Source of the DNA: an uncultured Anaerolineales bacterium
GTDB taxonomy: Bacteria > Planctomycetota > Phycisphaerae > FEN-1346
Direction: 5' to 3'
NCBI GenBank assembly: GCA_964397995.1
Contig: CAYNLG010000002.1
Coordinates: 34,444 to 98,443, forward strand
DNA length: 64,000 nucleotides
Shown: piece after piece, positions 1 to 64,000 of the stretch
Layout: each line of letters begins with the position of its first letter
Numbering within the stretch: position 1 is the first letter of the stretch
The notes under the pieces: generated by a model
What the model was told of the DNA's origin: nothing
What the model saw: the letters and a program-made list of their open reading frames with translations, nothing else
The model's database searches: none
Made by a program: the position numbers and the translations under genes

Positions 1-873
1 CTCCCCGGCTACGAGACCGACTGCCTGACCGACCTCATGATCGACTTCATCCGCCGCATGGGCATGCAGCGCGGCACGGCGGAGGCCAAGCCGTTCTTCG
101 CGGCCCTCTCGGTCCAGCCGCCGCACGACCCGTACCTGGCCCCGGCCGAGTACATGGCCCGCCACACCCCGGCGGGGCTCCGCATGCGCCCGAACGTGCC
201 GCCCGTCGACCGGGTGAGGGAGCAGGCGCGGCGTGAGCTGGCGGGGTACTACGCCCAGATCGAGAATCTGGACTGGAACGTGGGGCGGCTGCGGGGGGCC
301 CTGGACGAGGCCGGCCTCGCCCACGACACATACATCGTCTTCTTCTCCGACCACGGCGACCAGCACGGCTCACACGGCCAGTTCCGGAAGATGACGCCGT
401 ACGAGGAGGCCCTCCGCGTGCCCTTCGTGGTCGCGGGCGGCGAGAGCCTGTACGCCTGCCGGCGCGGGCGGCCGGACGTGCCGCTCAACCACGTCGACAT
501 CGCCCCGACCACGCTGGGCCTCTGCGGCCTGGACGTGCCGGACTGGATGCAGGGCACGGACTACTCGGCCCTCTACTTCCGCGGGGCCGACGTCCCGGAC
601 CTGCCCGACTCGGCCTACCTCCAGTCGGTCGTCCCGACGATGCACGGCAACAGCATGGACCGGCCGTGGCGGGGCCTCGTCACGCGCGACGGCTGGAAGT
701 ACGTCTGCCTGGAGCACCAGCCGCTGTACCTGTTCAACCTGAACGAGGACCCGTACGAGCTGGCGAACCTGGCCCACAACATGCGATACCGGGTCGAGCG
801 GAAGCGGCTGCACGACCGGCTCGCCCGCTGGGTCCGCGACACCGACGACGCGTTCGTCCTGCCCGAACTCTAG
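1..873 (+). CDS. Sulfatase (arylsulfatase family), 5' end outside the window
   Basis: The frame is open from nt 1. The C-terminal half carries sulfatase motifs (FFSDHGDQHGSHG, DIAPTTLGLCGLDVPDW). Stop at 871-873. Confidence 0.8.
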   Translation, partial: LPGYETDCLTDLMIDFIRRMGMQRGTAEAKPFFAALSVQPPHDPYLAPAEYMARHTPAGLRMRPNVPPVDRVREQARRELAGYYAQIENLDWNVGRLRGALDEAGLAHDTYIVFFSDHGDQHGSHGQFRKMTPYEEALRVPFVVAGGESLYACRRGRPDVPLNHVDIAPTTLGLCGLDVPDWMQGTDYSALYFRGADVPDLPDSAYLQSVVPTMHGNSMDRPWRGLVTRDGWKYVCLEHQPLYLFNLNEDPYELANLAHNMRYRVERKRLHDRLARWVRDTDDAFVLPEL

Positions 874-882
874 GCCGCCGCC

Positions 883-1335
883 GTGGCGACGCTCCGCGTC
901 CTCATCATGGCCATGACGCTGCTGATGGGCGCCATCGGCACCGGCCGGATCGGGCCCAACCGGTCCGCCGTCCGCGAGGCCTTCGCCCTCTCCGAGACGG
1001 GCTACGCCGGCGGCATCGCGGTCATCCAGATCGGCGTCGCCCTGGCCGTCATGGCCCTCTGCCTGTTCGTCATGGGCGGCCTCTTCAGCTCGACCTGGCC
1101 CTCGTTCTACGCCCAGGCGGCCGTGTGGCTGAGGGACCACCGCGACGTCCTGCCCTGCGCCTCGGGGCTCGGCAACGTCCTCGGCATCTCGCTCTGCGTC
1201 TTCGCCGCCGGGGTGATCGCCGACCGGAGCATGACGGCGGCCCTGGTGTTCGGCCCGTGCGTCCTCGGGGCGTTCGGCCTGCTCTACCTGGGGCGGGGCC
1301 TCTATGGCCGGGCGCGGGGGGAGGCGGCCGCGTGA
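883..1335 (+). CDS. Mini-MFS: in-frame internally deleted paralog of the downstream MFS transporter, retaining TM1 plus TM11-12 (possible recent pseudogene)
   Basis: The 150-aa ORF aligns at its N-terminus to the first ~55 aa and at its C-terminus to the last ~85 aa of the adjacent MFS protein. Example: LIMAMTLLMGAIGTGRIGPNRSAVREAFALSETGY against LIMAWMLLVGAIRSGLLGPNRLAIREAYGLSETDF; FSSTWPSFYAQAA against FSTSWPTFYARAA. Its TGA overlaps the downstream GTG (GTGA). Confidence 0.45.
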   Translation: MATLRVLIMAMTLLMGAIGTGRIGPNRSAVREAFALSETGYAGGIAVIQIGVALAVMALCLFVMGGLFSSTWPSFYAQAAVWLRDHRDVLPCASGLGNVLGISLCVFAAGVIADRSMTAALVFGPCVLGAFGLLYLGRGLYGRARGEAAA

Positions 1336-1355
1336 GAGCTCTCCGCTTCCTCATC

Positions 1356-2507
1356 ATGGCGTGGATGCTGCTGGTGGGGGCGATCCGCTCCGGCCTCCTC
1401 GGACCGAATCGCCTCGCCATCCGCGAGGCCTACGGCCTCTCGGAAACCGACTTCGGCGCCGCCGTCGCGATCGTCCAGGTGGCCGCCAGCATGCTGGTGC
1501 TCCTGGCGGCGCGGCGGTACCGGGACGCGCGGCCGGTGCGGGTGATGATGCTCGCGCTCGGGGCGGCGGCGGCGGGCTTTGCCGCCATCGCCCTGGTGCC
1601 CGGCGTCTGGGCCTTCGTCGGCGGCTGGGCCCTGGTCATGAGCGGTTTCGTCCTCGGCGCCGTCTCCAACAACATCTCGATGGACGTCTGGCGGGACGAC
1701 CCGCGGCGCGGCGTGGCGGTGATCCACACGTTCAACAGTGGCGGCAAGATTGCCGGCACCCTCGTCTCGGCCGTCTGGGTCGCCACGCGCTGGCGCCTCA
1801 GCTTCGCCAGCATGGGCCTGGCCTGCCTGGCGGTGCTGGGCCTGTTTCTGCTGATGAGACGGACGGGCGACCGCCCCGCGGCGAGAGGCGCGCCCGCGCC
1901 AGCGCCCGCCCGCACGCCCGATCGTCGCGTCCTCCGCCGGCCGCTCTACTGGCTCGTCCTCGCCTGCTTCGGCCTCGTCTCGGGCGGCGAGGTCGTCGTC
2001 GCCACCCTCGTCCCGGAGTACTTCGTGCTGGTGCGCGGCACGACGGAGACGACCGGGACGCTGATGCTGCTCGTCCACCTGGCGGGCCTGCTGGCGGGGC
2101 GGCTGCTGATGATCGGCCGGGGGCGCCGGCTGGGCTCGGGCGCCCTGATCGGCCTGAGCCTGGCCGCCGGCGTCTTCGCGGTGCCGCTGCTCGCGGTCGC
2201 CCACTCCGCCGTCGGGGCCGTCAGCCTCTTCGGCCTCGGCTTCATGTTCTCGACGAGCTGGCCGACGTTCTACGCGCGGGCAGCGCGGCACATGGCGCGC
2301 GACCGCGACATGCTCGCCTACGGGAGCTACCTCGGGTCGAACCTGGGCGTGGCCCTCTGCATCCTCGTAAGCAGCCGCCTGGCCGACGCCAGCCTGACGT
2401 GGGCGGTGGCCTTCGGGCCGGCCGTGATGGCCCTGTTCGGGCTTGTCTACGCCCTCAGCCCGCTGGCCCGCCTTCCGCGCGACGCCCCCGACGCCGGCCC
2501 CGCCTGA
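1356..2507 (+). CDS. MFS transporter (12-TM type); an alternative GTG start at 1332 overlaps the upstream stop
   Basis: Hydrophobic segments repeat along the 383-aa product, which has the overall MFS topology. It is full length relative to the mini paralog upstream. Confidence 0.75.
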   Translation: MAWMLLVGAIRSGLLGPNRLAIREAYGLSETDFGAAVAIVQVAASMLVLLAARRYRDARPVRVMMLALGAAAAGFAAIALVPGVWAFVGGWALVMSGFVLGAVSNNISMDVWRDDPRRGVAVIHTFNSGGKIAGTLVSAVWVATRWRLSFASMGLACLAVLGLFLLMRRTGDRPAARGAPAPAPARTPDRRVLRRPLYWLVLACFGLVSGGEVVVATLVPEYFVLVRGTTETTGTLMLLVHLAGLLAGRLLMIGRGRRLGSGALIGLSLAAGVFAVPLLAVAHSAVGAVSLFGLGFMFSTSWPTFYARAARHMARDRDMLAYGSYLGSNLGVALCILVSSRLADASLTWAVAFGPAVMALFGLVYALSPLARLPRDAPDAGPA

Positions 2508-2599
2508 GCCGCGCCCGTTTCCGCTGGCGACCCGCGGCCGCGCCCACTAGAATGCCCGCGCCGCACACCGACCCGTCCGCCCGGAGGGAGCCGAGCCTG

Positions 2600-3883
2600 A
2601 TGAAGATCCTGATCGTCGGCGGCGGGGGCCGCGAGCATGCCCTCGCCTGGAAGCTTGCCCAGAGCCCGCACTGCAGGGAAATCGTGGCCGCCCCCGGCAA
2701 CCCCGGCATCGCCCGGGTCGGCCGGTGCGTGGAGGTCGGGGCCGAGGTGGTCGACGACCTGGTGGCGCTGGCCCGCGAGGAGCAGCCCGGCCTGACGGTC
2801 ATCGGCCCGGAGGCGCCGCTGGCGGCGGGCTTGGCCGACCGGCTGCGCGCCGAGGGGCTCCGCGTCTTCGGCCCCGGCAGGGAGGCCGCGCGCGTCGAAG
2901 GTTCCAAGGCCTGGTCCAAGGCCGTCATGAAGCACCACGGCGTGCCGACGGCGGACTTCCACGCGTTCGACGACCTGGCCGAGGCCCTCCACTACATCGA
3001 CACCCACGAGGAACCGCTCGTCGTCAAGGCCTCCGGCCTGGCCGCCGGCAAGGGCGTCTTCGTCTGCCGCGACCAGGACGAGGCCCGCGCCGCCGTCAAG
3101 ACGATCATGGAGGAGCGGGCGTTCGGCGCGGCCGGGGACACGGTCGTCATCGAGGAACAACTCAAGGGCGAGGAGGCGTCCATCCTCGCGCTCGTCGACG
3201 CCTCGGCCATCTACCTGCTGGAGTCGAGCCAGGACCACAAGCCGGTCTTCGACGACGACGAGGGCCCGAACACCGGCGGCATGGGCGCCTACAGCCCCGC
3301 CCCCGTCGTCACGCCGCGCATCGAGGCCCTCATCGAACGCGACGTCCTCGTCCCGATGATCCACGGGATGAAGACCGAAGGCGCCCCGTACCAGGGCCTG
3401 CTCTACGCGGGGCTGATGATCACCGCGGGCGGCCCGAAGGTGCTGGAGTTCAACTGCCGCTTCGGCGACCCCGAGGCCCAGCCGCTCCTGGTGCGCCTCA
3501 AGAGCGACCTGGTGGAGGTCCTGGAGGCCGTCATCGACGACCGCCTCGACCAGGTGACGCTGGAGTGGGACCCGCGGCCGGCGGTCTGCGTCGTCATGGC
3601 CTCCGGCGGGTACCCCGGGCCGTACGAGACGGGCAAGGCCATCACGGGCGTGGACGAGGCGGAGGCCAACGGCGACGTCGTCGTCTTCCACGCCGGCACC
3701 CGGGCCGAGGATGGGCACCTCTATACCGATGGCGGCCGCGTCCTCGGCGTCACGGCCCTGGCCGACACCATCGCGGCGGCGCGCGACCGGGCGTACGAAG
3801 CGGTGCGGAAGATCCGCTTCTACCGCGCCCACTGGCGGACCGACATCGGCGCCAAGGCCATCCGCCGCCTCGAACGCACCTGA
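2600..3883 (+). CDS. purD: Phosphoribosylamine--glycine ligase (GAR synthetase)
   Basis: MKILIVGGGGREHALAWKLAQS at the N-terminus, the ATP-grasp core, and a 427-aa length typical of PurD. Confidence 0.92.
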   Translation: MKILIVGGGGREHALAWKLAQSPHCREIVAAPGNPGIARVGRCVEVGAEVVDDLVALAREEQPGLTVIGPEAPLAAGLADRLRAEGLRVFGPGREAARVEGSKAWSKAVMKHHGVPTADFHAFDDLAEALHYIDTHEEPLVVKASGLAAGKGVFVCRDQDEARAAVKTIMEERAFGAAGDTVVIEEQLKGEEASILALVDASAIYLLESSQDHKPVFDDDEGPNTGGMGAYSPAPVVTPRIEALIERDVLVPMIHGMKTEGAPYQGLLYAGLMITAGGPKVLEFNCRFGDPEAQPLLVRLKSDLVEVLEAVIDDRLDQVTLEWDPRPAVCVVMASGGYPGPYETGKAITGVDEAEANGDVVVFHAGTRAEDGHLYTDGGRVLGVTALADTIAAARDRAYEAVRKIRFYRAHWRTDIGAKAIRRLERT

Positions 3884-3954
3884 CGGGGCCGCGGGCGGCG
3901 TCCGAATGCGCGGCGGGGGTCGGGCGTCGGAAGAGACGCACGAAGGAGGTCCCC

Positions 3955-5202
3955 ATGCGACGGACGACGGCCATCCTGCTCGCGGCAGCGGTCGTGCTTG
4001 CGGGCGCGGCACCGGGGGCGCGCGCGGCCGCGCGAAGCCCCTTCGGCCGCCTCCCTCCCGGCTGGACCGTGACGAACGTCGTCACCGCCCCGCCGCAGCA
4101 GGTCGCCCAGATCGCCCGCAACCTCGGCGGCGAGGTCGTCGGCGTCGTCAACGCCTGGGTCAAGCACGACGGCCGCCAGGTCCAGGTCAACCTCATCCAG
4201 TGCCGCGCGGGCGCCGAGACGGTCCTGGAGGCCGTCCGGAAGGCCCACGGCGGCAACCCCGCCTACGCCCTGCTCAAGGGGCAGACCGTCTACGAGTTCT
4301 GCGGCGCGGGCTACCCGATGGTCATCGAGGCCCAGTATGCCCTGGGCCTGAAACCCACGACCGTGACGTACAAGGTGCGCTTCGAGGCGGCGCCGCTGGC
4401 GGGCGGCGACTACATGAAGTTCAACCCGCTCTTCAACCGGATGCTCGAGTGGCAGGCGGCCCCGGACGACGCGGCCCGGCTCGACGCCGTGGCCGCCCTC
4501 CGCGAGGCCTTTACCTTCGGCGACACCCTCACCCTCCGCGCGACCGGCCAGGGCACCCGCCGCTCGCTCTACACATTCGACCCGGCGCCGGCGTCGCGGG
4601 CCGGCCCGGAGGACGGCCTCCTCGCGTGCACGTTCGCGGACCTGCCCCGGCTGGCCGACATGCCGCGCGTCACGGTCACCGCGACCATCACGAGCGAGGC
4701 GTTCGGGACGGTGCGGACGCGGCGGCGACCGGGGCCGGCGCTGCTCGGGCCGACGCCGTTCTGGCCCGTCGAGGCCGAGCGCGTCGCCACCCTGGCCGCC
4801 CAAGTGACCGAGGGCTGCACCGGCGACGAGGCCAAGGTCCAGGCGCTGCTCGCGTATCTCGTGCCGGGCCGCACCTACCGCGTCGGCGGGCCGACCGGGT
4901 CGCGCCATGGGGTGCTCACGTTCCTCGACCGGCGGACGGGCCACTGCTGGGACTTCGCGGACCTCTTCATCACGCTCGCCCGGGCCTCGGGCGTGCCGGC
5001 GCGCCAGGTGGCCGGCTGGCTCCAGGGCCAGAGCGGCCACATCTGGGCCGAGGTCCTCGTCGGCGGCGCGTGGCGCCAGGTCGACCCGACGGGCGGCACG
5101 GGCTGCACCAGCGACTATGTCCCGTGGTTCACCTCCGAAACGGGCGAGATGGCCGCGGTGTACCTGGCGATGCCCGAGATCGAGGTCATCCAGACGCGTT
5201 GA
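3955..5202 (+). CDS. Secreted transglutaminase-like domain protein
   Basis: An SD sequence GAAGGAGGT lies 5 nt upstream. There is an N-terminal signal peptide (MRRTTAILLAAAVVLAGAAPGARA). The C-terminal transglutaminase core Cys/His segment reads GHCWDFADLFITLARASGVPARQVAGW...HIWAEVLVGGAWRQVDPT. Confidence 0.75.
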   Translation: MRRTTAILLAAAVVLAGAAPGARAAARSPFGRLPPGWTVTNVVTAPPQQVAQIARNLGGEVVGVVNAWVKHDGRQVQVNLIQCRAGAETVLEAVRKAHGGNPAYALLKGQTVYEFCGAGYPMVIEAQYALGLKPTTVTYKVRFEAAPLAGGDYMKFNPLFNRMLEWQAAPDDAARLDAVAALREAFTFGDTLTLRATGQGTRRSLYTFDPAPASRAGPEDGLLACTFADLPRLADMPRVTVTATITSEAFGTVRTRRRPGPALLGPTPFWPVEAERVATLAAQVTEGCTGDEAKVQALLAYLVPGRTYRVGGPTGSRHGVLTFLDRRTGHCWDFADLFITLARASGVPARQVAGWLQGQSGHIWAEVLVGGAWRQVDPTGGTGCTSDYVPWFTSETGEMAAVYLAMPEIEVIQTR

Positions 5203-5353
5203 CGGGCGTGCGGCCCCCTCTCGCGGGCGCATTCACGTAGAAACGCGCCTTGACGGACATCCCGAACGGCGCCATACTGCCTGTGGTGGGGCGGACCAAA
5301 CGCAGGTGGTGGCTGTGAGTTCACACGTCAGCGTGCCCCTCCGGCAACCGGGC

Positions 5354-6457
5354 GTGCGCCCGAAGTGCGCCCGCCGGGGGTTCAACCTGGTCGAACTGCT
5401 GATCGTCATCGCCATCCTAGCCATTCTGCTGGCCTTGGTGGGCATGGGGGTCGTGGGTCCGGTCCACGACCGCTACGACACCATGCACTGCCAGTGGAAT
5501 ATGAATCACATCTACAAGGCCCTTCAGGTCAACGAGGAGGCGTCCCTCCCCGACCCGGACGCCTGGATTTCCGAGGTCATCAAGAACGAGGCCCAGGACT
5601 GCCTGCGGTGCCCGCGGGGGATGTTCAGCGGCGACGAGGGGTACCTGAGCGGTAGCGGCATGGACTGCCAAGGGATCGTCGAGATCGACCCGCCGCCCTC
5701 GGTCGTCTTCAACACCCTGGAGAGCAACCACTACATCATGGCGTTCGCGGAGCGGGAGAACTACAAGCTGCCGTCGGCCATCTCGGTCGATATCTCCGTC
5801 CCCGGCCGGTACACCGGCAACGCCAAGTCGGAGGCCAGCATCGCCGCCGGCACGATCATCAACTGCTACTTTCTGTACTTCGATCCCGTCGGTCAGCAAA
5901 GTGCCACCTCGGCTGGCCAGATCGAGTTCAACGGCCGCATCATCGGCATCATCTGCCACGACTCCACCCTCGACAACACCGACGGCACCCTCGGGGCCCA
6001 GAACGTGAGCTACCCGACCGGCCAGAACAGCCGCGGCTTCGAGGGCGTCGAGGACATCTCCCTTCAGCCCGACCAGAAGACCCTGACCATCAACCACTTC
6101 CACTCGACGTTCCCCGGCGAGAACGTCCGGGTCATCACGGTGGGCAAGAAGGGCGGCGGGGCGGCCAGCTACGGGATCAACAACCAGATCGACGACGGCA
6201 CCACCTGGCCGGGCCAGATTCTGCTCGTCGAGTACGAGCAGGCCATCGCCGACTACGACGGCCAGGACGAGGACGACGACTGGCTCGACCGGATCGCCCC
6301 GCGGCACAACGACCGCATGAACGTGCTGACCGTCGAGGGCGCCTGCCGCACCGTCGACCCCGACGACATCCACCCGCACCGCCACCCGGCGCTGTGGGCT
6401 CCGCGGCACGTCGGGCTGCACGGCGCCGGCAGCGGCGGCTCGTCGCAGCAGCCCTGA
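5354..6457 (+). CDS. Prepilin-type N-terminal cleavage/methylation domain protein (DUF1559-like, H-X9-DG family variant)
   Basis: The N-terminus RRGFNLVELLIVIAILAILLAL is the type IV pilin/pseudopilin class III signal. A C-terminal HNDRMNVLTVEG matches H-X9-(D/E)G. The start could instead be GTG 5333. Confidence 0.7.
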   Translation: MRPKCARRGFNLVELLIVIAILAILLALVGMGVVGPVHDRYDTMHCQWNMNHIYKALQVNEEASLPDPDAWISEVIKNEAQDCLRCPRGMFSGDEGYLSGSGMDCQGIVEIDPPPSVVFNTLESNHYIMAFAERENYKLPSAISVDISVPGRYTGNAKSEASIAAGTIINCYFLYFDPVGQQSATSAGQIEFNGRIIGIICHDSTLDNTDGTLGAQNVSYPTGQNSRGFEGVEDISLQPDQKTLTINHFHSTFPGENVRVITVGKKGGGAASYGINNQIDDGTTWPGQILLVEYEQAIADYDGQDEDDDWLDRIAPRHNDRMNVLTVEGACRTVDPDDIHPHRHPALWAPRHVGLHGAGSGGSSQQP

Positions 6458-6473
6458 GCGGACCGCCCCCCTC

Positions 6474-7610
6474 TCACGTCCGGGCGGGCGTCAGCGCGTC
6501 CAGCAGCGCCTGGTTGGTGGGATACGAGTCCAGGGCCCCGAGCAGGGCCTCCAGCGCCTCGGCCGGACGTTCGCCCGCCAGGCGGCGGCGAATCGCGTAC
6601 CGCTTCTTGATCTCGTCCTCGGTGACGAAGCGCTCTTCCTTGCGGGTGCCGGAGGCGGCCACGTCGATGGCCGGGTAGAGCCGCTTCTCGGCCAGGTCGC
6701 GGCTGAGGACGCACTCCATGTTGCCGGTGCCCTTGAACTCCTGGAAGATGAGTTCGTCCATGCGGCTTCCGGTGTCGATGAGGCAGGTGGCGACGACAGT
6801 CAGGCTCCCGCCGTCCTCGAAGTTCCGGGCCGCCCCGAAGAGGCGTTTCGGTTCCTCCAAGGCGCGGATGTCGAGGCCGCCGGAGAGGGTGCGGCCGCTG
6901 GAGGGCTGGGCCTTGTTGAAGGCCCGCCCGACCCGCGTCAGGCTATCCATGAAGATGACGACGTCCTGCCCCGCCTCGGTTAGCGCCTTGGCCTGGGCAA
7001 ACGCCAGCCGCGCCAGACGCAGGTGCTGCTGCACCTCCTGGTCGTTGGAGGAGGCGATGACGGTGGCCTCGGTGGCGCGGCGGAAGTGGGTGACCTCCTC
7101 GGGGCGCTCGTCCACGAGGACCATCATGGCCCGGACCTCGGGGTAGTTCGTCGTCACCGCCTGGGCCATGTGCTCCAGCAGCGTCGTCTTGCCGGCCCGG
7201 GGCGGCGAGACGATCAGCCCGCGCTGCCCCTTGCCGATCGGCGCCACCAGGTCCAGGACGCGGGTGGTCTTGCGGCTGGCGACGGTCTCGAGCCAGAGCG
7301 CCTCGTCCGGGTCGATGGCGATCTGCTGGTCGAACGGCGTGACGTCGGCATAGGCGTCGGGCGCCATGCCGCACACGGTCGTCACCTCCGCCAGCTGCAG
7401 CCCCCGGCCGCGCTTGTCCTTCTTGGTCGGGCCCTCCAGCTCGACGCCTTCCTTGAGCCGGTGCCGCTTGACCAGCCCCGGCGGCACAAAGATGTCTTGC
7501 TTCGTCGCGCGGTACGCCCGCTCCGGGTCGCGCAGGAAGCCGTATCCGCGGTCGTGGAGTTCGAGCACGCCGCGGGCGGGCTCGGACGACGGCTGTGCAG
7601 CCTTGGCCAT
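6474..7610 (-). CDS. rho: Transcription termination factor Rho (start at MAKAAQ; the listed ORF extends to 7721)
   Basis: RNA-binding OB region (GVLELHDRGYGFLR), Walker A (GLIVSPPRAGKTTLL), and Q/R loops. Aligns to E. coli Rho from about residue 50 onward. Confidence 0.9.
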   Translation of the reverse strand: MAKAAQPSSEPARGVLELHDRGYGFLRDPERAYRATKQDIFVPPGLVKRHRLKEGVELEGPTKKDKRGRGLQLAEVTTVCGMAPDAYADVTPFDQQIAIDPDEALWLETVASRKTTRVLDLVAPIGKGQRGLIVSPPRAGKTTLLEHMAQAVTTNYPEVRAMMVLVDERPEEVTHFRRATEATVIASSNDQEVQQHLRLARLAFAQAKALTEAGQDVVIFMDSLTRVGRAFNKAQPSSGRTLSGGLDIRALEEPKRLFGAARNFEDGGSLTVVATCLIDTGSRMDELIFQEFKGTGNMECVLSRDLAEKRLYPAIDVAASGTRKEERFVTEDEIKKRYAIRRRLAGERPAEALEALLGALDSYPTNQALLDALTPART

Positions 7611-7731
7611 GGCACCTCCATGCGTGGCCGCAGGGCGGCCGCGTCGGGAAGGGGAAACACTGACGAAAGAAGCCTCTCGGCACCCTCTAGGATAAGCGCC
7701 ACGGCTCCGATGTCCACCCAAAAACCGGTTC

Positions 7732-9072
7732 TTACGGTGTGACCGCGGGCTCGCCGGGCACGGGCGGCTCCGGCGCCGGGCCCTCGTCGGTCGCTTGGTC
7801 GGCGGGCTCCGGCGGGGGCGCGGCCTTCGGGTCGCCCTTGAAGATCGCCCACGGCACCGGCACCGGCAGCGGGACCCCGAGAGGGTTCGCCCCCTGCGGC
7901 TTCGCCTTCAGGTCGAACCGCCGCAGCCGCCCGCCGAGCGCCGCCGACGCCACGTGCTGCCGCACGAACTCCATCGCGGGGGCCTTGTACTGCCGGAACG
8001 CCGCATCGGCCGTCGAGCCCCCCGGCCCGCGGCCCACCAGGATGAAGTGGTTCGGCGCCAGGTTCACGTAGTCGTCCAGGTCGTCGTCCGGCACGGGGTC
8101 GCCGAAGAGGTTGTAGGCCAGCAGGGCGCGCGGCACACGGATGTTGAGCATCTTGAAGGCCCGCTCGGCCCGGGCGCGGTCTGCCAGGTCGCGGATCGCC
8201 TCGAGGGCGTCGAACTGCTCCGGCGCGGTGAAGCGCGGCAAGCTGACGAAGCCGGCCACGCTGGCGCCGACGTGCGGGCGGCGGACGAGCGTCCCGCTCG
8301 CCAGCAGCTTCAGCGGCGCCACCTCCTTGCCCGCCGGGGCCGCGTACGCCGCGCGGTCCCCGAAGTGCGTGTCCCGCGGGTTCACGAAGTTGATGAACCG
8401 CCCGCGGATCGGCTCGAACGGTGCCGGGTCCTCGCAGTCCATGCTCGAGCCCAGGAAGGCGACGTGGTCGACGCGCGCGAGCAGCGCCGGGGCCGCCCGC
8501 GTCCCCGGGGGCAGGTCGCCGAGGAACGCCAGCTGGACCGCCCGGGTCCCCGCGCTGAAACCGACCAGGGCGACGTGCCCCGCCCCCCCGTGCCGCCGCC
8601 GATGCACGTCGAGCATCGCCAGGAGCCGCGCCGCCCCCTTCTGCTGGCCGGCGAGGTTGAGGTGCTCGGCCACGACGTTTGACGATTCGCTCCACTTCAG
8701 GAGCAGGACGGCGAGCCGGTGCGGGTCGCCCGGGAAGCCGTGCGGGCTCTCGGCCAGCAGCCGGGCCGTCCAGCGGAAGGCCTCGACGGTGTCGGCGGAG
8801 CCCTCGGCGAAGATCAGCAGGTTCGTATCGTCGACCGGCTGGTCGGCGGGCAGGTCCACGTCCTGCACGGCCGCGTGCCGCCCTTCCACCGTCCCGCGGA
8901 CGACGAACGCCGGCGTGCCGTAGACGGCGCGGACGCGTTCGGGCGTGAGGGCCCCCTCGACGTCCGCCGGGGGGGCGATGACGACGGCGGCCCCGTCGCG
9001 TTTCGGCTGGCATCCGGCCGCGGCCGCCAACACGACGGCCGCCCCCATCCAGAGACTCCTGCGGCGCAGCAT
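7732..9072 (-). CDS. Lipoprotein with alpha/beta-hydrolase fold (GFSAG nucleophile elbow)
   Basis: Signal peptide plus lipobox-like MLRRRSLWMGAAVVLAAAAGC. A GxSxG motif (HVALVGFSAGTRA). The P/E-rich C-terminal tail looks like a linker. Confidence 0.55.
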   Translation of the reverse strand: MLRRRSLWMGAAVVLAAAAGCQPKRDGAAVVIAPPADVEGALTPERVRAVYGTPAFVVRGTVEGRHAAVQDVDLPADQPVDDTNLLIFAEGSADTVEAFRWTARLLAESPHGFPGDPHRLAVLLLKWSESSNVVAEHLNLAGQQKGAARLLAMLDVHRRRHGGAGHVALVGFSAGTRAVQLAFLGDLPPGTRAAPALLARVDHVAFLGSSMDCEDPAPFEPIRGRFINFVNPRDTHFGDRAAYAAPAGKEVAPLKLLASGTLVRRPHVGASVAGFVSLPRFTAPEQFDALEAIRDLADRARAERAFKMLNIRVPRALLAYNLFGDPVPDDDLDDYVNLAPNHFILVGRGPGGSTADAAFRQYKAPAMEFVRQHVASAALGGRLRRFDLKAKPQGANPLGVPLPVPVPWAIFKGDPKAAPPPEPADQATDEGPAPEPPVPGEPAVTP

Positions 9073-9192
9073 CGCGGTTCCTCTCACGGGCCCGTTCGGC
9101 CGATTGTACCGCCCGGGCCGCCCAAGGCAAGCCGAGACCCGCGGCCGCCGTGCGGGTTCAAGGGAAGAGCCCCGTACCCGGAGGAACCGCCC

Positions 9193-9516
9193 ATGGTCCG
9201 CCGTCTCGTCTTCCTGGTCGCCCTCGGCCTCGTGGCCGCCTCCGTCGCCCAGGCCGCCGAGGAGGGCGGCCCGTGGCAGCCCTGCGGCGAGCTGCCGACC
9301 GGGGGCCCGGCCGCGCGGGCCGCGTCCGCCCCGGCCGACCCGGCCAAGCAGTCGCTCCGCGTCAAGAACCTGACCCGCCGCTTGGACTACGCCAAGACCC
9401 TTATCGAGCAGAACCAGGTCCGACGCGCCAAGCTCATGCTCCACGACATCGCCACCAACCACGGCGACACCGAACCCGGCCGCGAGGCCGCCACGCTCCT
9501 CGAAACGCTTACGTGA
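9193..9516 (+). CDS. Small secreted protein (108 aa) consisting of a signal peptide, a short linker and a C-terminal module that is repeated in the downstream enzyme
   Basis: Signal peptide MVRRLVFLVALGLVAASVAQA. The C-terminal ~50 aa (LRVKNLTRRLDYAKTLIEQNQVRRAKLMLHDIATNHGDTEPGREAATLLETLT) is ~90% identical to the C-terminus of the 9546..11519 product. Confidence 0.55.
   Translation: MVRRLVFLVALGLVAASVAQAAEEGGPWQPCGELPTGGPAARAASAPADPAKQSLRVKNLTRRLDYAKTLIEQNQVRRAKLMLHDIATNHGDTEPGREAATLLETLT
9358..9516 (+). repeat. Copy 1 of a ~160-bp duplicated coding segment (C-terminal module); copy 2 is at 11358..11519
   Basis: The two segments are ~90% identical at the nucleotide level. One 66-nt run is identical: gccaagctcatgctccacgacatcgccaccaaccacggcgacaccgaacccggccgcgaggccgcc. 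Confidence 0.8.
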
Positions 9517-9545
9517 CCCCGAACCCGTCCGACTGGAGGCATCGC

Positions 9546-11519
9546 ATGCGCCGCACTACTGGCCGCATCGCCCTGACCCTGACGTTCGTCCTCGCCGCCG
9601 CCGCCGTCGCCGGCGCCTGGCCGGAGCCCGTCCCGGGCTTCAAGCCGCCCGCCCCGGGCGAGCACCCGCGGCTGCTCTTCCGCGAGGGGGACCTGCCCGC
9701 GATCCGCAAGCGGGCCGAGACGCCCGAAGGCAAGGTCATCGTCGAGCGCCTGAAGCAGCAACTCCAGGGCGCCTTCACCACCTGGCACCCCGCCGGCTAC
9801 GCCTTCCTCTACCAGCTTACCGGCGACGAGGCGTACGCGAAGCAGGCGGCCGAGACGGCCCTGGCCGTCATCGGCGGCAAGGGCAACAAGGACGACCGGT
9901 ACTCGTGGCCGGGCAAGGGCCAACTCCGGGCCGGGCCGGTCATGGCCGGCGTCGCCCTGGCCTACGACCTCGGCTACGACGGCTGGGACGACGCCACCCG
10001 CCGCCGCGTCGCCGAGGGCCTCCAGGGCAACCCGCACTACGACGCGATCGCCAATTCGCCCCGCCACGGCCCCGGCTGCAACCACTTCGGCGCCCACCAG
10101 GGCGGCCTCGGGTTCACGCTGCTGGCCCTCCGGGGCGACCCGGGGGTCGACCAGGCCCGCCTCGAAAAGCACCTCGAGAAGGTCACCAAGGGCGCCATGC
10201 GCGAGATCACCGAGGGCTTCGGGACGCGCGGCTACTACTACGAGGGGCACCACTGCGGCCGCCTGTCGGGCAACACCGGCCTCATCCCCTTCATCCAGGC
10301 CATGCGCGTCGCGGGCGGCAAGGACCTCGTCAACGGCTGCGAGAACGCCCAGTGGCTCGCCGCCAAATGGTGCTACGAACTCCTGCTCCAGCCCGACGGC
10401 TCCTACGCCGACCTGGAGCGCGGCATGTATTGCCGCAACTTCCAGCGGGGCGAGCAGCTCTCCAGCGACGGCGACTTCGCCGAGGGGTTCGGCATCATCC
10501 CCGACGCCTGGAAGGGCGCCCTGAAGTGGACCTTCAACCACGTCGTCCAGCCCGGCCCGAACAAGGACTACGACGTCGTCGAGTACCCCCACCACGCCAT
10601 CTTCGCCCTGGTCAACTGGCCGATCGACGTCCCCGAACAGAACCCCGGCGAGGTCTTCCCCCGCGTCATGCACGACCGCGGGCCCAACTACTTCGTCTTC
10701 CGCAGCGGCTGGGGCACCCCCGAGGGCGACCTCATCACCACCGCCCTGCTCGGCAGCAAGCCGGGCGGCGGGCGCGGCATGGCGAAGGGCGGCTCCGTCA
10801 TGGTCCTCGGGCGCGGCATCCGGTACACGTTCCCGGCCATGTTCTACACCTGCGAACTCAGCCACGCCTACTTGGCCGCCGACGGCTCCGGCACCATCAC
10901 CGGCATCCTCCTCGATGGCGTCTCGGACAAGAAGGCCAAGCCCGCCATTGCCCTCGGCAAGGCCCCCAACTGCCTGGCCGTCGACTACAGCGCCGCCTCC
11001 GGGGCCGACCTCCTGGTCGCCTACACCGGCCCGCAGATCGGCCACCGCACCGAATACTGGCTCGACATCAAGAAGGCCCAGGTCAAGGACGAGAAGGGCG
11101 CGGGCGGGTATTTCACCAAGACGACACCGCTCAGCTGTGGCGGCCACGACTTCTACGTCATGACCCTCCAGAAGGGCGCCGCCCCCGAGCCGCGCGTCGA
11201 CGGCAACCGCATCACCGTCGGCAAACAGACGATTGCCTTCGACGGGCAGAAGCTGGTCCTCGGGACCATCGCCGGACCGATGGGCGGGCCCTCGGCGGCG
11301 GGCGGCGCGGGGTCGCGTGCCACGGCGTCCCGCCCCGCCGACCCGGAGAAGGACGCCCTCCGGATCAAGAACCTGACCCGACGCCTGGACTACGCCAAGA
11401 CCCTCATCGAGCAGAACCAGGCCCGGCGCGCCAAGCTCATGCTCCACGACATCGCCACCAACCACGGCGACACCGAACCCGGCCGCGAGGCCGCCAAACT
11501 GCTGGAGACGCTGAAGTAG
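9546..11519 (+). CDS. Secreted heparinase II/III-like or alginate-lyase-like (alpha/alpha toroid) protein with a C-terminal conserved module
   Basis: Signal peptide MRRTTGRIALTLTFVLAAAAVAGA. The N-terminal half resembles the heparinase II/III or alginate lyase toroid (WHPAGYAFLYQLTGDEAYAKQAAE...). The family call is tentative. The last ~50 aa duplicate the tail of the upstream small protein. Confidence 0.55.
   Translation: MRRTTGRIALTLTFVLAAAAVAGAWPEPVPGFKPPAPGEHPRLLFREGDLPAIRKRAETPEGKVIVERLKQQLQGAFTTWHPAGYAFLYQLTGDEAYAKQAAETALAVIGGKGNKDDRYSWPGKGQLRAGPVMAGVALAYDLGYDGWDDATRRRVAEGLQGNPHYDAIANSPRHGPGCNHFGAHQGGLGFTLLALRGDPGVDQARLEKHLEKVTKGAMREITEGFGTRGYYYEGHHCGRLSGNTGLIPFIQAMRVAGGKDLVNGCENAQWLAAKWCYELLLQPDGSYADLERGMYCRNFQRGEQLSSDGDFAEGFGIIPDAWKGALKWTFNHVVQPGPNKDYDVVEYPHHAIFALVNWPIDVPEQNPGEVFPRVMHDRGPNYFVFRSGWGTPEGDLITTALLGSKPGGGRGMAKGGSVMVLGRGIRYTFPAMFYTCELSHAYLAADGSGTITGILLDGVSDKKAKPAIALGKAPNCLAVDYSAASGADLLVAYTGPQIGHRTEYWLDIKKAQVKDEKGAGGYFTKTTPLSCGGHDFYVMTLQKGAAPEPRVDGNRITVGKQTIAFDGQKLVLGTIAGPMGGPSAAGGAGSRATASRPADPEKDALRIKNLTRRLDYAKTLIEQNQARRAKLMLHDIATNHGDTEPGREAAKLLETLK
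11358..11519 (+). repeat. Copy 2 of the ~160-bp duplicated C-terminal-module coding segment
   Basis: See copy 1. The copies are exactly 2000 nt apart in the same orientation and both end at a stop codon. Confidence 0.8.
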
Positions 11520-11566
11520 GCCGCGCGCCCCCGCCCCGTGCGGCCGATGGGGAAGCCGGGCGGCCC

Positions 11567-11595
11567 TTGAATCGGCCGCCCGCGGCGGCTAGAAT
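11567..11595 (+). promoter_or_regulatory. Sigma70-type promoter for tRNA-Lys (TTGAAT-N17-TAGAAT)
   Basis: A near-consensus -35/-10 pair with a 17-nt spacer. The -10 ends 18 nt before the tRNA 5' end. Confidence 0.45.
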
Positions 11596-11612
11596 CTGAT
11601 GCCCGAACGGGT

Positions 11613-11685
11613 GGGGGCGTAGCTCAGTTGGTAGAGCAACGGCCTTTTAAGCCGTGGGTCGAGAGTTCGAGTCTCTCCGCCCTCA
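11613..11685 (+). tRNA. tRNA-Lys (anticodon UUU), CCA not encoded
   Basis: A manual cloverleaf was built. Acceptor GGGGGCG/CGCCCUC, D-arm GCUCAGUUGGUAGAGC, anticodon stem ACGGC/GCCGU with loop CUUUUAA, T-arm GAGAGUUCGAGUCUCUC. Confidence 0.9.
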
Positions 11686-11686
11686 C

Positions 11687-11714
11687 TTGACAAACGGGCG
11701 AGCGGTCGCATAAT
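11687..11714 (+). promoter_or_regulatory. Sigma70-type promoter for tRNA-Glu (TTGACA-N16-CATAAT)
   Basis: A perfect TTGACA lies directly after the tRNA-Lys 3' end. An AT-rich -10 (CATAAT/ATAATA) sits ~55 nt before tRNA-Glu. Confidence 0.45.
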
Positions 11715-11767
11715 ACCTCGCCCCGCGGGTGGCAAGGCGTCGGTCCCGCCGCCCGGTCGGCTCTCGT

Positions 11768-11842
11768 GGCCCCATCGTTCAATGGTTAGGACACGGGCTT
11801 TTCAAGCCTGCAATGCGGGTTCGAATCCCGCTGGGGTCACCA
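11768..11842 (+). tRNA. tRNA-Glu (anticodon UUC), CCA encoded
   Basis: Acceptor GGCCCCA/UGGGGUC, a Glu-type D region UAGGACAC, anticodon stem CGGGC/GCCUG with loop UUUUCAA, T-arm GCGGGUUCGAAUCCCGC, then A-CCA. Confidence 0.9.
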
Positions 11843-11944
11843 TGGCCCAAGCCCCGCGGCTCAGGCCATGGCAGAGCCGACGCACCAGCGGCGGTCGCCT
11901 CTCCTGCTCGCCTCTCTGCCGTTCGCACAGTTCGCGGGCCCTGC

Positions 11945-12502
11945 CTATCCTCCCCGCTCCCCCGCCCCGCGCGCATAGTCCGGATACACCGCCCGCACCT
12001 CCTCGTCCCAGGCCTGCCCGGGCGGCATGACGGCCAGCTTCTTCCGGATGCCCGCCAGGTGCCGCGCCGTGTGCATCCGCATCCGCTCGACGTACGCCGG
12101 GAGGGCGCGCGGCGGATGGGTCGGGTACCGGACCGCCTCGACGGCGAGGTGCTCGGGGCCGAGCGCGGCCGAGAGCGCCGCCACCCGCTCCCGCAGCTCC
12201 TTCACCAGCCGCGCCAGCGCGTACGGCGTCGGCCCGTGCCACGCGAAGATGGCCGTGTCGGCCTTCACCGTCTCCGGCGTCGCATGCCCGGCAAGCGCGC
12301 GGCCCAGCTCGACCGCCGCCCGGTGCTCGCAGTTCACGCAGTGGGTCACCGCCCGGAGGATGGGCCAGACGTCCTCGCCGGGCGGCACCCAGTGGACCTG
12401 GTCCTCGCTCAGCCCGCGGAGGCCGGCCGCCATCTCGTCCAGCATGGCGGCGACCTCGCCCAGGGTCGCCTTGACGTCGCCCAGCTCGGTCTCGGGGGTC
12501 AT
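11945..12502 (-). CDS. DinB/YfiT-like (DinB_2 family) putative metal-dependent protein
   Basis: A 185-aa helical protein with His-containing motifs spaced as in DinB_2 (WHGPTPYALARLVKE, HTARHLAGI). Start at MTPETELGD. Confidence 0.5.
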   Translation of the reverse strand: MTPETELGDVKATLGEVAAMLDEMAAGLRGLSEDQVHWVPPGEDVWPILRAVTHCVNCEHRAAVELGRALAGHATPETVKADTAIFAWHGPTPYALARLVKELRERVAALSAALGPEHLAVEAVRYPTHPPRALPAYVERMRMHTARHLAGIRKKLAVMPPGQAWDEEVRAVYPDYARGAGERGG

Positions 12503-12721
12503 GCGTCGCTCCCACCTGGTTCGCGTTCCGGTTTGCTCGTCCTCCGCGGCGGCGTGGCCGGTTCCAATCCGACGGCCTCCAGGCCACACGTTCGGCGGCC
12601 GCACCGCGCGCGACCGCGCCCCCATCCTGCGCGGTCAGGCCGGCGGTGACAAGCGCCTGCCGGCGCGGGGCGTCGTGGCCGGCGGGGGGGGGGCGGAGGC
12701 CGCCGCGCCGACGGTGCCCCC

Positions 12722-12751
12722 TTGACCCCGCGCCCGCAAATCGGATAGAAT
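12722..12751 (+). promoter_or_regulatory. Sigma70-type promoter upstream of perR-katA-prx (TTGACC-N18-TAGAAT)
   Basis: The -35/-10 pair lies 16-50 nt upstream of the Fur-family gene start. The spacer is 1 nt longer than optimal. Confidence 0.4.
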
Positions 12752-12767
12752 CCGAGGTAGGATAAAG

Positions 12768-13259
12768 TTGGAACCCAGGGGCCGGAGACGCCAGACCGCC
12801 ATGGCCGCCCCGAAGCACGACCTTGACCGCCGCGTCGACGCGTTCATCGACGCCTGCCGCGCGCGCGGCCTGAAGGTCACGCCGCAGCGGACGGCCGTCT
12901 TCCGCGAGCTCGCCCGCACCGAGGGCCACCCGGACGCCGAGACCCTCTGGGCGCGGGTCCGCGAGACCCTCCCCGCGATCGCGCGCGACACGGTCTACCG
13001 GACGCTCGCGACGCTCGAGGCCGAGGGCTTCGTCCGCAAGGTCGACACCCTGGGCGAGCGGACCCGATACGACGCCGACCTCGGGGCCCACCACCACTTC
13101 ATCTGCACGGGGTGTGGCTTGGTCAGGGACTTCGAGAGCGCCCAGCTCGACGCCTTCACCCCGCCGCCCGAGGTGGCCCGCTGGGGCGACGTCGAGTACG
13201 TCCAGGTCCAGCTGCGCGGCCTGTGCAAGGCGTGCCGGCGCAAGGCCGGGAAGCGATGA
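12768..13259 (+). CDS. perR: Fur-family transcriptional regulator, probably peroxide-responsive PerR (alternative ATG at 12801)
   Basis: Fur-family winged-helix fold with the HHHFIC and two CxxC motifs (CTGCGLVRD...CKAC). Sits immediately upstream of catalase and peroxiredoxin. Confidence 0.75.
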
Positions 13260-13365
13260 ACCGAGCCGCGCCGGCCCGGACGGCCGGTGCGCCGCATACC
13301 GAAGACACGGACAGACGCCGAACCTGACAGGGGGGCCCCACCCCCGACGCCCAAGGAGGCAGACC

Positions 13366-14904
13366 ATGCCCAAGAAAGGGAAGACGCGCACGAACGAGGC
13401 CAAGGCGCCGCGGCTGACGACGGCCGCCGGCGCGCCGGTCGGCGACGACCAGAACACGCTGACCGCCGGTCCCCGCGGGCCGGCCCTGATGCAGGACGTG
13501 CACCTGGCGGAGAAACTGGCCCACTTCAACCGCGAGCGCATCCCGGAACGCGTCGTCCACGCCAAGGGCGCGGGGGCCTACGGCGTCTTCGAGTGCACCG
13601 CCGACATGTCGGAGTATACGCGCGCGGCCTTCCTCTCGGAGGCCGGCAAGCGGACCGAGGTCTTCGCCCGGTTCTCGACGGTGGGCGGCGAGAAGGGCTC
13701 GGCGGACGCGGCCCGCGACCCGCGCGGCTTCGCGGTCAAGTTCTACACCGAGGAGGGCAACTACGACATGACCGGCAACAACACGCCGGTCTTCTTCATC
13801 CGCGACCCCCTGAAGTTCCCCGACTTCATCCACACGCAGAAGCGGCACCCGGCCACCGGCGCCCCGGACGCCGACATGTTCTGGGACTTCCTCTCGCTGA
13901 CGCCCGAGTCCATCCACCAGGTGACCATCCTGTTCTCGGACCGCGGCACGCCCCGCGGCTACCGCCACATGAACGGCTACAGCAGCCACACCTTCAAGTG
14001 GTACAACGCCAAGGGCGAGTACGTCTGGGTCCAGGTCCACTTCAAGACCGAGCAGGGCATCCAGAACCTGGACCGCGCCGAAGCCACGCGCCTGGCGGGC
14101 GAGGACCCCGACCACGCCACGTGCGACCTGTACGAGGCGATCGCGCGCGGCGAGCACCCGTCGTGGCGGGTCTGCGTCCAGATCATGCCTCCCGACGAGG
14201 CCCGCACTTACCGCTGGAACATCTTCGACATCACCAAGGTCTGGCCGCACGCCGACTACCCCCTCATCGAAATCGGCCGCATGACCCTCACCCGCAACCC
14301 CGCGAACTACTTCGCGGAGGTGGAGCAGGCGGCGTTCAGCCCGGGGAACCTGGTGCCGGGCATCGCGGCGTCGCCGGACAAGATGCTCCAGGCCCGGGTC
14401 GTCTCGTACCACGACGCCCACCTGCACCGCCTGGGGCCGAACTACCCGTTGCTGCCCGTCAACGCCCCGAAGGCCGCCGCGGCCGCCAACTACCAGCGCG
14501 ACGGCGCGATGCGCTTCGACGCCAACGGGGGCGGCGGGCCGAACTACTGGCCCAACTCCATGGGCGGGCCCGCGCCGGAGGCCGGTACCGACGAGCCGCC
14601 CCTCGGCCTGGAGGGCGAGGCCGCCCGCCATCCCCAGCCCCTGACCGACGACGACTTCGTCCAGGCCGGCGCCCTGTACCGCGACGTCATGACCGACACC
14701 GACCGCGCCCACCTCGTGGGCAACCTCGTCGCGCACCTGGGCGGCGCCCGGGAGCGGATCCAGCTCCGCCAGGCCGCCCTCTTCTTCAAGGCCGACCCGG
14801 ACTACGGCCGCCGCGTCGCCGAGGGCCTCGGCCTCGACGCCGCCCGCGTCGAGGAGCTGGCCACCATGAGCCAGGACGACCGTGTCGCGGCCACGTCCGC
14901 GTGA
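13366..14904 (+). CDS. katA: Catalase (monofunctional heme catalase, small-subunit clade)
   Basis: An SD sequence AAGGAGG lies 7 nt upstream. Catalase core motifs are present ([36 protein letters not shown]-like region). Length is 512 aa. Confidence 0.92.
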
Positions 14905-14962
14905 CCGCGTGATCCGTACCCGAAACCGCTGTCAGACCCCCGCACACGAAAGGAGCCGTTCC

Positions 14963-15646
14963 ATGGACGAGCAACGCCGCATGCCGCTTATCGGCGAGAA
15001 GGCCCCGGCCTTCAAAGCCGAGACCACCCAGGGCCCGATCAACTTCCCCGACGACTACAAGGGCGAGTGGGTGGTCTTCTTCTCGCACCCGGCCGACTTC
15101 ACGCCGGTCTGCACCACGGAGTTCATGACGTTCGCCTCGATGGCCGACGAGTTCCGCGACCTGAACTGCGAGCTGCTCGGCCTCTCGATCGACTCCACCT
15201 ACAGCCACATCGCGTGGCTGCGCACCATCAAGGAAAAGATCGAGTACAAGGGCATGAAGAACGTCGAGGTCATGTTCCCGGTCATCAGCGACCTGACGAT
15301 GGACGTCGCGAAGGCCTTCGGCATGCTCCAGCCCGAGGCCAGCACCACGCAGGCCGTCCGGGCGGTCTTCATCATCGACCCGGAGGCCACGGTCCGCGCG
15401 ATCCTCTACTACCCGCTCGCCAACGGCCGCAACATGGACGAGGTCAAGCGCCTGCTGCTGGCGATGCAGCACTCGGACGAGTACGGGATCGCGACGCCGG
15501 CGAACTGGCGGCCGGGGGACGACGTCATCATCCCGCCGCCGGGCTCGTGCGGCAGCGCGAAGGAACGCGTCTCGAAGGCCGGCGCCGACACCAAGGTCCT
15601 GGACTGGTTCCTGACCCTGAAGAGTTGTCCGCACGGCGAGAAGTAG
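14963..15646 (+). CDS. Peroxiredoxin (1-Cys/Prx6-type)
   Basis: An SD sequence AAAGGAG lies upstream. The peroxidatic motif is FTPVCTTE. Length is 227 aa. Confidence 0.9.
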   Translation: MDEQRRMPLIGEKAPAFKAETTQGPINFPDDYKGEWVVFFSHPADFTPVCTTEFMTFASMADEFRDLNCELLGLSIDSTYSHIAWLRTIKEKIEYKGMKNVEVMFPVISDLTMDVAKAFGMLQPEASTTQAVRAVFIIDPEATVRAILYYPLANGRNMDEVKRLLLAMQHSDEYGIATPANWRPGDDVIIPPPGSCGSAKERVSKAGADTKVLDWFLTLKSCPHGEK

Positions 15647-15854
15647 GCGTGCGGCCAAGGCGCCGCGGGCGCCTCACCCCCTGGTGAACACCGCGGGCGG
15701 GCGGCATCCGGTGCGTGCCGTCCGCCTTGCGCGCCAAACGGGCGGCCGCGCGGCCGCACTGCGACGACTTCGCCCACTGGGGCATCGGCGGGCTGAACCG
15801 CGATTTCCTGGTGCCGCCCGAAGCCGTCACGTACGAGACGATCCTGGACGCCCC

Positions 15855-17774
15855 CTACCGCCGCCCACGCTGCCACGCCACGAGCGACCGCGGCGCCACG
15901 CGCTGCCCCGGCGACTCGACCCAGCCCCACGGCTCGCGCAGCGGGCCCGCGACGTCGCCCGTCGCCCCGCGATAGACGATCCGCTGCCCGTACGCCCCGT
16001 GGACACCCACCGCCACGAATCCCGGCGTCTCGTCGTGCAGGCCGGCCGTCGCGTGCCGCCGCCACACCTTGTACGGGTCGTACCACCCGCGGCACCAGTT
16101 CCAGAGCACCAGGCCCGGGCCGTGGCGCGGCGGGACGGCGTGCGGCGCCCCGCCCCCCTTCAGCACCCCGCCGACCAGGCCGTCGAACAGGGTGTCCAGG
16201 CCCAGCCCGCCGTGCAGGTCGATCGCGCTCGGCTCGTCCATCGACGCGTCCACCACCGCGTTGCCGCACGGCGTCCCCTGCACGTTGAACCCGTGCATGC
16301 TCCGCCCCGCGTGGCACCCCAGGTACAGGTTGCCCGTGCTCCACCCGCCCAGGCCGAAGCCGTTGTGGCCGGGGTTGCCGGTGATGCGACAGCGGCGGAC
16401 GACGCAGCCGAGGCAGTCGTTCAGGCCGATCGCGCTGGTCGTGTGCTCGTGCACCAGGTCGTCCACCCAGCCGGCCCGCACCCGACGCAGCTTCACGTGG
16501 TCCCAGCCGTTGTCGTGCTCCCCGTTCTTGTGATGCACGAAGTACCCGCCCCACCGGCCGCGCATCCGCATCCCCGCGACCCCCGAGGCCACCAGCATCG
16601 GCACCCGGCAGAGCACCGCCGCCCACCGCCCGATGCCCCGGTGCAGCGGCGCGTCGATCCGCACCCGGTCGCCGTCGACCGCTTCCACCGCCACCAGCTG
16701 CGCCACCAGCGGCGTCCCCGCGCCGCGCCAGTCGGCGGCCACCTCGACGCGGCCCCGCACCAGGTCCCGCGCCAGCGACCCGTCGTCGGCCTCCAACTGG
16801 CGCAGCAGATACGCCTCGCCAGCACGGAGCCCGGCGGCGTCGGCCACGCGCAGCTCGCGCCCCCCGCGTGCGCCGCCCGTCACCACCGTCAGCGGCTCGG
16901 GCGCCGGCTCCGCCGCCGGCCCGATGATCATCAGCGGATGCTCCGCCGCACGCCACGGCTCGGCCGGGTCCGGCGTGTCGCTGTACCGGTGATTGACGAG
17001 CAGCGTCCCGTCCGGCCCGCTCCCCGCGCCGCGCAGGACGACGTGGCTGTGGCGAATCCGAAGCGGCGGGCACTTCCGGTCCACGCTCAGGTCGTACACC
17101 CCACGCCCCAGCTGCACCACCCCGCCCCCCGCCTCGCCGGCCGCGTCCAAGGCCGCCTGGATCGGCCCGCTCGCCTCCTCGCCGCTGTCCGGCCGCGCCC
17201 CGTATGCCGCCGCGTCGAACACCGGCAGCCCCGGCGTCGGGTCGGTCGTGCCCCGCCCGGCGTACGAGAAATCGTACAGCCGCCCCGCCGGCCCGTCGCG
17301 CTCGAAGGCCTCGAGAATCTCCAGCGGCCCGTGCGCCACGCCGCGGCTCGCCGGCGGCTCCGCCTCGAACCGGGCCTCGACCTCCCCGGCCACGGCCTCC
17401 CCGTTATACGTCCCCGCGAACGTCCCCCCCGTCGCCCCCCCCGACGCGTCCGCCAGCGTGACGGCCAGCGCGATCGCCCCGCCCGCCACCGTCCACGCGT
17501 CCGGCGCGATGAACCCCTCGGCCTCGATCGTCTGCGCCGCCGACCCCGCCGCCATCCGGAACTCGTGCAGACTGCTCACCAGGTCCGGCGTGTGGCCGAG
17601 CCCCTCACGGTCCCACACCCCGTCCCGCCGCCGCCACTCCAGCACCAGGTCATGCCGGCGCCCGCTGCCTGCAAACGGCAGCGCCGCGCGACACGTCAGC
17701 CACAGGGTCCCGCTCGCCGCCGCCTCCGTAAACAGCTCCGCCATTCCGCCTCCCGCCTTCGGCTCCCCCGTCAT
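15855..17774 (-). CDS. Right-handed parallel beta-helix (pectate-lyase-like) repeat protein with no obvious signal peptide
   Basis: Gly/Asn-rich beta-helix repeats (GNPGHNGFGLGGWSTGNLYLGCHAGRSMHGFNVQG). The ATG overlaps the stop of the upstream gene (ATGA). The start was chosen at MTGEPKAGGG; the listed ORF extends further as a G/R/P-rich artefact. Confidence 0.5.
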   Translation of the reverse strand: MTGEPKAGGGMAELFTEAAASGTLWLTCRAALPFAGSGRRHDLVLEWRRRDGVWDREGLGHTPDLVSSLHEFRMAAGSAAQTIEAEGFIAPDAWTVAGGAIALAVTLADASGGATGGTFAGTYNGEAVAGEVEARFEAEPPASRGVAHGPLEILEAFERDGPAGRLYDFSYAGRGTTDPTPGLPVFDAAAYGARPDSGEEASGPIQAALDAAGEAGGGVVQLGRGVYDLSVDRKCPPLRIRHSHVVLRGAGSGPDGTLLVNHRYSDTPDPAEPWRAAEHPLMIIGPAAEPAPEPLTVVTGGARGGRELRVADAAGLRAGEAYLLRQLEADDGSLARDLVRGRVEVAADWRGAGTPLVAQLVAVEAVDGDRVRIDAPLHRGIGRWAAVLCRVPMLVASGVAGMRMRGRWGGYFVHHKNGEHDNGWDHVKLRRVRAGWVDDLVHEHTTSAIGLNDCLGCVVRRCRITGNPGHNGFGLGGWSTGNLYLGCHAGRSMHGFNVQGTPCGNAVVDASMDEPSAIDLHGGLGLDTLFDGLVGGVLKGGGAPHAVPPRHGPGLVLWNWCRGWYDPYKVWRRHATAGLHDETPGFVAVGVHGAYGQRIVYRGATGDVAGPLREPWGWVESPGQRVAPRSLVAWQRGRR

Positions 17775-18322
17775 CCTCCTCCCCCACCGGCGCCCGCCGC
17801 CGCCTGCCCCGCCAGCAACTGCCGCACCCGGTACCGCTCGTACATCGGCCGCAAGTGCCCCGCGCGGCTCACGCTGTACCGCCCCCGCGCGTACCGGTCG
17901 TAGATTTGCCGGAGAATCCAGATGCCGCGGTCCCCCTCCTCGCGCATCATGCGGCCACACGGGCACCCGCCCTTGGCGGCCGTCACCACCGGCACCGTCT
18001 CGGTCCCCGCCGACCCCTTCAGCACCTCCTCGACGCGGAGGTCGGACCGCGCGTAGGTCGTGCCCGCCAGGGGCGTGACCGGCCCCAGTGTCCCGACCAC
18101 CACCAAGTCCGCCCATCGAAGGTATGTCGCCAGCGGCTCGTCCTCGAACGGTCTGGCCTCGCCCGCGCCGGCCGCCCCCCCGTTCGTCGGCGCCGGCGTC
18201 GCCCGGTCCGGCACCCGCACCGCCTCCGGCCCGCACGCCGGCACCACGAGGCCCGCCATCGCAACCGCCGCCGCCATCGCCATCGCCGCCCGGGCTATCA
18301 CCGCCTTCGGCCCTCCCCGCAT
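17771..18322 (-). CDS. Small secreted/lipoprotein-like protein (183 aa), translationally coupled to the beta-helix protein
   Basis: Signal peptide MRGGPKAVIARAAMAMAAAVAMAGLVVPAC. The stop TGA overlaps the downstream ATG. Confidence 0.5.
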   Translation of the reverse strand: MRGGPKAVIARAAMAMAAAVAMAGLVVPACGPEAVRVPDRATPAPTNGGAAGAGEARPFEDEPLATYLRWADLVVVGTLGPVTPLAGTTYARSDLRVEEVLKGSAGTETVPVVTAAKGGCPCGRMMREEGDRGIWILRQIYDRYARGRYSVSRAGHLRPMYERYRVRQLLAGQAAAGAGGGGG

Positions 18323-18551
18323 CCCGCCTCCCTCACTTCGGCTCCCCGCCCGCAGTCTACGCCCCACCCCGCGCCCGTGCCAGTGCCCGCCGCCTTGCCG
18401 TCGCGTTCTCTATGGACTGCGGCGGCACCGACGCCGCTTTGGCTGTCGTGGCCTGACCCTTTTCGCCGTGTTGCCGGTCCCCGTTCTTCTGAAATCTCAA
18501 ATCTTACATGTGCATGCGTCGCCTTCCGTTGCCATTGGCCCGCATCCCGGC

Positions 18552-19007
18552 TTACCGACGTTTCTGTCGAAAAAACGCCGTCAACACCTCCCCGCATGCT
18601 TCGGCCATCACCCCCCCCGTCACCTCCACACGATGGTTCAGGCGCGGCTCTTCCAGCAGCCGGAACACCGACGCCACTGCCCCCGCCTTCGGGTCCGTCG
18701 CCCCGTACACCAGCCGGTCCACCCGCGCAAGCACCATCGCCCCGGCGCACATCGCGCACGGTTCCAGCGTCACGTAGAGCGTGCACCCGTGCAGCCGCCA
18801 CGACCCCACCGCCTCGGCCGCCTGGGTGATGGCCAGCATCTCGGCGTGGGCCGTCGGGTCGCGCAGCATCTCGCGCTGGTTGTGGGCCCGCGCGATCCGC
18901 CGCCCTTCGTGCACGATCACGCACCCGACGGGCACCTCGTCCGCGTCCAGGGCCTCGCGGGCCGCCCGCAGCGCCTCGCCCATCCACCGCGCATCGTCGT
19001 CGGCCAT
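18552..19007 (-). CDS. tadA: tRNA-specific adenosine deaminase (A34 to I34 in tRNA-Arg ACG)
   Basis: CDA-fold zinc motifs HAEMLAI and PCAMCAGAM. Length 151 aa. Start at MADDDARW, 52 nt downstream of tRNA-Arg on the same strand. Confidence 0.88.
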   Translation of the reverse strand: MADDDARWMGEALRAAREALDADEVPVGCVIVHEGRRIARAHNQREMLRDPTAHAEMLAITQAAEAVGSWRLHGCTLYVTLEPCAMCAGAMVLARVDRLVYGATDPKAGAVASVFRLLEEPRLNHRVEVTGGVMAEACGEVLTAFFRQKRR

Positions 19008-19059
19008 CGGCTGCCCCCAAAAAGAACCGGCCCGCCGCGAAGCGGGCCGGAAGGTCGGC

Positions 19060-19136
<77 letters not shown>

Positions 19137-19182
19137 GCGCCCGGCCCCCCGGCGGCACGCCGCCCCGGAGGCCAAGGGTCGA

Positions 19183-19211
19183 ATCATACGCCCCCGCCCT
19201 GCGCCTGTCAA
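19183..19211 (-). promoter_or_regulatory. Sigma70-type promoter for the tRNA-Arg/tadA unit (TTGACA-N17-TATGAT on the minus strand)
   Basis: Perfect -35, near-consensus -10, 17-nt spacer, ~45 nt upstream of the tRNA 5' end. Confidence 0.5.
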
Positions 19212-19678
19212 GGTGAAGGCGCGCCGCGCCGGCGCGCACCCAGTACCTGCGATCCACCACCTCGCCATCTGTGATGACACGGCATACCCCAAGCCCACAC
19301 AAACCTTGCTTGCGCGTCAACCCCCATCGCCGCACCCACCCCTACACCGCCCCCCCCGATGAGATACAGACGTGGCTATCCACAACTCTCCAGCACCCGC
19401 CACAAGCCGTCGCCTCCTCGCCACTCTCGCCTTCCCCGGGTGCCCTTCCCATCTCCCCCAGCCCCCCTCGTTTGCCCCGCTTCGCCGTTTTCTTACCCGC
19501 GTCGGGCGCCGGGGTGCGCCGAGGGCCGCGCCGCCACGGCCGCCGACAAAAAAAGACAGAAAGAGCCAAAAAAAAGATACAAACCGGCAAAACTAGGCCA
19601 CAAAACCGCAAATCCGAGGCAAAAAGGCGCCAGAAACCGGTATAAAAAGTCGGGAAACGCCAAAACCAGGGCCCCGCA

Positions 19679-19747
19679 CCGACACTATAGGCTATAAATG
19701 TTGCCTATAGTATCCGCCGAGGCGCCCCCGCGAACGACACTATAGGC
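19679..19747 (+). repeat. Two direct copies of CGACACTATAGGC (55 nt apart) plus an inverted half-site (CTATAGGC-N12-GCCTATAG) inside a low-GC island
   Basis: 19679-19692 and 19734-19747 share gCCCCGCa..CGACACTATAGGC. GACACTATAG equals the core of the SP6-class phage promoter and resembles the T7 promoter ACGACTCACTATAGG. Confidence 0.5.
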
Positions 19748-19840
19748 ACCAAAGATTGCTTATACGATATGCCGCGCCTGGCCGCCCACGCGGCCGGTGT
19801 CGCCGGCATTCCGCATACCGCATTCTGGAATCCGCAGAGG

Positions 19841-20917
19841 TTATAGATACCGGTCCATCCCCTGCTCTTTCAGCTTCGCCACCAGCTCCCGGACCCGCTC
19901 GGCGTTCTCCCGGGTCGTCACCAGCGTCGCGTCCGGCGTCGAGACGACAATCAGGTCCCGGACCCCCAACGCCGTGACCAGATGGTCATCCGTCGAATAG
20001 AGGATATTCCCGCTCGCATCGGCCGTCAGCGTGGTCCCTTCGGCCACGTTGCCGTGGTCGTCCGCCGGCAGGTGGCTGCCCAGCACCCGCCACGTCCCGA
20101 CGTCGTCCCACGCGAAATGTCCCTCCGTCACCCGCACCCGGTCGGCCTCCTCCAGGATGCCGTAATCGACCGAAATGCGCGGCAAACGCGGGTACACGCG
20201 GGCCATGGCGGCCGCCATCCGGTCCGAGTCGAGGTCCTCCTCCAGCTCCGCCAGGCCCTCGTGCAGCTCCGGCTGGTGCCGCTCGACGGCGCCGAGAATG
20301 GCGTCGGTCCGCCAGTAGAAGATGCCACTGTTCCAGAAATAGTCACCCGAGTCAAAATAGGCTTCCGCGACCGCCAGGGCCGGTTTTTCGTGAAAACTCG
20401 ACACCTCGTAAACGGCCTGCCCGTCGGCCTCGCCCACGGCGGCGCCCCGCAGAATGTACCCGTAGCCCGTGGCCGGAAACGTCGGCCGGATGCCGATGGT
20501 ATAGAGCGGCGCGGGGTCCCGCTCCACGCACGCGTCGGCATGCGTCAGGCACTCGCGCAGGGCCTCGGCCGGGTGGATGATGTGGTCCGAGGGCAGCACG
20601 GCCATGGTCTGCTGGCCGGCCCGTTTCTCGATAATCTTGGCCGCCAGACCCACGCAGGGCAGCGTATCGCGGATCCGCGGCTCGACGACGAAGTTCTCCT
20701 CCGGCAGGTCCGCCAGCAGCCGCCGCGCCACGTCCTGGTGCTTGTGGTTGATCAGGACGAGCACCCGCTCCAGGGGCACCAGGCCCTCCAGGCGGGCAAG
20801 CGTCTGCGTGATCAGCGGCTCGCTGCCGAGGATCGACAGGAACGGTTTCGGGGCTCCCTGGCGGCTGATGGGCCAGAAACGGGTGCCCTCGCCGCCGGCC
20901 ATAATGACTGCCCACAT
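19841..20917 (-). CDS. manC: Mannose-1-phosphate guanylyltransferase (GDP-mannose pyrophosphorylase)
   Basis: N-terminal nucleotidyltransferase motif MWAVIMAGGEGTRFWP. Length 358 aa. Confidence 0.85.
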   Translation of the reverse strand: MWAVIMAGGEGTRFWPISRQGAPKPFLSILGSEPLITQTLARLEGLVPLERVLVLINHKHQDVARRLLADLPEENFVVEPRIRDTLPCVGLAAKIIEKRAGQQTMAVLPSDHIIHPAEALRECLTHADACVERDPAPLYTIGIRPTFPATGYGYILRGAAVGEADGQAVYEVSSFHEKPALAVAEAYFDSGDYFWNSGIFYWRTDAILGAVERHQPELHEGLAELEEDLDSDRMAAAMARVYPRLPRISVDYGILEEADRVRVTEGHFAWDDVGTWRVLGSHLPADDHGNVAEGTTLTADASGNILYSTDDHLVTALGVRDLIVVSTPDATLVTTRENAERVRELVAKLKEQGMDRYL

Positions 20918-21133
20918 GGCGATGTCCTCGCGTTCGGGTGCGTCTCGGCCGGGCGGCCGAAAGAAACCTCTCACCCCCTCGTATAGGGCCCTGCACGGCC
21001 CGGGTCAACGGTTTTCCAAGGTTCCCCGCCACGCGGCCGCGCGGCTTGAAGGCCGGCTCCCCGGCTGGTACACTGATGCCGCGCGGCAGCGGCCGCCCCG
21101 GCCGCCGCGCCGAAGGAGACCCGCGTGCAACCG

Positions 21134-22552
21134 ATGGTGCTCATCATCGAGGACGAGGAATCGGTCCGGACGGCGCTGGCCAGCCGCCTCGCGCAGCACG
21201 GGTACGCCGTCCAGGCGGCCACCACCGCCCGGGAGGGCGTCGCGGCGCTGGCCGAGACCCCGGCGGACCTGGTGCTCCTGGACTACCGCCTGCCCGACGC
21301 CGACGGCCTGGCGGTGCTGGAGCGGATCCGGACGGACTGGCCCGACCTGCCGACCGTGATGATGACGGCGTTTACGAATGTGAACGTGGCCATCAAGGCG
21401 ATGCGGCTGGGGGCGTACGACTACGTCTCGAAGCCCTTCAGCCTCGACGAGATGATGGTCGTCGTCGATAAAGCTTTGGAGGCCCAGCGGTTACGTTCGG
21501 AGGTCGAGCGGCTGCGCGTCCGCCAGCAGGAGGCCTTCACGTTCGACCACATCGTCGCGCGCAGCCCCAAGATGCTGGAGATTCTGCGCCTGCTGCGGAA
21601 CCTCGCCGAGAAGGAGGCCCGCACCATCCTCCTCCAGGGCGAGAGCGGCACGGGCAAGGACCTGGCCGCCAAGGTGGTCCATTACGCCAGCCCCCGGGCC
21701 GACCGGCCGTTCATGAACATCACCTGCACGGCCCTGCCGGAGGCGCTGTTGGAGAGCGAGCTCTTCGGCCACGAGAAAGGGGCGTTCACGGACGCCCGGA
21801 AGCAGAAAGACGGCCTGTTCGCCCTCGCCGACGGAGGGACGATCTTCCTCGACGAGATCGGCGACATGCCGGGCCTGCTGCAGGCCAAACTGCTCCGGTT
21901 CCTGGAGGAAAAGGCCTTTCGCCGCGTCGGCGGAACCGTGGATATCCGCGTGGACGTGCGGATTATCGCGGCCACGAACAAGGACCTGCGGGGCCTGGTC
22001 GAGCGGGGCGAGTTCCGCGAAGACCTCTTCTATCGGCTGAACATCTTCCCGATCACCCTGCCGCCCCTGCGGGACCGCCCCGAAGACGTCCCCCTGCTGG
22101 CCGAGCACTTCGTCGGGGAGTTCAACCGGGAGTTCCGCAAGCGCGTGACGGGCATCGAGCCGGCGGCCCTCGAGATCATGGAGGCGTACGACTGGCCCGG
22201 CAACATCCGCGAGATGCGAAACCTCGTGGAACGGTCGATGCTGCTGGCGTCCGACGGCATATTGACGGTGGCCGATCTTCCCGCGGAACTGACCCAGGCG
22301 GCCGCCGCGCAGGCGCCGACCGCACCGGGCCCGGCCAAGTCGGCGGCCCGGACGCTGGCCCTCGACCGCGGCCCGGTGGACCTCAAGGCCGTGGAACGCG
22401 AGCTCGTGGCCGAGGCCCTCGTCAAGGCCGGCGGGAACCAGTCCAAGGCCGCGCGGCTCCTGAACATGAGCCGTGACCAGCTCCGCTACCGGATCCGCAA
22501 GTACGGCCTGAACCCCGACGGGTCGGACGCGGCCCCGGGAGGCAACGCATGA
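21134..22552 (+). CDS. Sigma-54-dependent response regulator (NtrC family: receiver, AAA+ and Fis-type HTH); alternative GTG start at 21125
   Basis: Receiver (LIIEDEESVR...LLDYRLPD), sigma-54 interaction domain (GESGTGKDLAA, GAFTDA, ESELFGHEKGAFTDA), C-terminal HTH. Confidence 0.85.
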   Translation: MVLIIEDEESVRTALASRLAQHGYAVQAATTAREGVAALAETPADLVLLDYRLPDADGLAVLERIRTDWPDLPTVMMTAFTNVNVAIKAMRLGAYDYVSKPFSLDEMMVVVDKALEAQRLRSEVERLRVRQQEAFTFDHIVARSPKMLEILRLLRNLAEKEARTILLQGESGTGKDLAAKVVHYASPRADRPFMNITCTALPEALLESELFGHEKGAFTDARKQKDGLFALADGGTIFLDEIGDMPGLLQAKLLRFLEEKAFRRVGGTVDIRVDVRIIAATNKDLRGLVERGEFREDLFYRLNIFPITLPPLRDRPEDVPLLAEHFVGEFNREFRKRVTGIEPAALEIMEAYDWPGNIREMRNLVERSMLLASDGILTVADLPAELTQAAAAQAPTAPGPAKSAARTLALDRGPVDLKAVERELVAEALVKAGGNQSKAARLLNMSRDQLRYRIRKYGLNPDGSDAAPGGNA

Positions 22553-23082
22553 CGCCCGACACCACGGTCCTGGTGCTTGTGGACCTGCAGGAGAAGCTTG
22601 TGCGGGCAATGCACCAGCCCGAGGCGCTGCTCCGGGCGGCCGAAATCCTCGTCCGCGGCGCCGGGGTGCTGGGCGTACCCGTGCTCGTGACGGAACAGAA
22701 CCCGGACGGCCTCGGGCCAACCGTGGCGCCAGTCGCGGACGCCCTCCCGCCCGAGCGGATCGCCAAGCGCAGCTTCAGCGCCTGCGGCGAAGCGGCCTTC
22801 CGCACGGCCCTGGAGGCGGTTGGGGGGCAAACCGTGCTCCTGGCGGGCGTCGAGACCCACGTCTGCATCTACCAGACCGCCCGGGACCTGGCGGCGGACG
22901 GATACGCGGTGGAGGTGGTAGCCGACGCCGTGTCGTCGCGCACGCCGGGGAACAAGGCCATCGGCCTGGAGAAGGCCCGCGCCGCGGGCGCCGGGGCGAC
23001 GAGTGTTGAGACGGCCCTCTTCGAACTCCTGGGCGCGGCTGATGGGGACCGTTTCAAGGCGTTGCTGCGGCTGGTGAAGTAG
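22549..23082 (+). CDS. Isochorismatase-family hydrolase (YcaC-like)
   Basis: Isochorismatase-like fold (VLVLVDLQEKLV...VETHVCIYQTARDL). Its ATG overlaps the stop of the regulator gene (ATGA). Confidence 0.75.
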   Translation: MTPDTTVLVLVDLQEKLVRAMHQPEALLRAAEILVRGAGVLGVPVLVTEQNPDGLGPTVAPVADALPPERIAKRSFSACGEAAFRTALEAVGGQTVLLAGVETHVCIYQTARDLAADGYAVEVVADAVSSRTPGNKAIGLEKARAAGAGATSVETALFELLGAADGDRFKALLRLVK

Positions 23083-23177
23083 GGCCCCGGGCGGATCGGG
23101 AAGCGCAGGCGTCGCGGGTGCCGTTCGACGTTTCACAGCCCCCTGGCCCGCTCGGGGGCCGATTCGGCGCTTTTCGG

Positions 23178-23206
23178 TTGACGCCCTTTGCGGGGGCCTC
23201 TAGAAT
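23178..23206 (+). promoter_or_regulatory. Sigma70-like promoter (TTGACG-N17-TAGAAT) ~230 nt upstream of acs
   Basis: A near-consensus hexamer pair. The long leader leaves the assignment tentative. Confidence 0.3.
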
Positions 23207-23434
23207 CCGCCCCGGCGCCAAGACAGTCGGCGCCGCCGGGCTCTGCCGCATCGGTGGCACCCCGGAACGTCGTACTTCCACGGTAAGGGAACGCCGCGCG
23301 GAGGCCGGTCCACGCCCGGTTGCCGCGTGCGGGCTCCCATCCCGCCCGGACCGGCTGCCGCACGCCGTACCGGGTGAGGCGGGGGCCTTTCCGGGCGGCG
23401 TTCGGATCCGAACACGAAAGGAGCAGGCAGGACG

Positions 23435-25432
23435 ATGGCGAACGAGAAAGGCATGGAATCCCTGATGTCGGAAAAGCGGACCTTCCCGCCGCCTGGCGAC
23501 CTCCAGGCCGGAGCCCACATCAAGTCGATGGACGAGTACCAGGCGCTGTACGACCGGTCGGTCAACGACCCGGAGGGCTTCTGGCTGGAGCAGGCCAAAG
23601 AGCTGGTGACGTGGGAGAAAGAACCCACGAAGGCCCGCCAGTACACGTGGGACACCAATGGCCGCACCATCGAGCACACGTGGTTCGCCGACGGCCAGCT
23701 CAACATCAGCACGAACTGCCTGGACCGGCACCTCGGCACGCCGCGCGAGAACAAGGTCGCGCTGATCTGGCAGGGCGACGAGCCGGCCGAGGACTCGAAG
23801 ATCACGTTCAAGGAGCTGCACGCCGAGGTGTGCAAGTTCGCGAACGCGCTGAAGGGCCTGGGCATCAAGAAGGGCGACCGGGTCTGCATCTACCTGGGCA
23901 TGGTGCCGGAGCTGCCGGTGGTGATGCTGGCGTGCGCCCGCATCGGGGCGATCCACTCGGTGGTGTTCGGGGGCTTTTCGAGCGACGCCCTCCGCGACCG
24001 GATCAACGACTCCGATTGCCGCGTCCTGATCACGGCCAACGTCTCGCGCCGGGCCGGCAAGAGCATCCCGCTGAAGGCCATTGCCGACGAGGCGCTCGCC
24101 TCGACGCCGACGATCGAGAACGTCGTGGTCGTGAAGCGCAATGACGACGGCTGCGAGATGATGGCCGACCGCGACCACTGGTACCACGAGCTGATGGCGG
24201 ACGCGTCGGCGGAGTGTCCGGCCGAGGTGATGGACGCCGAGGACCCCCTCTATATCCTCTACACGTCCGGTTCGACGGGCAAGCCGAAGGGCGTCGTGCA
24301 CACGACGGCCGGGTACCTGGTATGGATCACGCTGACGCACAAGCTGGTCTTCGACATCAAGGAAGAGGACGTCTACTTCTGCGCGGCCGACATCGGGTGG
24401 GTGACGGGCCACAGCTACATCGTCTACGGTCCGCTGGCCAACGGCACGACGAGCGTGATGTTCGAGTCGACGCCGCTCTACCCGGACGCGGGCCGCTACT
24501 GGGCGGTCATCGACAAGTTCAAGGTGACCCAGTTCTACACCGCGCCGACCGCCATCCGGGCGCTGATTCGCCAGGGCGACGAATGGCCGCACAAGTACGA
24601 CCTCTCGAGCCTGCGGATCCTCGGGTCGGTCGGCGAGCCGATCAACCCCGAGGCGTGGATGTGGTACTACAAACACGTCGGCCGCGAGACGTGCCCGATC
24701 GTGGACACGTGGTGGCAGACGGAGACGGGCGGCTTCATGATTACGCCCCTGCCCGGCGCGATGACCCTGAAGCCGGGGTCGGCCAGCCGGCCGTTCTTCG
24801 GCGTCGAGCCGGTGCTGCTGCGCGAGGACGGGTCGGAATGCGACCCGAACGAGGGCGGCAAGCTCTGCATCAAGAAGCCGTGGCCGGGGATGCTGCGGAC
24901 CACGTGGGGCGACCACGACCGCTTCATCGACACGTACTTCACGATGTACGCCGACCTCTACTTCACCGGCGACGGCTGCCGCATCGACGACGACGGTGAT
25001 TACTGGCTCATGGGCCGCATCGACGACGTCGTCAACGTTTCGGGGCACCGGATCGGGACGGCCGAGGTCGAGAGCGCCTTGGTGTCGCACGAGGCGGTGG
25101 CGGAGGCGGCCGTGGCCCCGATGCCGCACGAGATCAAGGGCCAGGGCCTGTACGCCTACGTGACGCTGGTGGACGGGCAGGACGAGAGCGAGGAGCTGAA
25201 GAAGGCCCTCGTGCAGCACGTGCGGAAGGAGATCGGCCCGATCGCGACGCCGGACGTGGTGCAGTTCGCCCCGTCGCTGCCGAAGACGCGGTCCGGCAAG
25301 ATCATGCGCCGCATCCTGCGGAAGATCGCCGAGGGCGTGACGGACAAGTCGACCCTGGGCGACACCTCGACGCTGGCCGATCCGAGCATCGTCGACCACC
25401 TCATTGAGAATCGGCCGCAGCCGAAGCAGTAA
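23435..25432 (+). CDS. acs: Acetyl-CoA synthetase (AMP-forming)
   Basis: 665 aa with AMP-binding motifs ([20 protein letters not shown]) and a C-terminal SGKIMRR. A full-length Acs-like architecture. Confidence 0.95.
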
Positions 25433-25452
25433 GCAGCCAATCGTCAAGCGCG

Positions 25453-25490
25453 GCGCGGCAGGCCCCGTGGTCTGCCGCGCTGGCGTTTTG
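25453..25490 (+). terminator. Intrinsic terminator candidate after acs
   Basis: A 9-bp GC stem GCGCGGCAG/CTGCCGCGC with a 10-nt loop, followed by GGCGTTTTG. Confidence 0.45.
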
Positions 25491-25531
25491 CCCGTTCCCC
25501 TATCGTGCGACGTCGCGCAAGGAGGCCGTCG

Positions 25532-26836
25532 ATGGCCGAGCAGCCGCAAACGATGAACCGGGGCTTCGTGGTCGTGGGGGCGATCCTCATCCAACTCTGC
25601 CTCGGGGCGATCTACGCGTGGAGCGTGTTCACGCCGGCCCTGACCGACGCCGGCTGGTCCAAAGCCGAGACCCAGATGGTGTTCGCCGCCGGCTTGGCGA
25701 CCTTCGCCGTCGTCATGGTCATTGCCGGCCGCATCCTGCCCAAGCTCGGGCCTCGCACCGTCACCATGCTGGGCGGTCTGGTGCTCGGCCTCGGGTATGT
25801 GCTGGCGGGCCTGACGGGCGGCACGAACTTCGACGCCGTTTTCGCCCTGATCGGCATCCTCGGCGGGGCGGGCATCGGCCTTGCCTATGTGGTCCCGATC
25901 GCCGTCGGCATGAAGTGGTTCCCCGACAAGAAGGGGATGATCACGGGCCTGGCCGTGGCCGGGTTCGGCTTCGGAGCGATGCTCTGGGTCAAGCTGGCTG
26001 GCGACTGGGGCAACCTGATCGCCAACCACGGCCTCAGCACCACGTTCATGATCTACGGCGTGGTCTTCTTCCTGATGTGCCTGATCGGGGGCCTCTGGAT
26101 GAAGAACCCGCCGGAAGGCTGGCGGCCCGCGGGTTACGTGCCGCCGGAGGAGGCCAAGGCGGCCGGCGCCCACACCGTCGGCACCTCGGACTTCACGAGC
26201 GGCCGGATGCTGGCCACGCCCCAGTTCTACATGATCCTCCTGACGTTCGCCTTCGGGGCCAGCGCGGGCCTGATGTCGATCGGCCTGATGAAGCTCTTCC
26301 CGATCTCGGCTCTCACCGATGGCGGAGACGTCACGGAGGCACAGGCCAGCGCGTTCGCCGGCACGGCCATGGCCTTCTTCTTCAGCCTGGCCAACGGCAT
26401 CGGCCGCATCGCCTGGGGCACCGTCTCCGACAAGCTCGGACGCAAGGCCTCCATCGTCATCATGATGGCCACCCAAGGCGTCTTCGTCATCACGTTCCAG
26501 TGGACGGCGGGCCTGATGACTGGCGGGTACCCGGTGCCGCTTTTCATCTGGGCGGCCCTGATCGGGTTCAACTTCGGGGGCAACTTCGCCCTGTTCCCGA
26601 CCATCACCGCCGACACGTTCGGCACGAAGTACGTCGGCCAGAACTACGGCTGGGTCTTCCTCGCGTACGGCTTGGGCGGCATCTTCGGGCCAATCCTGGG
26701 CGGCAAGCTCGGGGATTTGGGCAACTTCCCGCTGGCGTTCTCGATCTGCGGCGTGCTGTGCCTGGTGGCCGCGGGGATCATCGCGACGGTCCGCCCGCCA
26801 CACACCTCGGCAGCCCCCGCGCCGGCCGGGGCCTGA
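25532..26836 (+). CDS. MFS transporter, oxalate:formate antiporter (OFA)-like; candidate monocarboxylate/acetate carrier
   Basis: 12 predicted TM segments with OFA-family-like loops (GRILPKLGPRTV, SDKLGRKAS). Directly downstream of acs. An alternative upstream ATG is at 25505. Confidence 0.75.
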   Translation: MAEQPQTMNRGFVVVGAILIQLCLGAIYAWSVFTPALTDAGWSKAETQMVFAAGLATFAVVMVIAGRILPKLGPRTVTMLGGLVLGLGYVLAGLTGGTNFDAVFALIGILGGAGIGLAYVVPIAVGMKWFPDKKGMITGLAVAGFGFGAMLWVKLAGDWGNLIANHGLSTTFMIYGVVFFLMCLIGGLWMKNPPEGWRPAGYVPPEEAKAAGAHTVGTSDFTSGRMLATPQFYMILLTFAFGASAGLMSIGLMKLFPISALTDGGDVTEAQASAFAGTAMAFFFSLANGIGRIAWGTVSDKLGRKASIVIMMATQGVFVITFQWTAGLMTGGYPVPLFIWAALIGFNFGGNFALFPTITADTFGTKYVGQNYGWVFLAYGLGGIFGPILGGKLGDLGNFPLAFSICGVLCLVAAGIIATVRPPHTSAAPAPAGA

Positions 26837-26866
26837 GGTCTGACCAATACCGAGCTCCACGGAGGG

Positions 26867-26900
26867 CGGGGCCCCGCAAAGGGCCCTGCCTTTCCTTCTG
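26867..26900 (+). terminator. Possible terminator after the MFS gene (GGGGCCC-CGCAAA-GGGCCCT followed by a CCTTTCCTTCT tract)
   Basis: A GC hairpin followed by a pyrimidine/T-rich tract in a convergent intergenic region. Confidence 0.3.
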
Positions 26901-27187
26901 CGCGGGCGGGTGTCATGGACGAGGGGGGGCGCACCGCCCTGCCTCGCCCAAGCCCCGGCGCATACGACAGCCCCGCACGGCATGTGCCGCGCGGGGCCGC
27001 CTCACGTCATCCGCAGACACAGGCACCCCCGCGGACGGGCCCCACGTCGCCGGGCGAGTGCGGCTCGGGTCGAGCGGCTCCCTCAAGCCTTCCCGTGCCG
27101 CGTCGCGCCCGTCGGGCGCCGTCCGCGTCGGCGCGTCCCGCGCGGGCCGTCAACCCGCGTGCCATCGGACGCGCCGCGAATGCTGCG

Positions 27188-28453
27188 TTACGTACGGCGA
27201 CGGCGCGCGAGCGCCAGGCCGCCCAGGGCCAGCAGACTGAGCGTGGCCGGCTCAGGCACCGGGTCGCCCTGATAGGCCCCGATGTGCGTCCCGTCCGTGG
27301 CCGCGTTCAGGGCCGGCGAACCGACCAGCAGGGCATAGAACTCCTCGGCCGTAGTCCCGTCGCGGTTCAGCAGCGGGTCGGCCAAGAGGAAGTCGGTGAA
27401 GATGAAATCGTCACCGGTCGTGGTCCAGCCAACGTCGCCCTGGGCACCTGGCCACTCCTCCGGATAGGCGTAGTCCGGGTACCAGCTGTCCTCGGAGTAG
27501 TTGTTGAAGAAGAGGCAGGTGTCGATCTCGACGTCGCCCGCGAGCCCGCCCGTCGAGTTTTCGCCATTGTAAATGGCGTACCACAGGCACTCGGCGAAGA
27601 GGTTGTCGCGGACCTCGATCTTGGTAGCGTCGTAGGTGGCACCGACATTGTCCCAGAAGGCGAGGAGCTGGCTGCTGTAGTCGCCGGCCTGGAGCCACTG
27701 GCCCATCTTGCCATCGAGTGTGTTGTGGGTGACGCTGAGGGTGCGCGTGCCGCTTGGGCTGCCGGTCGCGCCCCCCTGGATGACGATGCCCGCTCGGCCA
27801 CCGCTGATGTAATTGTATGAGATGTCGGTGTGACCGGAAGCGGCGGGGTCGTTGCCGGTCTCCCACCAGATGACGCCTTGGCCGCTCGTGCGCGTGGCCG
27901 AGTGGAAGAAGTTCCCGGTACACGTGAACGATTCGGTGCCCTGGAGGTAGAGCCGCTTGGAGTAGTTGTTGTACACCTCGTTGTTGCGGAAGGTGAAGGT
28001 GGTGTCCGCCTTGGTGTTCCAGATGGCCGAGCGGCAGTCGTGGATCTTGCAGTTCTCGACCGTCCAGCCGGTGTGGGCCGACGCAGCGTTGCCTTCACCG
28101 ATGCCGTAGCCGTACTGATTGCCGGACTGGTGTGTGATCTCCAGGCCGCGCACCGTCACGCCGTCGGCGTTGATGACGATCTTGTTAGCGTACTTGCTGG
28201 TGGTGCTGACGAGGGTCGGCATGGCTTCGCCGGCTGCGCCTTGCAGGACCAGGTTCTGCTGGCCCAGGCTGAGCTGCGGCTCGACATAGGTCCCGGCGTG
28301 GACGGTGACGGTATCGTTGGCCCCGGCCGCGGCGAGGGCGTCGGCGATCGTGCTGTAGGCATAGCCGCTTCCGACGTGGAGCTCGGCGGCCATCGCTGGC
28401 ACGGCCGAAAGCATCCCGAAAGTCGCGGCAAGCATGAGTGTGAAGCGTCGCAT
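27188..28453 (-). CDS. PEP-CTERM sorting-domain protein with right-handed beta-helix (pectate-lyase-like) domain
   Basis: Signal peptide MRRFTLMLAATFGMLSAVPAMA. NxG/beta-helix repeats. C-terminus VPEPATLSLLALGGLALARRRRT, the canonical PEP-CTERM layout (PEP, TM helix, Arg cluster). Confidence 0.8.
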   Translation of the reverse strand: MRRFTLMLAATFGMLSAVPAMAAELHVGSGYAYSTIADALAAAGANDTVTVHAGTYVEPQLSLGQQNLVLQGAAGEAMPTLVSTTSKYANKIVINADGVTVRGLEITHQSGNQYGYGIGEGNAASAHTGWTVENCKIHDCRSAIWNTKADTTFTFRNNEVYNNYSKRLYLQGTESFTCTGNFFHSATRTSGQGVIWWETGNDPAASGHTDISYNYISGGRAGIVIQGGATGSPSGTRTLSVTHNTLDGKMGQWLQAGDYSSQLLAFWDNVGATYDATKIEVRDNLFAECLWYAIYNGENSTGGLAGDVEIDTCLFFNNYSEDSWYPDYAYPEEWPGAQGDVGWTTTGDDFIFTDFLLADPLLNRDGTTAEEFYALLVGSPALNAATDGTHIGAYQGDPVPEPATLSLLALGGLALARRRRT

Positions 28454-28498
28454 GGGTGTCTCCCTTTTCTCTCCCGGGAGGAGAGGCAGGTTCATGAA

Positions 28499-29461
28499 TT
28501 ACTTCCGGCGGCGGCGCGCGAGCGCCAGGCCGCCCAGGGCCAGCAGGCTGAGGGTCGCCGGCTCAGGGACGTTCGAAATCTCAACGTTGTCGAAGAGGAA
28601 CCCGCCACCCAGGTTGCCGATGTCGGCTCCGCCGGCGTTCCGGAACATGAGCGAATCGACGGCCTGCTCGCGCGGCCCCTCGGCGGGGCCAGCGTAGTAC
28701 GATTCCCACGTCGTGCCGGTGTGCTTGAGGTCGCCGTCGATGAAGACCTGGACGATGTCGTTGCCGAACTGCTCGCCGCCGACGTCCTGGAGGCCGTCGA
28801 CGAACTGGATCAGCATCTCGACACGGTGGTAGTCGTCGTAGGACAGGCTGTCGGCAACCTGCGTGTAGTCGTCGCCGCCAAACTGCCCCCAGGGATCGCT
28901 CACCGAGCCGGTGCCGTAGAACCAGATGTCAATGCCGTCGACCCCGTTGTCCGAGATGCCGAGGTAGCCATTGCGGACGGTCGACTGCTTGGCCGTCGGG
29001 CTGAGGCTGAGACCCAAGCCGGTCTGCGGCGTGCCCGTGGCCGACTTGATGTCGAAGGCCGCGTAGAAGTACGGCGTCGCGGCGGGGCTGCCCGCGAGCG
29101 GGGGGTTGTTCGGGTTCGTATGATCGTCGCCGTAATCGTTGTAGAGGTAACTGCCGGGCTCGCCGGCGACCTCGTCGGTGGTCGGCGTGCACGGCTGGAA
29201 AGCGTACTCGGTATACGTGTAGGCGTCCGAGATGCGCCAGGCCTTGTTGCCGTCGCCCTCGACGATGACGGCCTCGTCGAAATCAACCGGCTTGCCCGCG
29301 TCGGTGGGGTCGTTGCCGAACGAGTCCTCGGTGGTCCAGCCTTCCTGGCCGTTGATCGGGCCGAGGGAGAACCCCTCGAAGTCGGTCTGGTAGGCCTGGG
29401 CCATGCCGGCGAGAAGCAGGGCCAGCGTTGTCGCGGCTGCCATACGTGTGATCGATTTCAT
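28499..29461 (-). CDS. PEP-CTERM sorting-domain protein (D/G/T-rich secreted cargo)
   Basis: Signal peptide MKSITRMAAATTLALLLAGMAQA. C-terminus VPEPATLSLLALGGLALARRRRK. Confidence 0.8.
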   Translation of the reverse strand: MKSITRMAAATTLALLLAGMAQAYQTDFEGFSLGPINGQEGWTTEDSFGNDPTDAGKPVDFDEAVIVEGDGNKAWRISDAYTYTEYAFQPCTPTTDEVAGEPGSYLYNDYGDDHTNPNNPPLAGSPAATPYFYAAFDIKSATGTPQTGLGLSLSPTAKQSTVRNGYLGISDNGVDGIDIWFYGTGSVSDPWGQFGGDDYTQVADSLSYDDYHRVEMLIQFVDGLQDVGGEQFGNDIVQVFIDGDLKHTGTTWESYYAGPAEGPREQAVDSLMFRNAGGADIGNLGGGFLFDNVEISNVPEPATLSLLALGGLALARRRRK

Positions 29462-29530
29462 GGTCAGTCTCCGTGGTAGCTACCGCCCGGGGCGCGGGCG
29501 TGCCGCGCCCCGCGGGCGGGTCGGGTTCGC

Positions 29531-30424
29531 TTAGCGGCGCTTGCGGCGCACGAGCGCCAGGCCGCCCAGGGCCAGCAGGGACAGCGTCGCCGGCTCGGGC
29601 ACGGCCACGTCGTGGCTGAAGAAGTACTCGCCCGGGTCGAGCGTGACGGCCTCATCGAGTTCCCAGACGAGCCGCCAGATGGGGTCTTCCTTGCCGGGGT
29701 CCCAGCCGCTGTAGCGGCGCGCGACGCCCGTATCGCTCCAGGAGAACGTGCCGGCGGTGGTGTCGCTCGTCAGCACGTCGCCCTGGAAACTGCCCGTGTC
29801 GGTGGGCATCAGGTAGCCGGCATCGCCGCCGGCGCCCGCGACCGAGGAGAAGATGTTCATCCGGTAGGTGATCCGCGGGTCGTCCGGATCGAAGTTCCCG
29901 TAGTACCCCGTGCCGTCGAAGTAGCCGATGAGCGTGTCGACGGTCGTGGCTTCGGTCAGCTTGAAGTAGCCGCTATAGATCCAGTCCTCGTTGTTGGACA
30001 TGCCGTAGCCCATGTAGAGGCCGGCAATGGGATTGGCGCTCTGGTTGAGCTCGTTGTTGTAGTAGTCGTCCGGGCCGTAGGGGTCACCGTTCTCGATCAG
30101 GTTGTTGTCGAAGACGGTGGCGCCCTCGTTCTTCATGGTCAGGGCGATGCCGCTGTTCTCGGCGAACCAGTCGTCGCGAACCCACTGCTGGGTGGCATAC
30201 CCCGCGTTCGGGTCGTCGGTGACGAAGCGGAAGACACCGCCGGAGCCGTTGTCGCCGTTGACGGTCTGGCCGTTCGGGAACTGGCTCCCGCTGATCCAGT
30301 AGTAGAGGCCGAACGTCGTGGTGCTGTACTCGATGTGGCCGTTGAAGTCCGGGTGCGTCTGGGCCATGGCGGCCGGAGCGGCCAGCAGCATGGCGGCGAG
30401 GGTCATAAGGGTCAGGCGCTTCAT
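29531..30424 (-). CDS. PEP-CTERM sorting-domain protein
   Basis: Signal peptide MKRLTLMTLAAMLLAAPAAMA. C-terminus VPEPATLSLLALGGLALVRRKRR. Confidence 0.8.
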   Translation of the reverse strand: MKRLTLMTLAAMLLAAPAAMAQTHPDFNGHIEYSTTTFGLYYWISGSQFPNGQTVNGDNGSGGVFRFVTDDPNAGYATQQWVRDDWFAENSGIALTMKNEGATVFDNNLIENGDPYGPDDYYNNELNQSANPIAGLYMGYGMSNNEDWIYSGYFKLTEATTVDTLIGYFDGTGYYGNFDPDDPRITYRMNIFSSVAGAGGDAGYLMPTDTGSFQGDVLTSDTTAGTFSWSDTGVARRYSGWDPGKEDPIWRLVWELDEAVTLDPGEYFFSHDVAVPEPATLSLLALGGLALVRRKRR

Positions 30425-30556
30425 GGTAGCACTCCTTGGTTTCGTGCGGTTTGCTTGCGTTTCAGGGGTGCGGGCGACGTCGTTGCCGCCTCGCGGTCAG
30501 TCCCGCCGGCGGGGCGCGCCCCGTGGCGCACCACGCGCGGCCGGGGTCACGTTCGC

Positions 30557-31405
30557 TCAGCCGCGGCGCCGGCGCACGAGCGCCAGGCCGCCCAGGGCCA
30601 ACAGGGACAGCGTCGCCGGCTCGGGCGCGAAGTTCACCTGCGACGTGACGGTCGTCGTGTCGTAGGTCAGCGTGGCGTCCCAGTTGTCGAGCTCGGCGCA
30701 GATCTCCGCGACGGCCCGGTCCAGCGTGTCCTGCTTCGTGTCGCCGTCCTGGTACCAGTACTCGCCGTCGTCGTAGTAAACGGCGTAGGCCATGCCGAAG
30801 TGGCCAACGATGTCGGAGATCGTGTTGGTCGGATTGGCCGCGTCCCAGTCCTCGACGGTGCCGCTCATAACGAGGGTGCCGTCGGCGGCATAGCCGACGC
30901 GTTTCTCGGGGTCGAAGGTGGTGCTGGAGTCAAACGAGACGGCGCTGCCGTAGAAGCTCTCGTAGATGGCGTAGTCGGTGTCGCCCCAGCCGTCCTCGTA
31001 AACCTCGATGCCGCCGATGTTGGCCAAGCTGAGGGCCTCGCCGGCCGTCGCCTCGACGCGGTACACCCAGTGGACGCGGTGGCCGTGTTCGCCGGTACCG
31101 GTCTCGGCCACGCCCTGCCAGCTGTCAAAGCCGGTCGCGAGGGCCTCGTAGCACGGTCGTTCGCCGCTCTCGCCGTTGGTGGGGCTGAGGACGTTGAACG
31201 TGCCGTTGCCGGTACCATAGGTACTGAGGCCGTTCATGACAGCATACTGTGCATTACTCCACCACTCGTTGAAGCTGGTCCCGCCGGCGTACGCGTTGCC
31301 GGCGTTGCTGCCGAGCAGCGAGACGGCAACGGTCTCCACGCCGTAGGCGTTTCCGGCCGCGACCAGGAGGGCGGCGGCCGCCGTGATGCTGAGAAGGGTC
31401 TTCAT
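30557..31405 (-). CDS. PEP-CTERM sorting-domain protein
   Basis: Signal peptide MKTLLSITAAAALLVAAGNAYG. C-terminus APEPATLSLLALGGLALVRRRRG. Confidence 0.8.
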   Translation of the reverse strand: MKTLLSITAAAALLVAAGNAYGVETVAVSLLGSNAGNAYAGGTSFNEWWSNAQYAVMNGLSTYGTGNGTFNVLSPTNGESGERPCYEALATGFDSWQGVAETGTGEHGHRVHWVYRVEATAGEALSLANIGGIEVYEDGWGDTDYAIYESFYGSAVSFDSSTTFDPEKRVGYAADGTLVMSGTVEDWDAANPTNTISDIVGHFGMAYAVYYDDGEYWYQDGDTKQDTLDRAVAEICAELDNWDATLTYDTTTVTSQVNFAPEPATLSLLALGGLALVRRRRG

Positions 31406-31465
31406 TGGTAGCTCCTTTGCCCACGCGGGGCATGGGGTTCGTTCGGTTGGGTTGGCTCTGTCGGG

Positions 31466-32161
31466 TTACTTGCGGCGACGGCGGGCGAACAGCCCGAGGC
31501 CGCCCAGGGCCGCCAGCGTCAGCGTGGCCGGCTCCGGCGTCATGTTGAAGGCCATGTCGAATTCGTAGTCCGGCGACCAGTCGGCGTAGGTCAGCCAGCC
31601 GGTCGGCTCATCGTCGGGCCGGTCGGCGTACTGCCACTGACCCCACGCCTCGCCCTCGACGGTTCGCCAGGCTCCCCCCCAACTGGAAGCTTCGTTCACG
31701 TTGGCGACGGCGCTGAACCAGTAGACGGTGCCCTCGGTCTGATCGAAGACCGGGTCGATGACGCCGGAGAACTTGCGGACCTCACCGGCGGGCTCCCCGC
31801 CGCCCCAGCTGACCGTCTGCACGAAGTCGGCGCCGAAGGTCGTGATGGTACTGGTCTGGAGCAGGGCGCCGGGGCCGCTGCCGGTGTCGGCGTAGATCGA
31901 AAGGTCGAACGAGGTGATGTCGGCCAAGGTGGCGCCACCACGGCTGGCCATCCACCACTCGGCCCCGTCGATGTCGGCGTTGCTGTTCTGGCACTCAAAG
32001 TCGCCGGCGTTCTTCCAGACGGCGTCGGTGTAGCCGGTGGCGTTCAGCGTCCAGAAGTTGCCGCCCGAGCTCATCGGGTGTTCGGCCTTGTAGGGCCCCG
32101 CCCACGCAACCGCGGCCGTCAGGGCCAGGCAGGCGGCAGTCATCATGTATCGCTTACGCAT
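31466..32161 (-). CDS. PEP-CTERM sorting-domain protein
   Basis: Start at MRKRYMMTAACLALTAAVAWAG (signal peptide). C-terminus TPEPATLTLAALGGLGLFARRRRK. An SD sequence AAAGGAG lies upstream. Confidence 0.75.
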   Translation of the reverse strand: MRKRYMMTAACLALTAAVAWAGPYKAEHPMSSGGNFWTLNATGYTDAVWKNAGDFECQNSNADIDGAEWWMASRGGATLADITSFDLSIYADTGSGPGALLQTSTITTFGADFVQTVSWGGGEPAGEVRKFSGVIDPVFDQTEGTVYWFSAVANVNEASSWGGAWRTVEGEAWGQWQYADRPDDEPTGWLTYADWSPDYEFDMAFNMTPEPATLTLAALGGLGLFARRRRK

Positions 32162-32311
32162 GTGTTCCTTTCTCCTTTTTCCCCTCTTCGGGGGAACGAT
32201 GTCGTCGTGCAGCCCGGCCCGTTCTCGGGCCGGATTCGTCTCCGGGCGGCGCCGCGCCGCCCGTTTCGGCACGGGCGCGGTCGCGTCCGGTCTTGGCTTC
32301 CGCTTCAGCGT

Positions 32312-33007
32312 TTACCGACGGCGACGGCGGGCGCACAGCCCGAGGCCGCCCAGGGCCGCCAGCGTCAGCGTGGCCGGCTCCGGCACCACGTGCACCGTGG
32401 AGCCCAGATACTCGACCGAGTCCGGGGCGCCCTGGGTGATAGCGGTGTCGGTCATCTTGTAGACATTGACGCCGTCGTGAACGGCGACATCGACGCCGAC
32501 GGTGGCGTCACCGAGCGAGACGGCCGTCAGCGTGCCTTCGAGCAGCCAGACCGGCCCCGAGGTCGAGTCCACGTTGCCGTAGTACAGGTACTCGGCCCCG
32601 TAGTTGTCATAGCCGCTCTCCAGCGGCGACGAGACGAAGAAGTTCACCAGGCCCCCGTTCGGGCCCCAGCTGGGCTTGCGCGTCAGCGTGGCCATGGCCG
32701 GCTGGAGCGTCACGTCCGGCACGTCCTGGCCGGGCGGGGGGACGGCGATGAACTTGGACTTGATCTCGACGACGCCGAGGTCCGACAGGAGCAGGTCCAG
32801 CGACGCGGCCTGGATACCCAGGTTCTCCGTGCCGAAGTAGACATTCTCGGTCACGGACGCCCAGACACGGAACGCCGTGCTCTGTCCGGGCACCAGTTCG
32901 GTCTGATCCACCTCGACCGAGAACGTCACGACAGAGGCCCAAGCGGCGGTGGCGCCGGCCAAGGCGATGGCGAATGCCACAACAAGAAGTGCGAGCACTT
33001 TCATTTT
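32312..33007 (-). CDS. PEP-CTERM sorting-domain protein (paralog of 36433..37122)
   Basis: Start at MKVLALLVVAFAIALAGATAAWA. C-terminus VPEPATLTLAALGGLGLCARRRRR. About 60% identical to the gene at 36433..37122 (VTFSVEVDQTELVPGQSTAFRVWA against VTFSVEVDDTELMPGQSTGFRVWA). Confidence 0.75.
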   Translation of the reverse strand, partial: KMKVLALLVVAFAIALAGATAAWASVVTFSVEVDQTELVPGQSTAFRVWASVTENVYFGTENLGIQAASLDLLLSDLGVVEIKSKFIAVPPPGQDVPDVTLQPAMATLTRKPSWGPNGGLVNFFVSSPLESGYDNYGAEYLYYGNVDSTSGPVWLLEGTLTAVSLGDATVGVDVAVHDGVNVYKMTDTAITQGAPDSVEYLGSTVHVVPEPATLTLAALGGLGLCARRRRR

Positions 33008-33592
33008 CGGTCCTTCCTCCTGCTGCATGGTGCGTGGACATGGTCCGCCTGCCTCGCGCCGCAGCACAGCGCGAAACGATGCGGCATCCCAGTGCTGTGT
33101 ATCACGTGTGTCCACGTTGCCTCATTCCTCTCCCGGCCGCGCACCCTCGGGGGCCCCTCGCCGCCCGTCGGCCGCGACCGCTTCGCGGGTCCGTCACCGG
33201 CACGTCCCATCCCACGCCGGGAACTGCCTATCCGCCGCCGGTCCGTTCCTCCTTGTGCCTCGTGCTTCGGTTCCTCGCGTGGCCCCGGCCGGCGTCCGGC
33301 CGGCCGGGCCTCCCTCCATCCCCGGCTCCCCCGCGTGCCGCGCACGGGGCCTTCGTCGAGCCCGGCCGGCAAGGCCGGCGCTCAAGGCTCTCGGCGGCTC
33401 TCTGCGACGGGTTCGCCGTCGCGGTTGCCTGGCGGCAGCCGTCGGCGCTGTCCGCGGGTCGCGGTGGTTCCGCTGGTGGGCAGTGCCCCTTCGGGCATGG
33501 GCGGCCCCGGCTGTGCCGGAACTCCGACCCTGGTGCGCCCACCGACGGCCGCGCCCCGCCGCCCCGGCCTGCGGGCCGAGACGCCCGCGCGC

Positions 33593-33781
33593 CTAGGCGG
33601 CCAGCCGCGTCGGCAACCGCATGGCGGGGGTCCGCCCGGCCCAGAGCCAGTCGGTCCAGGCGTCCCGCTGCAGACGCAGAATCGTGGGTGCCCCGTCCCG
33701 GGCGTCGCGGTGCGTCTTCGGCGGCGCCGGACGGGTCTCCGGGTCCATCAGGAACGACGTCTCGTGTCTCGGAATGACCAT
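33593..33781 (-). CDS. Small hypothetical ORF (62 aa), first of three tandem small ORFs
   Basis: Start at MVIPRHET. Ends in ...LAA like its neighbours. Weakest of the three. Confidence 0.25.
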   Translation of the reverse strand: MVIPRHETSFLMDPETRPAPPKTHRDARDGAPTILRLQRDAWTDWLWAGRTPAMRLPTRLAA

Positions 33782-33819
33782 CGTGGTCTCCCCCTTCGCT
33801 CTTGGCGAAGATCGTGGGC

Positions 33820-34008
33820 TCAGGCGGCCTCGCGGTACCGCGGCGCCTGGCGGCGGCCGCGCACCCGGTCGGCCAGGTGCGTACTGTGTTGGAATCCCCG
33901 CGGAATGCGGCGCTCGGCCCGGCTCTCGAGTTCGTCGGTGATGGCCAGGCTGAGTTGATCCAGCTCGTCCTCCGACAGGTTCCGAATGCGTCGCAGAAGC
34001 TTGTTCAT
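33820..34008 (-). CDS. Small hypothetical protein (62 aa), paralog of the next ORF
   Basis: MNKLLRRIRNLSEDELDQLSLAITDELESRAERR aligns with MTNEELLSLAVLNSDGVLDAVEAELDRRAG of ORF 34087..34290. Acidic helical, no signal peptide. Confidence 0.4.
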   Translation of the reverse strand: MNKLLRRIRNLSEDELDQLSLAITDELESRAERRIPRGFQHSTHLADRVRGRRQAPRYREAA

Positions 34009-34086
34009 CGTGTCCTCTCCCCCCGTTCGGGTTGCATGGGTCGATCCCAGGTAACGGTCTTCTGCACGGCGGATGCGCCCGTGGCC

Positions 34087-34290
34087 TCAGGCGGCCTGGG
34101 CCAGCCCGACGCGCGCCCGCGGCGCTCGCCGCTCGCACAACCGGCGGTACGTCTGGCTGATGCGGCACAGTTGGGCTTGGCCGGCGCGCCGGTCAAGTTC
34201 GGCTTCCACCGCGTCCAGCACGCCGTCGCTGTTCAGCACGGCCAGTGACAGCAACTCCTCGTTCGTCATGTGGTTCAATGCCATGGTCAT
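34087..34290 (-). CDS. Small hypothetical protein (67 aa), paralog of 33820..34008
   Basis: See the previous entry. The (E/D)EL..LSLA...D.(L/V)E.EL(D/E)RR core is shared. Confidence 0.4.
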   Translation of the reverse strand: MTMALNHMTNEELLSLAVLNSDGVLDAVEAELDRRAGQAQLCRISQTYRRLCERRAPRARVGLAQAA

Positions 34291-34366
34291 CGTGAGTCCC
34301 TTTCCCCTTGTTCTCCCCAGCGCCCGCCGCTCTCAGGCGGGCGCTGGCCGGCCGGGCGGCCGGCCC

Positions 34367-34771
34367 TTACGCACGTCGAAGCCGCGGAACCACCGGCGGC
34401 GCCTGAACCAGGGGCTCCAGCACCGCGTCCCATTCCAGCGCGTCCAGCGGACCCAGCAGCATCTGCACGCCGCGCACCCGGGTGAATACTTCCAGCCCGT
34501 GGTGCACGGCCTCGGTGTAGACGGCACAGAGCCGCGGGGGCACTTGGCGGAGGGCCTCTTCGAGGGCAGCCATCGCGGCTCCGGGCCGCTCGGTCGCGTC
34601 GAAGACCGCCAGGGTCACACCCGCCACGCTCTGCCGCACCACCTCCGGGTCCGGCGTCGCGAGCAGCCGCAACGAGAACCCGTCGTGCCTGGACGCCCAG
34701 TCGCTCAACGAGACCAGCAGGCCCTCGCCGGCGTAGAACGTCGTGATCTCTCGGTGCAACCGAACGATCAT
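34367..34771 (-). CDS. Hypothetical 134-aa protein, possibly a degenerate CheY-like receiver (pseudo-receiver)
   Basis: Alternating beta/alpha pattern (MIVRLH..., FSLRLLA, LAVFDA, RLCAVYTE, VQMLLGPL) with an acidic residue where the phospho-Asp would sit. The N-terminal DD pair and the conserved Lys are missing. Confidence 0.3.
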   Translation of the reverse strand: MIVRLHREITTFYAGEGLLVSLSDWASRHDGFSLRLLATPDPEVVRQSVAGVTLAVFDATERPGAAMAALEEALRQVPPRLCAVYTEAVHHGLEVFTRVRGVQMLLGPLDALEWDAVLEPLVQAPPVVPRLRRA

Positions 34772-35086
34772 GCGGTCGCCTCCTCTGTCGGCCACGGCTG
34801 CACCGACCGCCGGCACAGCGTGACGCCCTACCTAAGGCAAGTGCGATGCCAGCGGGAACGCGCATCGGAAAAAGGGCCCTACGCCATTGGGAAACAAGGG
34901 CTTACCGAAAAGCGATGGCCGCACGGTCGTCCCGACGGCCGCGACACAGCGCTGCAAGGCGCAGCGGAGAAGTGTCGCAGAATGCGGCGCGCGCCGCGGC
35001 ACGCACCGGGGCTACTCATGCCTGCCCGCAACACCGCGGGCGTGCGCAAATGACGGGGGGGGCACACAAGTGAGGGGATGTCGACC

Positions 35087-36037
35087 TCAGGCGACGCGGA
35101 GGCTATCCAGCTTCCGAGCCAGAGTGCTGCGGTGGATACCGAGGAGCCGGGCGGCCTCGGTCTGGTTGTCCTCGGCCAGCTGCATGGCGCGGCGAATGGC
35201 GATGCGCTCGGCGTCTTCCAGGGTCAATGCACCGTCCGGCACGTCCGTGGCTGCGGCCTGCGGACGCCTCTGGCCGAGCGACGCCGCCAAGACCTCCGCC
35301 GGCAGACCTGTCGCGTACAGGCGCTCGACCCAGGCCTTGAGCTCCCGCACGTTGCCCGGCCAGGGGTAGGCGGCCAGGCGATCGCGGACCTCGCGGCGCA
35401 CGGTGCGCGACTCGTACCCGGTGCGGAGGGCGACCTCCGGCAGGAAGTGGTCCAGCAGCGGGTCAATATCCTCGCGGCGGTCGCGCAGCGGCGGCACGTC
35501 GATGCGCACAACATCCAACCGGTAGTAGAGGTCCTCGCGGAATCGCCCCTCGTCGACCAGCTCGCCCAGACTCCGGTTCGTCGCGGCCAGGAAGCGCGTG
35601 TCGACCGACACCGGCCGCGTCTCGCCCACGGGGAGGACCTCCCCGTCCTGGAGCACGCGGAGGAGCTTGGCCTGCTGGCCGAGGGGAATCTCGCCGACCT
35701 CGTCCAGCAGGAGCGTCCCGCCGTCGGCACTGCGCACGAGCCCCTGGAGGCTCCGCTCCGCCCCCGTGAAGGCCCCGCGGACGTGGCCGAAGAACTGGCT
35801 CTCGAAGAGCGCCTCGGAGATGCCCGCGCAGTTGACCGGGATAAGCGGCCGGACCGCCCGCGGGCCGCGGGCGTGGAGGCGGCGGGCCACCAGTTCCTTG
35901 CCAGTCCCGCTCTCCCCCTCGATCAGGACCGCGCAGTCGCTCCGCGCGACAGTGTCGACCAGGTCGATGAGGCGGCAGATGGCATCGCTCGTGCCGACGA
36001 TCTCGGGAATCGGAATCGTGGGTTGCCGTAGAGGCAT
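35087..36037 (-). CDS. Sigma-54 enhancer-binding protein lacking any N-terminal regulatory domain (AAA+ sigma-54 interaction domain plus HTH only)
   Basis: Starts directly at the AAA+ core (MPLRQPTIPIPEIVGTSDAICRL...LIEGESGTGKELVARRLH). A GAFTGA motif (ESQFFGHVRGAFTGA). C-terminal Fis-type HTH (EAARLLGIHRSTLARKL). Confidence 0.8.
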   Translation of the reverse strand: MPLRQPTIPIPEIVGTSDAICRLIDLVDTVARSDCAVLIEGESGTGKELVARRLHARGPRAVRPLIPVNCAGISEALFESQFFGHVRGAFTGAERSLQGLVRSADGGTLLLDEVGEIPLGQQAKLLRVLQDGEVLPVGETRPVSVDTRFLAATNRSLGELVDEGRFREDLYYRLDVVRIDVPPLRDRREDIDPLLDHFLPEVALRTGYESRTVRREVRDRLAAYPWPGNVRELKAWVERLYATGLPAEVLAASLGQRRPQAAATDVPDGALTLEDAERIAIRRAMQLAEDNQTEAARLLGIHRSTLARKLDSLRVA

Positions 36038-36254
36038 GTGGCGGGTTGTCCTTTTCACCAAAGCAAAAACGGGCCGGCGGTTCACCACGAACCGCTGCGA
36101 CCCGTCTAACCCCGCCAGTTTGTCTTGTCCCGGCCAAGGCCGTACGGCGCCCCGGACCGTCCTCCTCCGGACACAGTATAGCACAAAAAGAGGGAAAGTC
36201 AAATAGCCATTGCGCCGCGTTTCTGACCAGCGGCTTCAATGGCAAGGAGACGTT

Positions 36255-36300
36255 GACAAAAATGCGCGGCCTCATCCGGGGGTGACCGGATGAAGCCGCC
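36255..36300 (-). terminator. Intrinsic terminator after the PEP-CTERM gene at 36433..37122
   Basis: A 14-bp imperfect inverted repeat GGCGGCTTCATCCGG-tcaccc-CCGGATGAGGCCGC on the minus strand, followed by GCGCATTTTTG. Confidence 0.45.
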
Positions 36301-36432
36301 CTATCGTGCCGCAAACACAGGCTTCCCCAGCCGGGGCGGGCCCGTCCTGCGGCGGACGGGAACCCGACCGGCCGGCGCGACTGGGCGCGGGGCCCGGGCG
36401 CGCCGGACCGGTCGGTCTAGACGCTCGTGCGA

Positions 36433-37122
36433 CTAACGGCGACGCAGCAGGCCCACCAAGCCCAGGCCGAGCAGCGCGAGGCTGGCCGGCTCGGGGACGA
36501 TGTGGACCTGGGCGCCCAGATATTCGACGCCCGTGGGCGGGCCCTGCGTGATCGCCGTGTCCGTCATCTTGTAGACGTTCACGCCGTCATGCACGGCCAC
36601 AGCCAGGTCGACGAAGGCCTCGACGGGCGACACGGCCGTCAGGATGCCTTCGACCAGCCAGATCGGCCCGGCGCTCGGCTCCAGCGACTCCACGTTGCCG
36701 TAGTAAAGGTACGGAGCGCCGAAGTTGTCGTAGCTGCTCTCCAGCGGCGAGGAGACGAAGAAGTTCGCCAGCCCGCCGTTCGGGCCCCACCCCGGCTTGC
36801 GCGTGAGCGTGGCCATATCCGGCTGGAGCGCCACGTCCGGGATCTCCTGGCCCGGAGGCGGCACGGGGATGAACTTCGACTGGATCTCGACGACGCCGGC
36901 CGCCGACAACAGCAGGTCCAGCGACGCCGCCTGGAGGCCCAAGTCATAGGCATCGAAGTACTGGTTGTCGCTGACGGCGGCCCAGACACGGAAACCCGTG
37001 CTCTGGCCAGGCATCAGCTCGGTGTCGTCCACCTCGACGCTGAACGTCACGAGCGACGCGTCGGCGGTCGCCACCAGCCCCGCCAGAACCACACCCAACG
37101 CTACCATCGTCATCCGCATCAT
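36433..37122 (-). CDS. PEP-CTERM sorting-domain protein (paralog of 32312..33007)
   Basis: Start MMRMTMVALGVVLAGLVATADA (signal peptide). C-terminus VPEPASLALLGLGLVGLLRRR. Confidence 0.75.
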   Translation of the reverse strand: MMRMTMVALGVVLAGLVATADASLVTFSVEVDDTELMPGQSTGFRVWAAVSDNQYFDAYDLGLQAASLDLLLSAAGVVEIQSKFIPVPPPGQEIPDVALQPDMATLTRKPGWGPNGGLANFFVSSPLESSYDNFGAPYLYYGNVESLEPSAGPIWLVEGILTAVSPVEAFVDLAVAVHDGVNVYKMTDTAITQGPPTGVEYLGAQVHIVPEPASLALLGLGLVGLLRRR

Positions 37123-37670
37123 GGTCTTCCCCTTCTTCTGCTGCGTCTTCCCGGATTCGGTGTTCCCGTTGTGCCCGATTGCATCCTTTACCCCGCGGCG
37201 TACACCACCGCGAGGGGGCGCTTCCGTTCTGTCTGTCCGTTCCGCCTCGGCTCCTTGCCGATGTGTCGTGGTCAAGGCATGAAAAAAGGCGGTCTTCGGC
37301 CGGGTGCTCCCTCCGAAGATCGCCCTGTTTAGCGATTCTGATTGTAGCGCCGACCGCGCCCTTGGCCGACCGGCGTGGGGCCCTTGGCTATCCCCGCTGG
37401 GCCCGACTGCGCTCCCCAAGTTGTCCTTCAACTGCAAACGGGCCGGTCGTTCGGTCCCTCCGAACGCCTCCGACCCGCGTATCCCGCCGGGGGACGCCTT
37501 CCACCGGGCGTTCTCCCGCTCAGAACGCACCAGCGCCAATCCCGCGACGTGGAACTATAGCCCAGAATTCGCGGAAGTCAAACGCGGCGGGGTATTTTCT
37601 CGACTTTTTTCAGTCGGCGTCTCACTGGGAACTGCCAAGCCACCCGGATATGACGCAAAACAAGAAAGGC

Positions 37671-39077
37671 CTACCCATTGGCGTCTGTGGAGGGAAAAGT
37701 CACGGAGAACGTCGTCCCCTGCCCGACTTCACTTTCGACCCCGATCGTACCGCCATGCATGGCCACCACGCGTTTGATGATCGCCATACCCAGCCCGGTC
37801 CCGTGCTGGACCGTCCGCTTTGCTTCCTTCCCGCGAAAGAACTCCTCGAAGACGCGCGGCAGTTCGTCCGCGGGGATGCCGATGCCCGTGTCGGCAACGG
37901 CCAGTTGCACGCGGCTCCCGGCACTCTCCAGGCCAACCGACACGCGGCCCCCCTCCGGCGTGTACCGCACCGCGTTTGAGACGAGGTTGTTCACCAAATC
38001 CGTCAGGCTCTCCCGTGAGCCGTTGACCACCGCCGACTCCGCCCGGACGTCCAGCGTGATGCCCTTCTCCTGGGCCTGAGCCCGGAAGAGGTCGGCGGCC
38101 GCCCGCACAACCTCCGCCAGTTCCAGGGGTTCCAACCGTTCCACGGCGGCTGCGCGGCGAAGGCGGCTGTAGCGGAGCAGATCGTCGATCAGGTCCAGCA
38201 TACTCTCCGACCGGCCAACCGCCCGGACCAGGAGTCCGCGCCCCTCCGTGTCCTCCGGCATCTTCAGCAGGGCCGTCTTCAGGAGGCTCTGGACGGCCCC
38301 GACGGGGGCGCGGAGTTCGTGGCTGGTCTTCCGCATGAACTGGCTCTTGACCTGTTCCAGCGACCTCAGGTCGTCGTAGGCGGCCTCCAGGTCGTGTTCT
38401 CTCGCCCGGAGGCGGCTGGCGATGCTTCCCGCCACAAAGACGGTCACGTAGACCGCGAAGGTCATCGCGAAGGTGACCTGACTGACGAAGATCCAGTGCT
38501 GGGCCACGTGTGCCCCCACTAAGGGGACACAGACCTCGGCCGCTTCGCCTCCCTCGCAGACGCTGAGCGTGGTATGTATCGCGGGGTAGAAGTACTCCCC
38601 CCAGCCAATCAGGTTGATGAGAACGGCTGCCAGCGTAGCATACCCGAAGGCGATCTTCGGGGCGAAGAACTCGCTGGCGACAATCATCGGGAAGACGAAC
38701 AGGATGATGAAGTGGTTCTCGACGCCGCCGATGAAGTGGACGAGGGCCGCCACGGCCAGCAGGTCGCACGTAATCTGCGCGTGGGCCAGACTCAGGATCC
38801 ACCGGCGGCGGATGCGGCGGCGCCGGTACAGCCACCGCGCCCAGACCGAGAAAACCGTGTTGTAGGCCAGCAGGACCCCGATGGCGGCGATCGCCGGTCG
38901 CAAGGCAAACCGGACGTCGAACAGCGTGTGGCCGATGCCCAGGAAGGCCATGGCCATCAGGCCCGCCCCCCAGCGGACGTGCGTGAACCAGCCCAGGCGC
39001 TCAAAGAGCTCCCGCTCCGAGAGCGTCAGATGCGCTGGCGGCGATGCGTCCAACGACTGGGGCGCCGTGTCAGACAT
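37671..39077 (-). CDS. Multi-TM sensor histidine kinase (HisKA + HATPase_c), candidate PrsK-like partner of the PEP-CTERM regulon
   Basis: An N-terminal ~6-TM sensor region. An H-box (TSHELRAPVGAVQS) and N/G1/G2 boxes (NLVSNAVRYTPEGG, DTGIGIPADE, GTGLGMAI). Confidence 0.8.
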   Translation of the reverse strand: MSDTAPQSLDASPPAHLTLSERELFERLGWFTHVRWGAGLMAMAFLGIGHTLFDVRFALRPAIAAIGVLLAYNTVFSVWARWLYRRRRIRRRWILSLAHAQITCDLLAVAALVHFIGGVENHFIILFVFPMIVASEFFAPKIAFGYATLAAVLINLIGWGEYFYPAIHTTLSVCEGGEAAEVCVPLVGAHVAQHWIFVSQVTFAMTFAVYVTVFVAGSIASRLRAREHDLEAAYDDLRSLEQVKSQFMRKTSHELRAPVGAVQSLLKTALLKMPEDTEGRGLLVRAVGRSESMLDLIDDLLRYSRLRRAAAVERLEPLELAEVVRAAADLFRAQAQEKGITLDVRAESAVVNGSRESLTDLVNNLVSNAVRYTPEGGRVSVGLESAGSRVQLAVADTGIGIPADELPRVFEEFFRGKEAKRTVQHGTGLGMAIIKRVVAMHGGTIGVESEVGQGTTFSVTFPSTDANG

Positions 39078-39098
39078 GGTCGAACCCGCCCGCCGGCC

Positions 39099-39893
39099 TC
39101 AGCCGGCGTTTCTCTCGGCCGCGGTGGCCTCGGCCTTGGCCTCACGGGCCTTGACGATACGAACGTCGCGGAACATCCAGAGGCCCATCAGCACCAGGAA
39201 CGGGCCGACCACGAGCAGAATGACCGCGAACGTCAGGTTCCGCTTGCCCTGCGTCTGGCCTGCCTCCTGCTGCCTCTTGATCAGTTCGTAGAGTTCGCTC
39301 TGGCTGGCCAGCATCCAGGCCAGGTCGGTCTCGTACTCCTTGCCGCCCATCTGGATGGTTTGCGTGGGGATGGGGTGGCCCTCGTCGCTCCACTTTAGCT
39401 TGTCGGCTCCCGGCCGGATCAGGTAGTCGATGCCCTGCGGGCTGGACACAAGCTCCCAGGCCTCCTTCTGGCCCACCTTGTCGGTCTTGGTGAAGATGGG
39501 GCCGAAGGTGCCCTGTTGCTTCGTGAGGCCCAGCTTGCCGAGGGCGCTCTGCACCTCCGTCTGGCCGCCGGCGGCCGTGAAGAGCAGTCCCGTGATGAGG
39601 GCGTAGACGGCGACGCCGGTGCAGACGATCCCAACGGCGATCGCCGGCACCCACAGGATCTTCTTGAGCGGCAGGTTGGCCGAGGCCCGGTCAACGGGCT
39701 TCCGCCGCGGGGCCTTGACCTTGCCGGGAAGGCGGCCACTCGGGGTCACCTTGGGCAGCGGGGCAGCGCCCTCGCCGCGGGCCTGTTTCATCTGCTCGAC
39801 CAGGTCATCGGCCCCGCTACGGGGGGCCTCGGGGGGCCTTGGGGTCTCATCCGGCACGTCGGTCTCCTTCGCAAGGCGGCTGAACGCGGACAT
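39099..39893 (-). CDS. Hypothetical membrane protein (two TM segments) directly upstream of the histidine kinase
   Basis: 264 aa. TM segments near residues 85-115 and 215-240. A 21-nt gap separates it from the kinase start. Confidence 0.45.
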   Translation of the reverse strand: MSAFSRLAKETDVPDETPRPPEAPRSGADDLVEQMKQARGEGAAPLPKVTPSGRLPGKVKAPRRKPVDRASANLPLKKILWVPAIAVGIVCTGVAVYALITGLLFTAAGGQTEVQSALGKLGLTKQQGTFGPIFTKTDKVGQKEAWELVSSPQGIDYLIRPGADKLKWSDEGHPIPTQTIQMGGKEYETDLAWMLASQSELYELIKRQQEAGQTQGKRNLTFAVILLVVGPFLVLMGLWMFRDVRIVKAREAKAEATAAERNAG

Positions 39894-40059
39894 TGTACGA
39901 ACCTGTGGCCGATCCCGCACAGGTTTTCCGTCGGCGACCGGCAGGTGCGGCGCCCCACGGCCGCCACGAGGCCGTTTTCGCCTTTCCCTTTGACCGGGGT
40001 GAGGGGCTGTTCTACACTCGAAGTCGCCTGCCCGTTTCCAGCTCACCTGGAAGGCCGCC

Positions 40060-41433
40060 ATGCCCGACCGCAACGACGATGCCGCCGTCCTCGATGACAC
40101 CACGCTGGCCCTGCTCCGCACCCTCCTCAAGACCGGCCGCGACGACGAAATCGCCGCCCTTCTCGGGCGCATGCACGCCGGCGACCTTGCCGACCTGCTG
40201 ACCGATTTCGACGAAGGCGAGACGGTCCGCCTTTTCGGCCTCCTTGATCCGGAAGCGGCCGCGGACGTTCTGGCGGAGGTCGACGCCGAAACCCGCGAGG
40301 ACCTGGTCGACGCCCTGCCCCAGGCCGAGTTCCACGACCTGCTGGGCGAGCTCGAACCGGATGACGCGGCCGACATCATCGGTGAACTTGAGCCGGACGA
40401 GGCCCTGGCGGCCTTGGCTGCCCTGGAGGACCGCCACGAAGTCGCGACGCTGCTGGAGTACGCGCCGGAGTCGGCAGGCGGCCTGATGACGACCGAAATG
40501 GTCGCCCTGCCCCGGGACCTGACGGTTGCGGAGGCCCTGGAACGGACCCGCGGGGCCTCGGAGACGACCCATCGCGACGTCCTTTACGTGACCAACGACA
40601 GCGGGCGGCCGGTGGGCCTGCTGCCCCTGGCAAAACTCGTATTCTCCCCTCCCGAAGCGCGGATCGTAACGCTGATGGAGCCCGACGTCCGGACCGTCCC
40701 CACCGACATGGATCAGGAAGAGGTGGCCGAGATCGTCCGCCGGTACGATTTGATCTCGGTGCCGGTTATCCGCCCGGACACGGGGCGCCTGGCGGGCATC
40801 ATCACCGTGGACGACATCATGGACGCCGTCGCGGACGAGGCCGCCGAAGACCTGTACCGGCTTGCCGGGAGCGGGGCCAGCGACCCGTTCCACCAGTCGG
40901 TCTGGAAACGGGCTCTGCTCCGACTGCCGTGGCTGATCATCACCCTCGGGCCGGGATTCCTTGTGGGCCAGATCATGCGGTGGCTCGGTTATGACCCCGG
41001 CGGCACGACGGCCCTGCTCCTTTTCGTGCCGGTGATGATCGAGATGGCCGGCAGCGTCAGCCTGCAGTCCGCCACGGTCATCGTGCGCGGCCTTGCGACC
41101 GGCGACGTGCGCAGCCACCGGACGCTGGCCATCCTCGGCCGCGAGGTCGCCGTCGCCATCCTCGTCGGCCTGGTCTGCGCCACCATCGCGGGGCTGGTGG
41201 GCTACGCGTTCTTCGGGGGGAGTTGGCCATTCGCGGCCTGCGTGGCGGCCAGCATGGTCTGCGGCGTATTGACGGCGGCCGTGACGGGGACCCTGGTGCC
41301 GCTGGGGTGTCACGCCGTCGGCGTCGACCCGGCGCTCGCCAGCGGGCCGTTCGTCACAAGCCTGAACGACGTCACAGGGACGCTCATCTACCTGGGCCTG
41401 GGCGCGGGCCTGCTCCGCGCGCTCGGGGGATGA
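40060..41433 (+). CDS. mgtE: Magnesium transporter MgtE
   Basis: N-terminal MgtE_N helical domain, tandem CBS domains (PVIRPDTGRLAGIITVDDIMD), and a C-terminal 5-TM pore domain. Confidence 0.88.
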   Translation: MPDRNDDAAVLDDTTLALLRTLLKTGRDDEIAALLGRMHAGDLADLLTDFDEGETVRLFGLLDPEAAADVLAEVDAETREDLVDALPQAEFHDLLGELEPDDAADIIGELEPDEALAALAALEDRHEVATLLEYAPESAGGLMTTEMVALPRDLTVAEALERTRGASETTHRDVLYVTNDSGRPVGLLPLAKLVFSPPEARIVTLMEPDVRTVPTDMDQEEVAEIVRRYDLISVPVIRPDTGRLAGIITVDDIMDAVADEAAEDLYRLAGSGASDPFHQSVWKRALLRLPWLIITLGPGFLVGQIMRWLGYDPGGTTALLLFVPVMIEMAGSVSLQSATVIVRGLATGDVRSHRTLAILGREVAVAILVGLVCATIAGLVGYAFFGGSWPFAACVAASMVCGVLTAAVTGTLVPLGCHAVGVDPALASGPFVTSLNDVTGTLIYLGLGAGLLRALGG

Positions 41434-41522
41434 GGCCGGCCGACAAAAGCCTTTCGCCCCCCGCGGGGGACTGGTACAATCCCGCACCGATGTCCTGAAT
41501 AGGGTCCTCACGAGACCGTCCA

Positions 41523-42122
41523 ATGGGCCGAGACAAGGAGCAGGCCGAGGCCGTGCGGGAAGCGGCCGATCGCGATGCCACCCTCGTCGAGCGCCTCAAG
41601 GACGGCGACACCAAGGCCCTGAACGAGCTCTTCGAGCGGCACCGGGACGCCGCCTACGCGGTGGCCTACCGGCTGGTCGGCAATGCCGACGACGCCCTGG
41701 ACGTCGTCCAGGAGGCCTTCATCCACGTCATGCGGGGCATCCGGTCGTTCCGGGGCCAGTCGGCGTTCCGGACGTGGCTGTACCGGATCGTCACGCACGC
41801 GGCCTTGGACTACCGCCGGTACCGGGCGGTGCGCCAGACGCAGAGCCTCGACCACGAGAACGCGCGGGAACCGGCCGACATCGGCCCGGCCCGCGAGAAC
41901 CCGGCCGAGGAGGCCCAGACCCGCGACCTGCGGGAGGCCATCCTTCAGGCCCTGGAGAACGTGTCGGAGAAGAACCGGGCGGCCCTGGTCCTGTATGCCA
42001 TCGAGGGCATGTCGTACAAGGAGGTCGCCGAAGCCTTAGGCATCTCCGTCGGGACCGTCATGAGCCGCATCTTCAACGCCCGTCAGCGACTCAAGGACCT
42101 GATGGCGTCGGAAATCGGGTGA
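41523..42122 (+). CDS. ECF-subfamily RNA polymerase sigma factor
   Basis: Sigma-70 regions 2 and 4 (FRTWLYRIVTHAALDYRR; MSYKEVAEALGISVGTVMSRIFNARQRL). Confidence 0.85.
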   Translation: MGRDKEQAEAVREAADRDATLVERLKDGDTKALNELFERHRDAAYAVAYRLVGNADDALDVVQEAFIHVMRGIRSFRGQSAFRTWLYRIVTHAALDYRRYRAVRQTQSLDHENAREPADIGPARENPAEEAQTRDLREAILQALENVSEKNRAALVLYAIEGMSYKEVAEALGISVGTVMSRIFNARQRLKDLMASEIG

Positions 42123-42127
42123 GTCCC

Positions 42128-42940
42128 ATGGACTGCGAACAGCTCAAGCCACTCTTGGCCGCCTACGCCGACGGCGAACTCGAGGCCCTCGAGGCCGAGA
42201 CCGTGGAGGCCCACATTGCCGAGTGCGGCCGCTGCCGCCAGCTGGTTCACGACCAGCAGCGCATGCAGCACGTACTGGCCTCGTGTGCGGTGCCCGCGGT
42301 GGAGGCGTCTCGGTGGTCGGCCATGGCCGGCGTCCTCAAGGAAGAACTCGAGGGTCAGGGCGAGCCGCGCGAGCTCAAGACCCACATCCCGGCCGAAGCT
42401 TTGGCAATGGAGCCGTTCGGGGCCGACGAGGCCGACACCGACGCGCCACCCGAAACCGAAGAAGAGGACGCCGAACCGGCCGCTGAGCCCGAGGAACGAA
42501 AGCCGATTTTCGAGATCCTGGAGCCGCCCGAAGACCTGCCGGCGGTAAAACCCGCCGAGGCCGCGCCGAAGCCGGCGCCCAAGGCCAAACCGGCCAAGGC
42601 CCGGCCGACGTCACGCCCGGAGCCGCCTCGGTCAGCTCAGCGGCCGGCTCCGTCGATCTCGGTCATCTCGGTCCAGCCGCGCCGCGCGCGGGTTCGATTC
42701 AGTTGGTTCGCGCACGCCGTGGGGGCGGCGGCAGCGTTGGTACTTCTGGCCCTGGGGCTCTGGGTGGCGTTGCGGCCACCGGAGGCCCCGCCCCTGGACT
42801 CTGCCTCGGTGGCCCGCCACGCCGACGTCCAGGTCCACGGCATCGAGATGGACGCGGCCAACTACATGCCGGTGTTCTACGCGGGGGATTCCGACGAGGT
42901 GGCGGCGGTCTGGGTGGTCTCACTCGACTCAGGAGGCTGA
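42128..42940 (+). CDS. Anti-sigma factor (zinc-finger ZAS-like N-terminus, single TM, P/A/K-rich linker)
   Basis: HIAECGRCRQL (H-x3-C-x2-C). A TM segment FAHAVGAAAALVLLALGLWVAL. Sits 5 nt downstream of the ECF sigma gene. Confidence 0.7.
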   Translation: MDCEQLKPLLAAYADGELEALEAETVEAHIAECGRCRQLVHDQQRMQHVLASCAVPAVEASRWSAMAGVLKEELEGQGEPRELKTHIPAEALAMEPFGADEADTDAPPETEEEDAEPAAEPEERKPIFEILEPPEDLPAVKPAEAAPKPAPKAKPAKARPTSRPEPPRSAQRPAPSISVISVQPRRARVRFSWFAHAVGAAAALVLLALGLWVALRPPEAPPLDSASVARHADVQVHGIEMDAANYMPVFYAGDSDEVAAVWVVSLDSGG

Positions 42941-42953
42941 AAGGGGAGATGCG

Positions 42954-43442
42954 ATGAACGTTCGCACCGCGTGCGGCATCCTTGCCGCGATGGCTTGGCT
43001 GGCCGCGGCCGCCGGCCCGGGGGCTGCCGCCAAGGAAGAGCAACCCGAGTGCACCATCCACCTCCTGGCCATCCACGCGACGAACCAGGAGAAGGCGCAC
43101 TGCGACGCGCACCTCGAGCCCGTCAAGGAAGCCTTGGCCGAATCCGGCTATAACAGCTTCCGCCTCATCGACAAACCCGAGAGCCGCCCCGTCCGGATGG
43201 GCCGCCTGTACGAGAAACGCCTTCCGGAGGACTACGCCCTAAGGGTGCGGCCGGATGACAAGACCGAGGACAAAGTGCGGCTGACAGTCGTGTGGGTTCG
43301 CTACGAGAAGGACAAGGACGGCAAGAGGACCGCCTGCGAGAAGCTGAAGATGCCCGTGACCATCCGCAAGGCCAAGTACTTTCTGAGCGGCCGGTGGAAA
43401 CTGAAGGAGGGAGCCCTGATCGCGGCCGTCGCCGCCGAGTAG
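42954..43442 (+). CDS. Small secreted protein, third gene of the ECF sigma / anti-sigma operon
   Basis: An SD sequence AGGAGG lies upstream. Signal peptide MNVRTACGILAAMAWLAAAAGPGAAA. Length 162 aa. Confidence 0.55.
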   Translation: MNVRTACGILAAMAWLAAAAGPGAAAKEEQPECTIHLLAIHATNQEKAHCDAHLEPVKEALAESGYNSFRLIDKPESRPVRMGRLYEKRLPEDYALRVRPDDKTEDKVRLTVVWVRYEKDKDGKRTACEKLKMPVTIRKAKYFLSGRWKLKEGALIAAVAAE

Positions 43443-43516
43443 CCTTCCTGCCTGAAACGCCAAAGGCCGGCTCCCCTTCGTGGGGGTCGGCCTTGCCTGT
43501 GCGCGGTCCAGGGCTG

Positions 43517-44068
43517 TCAGTGCATCTGCTGCTCTTCGAGGTGGAGGAGGACTTGGCGGAGACGATCGCCCGTGTCGGCGGCCAACCTGAGGAGCTCGGC
43601 AAGCGCCTTGGCCCCGATGATCAGAACCAGGGCCATCATCAGTCCGCCGACGAAGGCGAAGACGCCCTCAATCGGGGCCTCCTGCATCGCCAGAAGCAGG
43701 AGCCCCGCCAGCCCGGCCAGGAACACCAGCGTTCCGAGGACCACACCGAAGACGAAGACCATGGTGGCGGTCACGCGCAGCGAGCGGTAGGGACTGCGGC
43801 GTGCGGCGATGCGTGCCACGGTGGTGGCGGACCCGCGTGTGCGGGACGGCGTCACGCCGACGGCGGCCTGCGGTGGTGGCGAAGCCTTCTCCAGCGCCGC
43901 CACCCGCGCATCGGCTCCTGGGGCGGTCTCGGCCATGGCGGCCCCCTCGCCCTGTCCCGGCACGTCGACCACCTGGCCGCATCCCGGGCACCGGGCCCTG
44001 CGGCCCGCAGCGGTGTCCTTCGCGGCAATCTGGCGGCCGCATGCAGGACAGACTAACTCGATGGTCAT
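43517..44068 (-). CDS. Zinc-ribbon (double CxxC) membrane protein
   Basis: CPAC...CPGC near the N-terminus. Two C-terminal TM segments. Length 183 aa. Confidence 0.5.
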   Translation of the reverse strand: MTIELVCPACGRQIAAKDTAAGRRARCPGCGQVVDVPGQGEGAAMAETAPGADARVAALEKASPPPQAAVGVTPSRTRGSATTVARIAARRSPYRSLRVTATMVFVFGVVLGTLVFLAGLAGLLLLAMQEAPIEGVFAFVGGLMMALVLIIGAKALAELLRLAADTGDRLRQVLLHLEEQQMH

Positions 44069-44170
44069 GCGGACCTCACCCTCACGGCACCCATGAGTCT
44101 ACACCCCGAAACGCCCGGGTGCAAACGACTCGCCGGAATTCCCGCACCCGGGACGGGGCGAGGACGCCGA

Positions 44171-44500
44171 TCAGTGGGCCGGGGTCTGGTCCAGATGGGC
44201 CGAGACAAAGGAGATGACCCGTTCCCGGTCGTCGTCCTGGATCTCGGTGAACGACAGGCCCACCTCGTACAGTTCCGGGTCGATCTTCGACGTGCGGCAC
44301 CAGGCGATTCGGGCCCGGCAGGTAATGGGTTGCGGGTCGTCGGGCAGTTCGAACGTGATCTCCGGCGTCAGTCCCTCGCGAAGAGGGTCAGCCGTGAGAA
44401 CGCACATGCCCCCCGCTGAGATGTTGAGCGTCGGGCCGACAGACTGGATCGTGATCCGCGTCGTGATCCGCGGGTGGCTTCGCTGTTCGGTACGCAGCAT
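44171..44500 (-). CDS. PilZ-domain protein (c-di-GMP binding)
   Basis: An RxxxR motif (RSHPR) and DxSxxG-like NISAGGMCV. Length 109 aa. Confidence 0.7.
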   Translation of the reverse strand: MLRTEQRSHPRITTRITIQSVGPTLNISAGGMCVLTADPLREGLTPEITFELPDDPQPITCRARIAWCRTSKIDPELYEVGLSFTEIQDDDRERVISFVSAHLDQTPAH

Positions 44501-44694
44501 ACTTGCACCTCCTTCGGGCCCGGGAAGGCCCCATCCCAGGGAATCATCGGACCCGCATCGGGGGGGCCTTCAGCGATTTTTCCACAACGCGGCACCGCCA
44601 GTCGCGTGCCCCACATTCCCCATAGCCCCCATTTTAACGCGGCGCGGCTCAGCACTGGTTGCACTGGGCCCCCGGTCACGATACAGTCCATGCC

Positions 44695-45720
44695 ATGGCC
44701 CTTGTTCGTCCCGTCGCCATCGGACCGCTGCGCCTTGCGCGGAATCTTGTTCTGGCCCCCCTCCATCACCTCACCTACGCCGCCATGCGCATGCTCTGCC
44801 GCGCCCAAGGAGCGGCCCTGGCCCACACGACAATGGTCACCCCCGAGGAACTGCTTTACTCGGACGACCGCGGCCGCCGAACGCTGGCCTCGCCGCCGGG
44901 AGACCGGCCGCTGGGCGTCCAGCTTCTGCCCCGCCATCCGCAGGAGTTGGCCGAGACCGTATGCCGGCTTCGAGAAGCCGGGGCGGCCGACCTGGTGGAC
45001 CTGAACCTGGCCTGCCCCAGCCGGAAGATGCTGCGGACGGAGCGCGGCGGGGCGATGTTGCGCGACCCCGACCGGGTGCGTATCCTTGTCGAGGCGGCCG
45101 TCCGGGCGGCGGTGCCGCTGCCGGTGACGGTCAAGTGCCGCTTGGGCGTCACGGACTCGGCGGCGGACCTGGCGCTCGGCCTGGAGACCGCGCGTGCCGC
45201 CGTCGGGGCGGGCGCGGTCGGAGTCACCGTCCATGGCCGCACAGTCCAGCAGGGCTACCGTGGCAGCGCGGACTGGGCGGCCATCGGTCGGTGGGCCGCC
45301 GCTCTGCCCGTACCGGTGCTCGCGAGCGGCGACCTGCTCCGGCCGGAGGCCGTGCTCGCGGCCCTCCAGGAGACCGGCTGTGAGGCCGCCTATGTCGCCC
45401 GCGGAGCCCTGGGCGCACCATGGATCTTCCGCCAGGTTCTGGAACTGGCTGAGACCGGCCGCGCGACGCCCGTCACCATGGCGGAGCGGCGAGGCACGGT
45501 GCTTGCCCATTTCGACGGCTTGGCCCGCCAGTTCGGCGAGTGCCGTGCGGCCGTCCTCATGCGGACCATGGCCTGCTACTACACCCGGGGCATTCCGGGG
45601 GCGAAGGAGGCCCGCGCGGCCGTGTTCCGGGCGACCTGCGCGGCCCACTTCCGGATGATCGTCGCACGGCACTTCGCGCCAGCGACCGGTACGTTGACAC
45701 CACCGCCGCCCGCGGGCTAG
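44695..45720 (+). CDS. tRNA-dihydrouridine synthase (Dus family)
   Basis: TIM-barrel Dus motifs (VDLNLACPSRKM, VTVKCRLG, VTVHGRT). Start at MALVRPVAIGPL; the listed ORF begins 12 codons earlier. Confidence 0.8.
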   Translation: MALVRPVAIGPLRLARNLVLAPLHHLTYAAMRMLCRAQGAALAHTTMVTPEELLYSDDRGRRTLASPPGDRPLGVQLLPRHPQELAETVCRLREAGAADLVDLNLACPSRKMLRTERGGAMLRDPDRVRILVEAAVRAAVPLPVTVKCRLGVTDSAADLALGLETARAAVGAGAVGVTVHGRTVQQGYRGSADWAAIGRWAAALPVPVLASGDLLRPEAVLAALQETGCEAAYVARGALGAPWIFRQVLELAETGRATPVTMAERRGTVLAHFDGLARQFGECRAAVLMRTMACYYTRGIPGAKEARAAVFRATCAAHFRMIVARHFAPATGTLTPPPPAG

Positions 45721-45747
45721 ACTCGGGCGATCCCCGGAGGCCCTGCC

Positions 45748-45957
45748 ATGGACGCCTGCCGCCTTCCCGCCCTGGTGTTCGTTCTTGGCGACTTCCTCGC
45801 CGGGTGTGCCGCCGAGAGCGGTGCGGCCGCGCGGGACGAGGCCCACCGGACGGACGAGGGCGTCGACCTTCTTAGGGTCGGCCGGTTCTACGGCCGGGCG
45901 GTGGTTCGGCGCGACGTCGAGGAGCTGGCGGCCGCCTTTGTCGAGGAGGTCCGATGA
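45748..45957 (+). CDS. Small lipoprotein (69 aa), translationally coupled to the downstream glycoside hydrolase
   Basis: Lipobox L-A-G-C in MDACRLPALVFVLGDFLAGC. Its stop overlaps the hydrolase ATG (ATGA). Confidence 0.4.
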   Translation: MDACRLPALVFVLGDFLAGCAAESGAAARDEAHRTDEGVDLLRVGRFYGRAVVRRDVEELAAAFVEEVR

Positions 45958-47588
45958 CCTGTCGCCGTTGTGGAGCCGCTCTTGCCCTGATGATGGTTTG
46001 TGTTCTGGCGGCCCCGGCGCGTCCCGCCGAGGGTCCGCCCTCGCGGACGGAACTCTTCGGCATGCGCGCGTACCCGCCGCCGGCCGAGGGGAAGAAGATC
46101 CCCAAGGAACGTGATGCCACATTCTTCCCGCTGATCGACACTTTCGGCCAGTACATCCACCGCGACTGGCCGGGCAAGACGCATGGTTCGGCCGACCTGG
46201 TCTCCCAGCGACATGAGGAGGGCCATGACCTGAAGGCCCACCCGGGCCCCAAGGGCTGGACCCGGTTCGGTGGCTGGGCCGACGGGCCGACGCTCGAGGC
46301 CACGGGCTTCTTCCGGACCGAGAAGCGGGGCGGGCGATGGTGGCTCGTCGACCCGACGGGGCGGCTCTTCTTCTCACATGGGGTCGACTGCGTCGGTATC
46401 GGAACCGAAACGCCCCTCGAGGACCGGCGACACTGGTTCCGCGACTTCCCGGGGGACCAGGCCCCGTTCGGGTCGTTCCTTGTGAAGCGCGGCAACATCA
46501 TCCGCGACTACTACCAGGGACGCGAGGCGCTCTGCTTCAACTTCCACCAAGCCAACCTTCTTCGGAAGTACGGGCCCGAATGGAAGAAGGTCTCGGCGAC
46601 ACTCGCCCACGTGCGGCTCCGCAGTTGGGGCTACAACACGATCGGCAACTGGTCCGACGCGGCCATCTATGGCATGCGGCAGACGCCGTATGTTGCGACG
46701 GTCCACTTCGGCAGCCGCGTCATCGAGGGCTCCGAGGGGTTCTGGGGCAAGTTCAAGGACCCGTTCGACCCGTCCTTCGCCGCCGCCCTGAACGAGCGGC
46801 TCGCCCCAGGCAAACACCGCTGGGCGGGCAACCCATGGTGCATCGGCGTTTTCGTCGACAACGAGCTTGGCTGGGGCGACGAGGTGTCGCTCGCGCGAGC
46901 AACCCTCCAGTCGCCTGCCGACCAGCCCGCGAAGCGGGTCTTCGTAGACGACCTCCGCCGGGCGTACGGCGCCATCGAGAAGCTCAACGCCGCTTGGCGA
47001 ACGCGGCACGCCTCGTGGGACGCCCTCCTGGCCTCCCGCGAGGTGACCAAGGGCAAAGGCGCTGAAGCCGACCTGAAGGCATTCTACACGAAGCTCGCCG
47101 AGGCGTACTTCCGTACGGTGCGGCAGGCCGTCAAAGGCGTCGCTCCGAAGCAACTCTACCTGGGGTGCCGCTTCGCCTGGGTCAACGACCGGGTCTTGGT
47201 TGCGGCCGCCAAGTACGCCGACGTGGTCAGCTTCAACCTGTACCGGCGCAGCGTCGCGAACTTCAGGCCGGGGGCCGGCGTCGACTTGCCGGTGATCGTG
47301 GGCGAGTTCCATTTCGGCGCCCTCGACCGCGGACTTTTCCACCCCGGACTCGTCAAGGTCAAGGACCAGGAAGCCCGTGCGGCAGCGTACGTGGCCTACG
47401 TCCGCGGGGCGATTGCCAACCCCTGCATCGTCGGGTGCCACTGGTTCCAGTACCGCGACCAGCCGACGACGGGGCGGCGTCTGGACGGCGAGAACTACCA
47501 GATCGGTCTCGTGGACGTCTGCGACCGGCCCTATCCGGAGACCGTGGCGGCCGCCCGCGAGGTGGGGTATACCCTCTATGGCCACTGA
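45954..47588 (+). CDS. Secreted TIM-barrel glycoside hydrolase-like protein (family not assignable by eye)
   Basis: Signal peptide MTCRRCGAALALMMVCVLAAPARPA. NELGWGDE and W/Y-rich barrel segments. Length 544 aa. Confidence 0.55.
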   Translation: MTCRRCGAALALMMVCVLAAPARPAEGPPSRTELFGMRAYPPPAEGKKIPKERDATFFPLIDTFGQYIHRDWPGKTHGSADLVSQRHEEGHDLKAHPGPKGWTRFGGWADGPTLEATGFFRTEKRGGRWWLVDPTGRLFFSHGVDCVGIGTETPLEDRRHWFRDFPGDQAPFGSFLVKRGNIIRDYYQGREALCFNFHQANLLRKYGPEWKKVSATLAHVRLRSWGYNTIGNWSDAAIYGMRQTPYVATVHFGSRVIEGSEGFWGKFKDPFDPSFAAALNERLAPGKHRWAGNPWCIGVFVDNELGWGDEVSLARATLQSPADQPAKRVFVDDLRRAYGAIEKLNAAWRTRHASWDALLASREVTKGKGAEADLKAFYTKLAEAYFRTVRQAVKGVAPKQLYLGCRFAWVNDRVLVAAAKYADVVSFNLYRRSVANFRPGAGVDLPVIVGEFHFGALDRGLFHPGLVKVKDQEARAAAYVAYVRGAIANPCIVGCHWFQYRDQPTTGRRLDGENYQIGLVDVCDRPYPETVAAAREVGYTLYGH

Positions 47589-48078
47589 ACCGCCCGCGTC
47601 CGGCGGACCGGCTGAGCGGCCATCGCGGTATGGCGTCGGGCCGCACATCGCAGCCGTCGGGGCGGGGGTCGCAGCGGCAGCCGTCGCGGCGCATGTCGCC
47701 TGGTACCCGCTCTTCGCCCTCGAGGGCGCAGCCCGTATGGCCTGCGCCGTCGTGGGCGCGGTCCTGGTCGCGGCCGGCCTGGTCGCATACGTGCCGGCGG
47801 CGCGGCGGCTCCACGGAACGTACGGCCACGGCGAGTTGCTGACCGACGGCGCATGGGCCCGGTCGCGGCACCCGATCTATGCCGCGTGGATTTTCCTCAT
47901 CGTGCCGGGCGTGGCGCTGGTCGCCGGGAGTTGGGCCCTGCTGGCGCCGGCGGGGGCGATGTACCTGGCCGCCCGGGTCTGCGTCCGCCGGGAGGAAGCG
48001 TACCTGGAGGCCCGCTTCGGCGAAGCCTATCGGGCGTACCGTCGGCGGACTTGGCCGCTCATCCCGAAGCCCTGGTAA
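47578..48078 (+). CDS. Isoprenylcysteine carboxyl methyltransferase (ICMT/PEMT)-family membrane methyltransferase
   Basis: The C-terminal ICMT motif block LLTDGAWARSRHPIYAAWIFLIVPG...EEAYLEARFGEAYRAYRRRT. Overlaps the hydrolase stop by 11 nt. Confidence 0.7.
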   Translation: MATEPPASGGPAERPSRYGVGPHIAAVGAGVAAAAVAAHVAWYPLFALEGAARMACAVVGAVLVAAGLVAYVPAARRLHGTYGHGELLTDGAWARSRHPIYAAWIFLIVPGVALVAGSWALLAPAGAMYLAARVCVRREEAYLEARFGEAYRAYRRRTWPLIPKPW

Positions 48079-48089
48079 GGAGCCGTTCG

Positions 48090-49058
48090 ATGAAGGCCGC
48101 GAAGAGGAAGACCGTCATGCTGAAGGGCCTCCGCTGGCAGCCCGCGTGGGCCACACGCATCGGCTGCATGAAAGGGTGCCTCGACTTCCTCGGGCGGGAG
48201 GTGTCGCTCCCCTGGATACACGGCGGGACGGGCCACGCCTTCGTCATGAACATGCACGAGCAGGTCTGTGCCAGCGGGCCGACCACCTGGCGGTCGGAGC
48301 ACCTCGGGCGACTGCTCGCGAACCTGGGCGGCAAGGAGAACGCCATCTTCACCCACCGTGAAGACCCGGCCTTCAGAGAGAAGCGGCAGGTCGCCTGGTC
48401 GCACGTGCGACAGTGCCTCGACCGCAAGGTCCCGTGCTACGGGTGGGAGCTGAAGGTGCCGGAGTACTACGTCGTCTGCGGCTACGACGAGACCGGTTAC
48501 TTCATCAGCGGCCCGCATGCCGACGCCGAAGGGCCCGTGCCGTGGGACAGCCTGGCCGAAGGCGAGATCGGCTGCCTTTACCTCACAGGCGTCGAGGCCT
48601 GCGACCCGGCGCCGGACCGGAAGGTGGTCCGCGACGCTGTGACTTTCGCGATCGACCACGCTGAGAGACCGGCCGAGTACGCTTTCCCGAAATGCAAGAC
48701 TGGTCCGGCCGGCTTCGACCAGTGGGCGAAGGCCCTGGAGACCGGTACGGCAAGCCGTTTCGGTCTGGGCTACAACGGAGAGGTCTGGCGCGAGTGCCGC
48801 GACCAAGCGGTGCGCTTCCTCGGCGAGGCCAAGGCGAGGTTGGATGACCGGCTCGCGCCGCTGCTGGACGACGCGGCCGCCCAATACGCCCTCTCGCGCG
48901 ACGAACTCGGCGCCGTCTGCCGCGCGTTCCCTTTCGACCCGCACACCGACGCCAAGGAGCTGGTCACGAGCGAGGAGGCGGCGGCACTCATCCGCGAGGC
49001 GGCCAAGGCCGAACGCGAGGCCCTGCGCGGGCTCAAGGAGATTGTGGCGGCCATCTGA
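48090..49058 (+). CDS. Hypothetical protein (322 aa), last gene of the hydrolase/ICMT operon
   Basis: A long ORF with ordinary amino-acid composition. Start at MKAAKRKTVMLKGL, 12 nt after the ICMT stop. No recognisable family. Confidence 0.45.
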   Translation: MKAAKRKTVMLKGLRWQPAWATRIGCMKGCLDFLGREVSLPWIHGGTGHAFVMNMHEQVCASGPTTWRSEHLGRLLANLGGKENAIFTHREDPAFREKRQVAWSHVRQCLDRKVPCYGWELKVPEYYVVCGYDETGYFISGPHADAEGPVPWDSLAEGEIGCLYLTGVEACDPAPDRKVVRDAVTFAIDHAERPAEYAFPKCKTGPAGFDQWAKALETGTASRFGLGYNGEVWRECRDQAVRFLGEAKARLDDRLAPLLDDAAAQYALSRDELGAVCRAFPFDPHTDAKELVTSEEAAALIREAAKAEREALRGLKEIVAAI

Positions 49059-49096
49059 CGCCGCCGGCGACCGACCGGGCGGGCCCCATGGGCCCG

Positions 49097-50083
49097 TCAG
49101 TCGCCGTAACCGTCCGGATGGGCCCGGTGCCACGCCCACGCGGTCTCGATGATGGTCTCCAGGCCGGGGTATTGCGGCATCCAGCCAAGGGCGTCCCCGA
49201 TACGGTCACTGGACCCCACGAGTTCCGGCGGGTCCCCTGGACGCCGGTCGGCCTCGACGGCAGGAATGGAATGGCCGGTGACGCGGCGGGCGACTTCGAG
49301 GACTTCCCGAACGGAGTAGCCGCTGCCATTGCCGAGGTTGTAAGCGACGAAGCGGCCGGGCATCAGGGCCTCCATGGCCCGGATATGGGCGTCGGCCAGG
49401 TCATCGACGTGGATGTAGTCCCGGATGCAGGTCCCGTCGCGCGTCGGGTAGTCCGTGCCGAAGATACGCACCGACTCACGCTGCCCCAAGGCCACCTGCA
49501 GAACGATCGGGATGAGATGGGTCTCGGGGTCGTGGTCCTCGCCGATCGCGCCGTCGGAAGCGGCCCCGGCGGCGTTGAAGTACCGCAAGGCGCACGCGGC
49601 AAGGCCGTAAGCGTCGGGGGCGGCGTAGGCCCGCATGGCCCCCTCGGTGTCGAGCTTGGTGCGGCCATAGACGTTGATCGGGTTCTGGGGATGGTCCTCG
49701 GTCAGGGGGATGTGCTCCGGCTGGCCGTAGGTTGCGCACGTCGAGGAGAAAACAAGCCGCCCGCACCCCGCTCGCCGCATGGCCGCCAGCAGGTTCAGGC
49801 TGCCGACGACGTTGTTCGTGTAGTATGCCTCAGGATCGGTCATGCTCTCGCCCACGTAGCAGTGGGCGGCAAAATGCATGACGCAGTCCCACCCCCCGGC
49901 GAGACCGGCATCCAGCGAGGCCGGGGCCATGAGGTCGCCCCGAAAGAGCGTGCCGTCGGGGACGGCGGCGGCATGGCCCTCGGCGAGGTTGTCGAAGACG
50001 CGGACCTCGTGGCCCGCCGCCAGCAGGCGCCGCACCGTGTGGCTGCCGATATAGCCCGCCCCGCCCGTCACGAAGACCTTCAT
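49097..50083 (-). CDS. galE: UDP-glucose 4-epimerase
   Basis: MKVFVTGGAGYIGSH Rossmann motif, a YxxxK catalytic motif (YGRTKLDTE), GalE-like length of 328 aa. Confidence 0.82.
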   Translation of the reverse strand: MKVFVTGGAGYIGSHTVRRLLAAGHEVRVFDNLAEGHAAAVPDGTLFRGDLMAPASLDAGLAGGWDCVMHFAAHCYVGESMTDPEAYYTNNVVGSLNLLAAMRRAGCGRLVFSSTCATYGQPEHIPLTEDHPQNPINVYGRTKLDTEGAMRAYAAPDAYGLAACALRYFNAAGAASDGAIGEDHDPETHLIPIVLQVALGQRESVRIFGTDYPTRDGTCIRDYIHVDDLADAHIRAMEALMPGRFVAYNLGNGSGYSVREVLEVARRVTGHSIPAVEADRRPGDPPELVGSSDRIGDALGWMPQYPGLETIIETAWAWHRAHPDGYGD

Positions 50084-51027
50084 CCGGCTGCCCTTTCCTG
50101 CTGCATGAACGCGATCGTCTCGCGGAGTCCTTGGTCGCGTGAGACGCGCGGCTCCCATCCGAGCAGGGCCCGAGCCCTGGTCAGGTCCGGCCGACGCCGC
50201 ACCGGGTCACCCGGCCTCTCGGCCACGTGTTCGACGGGCGCGTCGGATCCGGCAATGGCCATGATCTCCCGTGCCAGGTCCAGGACCGCGACCTCGTCCT
50301 CGTTGCCGAGGTTGACCGGCGCCTCGGCGCCGGGGGCATCCGCCTCAGCCAGGCGCACCAGCCCTTCCACCATGTCAGCGACGTAGCAGAAGGAGCGGGT
50401 CTGCCGACCCGAGCCATGGATGCGAAGCGGCCGGCCAGCGACTGCTGCCGCGACGAAGGCCGGCACAACGCGCCCGTCGCCAGGCCGCATGCGCGGGCCA
50501 TAGGTGTTGAAGATGCGGGCGATGCGGACCCCCACGCCCCGTTCGCGGGCGTACGCCGTCGCCAACGCCTCGGCGTACCGTTTGCCCTCGGTGTAGGCCG
50601 AGCGGGGACCGACGGAACTGGTAAGTCCGGGGTACGTCTCGCGCTGGGGGTGGACTTCCGGTTCGCCGTAGATGTCGCTGGTGGAGGCCAGGACGAAGGT
50701 CGCACCGCGGTCGGCCGCCATGTCCAGGCACCGCCTTGTGCCCTCGGCGCATGTCCGCAGCGTCTGGATGGGCCGCGCGGCCGGGTCGGCCAGGCTGACC
50801 GGCGACGCCAGGTGGTAGAGACGGTCGACGGGGCCCTCGACCGGCAACGCCTCGACGACGTCCGCACGGACGAAGGTGAAGCGGCCGGTCGTTTCCAGCG
50901 GAGCGACGTTGGTCCAACGTCCGGAGGAGAGATCATCGACACAGACGACGTCGTGACCGTCGCCGAGAAGGCGCTCCGCCAGGTGGGAGCCGATGAAGCC
51001 CGCTCCCCCGGTCAGCACGACGCGCAT
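50080..51027 (-). CDS. UDP-glucuronate decarboxylase / NAD-dependent epimerase-dehydratase (UXS-like)
   Basis: MRVVLTGGAGFIGSHL and YTEGKRYAE. Its stop overlaps the galE start (ATGA). Confidence 0.72.
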   Translation of the reverse strand: MRVVLTGGAGFIGSHLAERLLGDGHDVVCVDDLSSGRWTNVAPLETTGRFTFVRADVVEALPVEGPVDRLYHLASPVSLADPAARPIQTLRTCAEGTRRCLDMAADRGATFVLASTSDIYGEPEVHPQRETYPGLTSSVGPRSAYTEGKRYAEALATAYARERGVGVRIARIFNTYGPRMRPGDGRVVPAFVAAAVAGRPLRIHGSGRQTRSFCYVADMVEGLVRLAEADAPGAEAPVNLGNEDEVAVLDLAREIMAIAGSDAPVEHVAERPGDPVRRRPDLTRARALLGWEPRVSRDQGLRETIAFMQQERAAG

Positions 51028-51092
51028 TGCCGGCGCTCCTTCCCCATGGAGGCGGCATTATAGGTCGAGCGTGGGGCGCTGCCAAGGGCCCG

Positions 51093-53156
51093 CTAGGCCG
51101 TGGGGGTCGGACCGCCCTGGTCATGGGAAGCCGTCTCGGCCGGCGGCACGGGGGCGCGACGCGAGTCCCGGGCGGGGGGTTCATATTCGGGGACGACAGC
51201 CTTCAGGGCGGTCGACACGGCGTCCGGGGCCGTGCCGTCGACCACCTCCCGCAGGCGGTCCAGGACCGCGTCCATCTCCTCGGGCGTATAGGGGCGGCTC
51301 TGCCAGATGAAGATCTTCTCGTGGTGCGTCGGCAGAACGTCCTCGCTGCTGGTGCGCAGCTCCTCGAAAAGCTTCTCCCCCGGCCGCATCCCAAGGAACT
51401 CGATCTGGATGTCGATGTCGGGGCGGTAGCCCGACAGGGTGATCATGTCGCGGGCGAGGTCGACGATCTTCACCGGCTCGCCCATGTCCAGGAGCATGAT
51501 CTCGCCGCCCTTGCCGATGGCGCCGGCCTGGATGACAAGTTGCGTCGCCTCGGGGATGGTCATGAAGTACCGCTGCATGTCCGGGTGCGTGACCGTAACC
51601 GGCCCCCCGCGGGCGATCTGCTCGCGGAAGATTGGCACCACGCTGCCGGCCGACCCCAGGACGTTGCCGAAGCGGACGACGACGAATTTCGTGGTGTCGC
51701 ACTGGTCAGTCGCCGGGCGGCTCTGGCAGTAGAGCTCCGCGACGCGCTTGGTGCAGCCCATGACGCTGGTCGGGTTGACGGCCTTGTCAGTCGAGATCAT
51801 GACGAAGGCTTCGGCCTTGTGGCGGCAGGCCATGTCGGCCACGTTCCTCGTGCCGAAGATGTTGTTCTTGATGGCCTCGCCGGGGTTGATCTCCATCATG
51901 GGCACGTGTTTGTGGGCGGCTGCGTGAAAAACGACGTCGGGCTCGAGCTCGGCGAAGACCTCTTCGAGGCGGCGGCGGTCGCAGACGTCGGCGATCACGG
52001 GCGTCAGCTTCAGCCGCCCTTCGCGGGCCCGCAGTTCCCGGTCGATGTGGAACAGGTTGTTCTCGGCCTGTTCCAGCAGGACCAGTCGCTTGGGCTTGAA
52101 GGCGGTCACCTGGCGGCAAAGCTCCGAGCCGATGGACCCACCGGCCCCGGTCACAAGCACGGTCTTTCCGGTGAGAAAATGCCCGATGGTGTCGACGTCC
52201 AAGTTGACGGGGTCACGGCCCAGGAGGTCGTTGATGTCGACCTCGCGAAGCTGGCTGAGGTTGGTGCGGCCCTCGATCAGGTCGGCCACGCCCGGCACGA
52301 TGCGGAATGTGAGCTTCTGGCCTTTGCAGACCTCGATGATGCGGCGGAGTTCATCGCGTTTCGGCTGCGGCAGGGCGATGACCACTTCCTCGACACGTTG
52401 GCGCTCGGCGATTTCGGCCAAGTCGTCCACGCCGCCCAGCACCGGCACCCCGTGGATCCGGATGCCGCGCTTACGCGGGTTGTCGTCCACGAACGCCACC
52501 ACGTGGTATTTCTCGACAGGGAGGCGGTAGAGTTCGCGCAGGACACCCTCGCCAGTGTCACCGGCGCCGACGATGAGGACGCGCGTCAGGCCGGCCGGGC
52601 TGACGGGCCGGGACCCCTCGCGGATAATGCGGACGATGAACCGCAGCCCGCCCACCAGGGCGATCGTGGCCGCCCAGTCGATGATCATCACCGTGTCGCG
52701 GATGCCAACCGGGATCGACAGCACCCCGTAGTGGCTCAGCGTCCGCGAGAGGTACACCGAGGCCAGGATGATCAGGGTCGAGATGTGGCTCGCCTTGAAG
52801 GTCTCGATCAGATCCTGGATGCTGACGTACTGCCACCACCCGGCATAGAGGCGGAAGTAGCCGAACACGAGGAGCTTGACGAGCAGGACGAAGACGAGCA
52901 GCTCGTGGAAGCTGTTCCAGACATCCTTGGGAACGCCGACCATCTCGCTGAACGGTTCGCCGACGGCCTCCGGCGGGATGGTCGTGGCGATCGGTTCGGC
53001 GAAGGGAGGAATCTTGAACTCGTACCGCAGGCCGAACGCCAGCCAGAACGCCACCATAAAGAGGATGGCGTGGACGAGGGCGACGTAGATGTGGCGCAGA
53101 AGAGGCGCGTAGGGGCTGGGCACCTTGGGCGTCGTCTGCGTCTCGGTCATCGGCAC
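51093..53156 (-). CDS. capD: Membrane-anchored nucleotide-sugar 4,6-dehydratase (CapD/PglF/WbpM family polysaccharide biosynthesis protein)
   Basis: Four N-terminal TM helices. Two Rossmann motifs (VLIVGAGDTGEGV; VLVTGAGGSIGSEL). A CapD-like C-terminal catalytic domain. Confidence 0.8.
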   Translation of the reverse strand: MPMTETQTTPKVPSPYAPLLRHIYVALVHAILFMVAFWLAFGLRYEFKIPPFAEPIATTIPPEAVGEPFSEMVGVPKDVWNSFHELLVFVLLVKLLVFGYFRLYAGWWQYVSIQDLIETFKASHISTLIILASVYLSRTLSHYGVLSIPVGIRDTVMIIDWAATIALVGGLRFIVRIIREGSRPVSPAGLTRVLIVGAGDTGEGVLRELYRLPVEKYHVVAFVDDNPRKRGIRIHGVPVLGGVDDLAEIAERQRVEEVVIALPQPKRDELRRIIEVCKGQKLTFRIVPGVADLIEGRTNLSQLREVDINDLLGRDPVNLDVDTIGHFLTGKTVLVTGAGGSIGSELCRQVTAFKPKRLVLLEQAENNLFHIDRELRAREGRLKLTPVIADVCDRRRLEEVFAELEPDVVFHAAAHKHVPMMEINPGEAIKNNIFGTRNVADMACRHKAEAFVMISTDKAVNPTSVMGCTKRVAELYCQSRPATDQCDTTKFVVVRFGNVLGSAGSVVPIFREQIARGGPVTVTHPDMQRYFMTIPEATQLVIQAGAIGKGGEIMLLDMGEPVKIVDLARDMITLSGYRPDIDIQIEFLGMRPGEKLFEELRTSSEDVLPTHHEKIFIWQSRPYTPEEMDAVLDRLREVVDGTAPDAVSTALKAVVPEYEPPARDSRRAPVPPAETASHDQGGPTPTA

Positions 53157-53369
53157 ATGTGCGGGAGTCCCCCGACCTCCACCCTGAATACATCGGCCGC
53201 CACCGCAGGCGGGCTTGAAGGCGCTTGCCCTCGGCCGGGGTCCGCGGCGGCCTGAGATCGTGATTGCCAGCGGAGGAATGGTACAAGGTCGGACGGCCGC
53301 GCGTCAATGCGGCAACAGGGCGCAGCCGGGACGAGCCTGCGGGGGACTCTGTTCCAGCCGTGGGGCCCG

Positions 53370-54458
53370 CTACACCCTGAACGCCCCATCAGCCTGTACG
53401 ACCTTGCCGTCGACCTCCAGGTACCCCCCCTGCCGCAGGTCGCAGATCATGTCCCAGTGCAGGGCGCTCTTGTTCGTCGACCCCGTCTCCGCGTAGCCGT
53501 TGCCGAGCGCCAGGTGGACCGACCCGCCGATCTTCTCGTCGAACAGGATGTTCTTGATGAAGCCCTGGATGCCGAAGTTCGTCCCGATGCCCAGTTCGCC
53601 GAGGCGGGACGCCCCCTTGTCCATGCCGATCATCCGCTCGAGGAAGGCCTGGTTCTTGGCCGCCGTGGCCTTGACGACCTTGCCCTTCTCGAACTCCAGC
53701 CGCACGTCCTCGACCTCTTTGCCGCGGTAGCATACGGGGTACGTGTACCGGATATGGCCCTCGGCACTCGTCTCGACCGGGCCGGTGAAAACTTCGCCGT
53801 CGGGCATGTTCCGGTGGCCGCAGCACGGGACGAAGGTGCGGCCCTTGACGCTGAGCGAGAGGTCCGTGTCCTCGGCGACGATGCGGACGCGGTCGGCCCC
53901 CTGGAGGCGGTCGATCAGCTTCTTCTCGAACGCTTCTTCCTTCTTCCAGTAGGCCACAGGGTCACGCCGATCCAGCGCCATCGCCCGGAACGCGAACGCC
54001 TCGAACTCCTCCAGGCCCATCCCGGCGTCCTGGGCGTAGGCGGCCGTGGGGAAGAGCGTCAGCGTCCAGTCGCCCTTGTTCAGCATGATGTCGAGGAGCC
54101 TGCGGCGGGCCTTTTCCCAGGCAACCTGCTTGTCCGGGTCCGCTCCGGCCAGCGCCTGGGTGTTGGTGGCGCACAGGATGTTGATGTAGTGGTCGCTCTC
54201 GCGGAAGGCGGCCGTCTGCCATTTCGCCACGTGGCCGATCTGGCCCTCGTCGGCCTCGGCGTACATGATCTCCGCCACGCCGTCCGGGCTCATTCGGAAC
54301 GACGGGACGGCTCCGGCCCGATAGACCTCGCGGGCGATTTCGCGCATCAGCGGCTCCGCCGCCGTCGTCCCCGCGATAAGCACCGTCTGGCCCGCCTGGA
54401 CGCCGCGGGCGTACCGGACCAGGAGCCTCGCCATCTTCTCGTGCCGCGTATCAGCCAT
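53370..54458 (-). CDS. Aminopeptidase (M29 / AmpS-type thermophilic metalloprotease family)
   Basis: Overall M29-like sequence (MARLLVRYARGVQAGQTVLIAG...GELGIGTNFGI...HLALGNGY). Start chosen at MADTRHEK. Confidence 0.6.
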   Translation of the reverse strand: MADTRHEKMARLLVRYARGVQAGQTVLIAGTTAAEPLMREIAREVYRAGAVPSFRMSPDGVAEIMYAEADEGQIGHVAKWQTAAFRESDHYINILCATNTQALAGADPDKQVAWEKARRRLLDIMLNKGDWTLTLFPTAAYAQDAGMGLEEFEAFAFRAMALDRRDPVAYWKKEEAFEKKLIDRLQGADRVRIVAEDTDLSLSVKGRTFVPCCGHRNMPDGEVFTGPVETSAEGHIRYTYPVCYRGKEVEDVRLEFEKGKVVKATAAKNQAFLERMIGMDKGASRLGELGIGTNFGIQGFIKNILFDEKIGGSVHLALGNGYAETGSTNKSALHWDMICDLRQGGYLEVDGKVVQADGAFRV

Positions 54459-54599
54459 GCGTTCCTTTCTCGGTTGACACCACATCGCCGGCGCCATCGC
54501 GCCGCGCGTCACTTTATAGCACGCCGGCGCGCCGTGGGCCAGCGCCGGCGCGGAAGAGCCTGCGAATCGAAGGGCCAAGCGGGCACCGCAGAGGGGGCC

Positions 54600-55178
54600 T
54601 CACGAGCCCGCGGGCCGGCGGTGCGTCAGAAGGGTCAGGGCCTCGTTGCGGGTCTTCTCCGACTGGCGAAACAGGCCCCGCACGACGCTCGTGACGGTCG
54701 TCGTGCCCGGTTTCTGCACTCCGCGGATCGTCATGCACAGGTGCTCGGCCTCAACCACGACCATGACCCCGAGGGGCTGGAGGGTATCCATGATGTCGTC
54801 GGCGATGGCATTGGACATCCGCTCCTGGATCTGGAGCTTCCGGGCCTCCATCTCGACGATCCGGGCCAGCTTCGAGAGCCCGGTGACGCGGTTCCTGCGG
54901 GGCAGGTAGGCCACATGGGCCTGGCCGATGAAGGGCACGAGGTGGTGCTCGCACAGGCTCACGAACGGGATGTCCCGGATCAGCAGGATCGCGTCGTGAT
55001 CCTCGCACGGCAGGATCGTCATGATCTCGGCCGGGTCCTGGTCCATGCCCGCGACCAGTTCGGTCCACATCTCGGCGACGCGGCGGGGGGTTTCCTGGAG
55101 GCCGGGGCGGTCGGGATCCTCGCCGATGCCCTCCAGCAGGAGACGGGTGGCCCGTTTGACTTTCTCAATGTCGACCAT
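54600..55178 (-). CDS. folE: GTP cyclohydrolase I
   Basis: CEHHLVPF active-site motif. Length 192 aa. Confidence 0.9.
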
Positions 55179-55256
55179 GGCGCCCTCGCGCACGATTCTC
55201 GGGACACGGCGCTTCTACCCGGGCGGCGGAGCGGCGTCAAGCGGAACCAACGCCCG

Positions 55257-56858
55257 TCAGCCGTCGTCCTTGTCCCTCGACGAGGCGTACGTCGTGTCCA
55301 GTTTCCCCGTCAGCATCAGTACCCGCAGGCTGTGCAGGTCGATCGTCGTCCCGTCCACGTTAAGGCGGAAGTACGAGGATGAACTGGTCGAGGTTGAGTA
55401 GTCGCTCAGGCGGCGCGGCTCGCCCGACCACTGGACGAACGGGCGGCCGTTCAGCGTTGAGGTCACCGCCACCCGGCCCTCGGTGGACTTGACCTGTACG
55501 TTCAGCACGTACGGCCGCCCGGTCTCGATGCCGAACTTCCGGAACGTCGACTCGTTGGCCGAGGCCGAACTGCCGTCCAGATACTGGAGTCCGCAGAACG
55601 ATTTGCCAAGAACGAGCGACGCACTGACGGGCCCGAAGGGCATGCGCAGGCGCAACCAGCCGCCACCACCTTTCGGCACCACGAACTTCATCTGGAGCTG
55701 ATAGTCGCCCTTGGGCTCGGCGCGGATGTAGAGGTACCCCCTGTCGATCCGTGGGAAGCTGATCACCTTGCCGCGCTTCGTCCAGTAGCCGTAGGTGGCG
55801 TCGCGGCGGAGGTCGATCAGGCCGAGAAGCTCGACCCAGGACCGGACAGTGGTCGCCTTGTCGGCCGGCTTCGGATCGAGCTTCTCCAGGCGCGCTTCGA
55901 GGTCCTTGAGCATGAGCTCCGCCGTCATCCGCCTCGCGTCCGCCTCCTTGTGCAGGTGCAGGAACCGCTTGGCGTACGCCTGGGACCGCGCGAGAAGCCG
56001 CTTCTCGGTCACCTCATCCACGTCTTTGGCCAGATCGCGGTACCAACCGGCCAGTTCCAGGCAGGCCAACTCCGGAGCCTCGTCGACGCCCTTGGCGACC
56101 GCCGGCACGTACTTGCGCAGCTCGGGCTCGCACGAGTCGTCGATGTACCGCGTCGCCCGGGACGGATCGTCGCACTCCACCACCAGCAGCCGCACCAGCC
56201 TGTTCCGTAAGGCGGCGTTGTCCGGCGAGGCCCCTACTTGGCTCTCCAATTGCTGGACAAGGGCGGCGGTCTTCTTGAGGTCGTACGTCAGCATAATCTT
56301 GGCCTCGAGGTCGTCGGCGCGTTGCGAGCGGATGTCGCGGGCGACTGTCAGGGCCTGTTTGAAGGTCATCTCGGCTTGGACGGCCTCCCAGTCGGCCAAG
56401 AAGGCATCGCCCCGGGCCACGAGGGCGTCAATCAGGGCCTCGCCGGCCTTCTCTCGCTCCGGCCCGCGCGATTCATCGAAGTGGCGCCGCCGCAGGGCCA
56501 GCACCCGCTCGTGACAGGCCTCGGCCTTCGTCTCAAGGCGTTTGGCCTCCAGGAGAAGGGCTTCGATGGCCGCCGCATACCCTTCAGGCCGCGCCGACGC
56601 CAGCGTCACCGCCTTCTCGCAGAGAATCTCCAGCAGGGCAGCCTGTCCCTTGGCCTTCTTTGCTCCGTCCAGGAGCTTTCTGGCCAAGGCCAGATCGTCG
56701 TCGAAGGTGCGGCTGGCAACGGCCGCCTCATATTCTTTTGCGAAGAGGACGCGGAAGGCTTCCTCGGCCTCGGCCCGTTCGCCATCGGACGGCGCGTCCG
56801 CCGCGCAGATCGGCGCCAGAACGGCCAGCACACACAGAAAAGCGACAATGCGGCCCAT
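55257..56858 (-). CDS. Secreted hypothetical protein (534 aa): signal peptide, long helical region, C-terminal beta-rich domain
   Basis: Signal peptide MGRIVAFLCVLAVLAPICAADA. The N-terminal helical motif AEEAFRVLFAKEYEAAVA is shared with ORF 58140..58370. Confidence 0.5.
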   Translation of the reverse strand: MGRIVAFLCVLAVLAPICAADAPSDGERAEAEEAFRVLFAKEYEAAVASRTFDDDLALARKLLDGAKKAKGQAALLEILCEKAVTLASARPEGYAAAIEALLLEAKRLETKAEACHERVLALRRRHFDESRGPEREKAGEALIDALVARGDAFLADWEAVQAEMTFKQALTVARDIRSQRADDLEAKIMLTYDLKKTAALVQQLESQVGASPDNAALRNRLVRLLVVECDDPSRATRYIDDSCEPELRKYVPAVAKGVDEAPELACLELAGWYRDLAKDVDEVTEKRLLARSQAYAKRFLHLHKEADARRMTAELMLKDLEARLEKLDPKPADKATTVRSWVELLGLIDLRRDATYGYWTKRGKVISFPRIDRGYLYIRAEPKGDYQLQMKFVVPKGGGGWLRLRMPFGPVSASLVLGKSFCGLQYLDGSSASANESTFRKFGIETGRPYVLNVQVKSTEGRVAVTSTLNGRPFVQWSGEPRRLSDYSTSTSSSSYFRLNVDGTTIDLHSLRVLMLTGKLDTTYASSRDKDDG

Positions 56859-56982
56859 ACGGCCCCCATGGCAGTCGGTTCGGGTGGCAGCCGACACGTC
56901 GGCGGCGTCCAGCCATACCTCTGCAGTATGGCCGGGTTGCGGACCGGTGTCAAAGCCGAACCGGCCCTCCCCTTCTGATGCC

Positions 56983-57990
56983 TCAGAATCCGACGCTTTT
57001 CGGATTATTCCGCCAGCCGTGCTTCGACGCCATCTCCGAGGGGGTCCGCAGGGCAATCTCCCCCTCGGCCAGGACCACGTACACGAGGTCGCGCATGGCC
57101 ACCACGCCGGCGGCCGACAGGATGTGCCCCTCGTCCGTGATGCCCACTCCGCCCGTCTCGCCCACCGGCAGGTAGGTTCGCACGGGTCGGCCCTGCTGGA
57201 GGTCCCACAGCCGCGCCATCGTGTCGTAGACAAGGAGCAGGTGGCGCCCGTCGGGCAACCAACGCGCCGCCGACAGCGTCCCCACCGGGTGATAGATTTG
57301 CTTCAGGGGCTTTCCGCCGGTGTCGAAGAAGTGCAGGGCCTGGTTGCTTCCCAGCACGAACTGGGACCGGTCCGGGGCCAGGGCGAACCGCGGCGCGCCC
57401 GTGCAGTGCGGCACCTGGACCTGAAAGACCGTCTGCCACGTGCTCGTATCGAAGGCCACGATCTTCGGCGTGTGGTCGTTACGGGGGTCGCCGCAGGCGG
57501 CCGCGAACAGGTGGCCACTCTTGGCATCCCAGTGTATCCAGCCCATGCGGACGTCGCCGAACGACGTCAGCGACCGCTGCACCGTCAGGCCCGGTACGTC
57601 GAGGAGGACCACCGTGTTGCTCCTCTGGTCGGCCAGACACGCGATCTGTTTGCCGTCAGGCGACCACGCGAGCGGCCCCGCCGGCCCGGCCGCTTGGGCC
57701 ACAATCCTCTCGGCCGCCGGATCCCAGACATACAGGCCCCGATGGTCGTGCCATACGAGGAGCTTGCGGCCGGGCGACCAAACGAAGCGCCCGTACCGCT
57801 CGGGCATGGGGACCCGCATGGTGGGCAGACGGCGCCCGGAACTCAACTCGTAATAGTTGAGCGGCCCGCTCCCGTGCCCGGTCTCGAGCAACGCCCCATC
57901 CTTGGCCCATCCGACATGATGATGGGATGGCCCAAGGTCGAGCGTCTGGACGACGCTACCCACGGCCAGGCTCCACAGGCGCCACATCAT
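56983..57990 (-). CDS. WD40-like beta-propeller repeat protein (possibly the 3' part of a frameshifted gene that starts at 58370)
   Basis: Repeated W/D beta-blade segments (LAWSPDGKQIACLADQ, WLPDGRHLLLVYD, HWDAKSGHLFAAA). No signal peptide of its own. Confidence 0.5.
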   Translation of the reverse strand: MMWRLWSLAVGSVVQTLDLGPSHHHVGWAKDGALLETGHGSGPLNYYELSSGRRLPTMRVPMPERYGRFVWSPGRKLLVWHDHRGLYVWDPAAERIVAQAAGPAGPLAWSPDGKQIACLADQRSNTVVLLDVPGLTVQRSLTSFGDVRMGWIHWDAKSGHLFAAACGDPRNDHTPKIVAFDTSTWQTVFQVQVPHCTGAPRFALAPDRSQFVLGSNQALHFFDTGGKPLKQIYHPVGTLSAARWLPDGRHLLLVYDTMARLWDLQQGRPVRTYLPVGETGGVGITDEGHILSAAGVVAMRDLVYVVLAEGEIALRTPSEMASKHGWRNNPKSVGF

Positions 57991-58139
57991 GCCCTTGCCG
58001 GGGGGGGGGCGTGGGCCGCCAGAAAGACCTTCTCGGCCAGGAGGCCCAGGGCGGCCGTCGCCGTACCGTAACCGTCCGGATGGCGGGCGCTCAACGTGTG
58101 CGCCCCACCGCACAGAAGGACCACCAGATGCGGAGCCCC

Positions 58140-58370
58140 CTAGGTCGTCCGGGCGGCCTCCAGCAGCGTCCGGGCCAGTTCCAGGTCGTCGGCCGGGTCG
58201 AGCGTGGCCCTGACGCGGGCTACCTTCTCGGCATACAGGGACTCGAACACCTGGCGGGCCTTCTCGGCCGACGCGGCATCGGCTCCCGCCGCCTCGCCGG
58301 CGCGGGCCGGCAGGACGGCACCCGCTATGGCCAGTAACAGAACGGCTGCCTTCACCCCGGGTCCATCCAT
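58140..58370 (-). pseudogene. Signal peptide plus helical module (76 aa) in a different frame from the WD40 ORF; a candidate frameshifted N-terminus of the WD40 gene, or a separate small secreted protein
   Basis: MDGPGVKAAVLLLAIAGAVLPARAGEAAG then AEKARQVFESLYAEKVARV..., resembling the N-terminus of the 55257..56858 protein. The span 58370 to 56983 is not a multiple of 3. Confidence 0.35.
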
Positions 58371-58534
58371 GGTCAGCTCCGCGAGGATACACACTCTGCG
58401 TCTTGCCGGGTGAACCCCGGCGCGGCGCCAAGGTCTCGCCGCATGCAGCCGGCCCACGGACACGCAACGCCTTGCGACCTTTTCTGAGATTGCGTACAAT
58501 TCTTGGCTGTTCCGCACGTTAGGCCCGGAGACGG

Positions 58535-60220
58535 ATGCTACACACCCACCGGTTTACCCTGCTGTCGGCTTCGCTGCTGACCGCCCTTGTCCTGGGGGTG
58601 GGGTGCTCGGCGTCTCACTACACCAAGGAGGCGGACCGCGAGGTCTACGGCATCGTCGCGGGGCGGCAAGAGGCCGTGTTCGGGGACGCGCGGCCGTTCT
58701 CGCTGGAGCGGCGCCAGGAGGCCCTGGAGCCCTATACGGGCGCCCGGGCCTGCCCGCCCGCGGTCCTGGCCGATGCGCCCGAGGGCGAGGCCGAGAACCC
58801 CCTGCCCGACGTCGGGCCGGACGCCATGCGCCTCGGCCTGGCGGAGGCCCTGCGGCTGGCGGTCCTTGCAAGCCGCGACTTCCAGGACCAGCGAGAGACG
58901 CTCTACCAGACGGCGTTGGCCCTGACGGCCCAGCGGCACGTGTTTGACCCGATCTTCAGCGCCACGGGCTCGCCCACCGTGGTGAACGACGAGCGGGACC
59001 GGGAGCGAACCTTCGAGAGCACAAGCGAGATCGGCTACTCGCATCAACTCGTCACCGGGGCCGCCATCACGACCAACCTGGCCCTGGCGGCCCTGAAGTT
59101 CATCAACCAGCAGCTCGGCGACACGGTCGGCTCCACCCTCGCGTTCACCTTCGACCAGCCCCTCTGGGCCGGGGCCGACCCGATTGTCGTCCAGGACAAC
59201 CTGATCCAGGCCGAGAAGAACGTCACCTACGCCGTCCGGATTTTCGCCCGGTACGAGAAGACGTTCGCCGTCGGCATCGCTTCCGACTACCTGCGGGTGC
59301 TGGAGGCCCGCCAGGTGGTGCTGAACGAGCACCTGAACTACCTCAGCCTGCGGGAGACCCGCGAGCGGGCCGAGTCGCTCGCCGAGGCCGAACGCCTGCC
59401 CGAATTCCAGGTCGACCAGGCCCGCCAGGACGAACTTCGGGCCTACAACCGCTGGGTCACCGCCCGCGAGTCGTACCTGAACACCCTCGACAGCTTCAAA
59501 CTGGTCCTGGGCATCCCGACGGCGTGCCCCATCGAGCTCGACCACCGGGAGTTGGATGCGCTGGCGGCCGGAGGCCTGCGGCCGCTGGCGGTGGACACGG
59601 CCGACGCGGCGCGGCTCGCGCTGGAGACGCGGCTGGACCTGGCCAACGCCCGGGGCGGCGTGGAGGACGCCGAGCGGCGCATCCGCGTCGCCAAGGACGC
59701 CCTCAAGGGGGACATCAACTTCGTCGCGAGCCTCGGTTACGAATCCGACCCGAACAGTGCCCAGTCGGCGCGCATCCAATTCCACCACGGGAACTATGCC
59801 GCCGGCTTCGACATCGATCTGCCGCTCGACCGCCTCGACGAGCGAAACGCCCTGCGGGAAGCCGAGATCAACCGGGACGCGGCCCGGCGCACCCTGACGG
59901 AACAGGAGGACCGGGTCGTGCTGGCCGTGCGTCAGGCGGTCCGCACCCTGGAGCAGGCCCGCCAGAGCTACGACACCCAGCGGGTGAGCGTCGAACTGGC
60001 CGAGCGGCGCGTCGAGTCGACGCGGCTGCTGCTCCAGGCGGGCCGGGCCAGCCAGCGCGACGTGCTGGAGGCCCAGGACGCACTCATTCAGGCCCAGAAC
60101 GCCCTGACCGGCGCCCTGGTGGACCATACCATCGCCGGCCTGGAACTCCAACGGGACGTCGGCACCCTGGTGGTCGACCCGGAGGGACAGATTCATGGTT
60201 TCACGCTCAGCAACCCGTAG
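58535..60220 (+). CDS. tolC: TolC-family outer-membrane efflux protein (lipoprotein type)
   Basis: Signal peptide plus LGVGCSA lipobox. Two repeated OEP coiled-coil/beta-barrel halves. Length 561 aa. Confidence 0.8.
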   Translation: MLHTHRFTLLSASLLTALVLGVGCSASHYTKEADREVYGIVAGRQEAVFGDARPFSLERRQEALEPYTGARACPPAVLADAPEGEAENPLPDVGPDAMRLGLAEALRLAVLASRDFQDQRETLYQTALALTAQRHVFDPIFSATGSPTVVNDERDRERTFESTSEIGYSHQLVTGAAITTNLALAALKFINQQLGDTVGSTLAFTFDQPLWAGADPIVVQDNLIQAEKNVTYAVRIFARYEKTFAVGIASDYLRVLEARQVVLNEHLNYLSLRETRERAESLAEAERLPEFQVDQARQDELRAYNRWVTARESYLNTLDSFKLVLGIPTACPIELDHRELDALAAGGLRPLAVDTADAARLALETRLDLANARGGVEDAERRIRVAKDALKGDINFVASLGYESDPNSAQSARIQFHHGNYAAGFDIDLPLDRLDERNALREAEINRDAARRTLTEQEDRVVLAVRQAVRTLEQARQSYDTQRVSVELAERRVESTRLLLQAGRASQRDVLEAQDALIQAQNALTGALVDHTIAGLELQRDVGTLVVDPEGQIHGFTLSNP

Positions 60221-62042
60221 CCGCCCGGCACGGGCCCTGGTAACCGTCCTGGTGGCGGCCGGGGCCATCGCGGGCGTTGCGGCCTTGGCGGCCGTAGGCG
60301 CCGGCAGCGGCTGGTTCGGCGGCAACGACAGGGCCGAGGCCCCGGAGGCCGGCGAGACAGCCACGGCGGCCCGCGGCCGCTTCATCGTCACCATCACCGA
60401 GAGCGGCGAGGTGGAGGCCAAGCGCTCCACCGACGTCAAGTGCGAGGTCGAGGGCCAGAGCACGGTCATCTGGCTCATCGAAGAGGGCTCGGTCGTCGAG
60501 GCCGGCGACAAGCTCATGGAACTCGATGCGGCCGACCTGGAGGAGAGCCACACCGCCCGGCGCATGGCCTACGACAGCGCCAAGGCCGCCCTGGAACGGG
60601 CCCGCCAGGCCTTCGAGATCCAGAAGAGCACCAACGAGAGCAGCCTGTCGGACGCGGCCCTGACGATCAAGTTCGCCCTGCTGGACCTGCGGAAGTACCT
60701 GGGCGCGGCGCTCGCCGATACGCTGGTCGCGGCCGAGGGACAGGCCGACTTCGACACCCTGGTCCGCGATCCCGCCCTCGGCGGCGAGGCCCTGCAGCAG
60801 AAGCGGACGCTCGCGAGCGACATCGACCTGGCCGCCGAGGAACTCCAGCGGGCCGAGAGCCAGGCCGACTGGACCCGCAAGCTCGAGGCCAAGGGCTACG
60901 TCACCGGCAGCGAGCTGGAGGCTGACGAACTGGCCGTCAAACGCAAACGCGTCGAAAAGGAGCAGGCCGAGACAGCTTTGGAGCTTTTCCTGGCTTACGA
61001 GTTCCCGAAGCAGGCCGAGCAACTCTTCACCGACTGGCGTGAGGCCAAGCGCGAGTTCGCCCGCGTCGAGGCCCGGGCCGCCAGCGAACTCGCCAGCGCA
61101 AAGGCCGACCTCGACGGCAAGCAGGCGGCGTTCGACCTGGAAGCGGGCCGGCTGCAGAAGGTCGAGCAGCAACTCGCCAACGTGATCCTCCGGGCCCCGC
61201 AGCCCGGCATGGTCGTCTACGCCCGCGAAGGCCGCCGCTGGGGCCAGGACGACGAACTCCAGCTCGGTTCCTCCGTGCGCCACCAGCAGACCCTGTTCCA
61301 GATCCCCGACCTCTCGGAGATGCAGGTCAACGCCAAGCTCCACGAGTCGGTCGTCAAGCAGGTCGACCCCGGCGCCCGGGCGTTCGTGGTGGTCGATGCG
61401 CGGCCGGACGAACGCCTTACGGGCACGGTCACGAAGATCGCCGTCATGCCCGACCGGACCCACTGGTGGCTGAACCCGGGCGTCAAGACCTATACGACCG
61501 AGGTCACGCTCGACCAGACGCCGGAGGGCATGAAGCCGGGCATGAGCGCCCAGGTGGAAATCCTCGTGGCGGACCGCCCGGACGTCCTGCAGGTGCCCGT
61601 CTCGGCGGTCCACGTCGACAAGGGCTACCAGGTGGTGTATGAGAAGACGCTGGCGGGCCCGGCCGTGCGACCCGTGGAAACGGGCCTCTCGAACGACCGG
61701 ACGATCGAAGTCCTCTCGGGCCTGAAGCCCGGCGCTGTCGTGTACCTGTACAAACCCGACGGGGCGCCGGAGCTGGATGTCGACCCGGACGCCGAGGCCG
61801 AGGCGGCCCGGGCGGCCTTGGGCGAGGTCCGGACCGAGGCGGCCGAGACCCCCGCGAGGGAGGAGCCGGAGCGCAAGCGGCCCGAGATGACCCCCGGGCA
61901 ACTGAAGGCCCTCCGCGAGCGGCTCGAGAAGGCCACGCCCGAGGAACGCGAGAGGATGCTGAAACGCCTGAAGGAACGTGGCCTGGCCCCGGGCGGCCAG
62001 CCGTCGCAGGGCGGCGGAGGCGGGGACGGCGGCCGGCCATGA
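60195..62042 (+). CDS. macA: HlyD/MacA-family periplasmic adaptor (membrane fusion protein) with a long charged C-terminal extension
   Basis: N-terminal TM, coiled-coil hairpin, and beta-barrel/lipoyl motifs (VTGTVTKIAVMPD). Overlaps tolC by 26 nt. The C-terminal 90 aa are E/R/K/G-rich. Confidence 0.78.
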   Translation: MVSRSATRSRPARALVTVLVAAGAIAGVAALAAVGAGSGWFGGNDRAEAPEAGETATAARGRFIVTITESGEVEAKRSTDVKCEVEGQSTVIWLIEEGSVVEAGDKLMELDAADLEESHTARRMAYDSAKAALERARQAFEIQKSTNESSLSDAALTIKFALLDLRKYLGAALADTLVAAEGQADFDTLVRDPALGGEALQQKRTLASDIDLAAEELQRAESQADWTRKLEAKGYVTGSELEADELAVKRKRVEKEQAETALELFLAYEFPKQAEQLFTDWREAKREFARVEARAASELASAKADLDGKQAAFDLEAGRLQKVEQQLANVILRAPQPGMVVYAREGRRWGQDDELQLGSSVRHQQTLFQIPDLSEMQVNAKLHESVVKQVDPGARAFVVVDARPDERLTGTVTKIAVMPDRTHWWLNPGVKTYTTEVTLDQTPEGMKPGMSAQVEILVADRPDVLQVPVSAVHVDKGYQVVYEKTLAGPAVRPVETGLSNDRTIEVLSGLKPGAVVYLYKPDGAPELDVDPDAEAEAARAALGEVRTEAAETPAREEPERKRPEMTPGQLKALRERLEKATPEERERMLKRLKERGLAPGGQPSQGGGGGDGGRP

Positions 62043-62743
62043 CCCTCGCACGCCTCGAAGACGTCCGCAAACGCTATAAGATGGGGCCGGAACTGGTCGT
62101 CGATGCCCTGCGAGGCGTCGACCTGACCATTGATGAGGGCGAGTACGTCGCCATCATGGGGCCGTCCGGGTCCGGCAAGTCCACCCTTCTGAACCTGATG
62201 GGGTGCCTGGACCGCCCCAGCCAGGGCCGCTACATCCTCGGCGGCCAGGACGTATCGGCCCTGTCGGACCAGGAATTGAGCGACGTGCGGGGCCGGCGGA
62301 TCGGCTTCGTCTTCCAGTCGTTCAACCTGATCCCGCAACTCTCGGCCCTGGAGAACATCGAGGTGCCCCTTTTCTACCAGGGCGTCCCGCGGCGCGAGCG
62401 GCGCGGCCGGGCCGAAGCCCTGGCCGAGCGTGTCGGTCTGGCCGGCCGCGCGGGCCACCGCCCGAACGAGCTCTCCGGCGGCGAACAGCAGCGGGTCGCC
62501 TGTGCCCGGGCCCTCGCGAACGATCCGCTCATCATCCTGGCCGATGAGCCCACGGGCAACCTGGACTCCAAGACCGGCCGCGAGATTCTGGCTTTGTTCG
62601 ACGAGTTGGGCGAGCGCGGCCGGACGCTGATCGTCGTCACGCACGACGAGGCCGTGGGCCGGCACGCGCGGCGTCTCGTCCGCATGGCCGACGGGCGCGT
62701 CGGCAGCGACGAGCGCCAGCCGGGCACGGCGGAGGGCGGCTGA
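62039..62743 (+). CDS. macB: ABC transporter ATP-binding protein (MacB/LolD type)
   Basis: Walker [10 protein letters not shown], signature LSGGEQQR, Walker [13 protein letters not shown]. Its ATG overlaps the macA stop (ATGA). Confidence 0.9.
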
Positions 62744-62745
62744 GC

Positions 62746-64000
62746 ATGCTCTCGTGGAAGTCCAGCGAGATCATCCGCCTGGGCGTGGTCAGCTTGCTGC
62801 GCCATCCCGGGCGGAGCGTCCTGACGATGCTCGGCATCCTCTTCGGCGTCACGGCCGTCATCGCCACCATGAGCGTCGTCGAGGGCATCGGCCATAGGAT
62901 GCAGCAGGAGGTCCTCAAGATGGGGGCCACCAACATCATTGTCCAGGCCGTCAAGCCCGAGGCCACCGCCGGCGACCAACAGAGCGGGGGCGTTGCCCTC
63001 ACCTACGGCCTGACCTACGCCGACGCCGAACGCATTCACTCCAACCTCGATTACGCCGACATCGTCGTCCCCGCCCGCAAGTTCCGCCAGATGGCCCGGT
63101 ACCGGACGCGGAGCATCCGGACCGTCGTCATCGGCACCGTGCCCTGGTACCGGACCACCTACGGAGTCCACGTCGAGCCTAGCGGGCGGTGGCTGACCGC
63201 CATGGACCTGAAACGGACGGCGAACGTCTGCGTCCTGGGGGCGGACGTGGCCGAGGTGCTCTTCCCGCGGCAGGCCCCGGTCGGCGAAACCGTGCGCCTC
63301 GGCGACCAAGTCTACCGCGTCGTGGGCGTCGCCCAGCCGCGCGGCAGCGCGGGCGGCGGCACCGGCGGGGAGGGCGAGAACTTCGACCAGGCCGTCTATA
63401 TCCCCCTTACGGCCGCCAGCCGGCGCGTCGGCGAGGTCCTCGTCGACATGTCCACCGGCTCGCGCAGCATGGAAATCTGCGAGCTTCACGAGATTACCGT
63501 CAAGCTTCGCCAGCCGGAGCACGTGCGGCCGGCGGCGCGGATCATCAAGGGCCTGCTGGCCAAGTACCACGACCCCGACCGCAAGGACTGGGAAGTCCGC
63601 GTGCCTCTGGAGCGGCTGGAGGCCCTCGAGCGGACCAAGTGGCTCTTCATCGTCTTGGGCGTCTCGATTGCCGCCATCAGCCTGCTCGTCGGCGGCATCG
63701 GGATCATGAACATCATGCTGGCGAGCGTCACGGAGCGGACCCGCGAGATCGGCATCCGCCGGGCCCTGGGGGCCAAGCGGCGCGACATCGTCAGCCAGTT
63801 CCTCGTGGAGACGGTGGTGCTCTCGACGGTGGGCGGGGCGGTCGGCGTGCCCGTCGGCTGGGCCCTCGCGACGGTCATTCCGGTGGCACTTCAGAAAGCC
63901 GCCGCCAGCCTCGGCATCGGCGGCGAAGCGGCCCTGGCGCAGTTCTCCGAGACCATCGTCACGCCGGCGGCCGTACTGGTGGCCCTGGGGGCAAGCGTCG
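62746..64000 (+). CDS. ABC transporter permease (MacB/FtsX family), 3' end outside the window
   Basis: N-terminal TM, a large periplasmic domain, and a C-terminal FtsX-type helices signature ([20 protein letters not shown]). The frame is open to the window end. Confidence 0.8.

Follow-up and report, generated by a model that had tools for sequence, protein, structure and literature searches.

A single-TPR tail shared between a heparinase-fold enzyme and the predicted secreted mini-protein encoded beside it

A TPR unit pairs two antiparallel helices over about 34 residues, and a capping (solvating) helix commonly closes it at the C-terminal end. Small modules at protein C-termini may also serve attachment or export: dockerins are duplicated 22-residue, Ca-binding, EF-hand-like segments that bind cohesins, and C-terminal sorting signals either combine a motif, a hydrophobic helix and a basic tail or consist of an ~80-aa CTD with a beta-sandwich fold. 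The C-terminal domain of FimV combines a single TPR with a capping helix and is a partner-binding domain, the partner being FimL (bioRxiv 10.1101/116954). New genes can arise by partial or chimeric duplication (reviewed in PMC3449122), a process in which a copied fragment of the parent gains a new 5' part and a promoter and becomes a shorter paralogue. The cases on record are mostly eukaryotic. Here, we describe a bacterial locus at which the 3' end of an enzyme gene, encoding a linker and one predicted TPR, recurs as the 3' end of a small gene immediately upstream.

The repeat and the small gene

In the window (the whole stretch of DNA analysed, 64,000 nucleotides), positions 9301-9514 and 11304-11517 form an in-frame direct repeat. 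Two adjacent ORFs have it at their 3' ends, one of 107 aa (9193-9516) and one of 657 aa (9546-11519). That a small protein and an enzyme share such a repeat had been noticed in a sequence-only reading of the window, and this was confirmed by a repeat search, BLASTN, MAFFT and BLASTP. In particular, the repeat search returned a 193-nt direct repeat (9322-9514 and 11325-11517; 88% identity, spacing 2003 nt), which BLASTN widens to 9301-9509 and 11301-11512 (212 columns, 86%, E=7e-69); in the MAFFT alignment, both copies diverge past their two stop codons. The near-identical repeat is thus about 195-215 nt long and not 160 nt as first estimated, and the longest perfect run within it (9424-9493 = 11427-11496) spans 70 nt rather than 66 nt. 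Protein identity between the module copies is 91% over 55 aa, and the DNA of the repeat is 86-88% identical. BLASTP aligns residues 35-106 of the small protein with residues 578-656 of the enzyme across a 7-aa gap. A third copy of the module was found in the window neither by tblastn nor by a search of all six-frame ORFs with an HMM of module-like units. A reading of the repeat as an RNA element was rejected because the repeat is in frame, its differences are mostly synonymous, and Rfam reports only two tRNAs.

The small gene and the spacer behind it contain the following features:

9180..9184, + strand: Shine-Dalgarno-like GGAGG, 8 nt 5' of the small-gene ATG (read from the sequence)
9193..9516, + strand: small gene, 107-aa secreted mini-protein (predicted signal peptide, linker and single-TPR module); ATG 9193, TGA 9514-9516
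9193..9255, + strand: predicted Sec signal peptide of the small protein, MVRRLVFLVALGLVAASVAQA with AEE after the cleavage site (inferred by rule)
9295..9354, + strand: linker copy (Gly/Ala/Ser/Pro), 7 codons shorter than the enzyme linker (BLASTP alignment)
9355..9513, + strand: stand-alone module, TPR helix A, helix B and capping helix (AF2 and Foldseek)
9424..9493, + strand: 70-nt tract identical to 11427-11496, probable gene-conversion tract (permutation test)
9535..9539, + strand: Shine-Dalgarno-like GGAGG of the enzyme gene, within the 29-nt spacer (read from the sequence)

The product of the small gene has 107 aa, one fewer than first read, and the anatomy originally proposed for it (signal peptide, linker, module) is supported. 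In its predicted signal peptide, a basic n-region, a hydrophobic core of 13 residues and an A-x-A site can be recognised, and from the predicted cleavage the processed protein is expected to have ~86 aa. The linker of the small copy has a 21-nt deletion relative to the enzyme linker. GC content by codon position (0.74/0.52/0.94) resembles that of neighbouring genes, and the small protein (P0001) is a called protein in an NCBI-derived record. As no terminator was found between the small gene and the enzyme gene, the two are likely co-transcribed.

The small gene is an orphan known from a single assembly. A word-index search of 5.8 billion proteins returned only the small protein itself; because the same search also missed the neighbouring enzyme, it is uninformative for such a short module. 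A seven-unit profile in that search gave nothing at E<=1. In the window, with its GC content of 70%, long frames often stay open by chance, and spurious ORFs of 100 to 800 codons are numerous.

Distribution, duplication and conversion

Elsewhere, the TPR tail was found in just one other genome, on the orthologous enzyme P0003, which is 63% identical overall and 41% identical over the module. No further carrier of this version of the module was detected in 1.84e9 representative proteins, in 185,579 species genomes (a species-representative collection that excludes the window's own genome) or in JGI metagenomes; in particular, a module-profile scan recovered only the ortholog locus from the species-genome contigs and nothing from the metagenome contigs. 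The suggestion that the module is reused across different proteins was therefore not upheld, as the only other tail carrier found is the enzyme ortholog and the small protein has no other homologue among 5.8 billion proteins.

The ortholog locus is collinear with the window for Rho, the h452/h461 gene, the enzyme, tRNA-Lys and tRNA-Glu, and a Gfo/Idh/MocA gene there occupies the place held here by the small gene. Since the tail elsewhere sits only on the ortholog and a Gfo/Idh/MocA gene stands there instead, the linker, module and stop codon appear to have been copied in this lineage. As judged from these comparisons, a single partial duplication, local and confined to one genome, accounts for both forms of the module, free and as a tail. 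In this two-genome comparison, the small gene may instead be older and have been lost in the other lineage; the loci of enzyme homologues at a greater distance (L005, L006) lack synteny, and either the small gene or the Gfo gene may be ancestral. On the other side of the small gene lies a divergent gene:

7732..9072, - strand: divergent neighbour encoding a putative lipoprotein (446 aa, G-F-S-[AS]-G motif), with synteny kept in the one other tail-bearing genome

Its product (h452), which has a Pro-rich tail, matched no family in Pfam or NCBIfam.

The head of the small gene was compared with the 5' ends of the enzyme gene, its ortholog and the Gfo gene by local and semi-global DNA alignments scored against shuffles, and none of the alignments rose above the shuffles (z about 2.2, -0.7 and -0.7, respectively). 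A protein similarity between the signal regions of the head and the ortholog (50% over 24 aa, E=0.008 in a two-sequence search) was discarded as too weak and composition-driven. The small gene may have begun as a tandem copy with an internal deletion. The divergent intergenic region shares just a 26-nt stretch with the ortholog locus (z about 3.9), and neither a remnant nor a relocated copy of the Gfo/Idh/MocA gene was found in the window.

The two copies differ unevenly along their length. Between the module copies, dN is 0.034 (dS=0.30, omega=0.11), and by this measure the module shows purifying selection; between the linkers omega is about 0.9, and the linker copy is, on the same reckoning, evolving freely. 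The 70-nt identical tract is longer than expected in a permutation test (P=0.0003 over the whole block and 0.002 when restricted to the module), which points to gene conversion as the source of the identical core. The earlier proposal of recent duplication and/or gene conversion is thus borne out by the low synonymous divergence of the two copies, set against 41% identity to the orthologous tail, and by the significantly long identical tract. Conversion from the selected enzyme copy could alone keep the small module clean, so the dN/dS ratio is weaker evidence that the small protein has a function.

We propose that the TPR tail was gained before this genome and that of one related MAG diverged. 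In the present lineage, a piece of about 215 bp, reaching from the first linker codon after the beta-sandwich through the stop codon, would then have been copied to a position directly upstream of the enzyme gene. The copy would have been placed behind a signal-peptide-coding head and downstream of a divergent promoter region. It would encode a secreted mini-protein of 107 aa, and its gene would probably share a transcript with that of the enzyme. The two copies may be kept alike by gene conversion and by purifying selection acting on the module. Taken as a whole, a mini-gene copied from the tail, maintained by conversion and selection and acting through a tether function, is the best explanation of the locus, and we regard it as reasonably probable.

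It is unlikely, though well within reason, that the small ORF is instead a non-functional by-product, namely a partial duplicate that stays open by chance behind a signal-like stretch and is kept healthy-looking only by conversion. Such an origin would suit an orphan with no homologue beyond the enzyme tail, absent from the sole syntenic relative, with a significant conversion tract and a head of no detectable ancestry, in a window where chance frames of this size are common. However, the module outside the identical tract has 10 synonymous and 4 non-synonymous differences (omega 0.11), and the GGAGG lies at the right distance from the start and is followed by a canonical n-h-c signal peptide with A-x-A. 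Moreover, the head has a GC3 of 0.98, and the copied piece coincides exactly with a domain boundary, from linker start to stop codon.

Fold and possible role of the module

The structure prediction recommended in the sequence-only reading was run and yielded a single-TPR, three-helix fold for the module. In the AF2 model, the stand-alone copy comprises helices 50-72, 76-89 and 94-106 (pLDDT 92-96), and both AF2 and Foldseek place it in the TPR-like class, with an antiparallel helix A/helix B pair closed by a capping helix. The best structural matches found by Foldseek are the C-terminal TPR3 of FimV (4mal/4mbq; rmsd 1.4-1.7 Å, 26-27% identity, probability 0.95-0.99) and the TPR domain of YbgF/CpoB (2xev; rmsd 1.0 Å), followed by BamD. 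At the sequence level, a profile of module-like units matched CpoB (E=3.6e-7), FimV TPR3 (E=7.9e-6) and a KLC-type TPR in the PDB, and a strict three-module profile again placed FimV at the top (E=0.07). An exhaustive HMM search of 1.84e9 representative proteins gave 13 matches at E<=1e-3, three of which have a similar C-terminal unit; ten of the 13 were scanned against Pfam, and nine of these fall in TPR families, six of them as multi-repeat TPR proteins that pass the threshold and three as weak matches below it. The module itself lies below the curated Pfam TPR cut-offs (best TPR_19, 15.7 bits against 25, E=0.02), and an NCBIfam scan of the small protein returned no family at E<=1, TIGR03504 included.

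According to these models, the ~53-aa module is one TPR motif with a capping helix and not a new domain. The idea of a novel docking domain or sorting signal is not supported by this generic fold; the module comes close to being an ordinary TPR fragment, the very case that the reading had set against its own proposal. The module consists of three amphipathic helices ending ...LLETLK / ...LLETLT, and features of PEP-CTERM, LPXTG and T9SS CTD sorting signals are absent from it (no hydrophobic span, basic tail or beta-sandwich); a Pfam scan of the module gave no match of the sorting-signal type. A role as a sorting signal is not supported, because hydrophobic or charged sorting features are missing and the small protein and the enzyme both already carry predicted N-terminal Sec signal peptides.

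The enzyme gene has the following parts:

9546..11519, + strand: enzyme gene, 657-aa secreted protein with a heparinase II / alginate-lyase fold (predicted); ATG 9546, TAG 11517-11519
9684..10616, + strand: alpha-helical (alpha/alpha-toroid-like) domain, residues 47-357 (AF2 secondary structure)
10665..11261, + strand: beta-sandwich domain, residues 374-572 (AF2 model)
11277..11357, + strand: disordered Gly/Ala/Ser/Pro linker, donor or partner of 9295-9354 (pLDDT <50 at residues 582-597)
11358..11516, + strand: enzyme C-terminal module, single TPR and capping helix (AF2; 91% identical to the small-gene copy)

The description of the enzyme as heparinase-like stands, on the strength of a confident AF2 model (pLDDT 92.6, pTM 0.85) and PDB matches to heparinase II and PL15/PL17 members; its length is 657 aa, not 658. 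AF2 and Foldseek agree on an alpha/alpha-toroid followed by a beta-sandwich, as in the lyase clan. In the PDB, Foldseek ranks 3e7j first (E=5e-12), then 6jp4, 3a0o and 6hzn, and heparinase II (3e7j/2fuq), Atu3025 (3a0o), Alg17c (4nei) and DSE1 (6hzn) all match with probability 1.00 and E from 5e-12 to 4e-7. Weak matches to Pfam DUF4962/DSE-like_N and to the NCBIfam HepB N-terminal family fall below the curated cut-offs (DUF4962, 17.6 against 28.7 bits; HepB, 13.7 against 600 bits), and the cut-off of Pfam Hepar_II_III is likewise missed. The enzyme belongs to a large, uncharacterised, heparinase-fold family, mostly from Planctomycetota-type MAGs, whose alignment has invariant or near-invariant H40, R42, Y119, R128, Y140, D141, N179, H180 and E233; 185 homologues were found for the enzyme, and, apart from the ortholog, about 180 of them are without a TPR tail. 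The helices of the tail in the enzyme model span residues 600-622, 626-640 and 644-656 (pLDDT 85-96).

In the tail-copy account favoured here, the inferred role of the tail is that of a tether for protein-protein interaction, comparable to the C-terminal TPR of FimV, and the free copy would bind the same partner or pair with the tail, and in this way modulate the amount of docked enzyme. A more specific form of this idea is a small docking system for a secreted polysaccharide lyase, in which the tail tethers the enzyme to an envelope partner (e.g., the conserved divergent lipoprotein h452) and the free module sets the tethered fraction by competition or pairing. We consider this quite unlikely; if true, partial gene duplication would recently have given rise to a device for regulation or anchoring, seen here shortly after its birth.

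It is more doubtful still that several proteins use the module as a dedicated domain for docking or anchoring, or as a new sorting signal, with the free copy as scaffold, competitor or chaperone. Consistent with such a role, the module forms the very C-terminus of a secreted enzyme of carbohydrate-active type and is joined to it by a flexible linker, as dockerins and sorting domains are, its stand-alone copy is probably co-transcribed with the enzyme, and the divergent lipoprotein neighbour is kept in both tail-bearing genomes. The generic single-TPR fold argues against it, as do the lack of more carriers in the window and of further carriers of this version in the protein, species-genome and JGI metagenome searches; for a sorting signal, the missing sorting features and the N-terminal Sec signals on both proteins weigh in the same direction. 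Finally, it is scarcely credible that one copy is an assembly artefact, a strain variant of the enzyme 3' end misjoined through the 70-nt core: the source seems to be a metagenome-type assembly with both proteins on one 100-kb contig, and an exact repeat of 70 nt is able to mislead a de Bruijn graph, but the copies differ on either side of the core and therefore represent two distinct sequences regardless, a path swap at the core would give a less sensible layout (the enzyme body and then another enzyme start), and the small copy reads in frame from a start and signal peptide of its own, is preceded by its own Shine-Dalgarno sequence, and carries the 21-nt linker deletion.

Comparison with known systems

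Read as a tail copy, the locus offers a clean bacterial example of gene birth, in which a piece bounded by domain edges (a linker and one TPR) was probably copied beside its parent, and it shows that members of a large, uncharacterised heparinase-fold family can bear an accessory tail that had gone unreported. It reveals no new domain, secretion or sorting principle, and its basis is one assembly and one related MAG.

The closest structural counterpart is the C-terminal domain of FimV (TIGR03504, 4mal/4mbq), which is both the best structural and the best PDB sequence match of the module and which is likewise a single TPR with a capping helix at the extreme C-terminus. The FimV domain, however, is cytoplasmic and belongs to a LysM-anchored polar hub of the inner membrane, whereas the module occurs at the end of a secreted lyase-fold enzyme and also as a free copy; neither of the two module carriers has a LysM or TM segment. 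YbgF/CpoB and BamD (TPR_6 / YfiO type) resemble the module in helix-pair geometry and have the same type of loop and N-cap motif ('..HGDT/YPDT..A.EAA.LL..L'), and a cell-envelope location is common to all of them. In those proteins, three to five consecutive repeats form a groove, whereas the module has one repeat. Dockerin tails compare in function only: they, too, are small modules that flexible linkers attach to the C-termini of secreted enzymes acting on polysaccharides. The module is TPR-like in fold, gave no Pfam match to Dockerin_1 at E<=1, and is not a dockerin.

The enzyme has the same two-domain fold as the heparinase II/III-like and alginate-lyase clan (PL15/PL17/PL21/PL12/PL33) and dermatan-sulfate epimerase; the solved members are 10-14% identical to it, and no listed one carries a TPR tail. 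In comparison with genes described as products of partial duplication, the present case is bacterial, with parent and copy 2 kb apart in what is probably one operon and with evident gene conversion between them.

Repeat and module

Two adjacent plus-strand reading frames carry, in frame and each at its 3' end, copies of one repeat. A repeat search of the window placed it at 9322-9514 and 11325-11517 (193 nt, 88% identity, spacing 2003 nt), and BLASTN widens it to 9301-9509 and 11301-11512 (212 columns, 86%, E=7e-69). Aligned, the two copies cease to be similar at both stop codons; the longest stretch without a mismatch measures 70 nt (9424-9493 = 11427-11496). The sequence-only reading described this repeat correctly, though its figures (108 aa, 658 aa, 66 nt and 160 bp) were slightly off. 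No third copy of the module was found within the window.

Reading frames ending in the repeat
9193-9516, +, small ORF, ATG 9193 to TGA 9514-9516, 107 aa, 324 bp
9546-11519, +, enzyme ORF, ATG 9546 to TAG 11517-11519, 657 aa

Residues 35-106 of the small protein are homologous to enzyme residues 578-656, with a single 7-residue gap in the small protein's linker in the protein alignment. In an AlphaFold2 (AF2) model of the small protein alone, the N-terminal half is disordered and the module forms helices 50-72, 76-89 and 94-106 (pLDDT 92-96); the structure prediction proposed with the earlier description thus gives three confident helices that are TPR-like. Against the PDB, the top-ranked Foldseek match of the module was FimV TPR3 (4mal/4mbq; rmsd 1.4-1.7 A over 48-50 columns, 26-27% identity, probability 0.95-0.99), followed by the YbgF TPR domain (2xev, rmsd 1.0 A) and then BamD; the domain's tiny size keeps these E-values weak. 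Searches by sequence point to the same fold. An HMM built from the three true modules retrieved 13 proteins at E<=1e-3 in an exhaustive search of 1.84 billion representative proteins, and nine of the ten scanned with Pfam match TPR families (six multi-repeat TPR proteins, three weak TPR matches). Three of the hits, P0128, P0130 and P0132, carry a C-terminal unit much like the module, '...(H/Y)(G/P)DT..(G/A)KEAAKLLE.L'. Among PDB sequences, a profile of module-like units matched CpoB/YbgF (E=3.6e-7) and FimV TPR3 (E=7.9e-6, full length), and the strict three-module profile also ranked FimV first (E=0.07). Pfam reported TPR_19 alone on the module, below threshold (15.7 bits; the cut-off is 25), and an NCBIfam scan for module families, including TIGR03504, gave no match. 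Given its fold matches and sequence relatives, the module is one TPR motif with a capping helix.

The enzyme, its relatives and its locus

Homologues of the enzyme number 185, most of them unnamed proteins of Planctomycetota-type MAGs, among these Thermoguttaceae, Isosphaera and Phycisphaerae. Sixty of the homologues went into a confident AF2 model (pLDDT 92.6, pTM 0.85), which has the following parts.

Parts of the enzyme
N-terminal, signal peptide (AF2 model)
Residues 47-357, alpha-helical domain (AF2 model)
Residues 374-572, beta-sandwich (AF2 model)
Residues 582-597, disordered linker (pLDDT below 50)
Residues 600-656, three-helix module (AF2 model)

Foldseek matches include heparinase II, the alginate lyases Dp0100, Atu3025 and Alg17c, PL33/PL35 GAG lyases, dermatan-sulfate epimerase and heparinase III (probability 1.00, E 5e-12 to about 1e-5, identity 10-14%). 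The model therefore upholds the label 'heparinase-like' at the level of predicted fold, and in sequence the enzyme falls below every curated cut-off (Pfam, NCBIfam). A sulfatase (Sulfatase and SGSH_C domains) at 37-873, truncated by the window start, fits a sulfated-glycan degrader of Planctomycetota type.

Only one of the 185 homologues, P0003 (63% identity, 98% coverage), reaches the query's C-terminus, and it ends in a diverged module, 41% identical. The others examined end after the beta-sandwich or bear accessory parts of a different sort, which vary: P0056 has fused N-terminal HEAT repeats, P0060 has a C-terminal malectin domain, and one subfamily, whose members are 880-910 aa long, is extended by about 300 residues without annotation. 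Moreover, at L005 (5001-7701), the locus of a more distant homologue, a stand-alone HEAT_2 protein lies directly downstream of the enzyme gene. Helical-repeat partners are thus found in fused and in separate form, a hint that the association recurs.

The P0003 locus (L001, in GCA_964526295.1) keeps the window's gene order on either side: to the left, purD, a transglutaminase-core gene, Rho and a divergent lipoprotein-like gene (446/461 aa); to the right, tRNA-Lys and tRNA-Glu. The place of the small gene (9193-9516, 324 bp) is taken in L001 by a Gfo/Idh/MocA oxidoreductase gene (8866-9939, 1074 bp, 357 aa), of which the window has no homologue. The radical-SAM/SPASM and URO-D genes of L001 (1888-5864) likewise lack a tblastx match in the window (1300-6500) within otherwise collinear DNA; the two genomes therefore differ by several gene replacements. 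In the P0003 MAG, labelled 'uncultured Anaerolineales bacterium', the homologues of the enzyme and the gene content (a PEP-CTERM protein, sulfatase-rich relatives) look Planctomycetota-like; there may be an error in the label or in the binning.

The divergent intergenic (promoter) regions of the two loci share a 26-nt stretch (window 9131-9156, L001 8775-8800; GCCGAGACCCGC-GCCGCC..GCGG; z about 3.9 against shuffles), which may be a conserved regulatory site. Directly 3' of the enzyme gene lie the two tRNA genes, kept in L001, each preceded by a strong sigma-70-like promoter match, and beyond them what looks like an oxidative-stress cluster (11945-15646).

Features 3' of the enzyme gene
11567-11595, sigma-70-like promoter match (11/12)
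11613-11686, tRNA-Lys(ttt)
11687-11714, sigma-70-like promoter match (9/12)
11768-11842, tRNA-Glu(ttc)
Within 11945-15646, minus strand, DinB_2 protein
12768-13259, Fur-family regulator
About 13366-14904, catalase-like ORF
14882-15646, AhpC/1-Cys peroxiredoxin

Copy history and the status of the small gene

The window's two modules are 91% identical in protein (dS 0.30), and each is 41-42% identical to the orthologous tail. Since they are far closer to each other than to that tail, the module was copied, or last homogenised, well after the window and L001 lineages split. The copied piece is exactly linker plus module, from the first linker residues past the last beta-strand through the stop codon. 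Nei-Gojobori counts were made on the 64 ungapped codons of the repeat block.

Substitutions between the two copies
Module, 53 codons: Sd 10, Nd 4, dS 0.30, dN 0.034, omega 0.11
Linker, 11 codons: Sd 2.5, Nd 6.5, dS 0.36, dN 0.33, omega about 0.9

The whole block departs from neutrality (binomial test, P=0.0014), and purifying selection on the module is evident. The differences avoid the central 70-nt tract (permutation of differing sites with codon-position classes kept: P=0.0003 for the block, 0.002 for the module alone), the signature of gene conversion. Of the module's four amino-acid differences, two are K to T changes in the capping helix, assignable by inference to the small copy because the enzyme and its ortholog are basic there.

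The small ORF is probably a functional gene. GGAGG lies 8 nt upstream of its ATG, the signal peptide read from the sequence (MVRRLVFLVALGLVAASVAQA/AEE) is canonical, and GC by codon position (0.74/0.52/0.94; 0.86/0.60/0.98 in the head, its 5' signal-peptide part) resembles that of neighbouring genes; it is also a called protein in an NCBI-derived record. Between the two genes, a 29-nt spacer contains the GGAGG that belongs to the enzyme, and a search for a terminator found none, which suggests co-transcription. Against gene status, the small gene is an orphan with one sighting (the protein search returned no homologue except itself), chance ORFs are common at 70% GC, and alignments demonstrate no ancestry for its head. 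Conversion from the enzyme copy could moreover contribute to the module's low dN/dS, so this ratio alone is no proof of a functional small protein. A non-functional duplication remnant kept up by conversion is nevertheless the less probable account, at perhaps one chance in five.

Candidate function and known relatives

The enzyme tail may act as a protein-binding tether: a single TPR with capping helix is the partner-binding end in FimV, and YbgF/CpoB and BamD use their TPR domains to bind partners in the envelope. The small protein, secreted and free, would attach either to the tail's partner or to the tail, and would modulate docking in this way. Purely by conserved neighbourhood, the divergent lipoprotein-like gene (window 7732-9072, minus strand; L001 7371-8756, minus strand) is a candidate partner. 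Its 446-aa window product has a lipoprotein-like signal (AAAGC), a Pro-rich C-terminal tail and a conserved G-F-S-[AS]-G motif resembling an alpha/beta-hydrolase nucleophile elbow; it matches no Pfam or NCBIfam family, and the gene is syntenic in the sole other genome with a TPR-tailed enzyme.

The sequence-only reading suggested a docking or sorting role for the module; a dedicated multi-protein system of that kind is improbable: the TPR fold is generic, the module has no sorting-signal features, and other carriers are absent from every collection searched. Scanned with the module profile, representative genomes of 185,579 species (one each) and the JGI metagenomes yielded the P0003 locus alone. 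An assembly artefact is more improbable still, as the copies differ on both flanks of the identical core, an indel of 21 nt sets them apart, and the small copy comes with start signals of its own.

The gene pair is a neat example, resting on one assembly, and would not surprise a specialist. The C-terminal domain of FimV, a single TPR repeat with capping helix and the proposed link to its partner FimL (bioRxiv 10.1101/116954), has the module's architecture, although its TIGR03504 model finds no match here. TPRs of the YbgF/BamD type are among the closest known counterparts, and dockerin-like tails are akin by function only. The evolutionary process behind the small gene is partial or chimeric gene duplication of an ordinary kind, a subject reviewed in PMC3449122. 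What is new is a heparinase-fold enzyme's TPR tail of one repeat, together with a very young stand-alone paralogue, both of kinds already known.

Follow-up and report, generated by a model that had tools for sequence, protein, structure and literature searches.

The closest described control system for PEP-CTERM genes, consisting of PrsK, PrsR, and PrsT, is found only in Proteobacteria, and other regulators outside that group were explicitly predicted (Haft et al, 2006, PMC1569441). In that system, as in the locus analyzed here, the genes for an enhancer-binding protein and a membrane-spanning histidine kinase adjoin PEP-CTERM genes, and a sigma-54 promoter is involved. In contrast to PrsR, which has a phosphorylatable receiver, the activator of our locus has none, and while the sigma-54 motif precedes individual PEP-CTERM genes in Proteobacteria, here a single site precedes a pseudo-receiver gene (PR) and none precedes the PEP-CTERM cargo. 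The trans pseudo-receiver and the Ala-Ala-tailed small proteins of the locus have no equivalent in PrsK/PrsR/PrsT, and neither a PrsK-type kinase nor PrsT was found in the locus.

Receiver-less enhancer-binding proteins under trans control are known from PspF-PspA (phage shock) and HrpR/S-HrpV. As in our locus, these activators consist of AAA+ and HTH domains only, and our candidate trans-regulator would likewise head the sigma-54 operon that it controls, giving a feedback layout. However, the known partners have a PspA/ESCRT-III or HrpV fold whereas PR has a receiver fold, and the phage-shock system includes pspBC, to which no gene in the window is similar. PR shares a CheY-like (beta-alpha)5 fold with an incomplete phosphorylation pocket with the N-terminal domain of CpaE/TadZ and the cis-acting degenerate receiver of FleQ/FlrA. 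Unlike these, it is free-standing (120-180 aa), is encoded behind a sigma-54 promoter, and has a signature that fits no Pfam or NCBIfam model.

For the small proteins, the relevant precedents are degradation signals. CtrA of Caulobacter has a C-terminal Ala-Ala that acts as a ClpXP degron. In Streptomyces, 67/71 sigma-AntA orthologues end in Ala-Ala, on which degradation by ClpXP depends (PMC7142297). Terminal Ala-Ala is a critical ClpXP determinant (PMC7142297, PMC10862746); in E. coli it is insufficient on its own (PMC10862746).

The window is the whole 64-kb stretch of DNA that was analyzed. We read its region 27188-39893, in which all listed genes and elements lie on the minus strand, as a surface-protein locus of a planctomycete with a conserved sigma-54 cassette at its core. 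Taken as a whole, with its inferred steps, we hold this explanation with slightly better than even confidence.

PEP-CTERM cargo and the exosortase

27188..28453, minus strand: cargo 1, PEP-CTERM protein, 421 aa, right-handed beta-helix (Beta_helix/NosD); PF07589 25.9 bits, PF13229 37.5 bits, TIGR02595 22 bits
28499..29461, minus strand: cargo 2, PEP-CTERM protein, 320 aa; PF07589 29.2 bits, TIGR02595 26.4 bits
29531..30424, minus strand: cargo 3, PEP-CTERM protein, 297 aa; PF07589 26.2 bits, TIGR02595 24.5 bits
30557..31405, minus strand: cargo 4, PEP-CTERM protein, 282 aa; PF07589 21.7 bits
31466..32161, minus strand: cargo 5, PEP-CTERM protein, 231 aa; DUF7901 (PF25470) 30 bits, PF07589 27.1 bits
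32312..33004, minus strand: cargo 6, PEP-CTERM protein, 230 aa, paralogue of cargo 7; PF07589 28.0 bits
36433..37122, minus strand: cargo 7, PEP-CTERM protein, 229 aa; PF07589 28.1 bits

The first-pass annotation had proposed seven minus-strand PEP-CTERM genes, and HMM searches of the tails bear this out: all seven proteins exceed the Pfam gathering score of 20.7 for PF07589 (21.7-29.2 bits), and six are also among those listed over the cut-off of 16 for TIGR02595 (18.5-26.4 bits). By reading of the sequence, each begins with a Sec-type signal peptide and ends with [VAT]PEPA(T/S)L, a hydrophobic stretch, and RRRR. The beta-helix annotated in one cargo protein is recovered in cargo 1, which matches the Beta_helix and NosD domains of Pfam, while cargo 2 has no domain besides PEP-CTERM. 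Cargo 6 starts at 33004 rather than 33007, as first given, and is indeed a paralogue of cargo 7, with an identity of 70.6% over 214 aa instead of ~60%. Between loci the cargo proteins are not homologous, except for a weak match of cargo 4 to the 282-aa PEP-CTERM protein that closes the L008 module (BLASTP E 6e-10).

No exosortase was detected in the 64-kb window by ORF reading, by Pfam searches of the remaining unknown and membrane ORFs, or by tblastn with an exosortase fragment, in agreement with the first-pass annotation. Its companion claim that EPS genes are absent does not hold: Pfam identifies a Polysacc_synt_2 (CapD-like) gene, two NAD-dependent epimerase/dehydratase genes, and a mannose-1-P guanylyltransferase gene in the window. 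Nor is the separation of cargo from exosortase unusual, as had been thought, for PEP-CTERM genes are normally dispersed, with 12 of them and one EpsH in R. baltica (Haft et al, 2006, PMC1569441). The exosortase for the seven tails would be encoded elsewhere in the genome; in the related locus L143, one lies 5.7 kb from the module. The density of the cargo, also described as unusual, has parallels in tandem arrays such as the one in L139 (three genes plus one).

The sigma-54 cassette and its products

The cassette comprises, in order, an activator, an enhancer pair, a sigma-54 promoter, PR, and three small proteins ending in Ala-Ala.

35087..36037, minus strand: receiver-less bacterial enhancer-binding protein (activator), 316 aa; AAA+ with GAFTGA, then HTH_8
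34951..34980, minus strand: putative enhancer (UAS), CTGCGAC (34974-34980) and TTGCAGC (34951-34957), 23 bp apart
34837..34851, minus strand: sigma-54 -24/-12 promoter, TGGCATCGCACTTGC; one mismatch to the consensus
34367..34771, minus strand: PR, stand-alone pseudo-receiver, 134 aa; first gene behind the sigma-54 promoter
34087..34290, minus strand: small protein A1 (sA1), 67 aa; ...EELLSLAVLN...AELDRRA...AQAA
33820..34008, minus strand: small protein A (sA2), 62 aa; helical hairpin and disordered basic tail, ...YREAA
33593..33781, minus strand: small protein B, 62 aa; ends ...WAGR...MRLPTRLAA (Ala-Ala tail)

The activator, with its start set from an independent gene call, had been recognized as a sigma-54 activator without a receiver, and Pfam likewise finds Sigma54_activat, AAA_lid_14, and HTH_8 domains and no receiver. 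It scores 269 bits against the PrsR model TIGR02915 (cut-off 502.6). Nor is it a PspF orthologue, with 232 bits against a cut-off of 443.55 for TIGR02974. The best 120 relatives are 57-66% identical to it and almost all 304-331 aa long with no extra domain; those with a named source come from Planctomycetaceae, Pirellulales, Thermoguttaceae, and Phycisphaerae. Across Planctomycetota, the orthologue family shares ~60% identity, with lengths nearly always of 314-320 aa.

Counting a locus when at least 9/10 positions match the consensus TGGCAC-N5-TTGC, 24/31 PR-positive loci have a sigma-54 site at a fixed distance before PR, and a PWM built from the other loci only ranked 34834-34854 first, at 17.5 bits, among all 128 kb scanned. 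Pairs of TTGCGAC sites spaced by 23-24 bp and located 102-107 bp upstream of the -24 element are present in 9/20 loci, compared with 6/2108 background windows. The proximal site in the window, 106 nt upstream of the -24 TGG, is degenerate, with two mismatches. The same geometry is found in L169 and L170, and L169 keeps its pairs although no activator adjoins them.

PR has no sequence match in Pfam, NCBIfam, or the PDB, and it shares at most 22% identity with any solved receiver. The earlier identification of a pseudo-receiver candidate is nevertheless upheld by its AF2 model (pLDDT 93.3), which has (beta-alpha)5 topology: all top 50 Foldseek matches in the PDB are CheY-like receivers, the best being CpaE atypical receivers (E about 2e-5). 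The family contains 184 clusters. The signature of PR is IDAT, VYTE, LLLGP, and EW, and its near-invariant residues (D58, Y85, E87, L93, E94, R98, G101, G107, P108, and W114) fall mostly on beta4, alpha4, beta5, and alpha5.

The receiver fold, the near-invariant Asp at which beta3 ends, and a Thr that is largely conserved within the VYTE motif of beta4, together with a kinase 2.9 kb upstream in the window's lineage, would suit an NtrC split into three polypeptides, where the kinase phosphorylates the Asp and phospho-PR docks on the activator to switch it on. We regard this arrangement as very improbable. Instead of the Mg-binding acidic pair, PR has F-Y-P/A-G after beta1; it has Gly where Lys109 is expected and does not match Pfam Response_reg even at E <= 10. 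Most PR loci have no kinase near PR, and PR itself lies behind the sigma-54 promoter and therefore could not start activation.

The three small ORFs are called as genes on an independent assembly and have homologues elsewhere. sA1 is matched by the family A HMM (E 3.6e-11), and its subtype is also present in L095, L122, L123, L128, L131, and L139. sA2 is 41% identical to a 64-aa protein of L006, and its AF2 model has pLDDT above 94 at residues 2-33 and below 50 in the tail. Small protein B, called on a Logan contig, is homologous to a 65-aa protein of L008 and has relatives (WAGR...AA) in L098, L101, L170, and L131. Family A comprises 304 clusters; the Ala-Ala ending is found in 115/120 retrieved clusters and in 34/34 complete members in the fetched loci. 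Families B and C, the latter single-TM proteins, end in the same way, so that the tail is common to unrelated operon products: helical A, WAGR B, single-TM C, and sometimes PR. None of the Ala-Ala-tailed proteins matches a Pfam or NCBIfam family. These predicted regulators resemble the ssrA tag, sigma-AntA, and CtrA in having a conserved terminal Ala-Ala-COOH on what would be an exposed tail, but differ in that a whole set of operon products carries it, in an Arg-rich context (RRAA, RLAA, RHAA).

Flanking signals and the upstream kinase

33005..33592, minus strand: gap between the small-protein genes and cargo 6, 585 nt, non-coding
36175..36202, minus strand: sigma-70-like promoter upstream of the activator gene; TTGACT, 16-nt spacer, TATACT, TG extension
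36266..36299, minus strand: intrinsic-terminator-like hairpin after cargo 7; 14-bp stem and T-run
37277..37324, minus strand: conserved intergenic block; hairpin and T-run, then a TTGACC hexamer just downstream
37554..37581, minus strand: sigma-70-like promoter between the kinase and cargo 7; TTGACT, 16-nt spacer, TATAGT
37671..39077, minus strand: histidine kinase, 468 aa; 6TM_PilS, HisKA, HATPase_c (Pfam)
39099..39893, minus strand: 2-TM membrane protein, 264 aa; directly upstream of the kinase

The sigma-54 scan that the first-pass annotation had proposed placed a single site before PR; the cargo genes are preceded by none, and the same is true of the PEP-CTERM genes in every locus scanned. 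Site and terminator scans of the 585-nt gap gave neither a sigma-54 site nor a predicted terminator, and the whole stretch from the sigma-54 promoter to cargo 1 has no predicted terminator. The hairpin after cargo 7, by contrast, is a strong predicted terminator. Loci L131, L008, and L004 have a gap about as long as the 585-nt one, with sequences not conserved with the window gap. Both sigma-70-like promoters are consensus matches only. At the corresponding position in L128, L131, and L137, the intergenic block recurs with 81% identity across 48 nt. Cargo 7, immediately upstream of the activator, is apparently its own transcription unit, and would have its own promoter and terminator.

Beyond cargo 7, the multi-TM histidine kinase and 2-TM protein described in the first pass are both present, the kinase with the Pfam domains listed above. 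NCBIfam matches to the kinase span its catalytic core only. It does not resemble PrsK, which is absent among its best 25 NCBIfam matches, and it has a PilS-like membrane domain. Orthologues with 67% identity occupy the same position in L128, L131, L133, and L137. The 2-TM protein gave no family match; in L128, L131, and L133 the gene just before the kinase encodes a weak homologue. From these comparisons the pair is conserved only in the window's own lineage, and it could provide a lineage-specific input; the kinase has no partner receiver within the locus. With an activator far below the PrsR cut-off that lacks a receiver, and a kinase that is not PrsK-like, the earlier view that control is non-canonical stands, and the locus is not a PrsK/PrsR system.

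Association of the cassette with PEP-CTERM genes

PR is directly downstream of the activator on the same strand in 31 fetched loci, while ~40% of activator orthologue loci with enough flank have no adjacent PR. PEP-CTERM genes follow on the same strand in 8/19 PR-positive and 1/14 PR-negative loci (Fisher one-sided p = 0.03), at densities of 0.65 and 0.29 per 10 kb, respectively. The enrichment is modest, and some of the loci are near-duplicates (L128, L131, L134). In 1.28 Mb of unrelated activator loci, no PEP-CTERM gene turned up. A PEP-CTERM gene immediately precedes the activator, as cargo 7 does, in L006, L095, L122, L128, L131, L134, L139, and L157. The upstream half of the flanked order is seen, up to the contig end, in L006, L128, and L134, and the downstream half in L004, L007, and L008. 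Sequence and comparison thus demonstrate that the predicted cassette recurs across Planctomycetota and that predicted PEP-CTERM genes are enriched beside it.

The first-pass annotation had viewed the 3.4-kb regulatory stretch as an insert splitting two paralogues. Cargo 6 and 7, 71% identical, do lie on either side of the module, the kinase and activator are both there and both fail the PrsK/PrsR models, and the 64 kb lack an exosortase, all of which would fit a cargo island split by an inserted module, with a dedicated non-canonical two-component pair and a separated exosortase. However, the stretch has the same order at many planctomycete loci, and the full succession of PEP-CTERM gene, activator, PR, small proteins, and PEP-CTERM gene(s) was found again in the independent loci L131, L139, and L157. 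Because unrelated loci with non-homologous cargo have the same flanked architecture, a local insertion is not the explanation. Most module loci have no kinase, the kinase lacks a receiver partner, and distance from the exosortase is the norm. The comparative data weaken the split-island reading, to which we give little credence.

A more serious alternative, although still an unlikely one, is that the cassette is a self-contained planctomycete regulon, such as an envelope or stress circuit, and its PEP-CTERM neighbors are there by chance. Its real output would then be the small and single-TM Ala-Ala-tailed proteins, and the PEP-CTERM genes would be independent, merely abundant in these genomes, and served by their own promoters. 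The module is complete without a PEP-CTERM gene in L098, L101, L104, L114, L136, L170, and L169, no PEP-CTERM gene has an upstream sigma-54 site, the first cargo gene in several loci follows an unconserved gap of 450-600 nt, and cargo is non-homologous between loci save for the weak cargo 4-L008 match. Most PEP-CTERM genes also stand as single-gene units behind a long upstream region (Haft et al, 2006, PMC1569441). Against chance stand the same-strand excess and higher density at PR-positive loci, as well as the PEP-CTERM gene immediately upstream of the activator in at least eight loci. In addition, two PEP-CTERM genes of L007 lie within the operon, with PR on one side and a second copy of it on the other, and in L139 three begin about 150 nt past the small-protein gene.

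We therefore return to the surface-protein locus as the favored reading, with every regulatory step inferred from sequence. The activator would be made constitutively from its own sigma-70-type promoter, bind the enhancer, and fire the sigma-54 promoter. PR, the first product, may bind the AAA+ ring of the activator through its conserved alpha4-beta5-alpha5 face, and could exert feedback like that of PspA on PspF. By analogy, the Ala-Ala-tailed small proteins may be ClpXP-labile modulators of the circuit. Downstream, the six PEP-CTERM genes from cargo 6 to cargo 1 could be expressed by read-through or otherwise co-regulated, a tie to the cassette for which gene adjacency is the sole basis. Because in at least 10 loci with the module the available flank contains no PEP-CTERM gene (L090, L098, L101, L104, L111, L114, L136, L143, L169, L170), the cargo is an optional passenger of the module. 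The module itself, a control cassette not described before, is conserved across Planctomycetes.

Cargo genes and the conserved sigma-54 cassette between them

The G+C content of the window is ~70%, and reading frames were chosen by third-position G+C. The PEP-CTERM (cargo) genes and the regulatory genes beside them are arranged in order of transcription as follows.

39099-39893, minus strand: 264-aa membrane protein with two helices (2-TM protein), upstream of cargo 7
37671-39077, minus strand: histidine kinase whose six-helix membrane domain is PilS-like, upstream of cargo 7
36433-37122, minus strand: cargo 7, the seventh gene with a signal peptide and a PEP-CTERM tail
35087-36037, minus strand: activator of 316 aa, consisting of AAA+ and Fis-type HTH domains and nothing else
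34367-34771, minus strand: PR, a candidate pseudo-receiver of 134 aa, transcribed after the activator
27188-33004, minus strand: six closely packed genes, cargo 6 to cargo 1

By direct reading, each product of the six packed genes has a Sec-type signal peptide, and all seven cargo proteins carry [VAT]PEPATL followed by a hydrophobic helix and RRRR at the extreme C terminus. These tails, already proposed in the first-pass annotation, are recognized by profile: all seven match PF07589 in Pfam (21.7-29.2 bits, gathering score 20.7) and six exceed the TIGR02595 cut-off of 16 (18.5-26.4 bits), with cargo 6 absent among the TIGR02595 matches at E <= 0.01. The beta-helix assigned to one cargo protein is likewise found by Pfam, as Beta_helix and NosD repeats in cargo 1; cargo 5 matches DUF7901, and the other cargo proteins have no recognizable further domain in Pfam. 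Small details apart, the initial observation was correct. One such detail is the identity of the paralogs cargo 6 and cargo 7, which is 70.6% rather than the ~60% first given; their upstream regions align no better than GC-rich noise. Over 86 nt, the DNA coding for the tails of cargo 1-4 shows 70-88% identity (window 27175-32387) and the remainder of these proteins is unrelated, a pattern that suggests recent duplication, tail shuffling or gene conversion.

Between cargo 7 and cargo 6, the minus strand encodes in order the activator, PR and small genes of 67, 62, and 62 codons; a GGAG-type ribosome-binding site stands ahead of each of the three small genes. Gene calling on an independent metagenome assembly returned exactly the activator, PR and three small genes. 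These regulators had been taken for an insert splitting the paralogous cargo genes, but comparison with other loci identifies them as a conserved cassette. In a first set of six loci (the window and five orthologue loci on long contigs), five share a one-strand layout of activator, sigma-54 -24/-12 element, PR homologue and small proteins, often with PEP-CTERM proteins. The small proteins of the compared loci are homologues of the window's own (41% identity), and the PR homologue of L006 (handles in L denote comparison loci with activator orthologues or PR operons) is 37% identical to the window PR (BLASTP 2e-25). A metagenome scan keyed on the family motif FESQFFGH gave 80 further loci. HMMs built from alignments placed PR directly downstream of the activator in 31 loci; where at least 1.2 kb of downstream flank was available, PR was present in ~26 loci and absent from ~21.

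The promoter and enhancer of the cassette recur in the same way. Of the 31 PR-positive loci, 24 have a TGGCAC-N5-TTGC element (agreement at 9/10 positions or more) at a fixed distance ahead of PR. A plain sigma-54 consensus scan was not enriched across the window (47 sites found vs 57.6 expected), whereas a position weight matrix (PWM) derived from the other loci only, applied to both strands of the whole window, ranked 34834-34854 (minus strand) first at 17.5 bits; for sigma-54 sites, only the comparative PWM was informative and the simple consensus scan was not. The sole other match of at least 12 bits, GAGGCACGGTGCTTGCC at 45489-45509 (plus strand, 14.3 bits), falls inside the coding region 44638-45720 and is probably due to chance. 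The enhancer, upstream of the promoter, is a pair of TTGCGAC-like heptamers spaced by 23-24 bp, and 102-107 bp separate the proximal heptamer from the -24 TGG. Such a pair (at most one mismatch per site) occurs in 9 of 20 loci vs 6 of 2108 background windows. In the window, CTGCGAC at 34974-34980 and a degenerate TTGCAGC at 34951-34957 keep the geometry of the other loci. Heptamer pair and promoter are also present in L170 and in L169, where the PR operon does not lie beside the activator gene, as expected if the activator acts in trans.

Several loci depart from this layout or extend it. Four sigma-54-like sites (TGGCACGGCC[T/A]TTGCT and TGGCACGGCGCTTGCT) occur ~320 bp apart in L006:9170-10150; the promoter region upstream of PR looks tandemly repeated there and the stretch holds a run of N, so the repeat may be an assembly artefact. 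In L004:9260-10092, transposase-like ORFs separate the activator from PR, and the PR gene is apparently N-terminally shortened. In L004, L008, and L170 the gene immediately upstream of the activator is that of MnmA (tRNA 2-thiouridylase; tRNA_Me_trans domains), a case of synteny conserved in one sub-lineage. The PR operon of L169 includes a 207-aa membrane protein (10780-11403) matching PF20382 (DUF6677), the sole Pfam-annotated accessory member seen.

Pfam and NCBIfam find an AAA+ domain and an HTH in the activator (PF00158, 210.9 bits; PF25601, 62.4 bits; PF02954, 42.2 bits) and no receiver domain, in agreement with the initial description. In the alignment of the family the GESGTGKE and GAFTGA motifs are retained, and the protein has the Walker A and B motifs, GAFTGA loop and HTH of an enhancer-binding protein. 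Its best 120 database relatives are 57-66% identical, nearly all of 304-331 aa and with the same domains only, and all those with a named source are from Planctomycetota. The likeness to PspF is one of domain architecture only: the score against TIGR02974 is 232 bits vs a cut-off of 443.55, and there is no PspA-like gene in the locus. PrsR combines a receiver with the sigma-54 AAA+ domain and Fis-type HTH, whereas the activator, lacking the receiver, reaches 269 bits against the PrsR model TIGR02915 (cut-off 502.6) over model positions 112-440 only; it also falls below every other NCBIfam equivalog cut-off. The N-terminal domain of the kinase is PilS-like 6TM (27.2 bits, gathering score 27), its NCBIfam matches are confined to the catalytic core (residues ~215-468), and PrsK (TIGR02916) is not among the 25 best of them. 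The view that control here is not of the PrsK/PrsR type is thus borne out, and PrsK, PrsR, and PrsT are confined to Proteobacteria (Haft et al, 2006; PMC1569441).

Kinase orthologues (67% identical) occur only in L128, L131, L133, and L137, together with weak homologues of the 2-TM protein, which has no Pfam or NCBIfam match. The gene order in these loci is that of the window (2-TM protein, kinase, PEP-CTERM gene, activator), and they have the window's small-protein subtype. Because the kinase is absent from the other module loci compared, its distribution marks it as an addition specific to this lineage, and no partner receiver is seen for it in the locus. At 21077-22552 (plus strand), 12 kb away, lies the gene of a further sigma-54 activator, this one with a canonical receiver (VLIIEDEE...); it could be the partner of this orphan kinase. 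Between the kinase and cargo 7, a 48-nt block (37277-37324, minus strand) recurs with 81% identity at the equivalent position of L128, L131, and L137; it can be read as a hairpin and T-run with a TTGACC hexamer just downstream, and may therefore be the kinase terminator beside the cargo 7 promoter.

PR and the Ala-Ala-tailed small proteins

PR has no Pfam or NCBIfam match, and Response_reg was not detected even at E <= 10. A k-mer homologue search returned PR alone, and sequence comparison with the PDB, by single sequence and by profile, gave nothing meaningful. Exhaustive comparison by phmmer with 1.84 billion cluster representatives recovered 184 relatives at E <= 1e-3; nearly all stand alone and are 120-180 aa long, and the family comprises at least 184 clusters at 50% identity. 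An AlphaFold2 model of PR, calculated from an alignment of 105 of the 184 relatives, has a pLDDT of 93.3, a pTM of 0.86 and five beta-alpha units, predicting the (beta-alpha)5 flavodoxin-like fold of the CheY-like superfamily. Foldseek comparison of this model with the PDB gave 63 matches at E <= 1e-3, and the 50 listed are all CheY-like receiver domains (TM 0.56-0.70), with PorX, CheY, PmrA, and the atypical receivers of CpaE/TadZ ranked best (E 2e-5 to 8e-4).

Within the family, the Asp ending beta3 is near-invariant and the Thr of a VYTE motif at the end of beta4 is largely conserved. The acidic pair after beta1 is missing (consensus F-Y-P/A-G), and the Lys-Pro of receivers is replaced by Gly-Pro, the Lys at the end of beta5 having become Gly. 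PR thus lacks the acidic pair, the Lys and the HMM match of a phosphorylatable receiver. The other near-invariant residues (Y85, E87, L93, E94, R98, G101, G107, P108, and W114) lie on beta4, alpha4, beta5, and alpha5, which form the usual interaction face of receivers. From the predicted fold, the 134-aa protein is a pseudo-receiver, as the first-pass annotation had suggested.

The small proteins of the cassette share their C-terminal residues. All 34 complete members of family A in the fetched loci, the family of the 67-aa and first 62-aa proteins of the window, end in Ala-Ala. A profile search extended family A to at least 304 clusters at 90% identity, almost all of 76-80 aa, and 115 of the 120 retrieved (of 304) have this ending (RRAA in 62, RLAA in 21, RHAA in 11). 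It recurs in family B, represented by the third small protein of the window (...WAGR...RLAA), in family C, single-pass membrane proteins of 169-223 aa from other loci (...RRAA), and in PR itself in L170. None of the 304 family A clusters contains a Pfam domain, and the small proteins of the window have no Pfam or NCBIfam match. Several family A members (P0277, P0286, P0291, P0299, and others) are labeled 'ribosomal protein S13' by JGI, which is probably a mis-annotation caused by the basic tail. A small protein in L139 (5965-6228) joins an A1-type N terminus (...EELLLLRILNG...AELDRRA) to a family B tail (...FWAGRNMAHRRSALQAA), a fusion that suggests a modular build. A reading of the small ORFs as RiPP leaders was dropped, since maturation enzymes are missing from the neighborhood and conservation falls on the C-terminal Ala-Ala and not on a core peptide.

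AlphaFold2 predicts a helical hairpin at residues 2-33 of the window family A protein (pLDDT above 94) and gives its basic tail a pLDDT below 50, so that the terminal Ala-Ala would lie on an accessible tail. A terminal Ala-Ala-COOH is the critical determinant of ssrA-type ClpXP degrons, and the orphan sigma factor sigma-AntA is under Ala-Ala control, with 67 of 71 orthologues ending in Ala-Ala (PMC7142297). In E. coli screens the terminal Ala-Ala was necessary but not sufficient (PMC10862746), and a degron function of the small-protein tails is accordingly something that we infer rather than a result.

Association of the cassette with PEP-CTERM genes

PEP-CTERM tails in the comparison loci were called by a conservative regular expression. 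Two of its calls scored 27.1 and 25 bits against TIGR02595, and it gave zero matches in 1.28 Mb of unrelated activator loci, a negative control of generic activators collected from a genome-contig scan by the pattern WPGNVREL and containing no orthologues. Of the PR-positive loci whose flank reaches 2.5 kb or more, 8 of 19 have PEP-CTERM genes downstream on the same strand, vs 1 of 14 among the PR-negative loci (one-sided Fisher test, p = 0.03), and overall PEP-CTERM density is 0.65 vs 0.29 per 10 kb. A PEP-CTERM gene lies immediately upstream of the activator, like cargo 7, in L006, L095, L122, L128, L131, L134, L139, and L157. In L139, three PEP-CTERM genes start ~150 nt after a small-protein gene, and in L007 two stand between PR and a further copy of it. 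This second copy (L007:7645-8016), diverged and of 123 aa, comes after the two genes, so that the cargo is bracketed by PR genes.

Other observations speak against a close coupling. For at least ten complete modules the flank available contains no PEP-CTERM gene, cargo homology between loci is absent except for a weak match of cargo 4 in L008, and relatives do not conserve the 585-nt gap that precedes cargo 6. None of the PEP-CTERM genes, whatever the locus, is preceded by a sigma-54 site of its own; over the 600 nt ahead of each of 31 such genes, the best PWM score did not exceed 5.6 bits (null distribution: median 0.9, 95th percentile 10.1). In the PrsK/R/T system, a sigma-54 motif stands ahead of individual PEP-CTERM genes, whereas the window has a single strong site, ahead of PR. 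A strong terminator-like signal follows cargo 7, and sigma-70-like promoters are predicted before cargo 7 and before the activator. No terminator is predicted from the sigma-54 promoter up to cargo 1, which makes read-through into cargo 6 to cargo 1 possible.

No exosortase is encoded within the 64-kb window, as first noted. The accompanying claim that the window lacks EPS genes does not stand, given the following polysaccharide-related genes.

49097-53150, minus strand: Polysacc_synt_2 (CapD-like) gene and two NAD-dependent epimerase/dehydratase genes
19841-20917, minus strand: mannose-1-phosphate guanylyltransferase (ManC) gene

Separation of cargo from its sorting enzyme, stressed earlier as a possible orphaned island, we judge to be ordinary: Rhodopirellula baltica has 12 PEP-CTERM proteins with one EpsH and no Prs genes (PMC1569441). 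In L143, a complete module is followed at a distance of 5.7 kb by an N-terminal exosortase fragment (17658-18407) with partial XrtD, XrtW, and XrtA matches, and no PEP-CTERM gene lies between the two. Flanking the locus on the opposite strand, 40060-43442 (plus strand) encodes an MgtE transporter, an ECF sigma factor, a zf-HC2 anti-sigma factor, and a 162-aa secreted protein, followed by a PilZ protein. Rfam finds three tRNAs in the window and nothing else. A known defense system was rejected, PADLOC having given generic AAA+/HTH overlap with RtcR-type models only.

A possible form of enhancer-binding-protein control

Comparison between loci shows the cassette, its promoter and enhancer, the fold of PR and the Ala-Ala hallmark. 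The best-supported reading of these sequences is of a planctomycete sigma-54 cassette in which a PspF-like activator, enhancer, and promoter are combined with a putative trans-acting pseudo-receiver and Ala-Ala-tailed proteins, and PEP-CTERM surface-protein genes are attached to both sides of it in many genomes, this one included. PR would feed back on the activator, the Ala-Ala tails may act as ClpXP degrons, and the cargo genes would be co-expressed with the cassette. A far broader proposition, which we consider unlikely, is that Planctomycetes possess a phylum-wide form of non-phosphorylation signaling. A constitutively competent receiver-less sigma-54 activator would be gated in trans by a free pseudo-receiver and by small or membrane-anchored proteins whose shared Arg-rich Ala-Ala C termini would target them to a single protease (ClpXP or FtsH), and regulated proteolysis, not a kinase, would set the level of a surface-remodeling regulon that includes exosortase (PEP-CTERM) substrates.

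The cassette represents sigma-54/enhancer-binding-protein regulation with putative trans control, a known kind of regulation in a new form, and no description of it was found in literature searches, Pfam, NCBIfam, or PADLOC. To our knowledge, the sigma-54 biology of Planctomycetes is almost entirely uncharacterized. How PEP-CTERM/exosortase substrates are regulated outside Proteobacteria has been a standing question since their description in 2006, when further regulators were expected to exist (Haft et al, 2006; PMC1569441). The locus points to a cassette that is concrete, conserved widely, and amenable to experiment, with a defined enhancer, promoter, activator, and candidate trans-regulator, and it brings to light two protein families invisible to Pfam and NCBIfam, the stand-alone pseudo-receiver and the Ala-Ala-tailed small proteins. 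If the proposed logic is true, it would constitute a new mode of enhancer-binding-protein control and would give access to the expression of surface proteins in a phylum whose cell biology is unusual.

Follow-up and report, generated by a model that had tools for sequence, protein, structure and literature searches.

A receiver-less sigma-54 activator beside a pseudo-receiver operon: a candidate self-contained regulatory circuit in Planctomycetota

Within the window (i.e., the whole 64-kb stretch of DNA analyzed here), we found a gene on the (−) strand (35087–36037) for a receiver-less sigma-54 enhancer-binding protein of 316 aa, followed by an operon that is probably its target and that encodes a stand-alone pseudo-receiver and small proteins ending in Ala-Ala. 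In our best explanation, to which we assign a probability of roughly 0.5 as a whole, these genes form a self-contained, Planctomycetota-specific sigma-54 circuit, whose steps from activator to operon are predicted from sequence features and whose feedback and PEP-CTERM steps we infer. Literature searches did not find a description of the activator/pseudo-receiver module.

The activator gene and its upstream boundary

The activator is composed of a AAA+ domain with GAFTGA, a lid and an HTH_8 domain. Specifically, a Pfam search of the encompassing ORF (35087–36202, [−] strand) returned Sigma54_activat (PF00158; residues 68–234, E = 1.3e-62), AAA_lid_14 and the Fis-type HTH_8 (PF02954; residues 327–366, E = 6.8e-11) and no match beyond these three. 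The absence of receiver, GAF and PAS matches is in agreement with the earlier note, which had read the protein as AAA+ and HTH only, and the Walker A sequence ESGTGKE, GAFTGA loop and Fis-type HTH that it had named were recovered in the translation (motifs GESGTGKE, GAFTGA and DEVGE) and among the Pfam matches. Judged by this domain content, the activator is an NtrC-family bacterial enhancer-binding protein of the receiver-less type.

The AAA+ domain starts 12 residues after the ATG at 36037. Upstream of this codon, the segment 36038–36202 has a non-coding composition (GC3 of 0.69 versus 0.90 in the activator gene), and in-frame stops at 36236–36238 and farther upstream limit any N-terminal extension to at most 66 aa. 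Scans with simple consensus tools placed a putative sigma-70-type promoter of the activator at 36175–36202 on the (−) strand (TTGACT-16-TATACT with a TG extended −10; 10/12 match), of a type that occurs twice in the region versus 0.4 expected, and an intrinsic terminator of the upstream PEP-CTERM gene at 36266–36299 on the same strand (14-bp stem with 10 GC pairs, then a T-run). Because an in-frame stop, the activator's own sigma-70 promoter and this terminator all lie just upstream, there is no room for the activator gene to encode a receiver, GAF or PAS domain, and the earlier view of the upstream in-frame sequence as non-coding stands. The terminator also isolates the gene, which makes the activator a separate transcription unit. 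Among 13 activator orthologues (58–66% identity), none carries a regulatory domain; their maximal ORFs span 315–338 aa, excluding the activators of locus L003 (396 aa, read from an over-extended start) and locus L005 (frameshifted).

A stand-alone pseudo-receiver founds a new family

The first gene of the downstream operon (34367–34771, [−] strand) has a AGAGGAGG ribosome-binding site and encodes a 134-aa protein. AlphaFold run on this single sequence gave an all-helical model with a pLDDT of 44.7, and a confident model required the family alignment: with 77 sequences, we obtained a (βα)5 CheY-like fold with E-H ×5 topology at a pLDDT of 93.5. The top Foldseek matches of this model were CpaE pseudo-receivers, PorX and many CheY-like receivers, with a probability of 1.00 to many receiver domains at TM-scores of only 0.5–0.7; its closest structural neighbors are the CpaE and PorX receivers, not those of NtrC type.

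Conservation is strongest at the ends of β3, β4 and β5 and in α4-β5-α5, and the conserved residues include D58-A-T, Y85-T-E87, R98, G107-P108 and W114. The Asp at the phospho-acceptor position (D58, β3 end) is present in 75 of the 77 members and T86 (β4 end) in 67, with Ser in 7 more. The acidic Mg-binding pair is missing, since positions 13–14 are occupied by Tyr, His or Phe followed by Pro or Ala, and the Lys after β5 is replaced by Gly at position 107 in all 77. We therefore consider the protein a pseudo-receiver, because it lacks the acidic pair and the Lys, and one that is probably not phosphorylated for want of the metal-binding residues and that same Lys. The fold, the Foldseek matches and the retained Asp and Thr fit well with its earlier description as a degenerate receiver-like ORF.

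The window protein has no match in Pfam (Response_reg at E ≤ 0.1) or NCBIfam, Response_reg is absent from the families listed for the 77 aligned members (E ≤ 1), and the family profile matches no PDB sequence. A word-seeded homologue search returned the query only, and the single 134-aa protein as query found no match in species-representative genomes; a four-sequence alignment retrieved loci, and an exhaustive HMMER search yielded 184 representatives. Among 150 listed of these 184 matches, no protein has the size that a fusion to an AAA+ domain should have; none exceeds 263 aa apart from two giant proteins that match over a short part of their length. On the evidence of these searches, the ORF founds a new, unannotated family that is restricted to Planctomycetota.

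Small proteins of the operon share an Ala-Ala terminus

Three small genes on the (−) strand, each also called as a gene in public data, follow the pseudo-receiver: sA1 (34087–34290; type A, 67 aa, ending in -QAA), sA2 (33820–34008; type A, 62 aa, ending in -EAA) and sB (33593–33781; type B, 62 aa, with the motif WAGRxPAMR...RLAA-COOH). Both type A genes have coding-type composition, each with a GGGGGAGA-like ribosome-binding site, and belong to a single paralogous family, with an N-terminal helix motif that reads MNxLLRRIRNLSxxELxxLxxAIxxELxxR in sA2. The sB gene has a GGGGGAGA ribosome-binding site, and the type B motif is conserved in 12 other loci. The earlier note had proposed tandem, small, acidic, paralogous ORFs at 33820–34290; by composition, ribosome-binding sites and public gene calls, these are real genes, paralogous and in tandem, but they are not acidic overall (pI of 7.9 and 11.0; the N-terminal half is acidic and the C-terminal half basic), and the conserved third gene at 33593–33781 has to be added to the pair.

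All three window proteins end in -AA, as do 28 of the 32 motif-defined sA/sB homologues and all 11 database homologues. By comparison, only 1 of 47 window genes encodes a protein ending in AA, and among ORFs downstream of the pseudo-receiver, this ending was found in 42/159 on the plus strand versus 2/149 on the minus strand. The ssrA tag has its key ClpX determinant in the terminal Ala-Ala-COO−, a feature common to other cellular substrates (PMC7652416). Through their free C-terminal Ala-Ala, the tails fit an ssrA-like (C-motif-1) ClpX degron, which suggests that the small proteins may be under proteolytic control.

In relatives, the operon also carries a two-pass membrane protein, of which no homologue was found in the 565-nt spacer of the window. 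Neither the pseudo-receiver nor the small proteins matched a Pfam family significantly, PspA/IM30 included. The LSxxEL-like helix had made the type A proteins candidates for mimics of sigma-54 region I; a profile comparison with the N terminus of Escherichia coli RpoN gave a probability of 0.4%, and this candidate was rejected.

A conserved sigma-54 promoter and two-site enhancer precede the operon

A predicted −24/−12 promoter, TGGCATCGCACTTGCC, is located at 34836–34851 on the (−) strand, 65 nt upstream of the pseudo-receiver ATG. It scores 18.5/21, rather than 20–21, and the sigma-54 consensus count over the whole window is not above chance. A −24/−12 site of ≥18/21 occurs upstream of the pseudo-receiver gene in all 16 non-redundant loci, against a background of 0.087 such sites per kb per strand. 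In 15 loci, ~65–100 nt separate it from the start codon; the promoter of locus L006 is weaker and farther upstream than in the other loci.

Upstream of the promoter, we identified putative enhancer (UAS) site 1, GTCGCAgaaTGCGGC, at 34974–34988, which begins 137 nt before the −24 element. It has one mismatch to the palindrome GTCGCA-N3-TGCGAC, is the sole match with ≤1 mismatch within the 64 kb, and holds a position common to all 16 loci; the enhancer hexamer was counted 8 times versus 1.15 expected. A probable site 2, GCTGCGccttGCAGCG (34950–34965), lies 24 bp downstream of site 1, where relatives have a second GCGCttTGCGAC site; in the window, it is degenerate and weaker than site 1. The two-site enhancer is found at set distances from the −24 element (−137/−128 and −104) in all 16 loci, even in the three without an adjacent activator.

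A metagenome scan for the enhancer-plus-promoter pattern returned 48 matches, 7 of which have the full two-site enhancer, and a pseudo-receiver gene follows in 7/7. The pattern was rejected as a mark of further regulon members, as the other 41 matches are unrelated palindromes (e.g., TGAGGTCGCAATTTGCGACCTCA). Since all seven full matches precede a pseudo-receiver gene, the pseudo-receiver operon appears to be a dedicated target. Moreover, the genes downstream of the activator make up a sigma-54-dependent operon of their own, complete with an enhancer, and this makes them the probable target of the adjacent activator.

The pseudo-receiver operon is present in 16/16 loci, and in 13 the activator gene directly precedes it; an adjacent activator is absent from the other three and also from L067, a 17th locus viewed separately. 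Gene order, ribosome-binding sites, -AA termini, promoter and enhancer are kept across the 16 loci, which have diverged at the DNA level. An Rfam scan of the window revealed three tRNAs and nothing else.

PEP-CTERM genes and a histidine kinase near the activator

Seven PEP-CTERM genes flank the activator cluster in the window, so the gene does lie within a PEP-CTERM island, as had been noted before. Six of them, recognized by PEP-CTERM matches, form an array on the (−) strand at 27188–33028 (32312–33028, 31466–32161, 30557–31405, 29531–30424, 28499–29461 and 27188–28495). The remaining gene (36433–37113, [−] strand) lies between a histidine kinase gene and the activator and has its own putative sigma-70 promoter (37581–37554) with a ~440-nt leader. 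No sigma-54 promoter (≥17.5/21) or enhancer palindrome was found upstream of any of the seven, and we rejected, for the window, a sigma-54 promoter or enhancer dedicated to these genes. In 4 of the 16 distinct loci (the window, L002, L003 and L005), the operon is followed by PEP-CTERM genes, which are lacking in the other 12. No promoter or terminator was detected between 33593 and 27188, and co-transcription of the operon with the six array genes is therefore possible. Membership of the array in this unit can thus be suggested, and the PEP-CTERM link would work at most through co-transcription, in a minority of loci. With no sigma-54 sites at the PEP-CTERM genes and linkage in 4/16 loci, the regulon connection proposed in the earlier note is weakened.

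The membrane histidine kinase (37671–39077, [−] strand; PilS-like 6TM, HisKA and HATPase_c by Pfam) neighbors the operon in the window and L002 only. It was rejected as a core component on the basis of its presence in only 2/16 loci and is probably not part of the core module.

Discussion

In the circuit that we propose, the activator would be expressed from its own sigma-70 promoter as an NtrC-family AAA+ protein and, because it has no regulatory domain, should be capable of assembling and hydrolyzing ATP by itself. Its Fis-type HTH is predicted to bind the two tandem GTCGCA-N3-TGCGAC palindromes just downstream of its own gene, from where the bound activator would switch on the −24/−12 promoter ~105–140 bp away. 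This promoter would drive an operon that codes for the stand-alone pseudo-receiver together with two to four small proteins (two of type A and one of type B in the window, with the two-pass membrane protein added in relatives). PspF/PspA-PspBC and HrpS/HrpV-HrpG suggest by analogy that one or more of these products may then act on the activator in trans, the pseudo-receiver being the strongest candidate; it could serve as a detached regulatory domain via its highly conserved α4-β5-α5 face. The Ala-Ala tails may render the small proteins short-lived ClpXP-type substrates, in which case proteolysis would set the state of the loop, in relatives together with the membrane-anchored member. In the lineage of the window, the six downstream PEP-CTERM genes would probably be expressed on the operon transcript. 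Several observations weigh against this circuit: none of the 150 listed family members has the size of an AAA+ fusion, the pseudo-receiver resembles CpaE and PorX receivers more than NtrC-type ones, three loci and L067 have no activator next to the operon, enhancer site 2 and the promoter of the window deviate from the pattern of the relatives, and 12 of 16 loci show no PEP-CTERM linkage; in addition, promoters and terminators were called with simple consensus tools.

A more specific version of this circuit, tentative and by our own estimate rather doubtful, is a proteolysis-gated, Planctomycetota-specific sigma-54 switch with trans control by the detached pseudo-receiver and degron-tailed mini-proteins, a single target operon, and a PEP-CTERM output captured in the window's lineage. 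The same estimate jointly covers the notion that, in most lineages, the mini-proteins include a membrane-spanning member that would report on the envelope.

PspF, which also consists of AAA+ and HTH only, is constitutive and lies beside a sigma-54 operon with an enhancer that encodes its own trans regulator and small membrane proteins. The module described here resembles PspF/PspA-PspBC in having a sensor-less, presumably constitutive activator beside a sigma-54 operon with an upstream enhancer, and the two-pass membrane protein of relatives resembles PspB/C in position; feedback is proposed from this analogy. However, the activator is not a PspF equivalog (TIGR02974, 232 bits versus a cut-off of 443.55; NF008622, 198.8 versus 529), no operon product matches PspA, the genes are in tandem rather than divergent, the cytoplasmic partner has a receiver fold, and the small products are -AA-tailed. 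As for the PspA/HrpV-like arrangement suggested in the earlier note, the layout holds (a sensor-less activator beside a sigma-54 operon with an enhancer and conserved, linked small genes), but the Pfam searches gave no PspA match.

HrpR/HrpS of Pseudomonas syringae are likewise receiver-less and are held by the small anti-activator HrpV, which is itself countered by HrpG, with a contribution from Lon proteolysis. Control by small proteins in trans and by proteolysis, both features of the Hrp system, may by analogy apply here as well. The differences are that a single activator takes the place of a hetero-hexamer pair, the candidate modulators come from the very operon that the activator is predicted to target directly, the sequences show no detectable relationship, and taxon and context differ, the latter having no connection to type III secretion. 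In NtrC1/DctD, the receiver exerts negative control in cis, and its α4-β5-α5 face governs AAA+ ring assembly. The pseudo-receiver shares the CheY fold, and α4-β5-α5 is its most conserved part; in contrast, it is a separate polypeptide encoded downstream under putative sigma-54 control, with no linker or coiled coil, and, lacking the metal-binding residues and the Lys, is probably not phosphorylated. In Caulobacter, the activity of the sigma-54 activator FlbD is set by the small trans protein FliX, not by phosphorylation. Control by a small trans-acting protein is what we would expect here by analogy, although FlbD keeps a degenerate N-terminal receiver in cis and works in a flagellar context, and FliX is unrelated.

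The pseudo-receiver might instead be a CpdR/RssB-like adaptor or anti-adaptor of an AAA+ protease rather than a regulator of the activator, with the Ala-Ala-tailed proteins as its clients or as Ira-like antagonists and the activator turning on the set upon some cue. Single-domain receivers are known as ClpXP adaptors (CpdR, RssB), and the likeness to CpdR/RssB and Ira extends to a small receiver-fold protein, ClpX-type C termini and small modulators, as functional speculation only; CpdR and RssB are both phosphorylatable, and homology to them was not seen. The conserved pocket (D58/T86/E87/R98) could hold a partner instead of phosphate, and the -AA-COOH shared by the co-encoded proteins is a ClpX determinant (PMC7652416). 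Against this, none of the examined loci has a linked gene for a protease, ClpX or an adaptor, and the model leaves unexplained why a receiver-less activator in need of control is the conserved neighbor; we regard it as unlikely. It is compatible with the circuit proposed above, and the two do not exclude each other. Much less credible, to our mind, is an NtrC cut in two, in which the 134-aa protein would be a true phospho-receiver of the kinase at 37671–39077 and activate the AAA+ protein in trans. In both the window and L002, the kinase is indeed encoded two genes upstream, and the Asp and Thr at the ends of β3 and β4 are retained in most members, but the Tyr/His/Phe-Pro/Ala replacement of the acidic pair, the invariant Gly in place of Lys and the failure of the Response_reg HMM even at E ≤ 1 speak against phosphorylation. 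Furthermore, the kinase is missing from 14/16 loci, and a canonical receiver-containing sigma-54 activator elsewhere in the window (21125–22552) could be its partner.

The activator could also be a planctomycete counterpart of PrsR, mainly activating PEP-CTERM genes directly, with the small ORFs incidental. Proteobacterial PEP-CTERM genes are under sigma-54/PrsR control, Planctomycetes are without PrsK/R/T, and the PrsK/PrsR/PrsT system likewise combines a sigma-54 activator and a membrane histidine kinase among PEP-CTERM genes with activator sites and −24/−12 promoters (PMC1569441). In addition to the seven flanking PEP-CTERM genes, this reading can draw on the alignment to the PrsR model TIGR02915, which covers the AAA+ and HTH parts. 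Yet that alignment scores 269 bits, below the cut-off of 502.6, and starts from model position 112, beyond most of the receiver portion. PrsR itself includes a receiver and has its box in front of single PEP-CTERM genes, whereas the activator here has no receiver and only the pseudo-receiver operon has the enhancer and promoter. Given also that one of the PEP-CTERM genes has a sigma-70 promoter and that such genes are absent from 12/16 loci while the pseudo-receiver operon is in all, we find a PrsR counterpart improbable. Finally, long chance ORFs are common at ~70% GC, and this, together with the unremarkable window-wide sigma-54 count, might point to an ordinary orphan activator beside spurious ORFs. 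The conservation data refute such a reading and leave it a negligible chance: there are 184 representatives of the pseudo-receiver family, whose fold is predicted with confidence, and the features of the operon persist in 16 loci that have diverged at the DNA level.

The understood controls of sigma-54 activators without a regulatory domain are few, namely, PspA, HrpV/HrpG, FleN and NifL, and to our knowledge, gene regulation in Planctomycetes is almost unexplored. The module, which is compact and heterologously testable, couples a precisely conserved enhancer and promoter to four or five unannotated protein families. For the PEP-CTERM field, where regulators outside Proteobacteria were still to be found according to Haft et al. 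2006 (PMC1569441), it suggests how these genes may be controlled in one planctomycete lineage, albeit through an indirect link. If the pseudo-receiver acts in trans, the regulatory domain of NtrC-type activators would be separable and open to feedback control; should the Ala-Ala tails act as degrons, the loop would be a natural transcription loop timed by proteolysis. Should the proteolysis-gated switch hold true, it would represent a third independent solution for receiver-less activators, after Psp and Hrp, and the first to use a receiver fold in trans. Taken as a whole, the layout looks like a previously undescribed self-regulating switch, built on an operon found only in Planctomycetes, in which feedback is suggested by analogy.

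A receiver-less activator in its own transcription unit

A domain search of the activator ORF (35087–36202, (−) strand; window G+C, ~70%) recovered a sigma-54 interaction domain (residues 68 to 234, E = 1.3e-62), an AAA+ lid, and a Fis-type HTH and nothing beyond these, in agreement with the earlier note, which had described an AAA+/HTH protein lacking a receiver, GAF, or PAS domain. Specifically, the protein aligns in NCBIfam solely with the AAA+/HTH parts of NorR, NtrC, PrsR, PspF, and others, with all model scores far under the cut-offs. The ATG lies at 36037, 12 codons before the AAA+ domain, and in-frame stops at 36236–36238 and farther upstream limit any N-terminal extension to ≤66 residues. 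The 55 codons above this ATG are non-coding in composition (GC3 of 0.69 vs 0.90 in the activator gene) and include a sigma-70-type promoter (36202–36175, (−); TTGACT-16-TATACT with a TG extended −10), directly preceded by the terminator of the upstream PEP-CTERM gene (36299–36266, (−); 14-bp stem). This stretch thus reads as promoter DNA, and the in-frame stops, the GC3 value, and the promoter leave no room for an upstream start that would add a receiver, the outcome that the earlier note had named as refuting its claim. Promoter, preceding terminator, and stops together indicate that the activator is an independent transcription unit without a receiver, GAF, or PAS domain.

The related loci comprised the contexts of four family members, thirteen genome loci, and one more (L067), all from Planctomycetota MAGs or metagenomes (Planctomycetia, Thermoguttaceae, Planctomycetaceae); 16 non-redundant loci, including the window, entered the quantitative analysis. 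The pseudo-receiver gene is present in 16/16 loci, and directly upstream of it in 13/16 lies an activator ortholog (58–66% identity); the adjacent activator is missing in L015–L017 (3/16) and also in L067. The orthologs have maximal ORFs of 315–338 aa, except in L003 (over-extended start) and L005 (frameshifted), and no regulatory domain was found in those of the 13 loci. L006 carries a second receiver-less activator paralog (470–1432, 320 aa, 37% identity) ~0.8 kb upstream of the ortholog. In a long-read MAG (L005/L013, 4564–5515), the ortholog is broken across three reading frames and the -AA end of the first small gene is lost; assembly frameshifts, not true pseudogenes, are the probable explanation.

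Promoter and enhancer of the adjoining operon

A sigma-54 −24/−12 promoter (TGGCATCGCACTTGCC, 34851–34836, (−)) is located 65 nt before the ATG of the pseudo-receiver gene; the sigma-54 consensus is not enriched across the whole window. All 16 loci have an equivalent high-scoring site before this gene (background, 0.087 sites per kb per strand). The L006 site is weaker, with GT in place of GC at −12, and is ~220–260 nt from the gene. Upstream of the promoter, every locus has a palindrome, GTCGCA-N3-TGCGAC, starting 137–139 nt before the −24 element, with a second, half-palindromic enhancer site (GCGCttTGCGAC) 24 bp downstream of the first. In the window, site 1 (GTCGCAgaaTGCGGC, 34974–34988) is the sole site with ≤1 mismatch in 64 kb, and site 2 (34950–34965) is degenerate. 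Judged by sequence, the two-site layout is the classical enhancer arrangement for an NtrC-family protein, and the enhancer is kept even at loci with the activator gene elsewhere.

Scanning metagenomes for the enhancer plus promoter gave 48 matches and revealed no second target class: a pseudo-receiver gene follows each of the 7 matches whose two-site enhancer is complete, and the remainder are unrelated palindromes. An extended palindrome (TGAGGTCGCAATTTGCGACCTCA) and its variants recur across many unrelated contigs of 38–70% G+C (L019–L066, metagenome matches), so the GGTCGCA-N3-TGCGACC core alone is not module-specific. One clade (L005, L008–L011, L015–L018) has a conserved block, CTAACGnTTGAnnGGCTTGAGTTTG, between the enhancer and the −24 element (~−70 to −30), which may be a DNA-bending (IHF-like) site; the block is absent from the window.

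The pseudo-receiver

The ORF at 34367–34771 (−), previously described as degenerate and receiver-like, has coding-type composition and a ribosome-binding site (AGAGGAGG). Its protein had no sequence match in Pfam, NCBIfam, or PDB, and a word-seeded homolog search returned only the self-match; an exhaustive HMMER search extended the family to 184 cluster representatives, nearly all stand-alone proteins of 120–190 aa among the matches listed. AlphaFold with a 77-member alignment gave a strict (beta-alpha)5 order (pLDDT, 93.5), and the model's Foldseek matches were CpaE pseudo-receivers, PorX, CheY-like proteins, and PmrA/DivK receivers. Column counts over the 77 aligned members revealed that the Asp at the beta3 end is kept in 75/77 and that the Thr-Glu at the beta4 end is almost invariant, while the acidic pair after beta1 is Tyr/His/Phe then Pro/Ala, and the post-beta5 Lys position is an invariant Gly-Pro. 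Because the acidic pair and Lys are replaced within a predicted receiver fold, we assign the product as a pseudo-receiver, which bears out the earlier description. Its surface is most conserved over alpha4-beta5-alpha5 (H90xGLExFxRxRG...LLGPM...EW). L003 encodes a second paralog (5968–6411) downstream of the first.

Small proteins with Ala-Ala ends

The tandem ORFs at 34087–34290 and 33820–34008 proved real and mutually paralogous, as proposed earlier, but not acidic overall (pI 7.9 and 11.0), and a third small gene (33593–33781) had been overlooked. Across loci, the small-gene types that recur downstream of the pseudo-receiver gene are type A (~62–85 aa, N-terminal helix MNxILKRLxxLsxxDLxxLxxAIxxELxRR), to which the first two window proteins belong, type B (~63 aa, C-terminus ...FWAGRxxAMRRSARWAA in relatives), to which the third belongs, and a second type A gene. 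A Pfam search of the small operon proteins matched no family. Most lineages encode an extra protein of 135–220 aa, which starts with a signal or TM segment at the N-terminus and continues through a periplasmic SPDGLY...SYLNSLDP region and another TM helix into a cytoplasmic tail likewise ending in RRAA (L005 7168–7674, L008 6991–7542, L009 7160–7564, L010 6904–7710, L016 7158–7754, L017 7190–7849, L018 7087–7686, and L067 7263–7775); no homolog of it was found in the window.

An Ala-Ala C-terminus is near-universal among the small operon products: it occurs in 28/32 motif-defined A/B proteins and in 11/11 database homologs of the small proteins, and in just 1/47 window genes; downstream of the pseudo-receiver gene, 42/159 plus-strand ORFs end in AA vs 2/149 on the other strand. 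ClpX recognizes the ssrA tag chiefly through Ala-Ala-COOH, a determinant that other natural substrates also use (PMC7652416), and its match to the shared ends points to short-lived small proteins.

PEP-CTERM genes and the neighborhood

Seven PEP-CTERM genes surround the activator cluster, which the earlier note had attached to a PEP-CTERM regulon. In the window, none of them has its own sigma-54 promoter or enhancer, and the one upstream of the activator (36433–37113, (−)) has a sigma-70 promoter (TTGACT-16-TATAGT, 37581–37554). The six downstream genes lie on the operon's strand, and since no promoter or terminator was detected between operon and array in the window, L002, or L003, transcription from the sigma-54 promoter may continue into them. 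Only 4/16 loci have PEP-CTERM genes after the operon, and the association is confined to a minority of loci; what stands of the proposed regulon is this possible read-through. The system is distinct from PrsK/PrsR, a pair found by Haft et al. only in Proteobacteria (PMC1569441), and the activator fails the TIGR02915 test.

The upstream PEP-CTERM gene starts ~440 nt after its promoter, which implies a long untranslated leader (37114–37581), where Rfam found nothing. The 565-nt, ORF-free, very GC-rich spacer from the last small gene to the first PEP-CTERM gene (33029–33592, (−)) lacks any promoter, terminator, or Rfam match, and its DNA is not conserved in L002/L003; its 1-kb bin has 73.5% G+C and an AT skew of −0.30. 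An exopolysaccharide context for the PEP-CTERM genes would agree with the nucleotide-sugar/polysaccharide genes at 49097–53156 (−) and 19841–20974 (−), whose products are two epimerase/dehydratases, a Polysacc_synt_2 protein, and a mannose-1-phosphate guanylyltransferase-like protein; the window ORFs scanned included no exosortase. Next to the activator cluster, an MgtE transporter gene (40060–41433) directly precedes an ECF sigma factor/zf-HC2 anti-sigma pair (41523–42940, (+)). A canonical NtrC-type response regulator of 475 aa (21125–22552, (+); receiver, sigma-54 AAA+, lid, and HTH_8) lies ahead of an isochorismatase-family gene; its immediate neighbors showed no kinase, and this regulator and the apparently orphan kinase (37671–39077, ~15 kb away) could be true partners. 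The tRNA-Arg(ACG) gene (19060–19136) lies immediately upstream of a same-strand ORF (18552–19136 region, (−)) with an HAE...PCxxC deaminase signature, by eye TadA-like; TadA edits exactly tRNA-Arg(ACG).

A proposed circuit

Activators without a receiver are active in themselves and must be controlled in trans, as in PspF/PspA and HrpS/HrpV. The DNA features strongly support an activator made from a sigma-70 promoter and an adjoining sigma-54-dependent operon with a dedicated enhancer, of which the activator, almost always adjacent to the operon, would be the obvious binder. The products of this target operon are the activator's only conserved partners, so the most economical reading is that they act back on it in a feedback loop, negative or positive. 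The best candidate for the direct partner would be the pseudo-receiver: in NtrC1/DctD, this fold governs AAA+ assembly in cis, and the protein has a conserved output face. Proteolysis of the small proteins and, in relatives, also the membrane-anchored member would set the loop's state.

The same gene layout also fits a pseudo-receiver that may serve as a CpdR/RssB-like protease adaptor for AA-tailed proteins. A split two-component system, in which the pseudo-receiver would work with the PilS-like histidine kinase beside the module, is unlikely, since the protein is without the residues needed for phosphorylation and the kinase accompanies the module solely in the window and L002.

The proposed feedback loop is closest in logic to pspF-pspABC and, for its use of small antagonistic modulators, to HrpS/HrpV/HrpG, although at sequence level the module belongs to neither the Psp nor the Hrp family. 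Apart from the activator, every component is unannotated ("hypothetical protein," no Pfam), and we found no description of the module in the literature. We regard it as a variant within the trans-controlled receiver-less sigma-54 activators, its central mechanism being inferred; its anatomy is unusually clear and conserved, and its predictions are directly testable.
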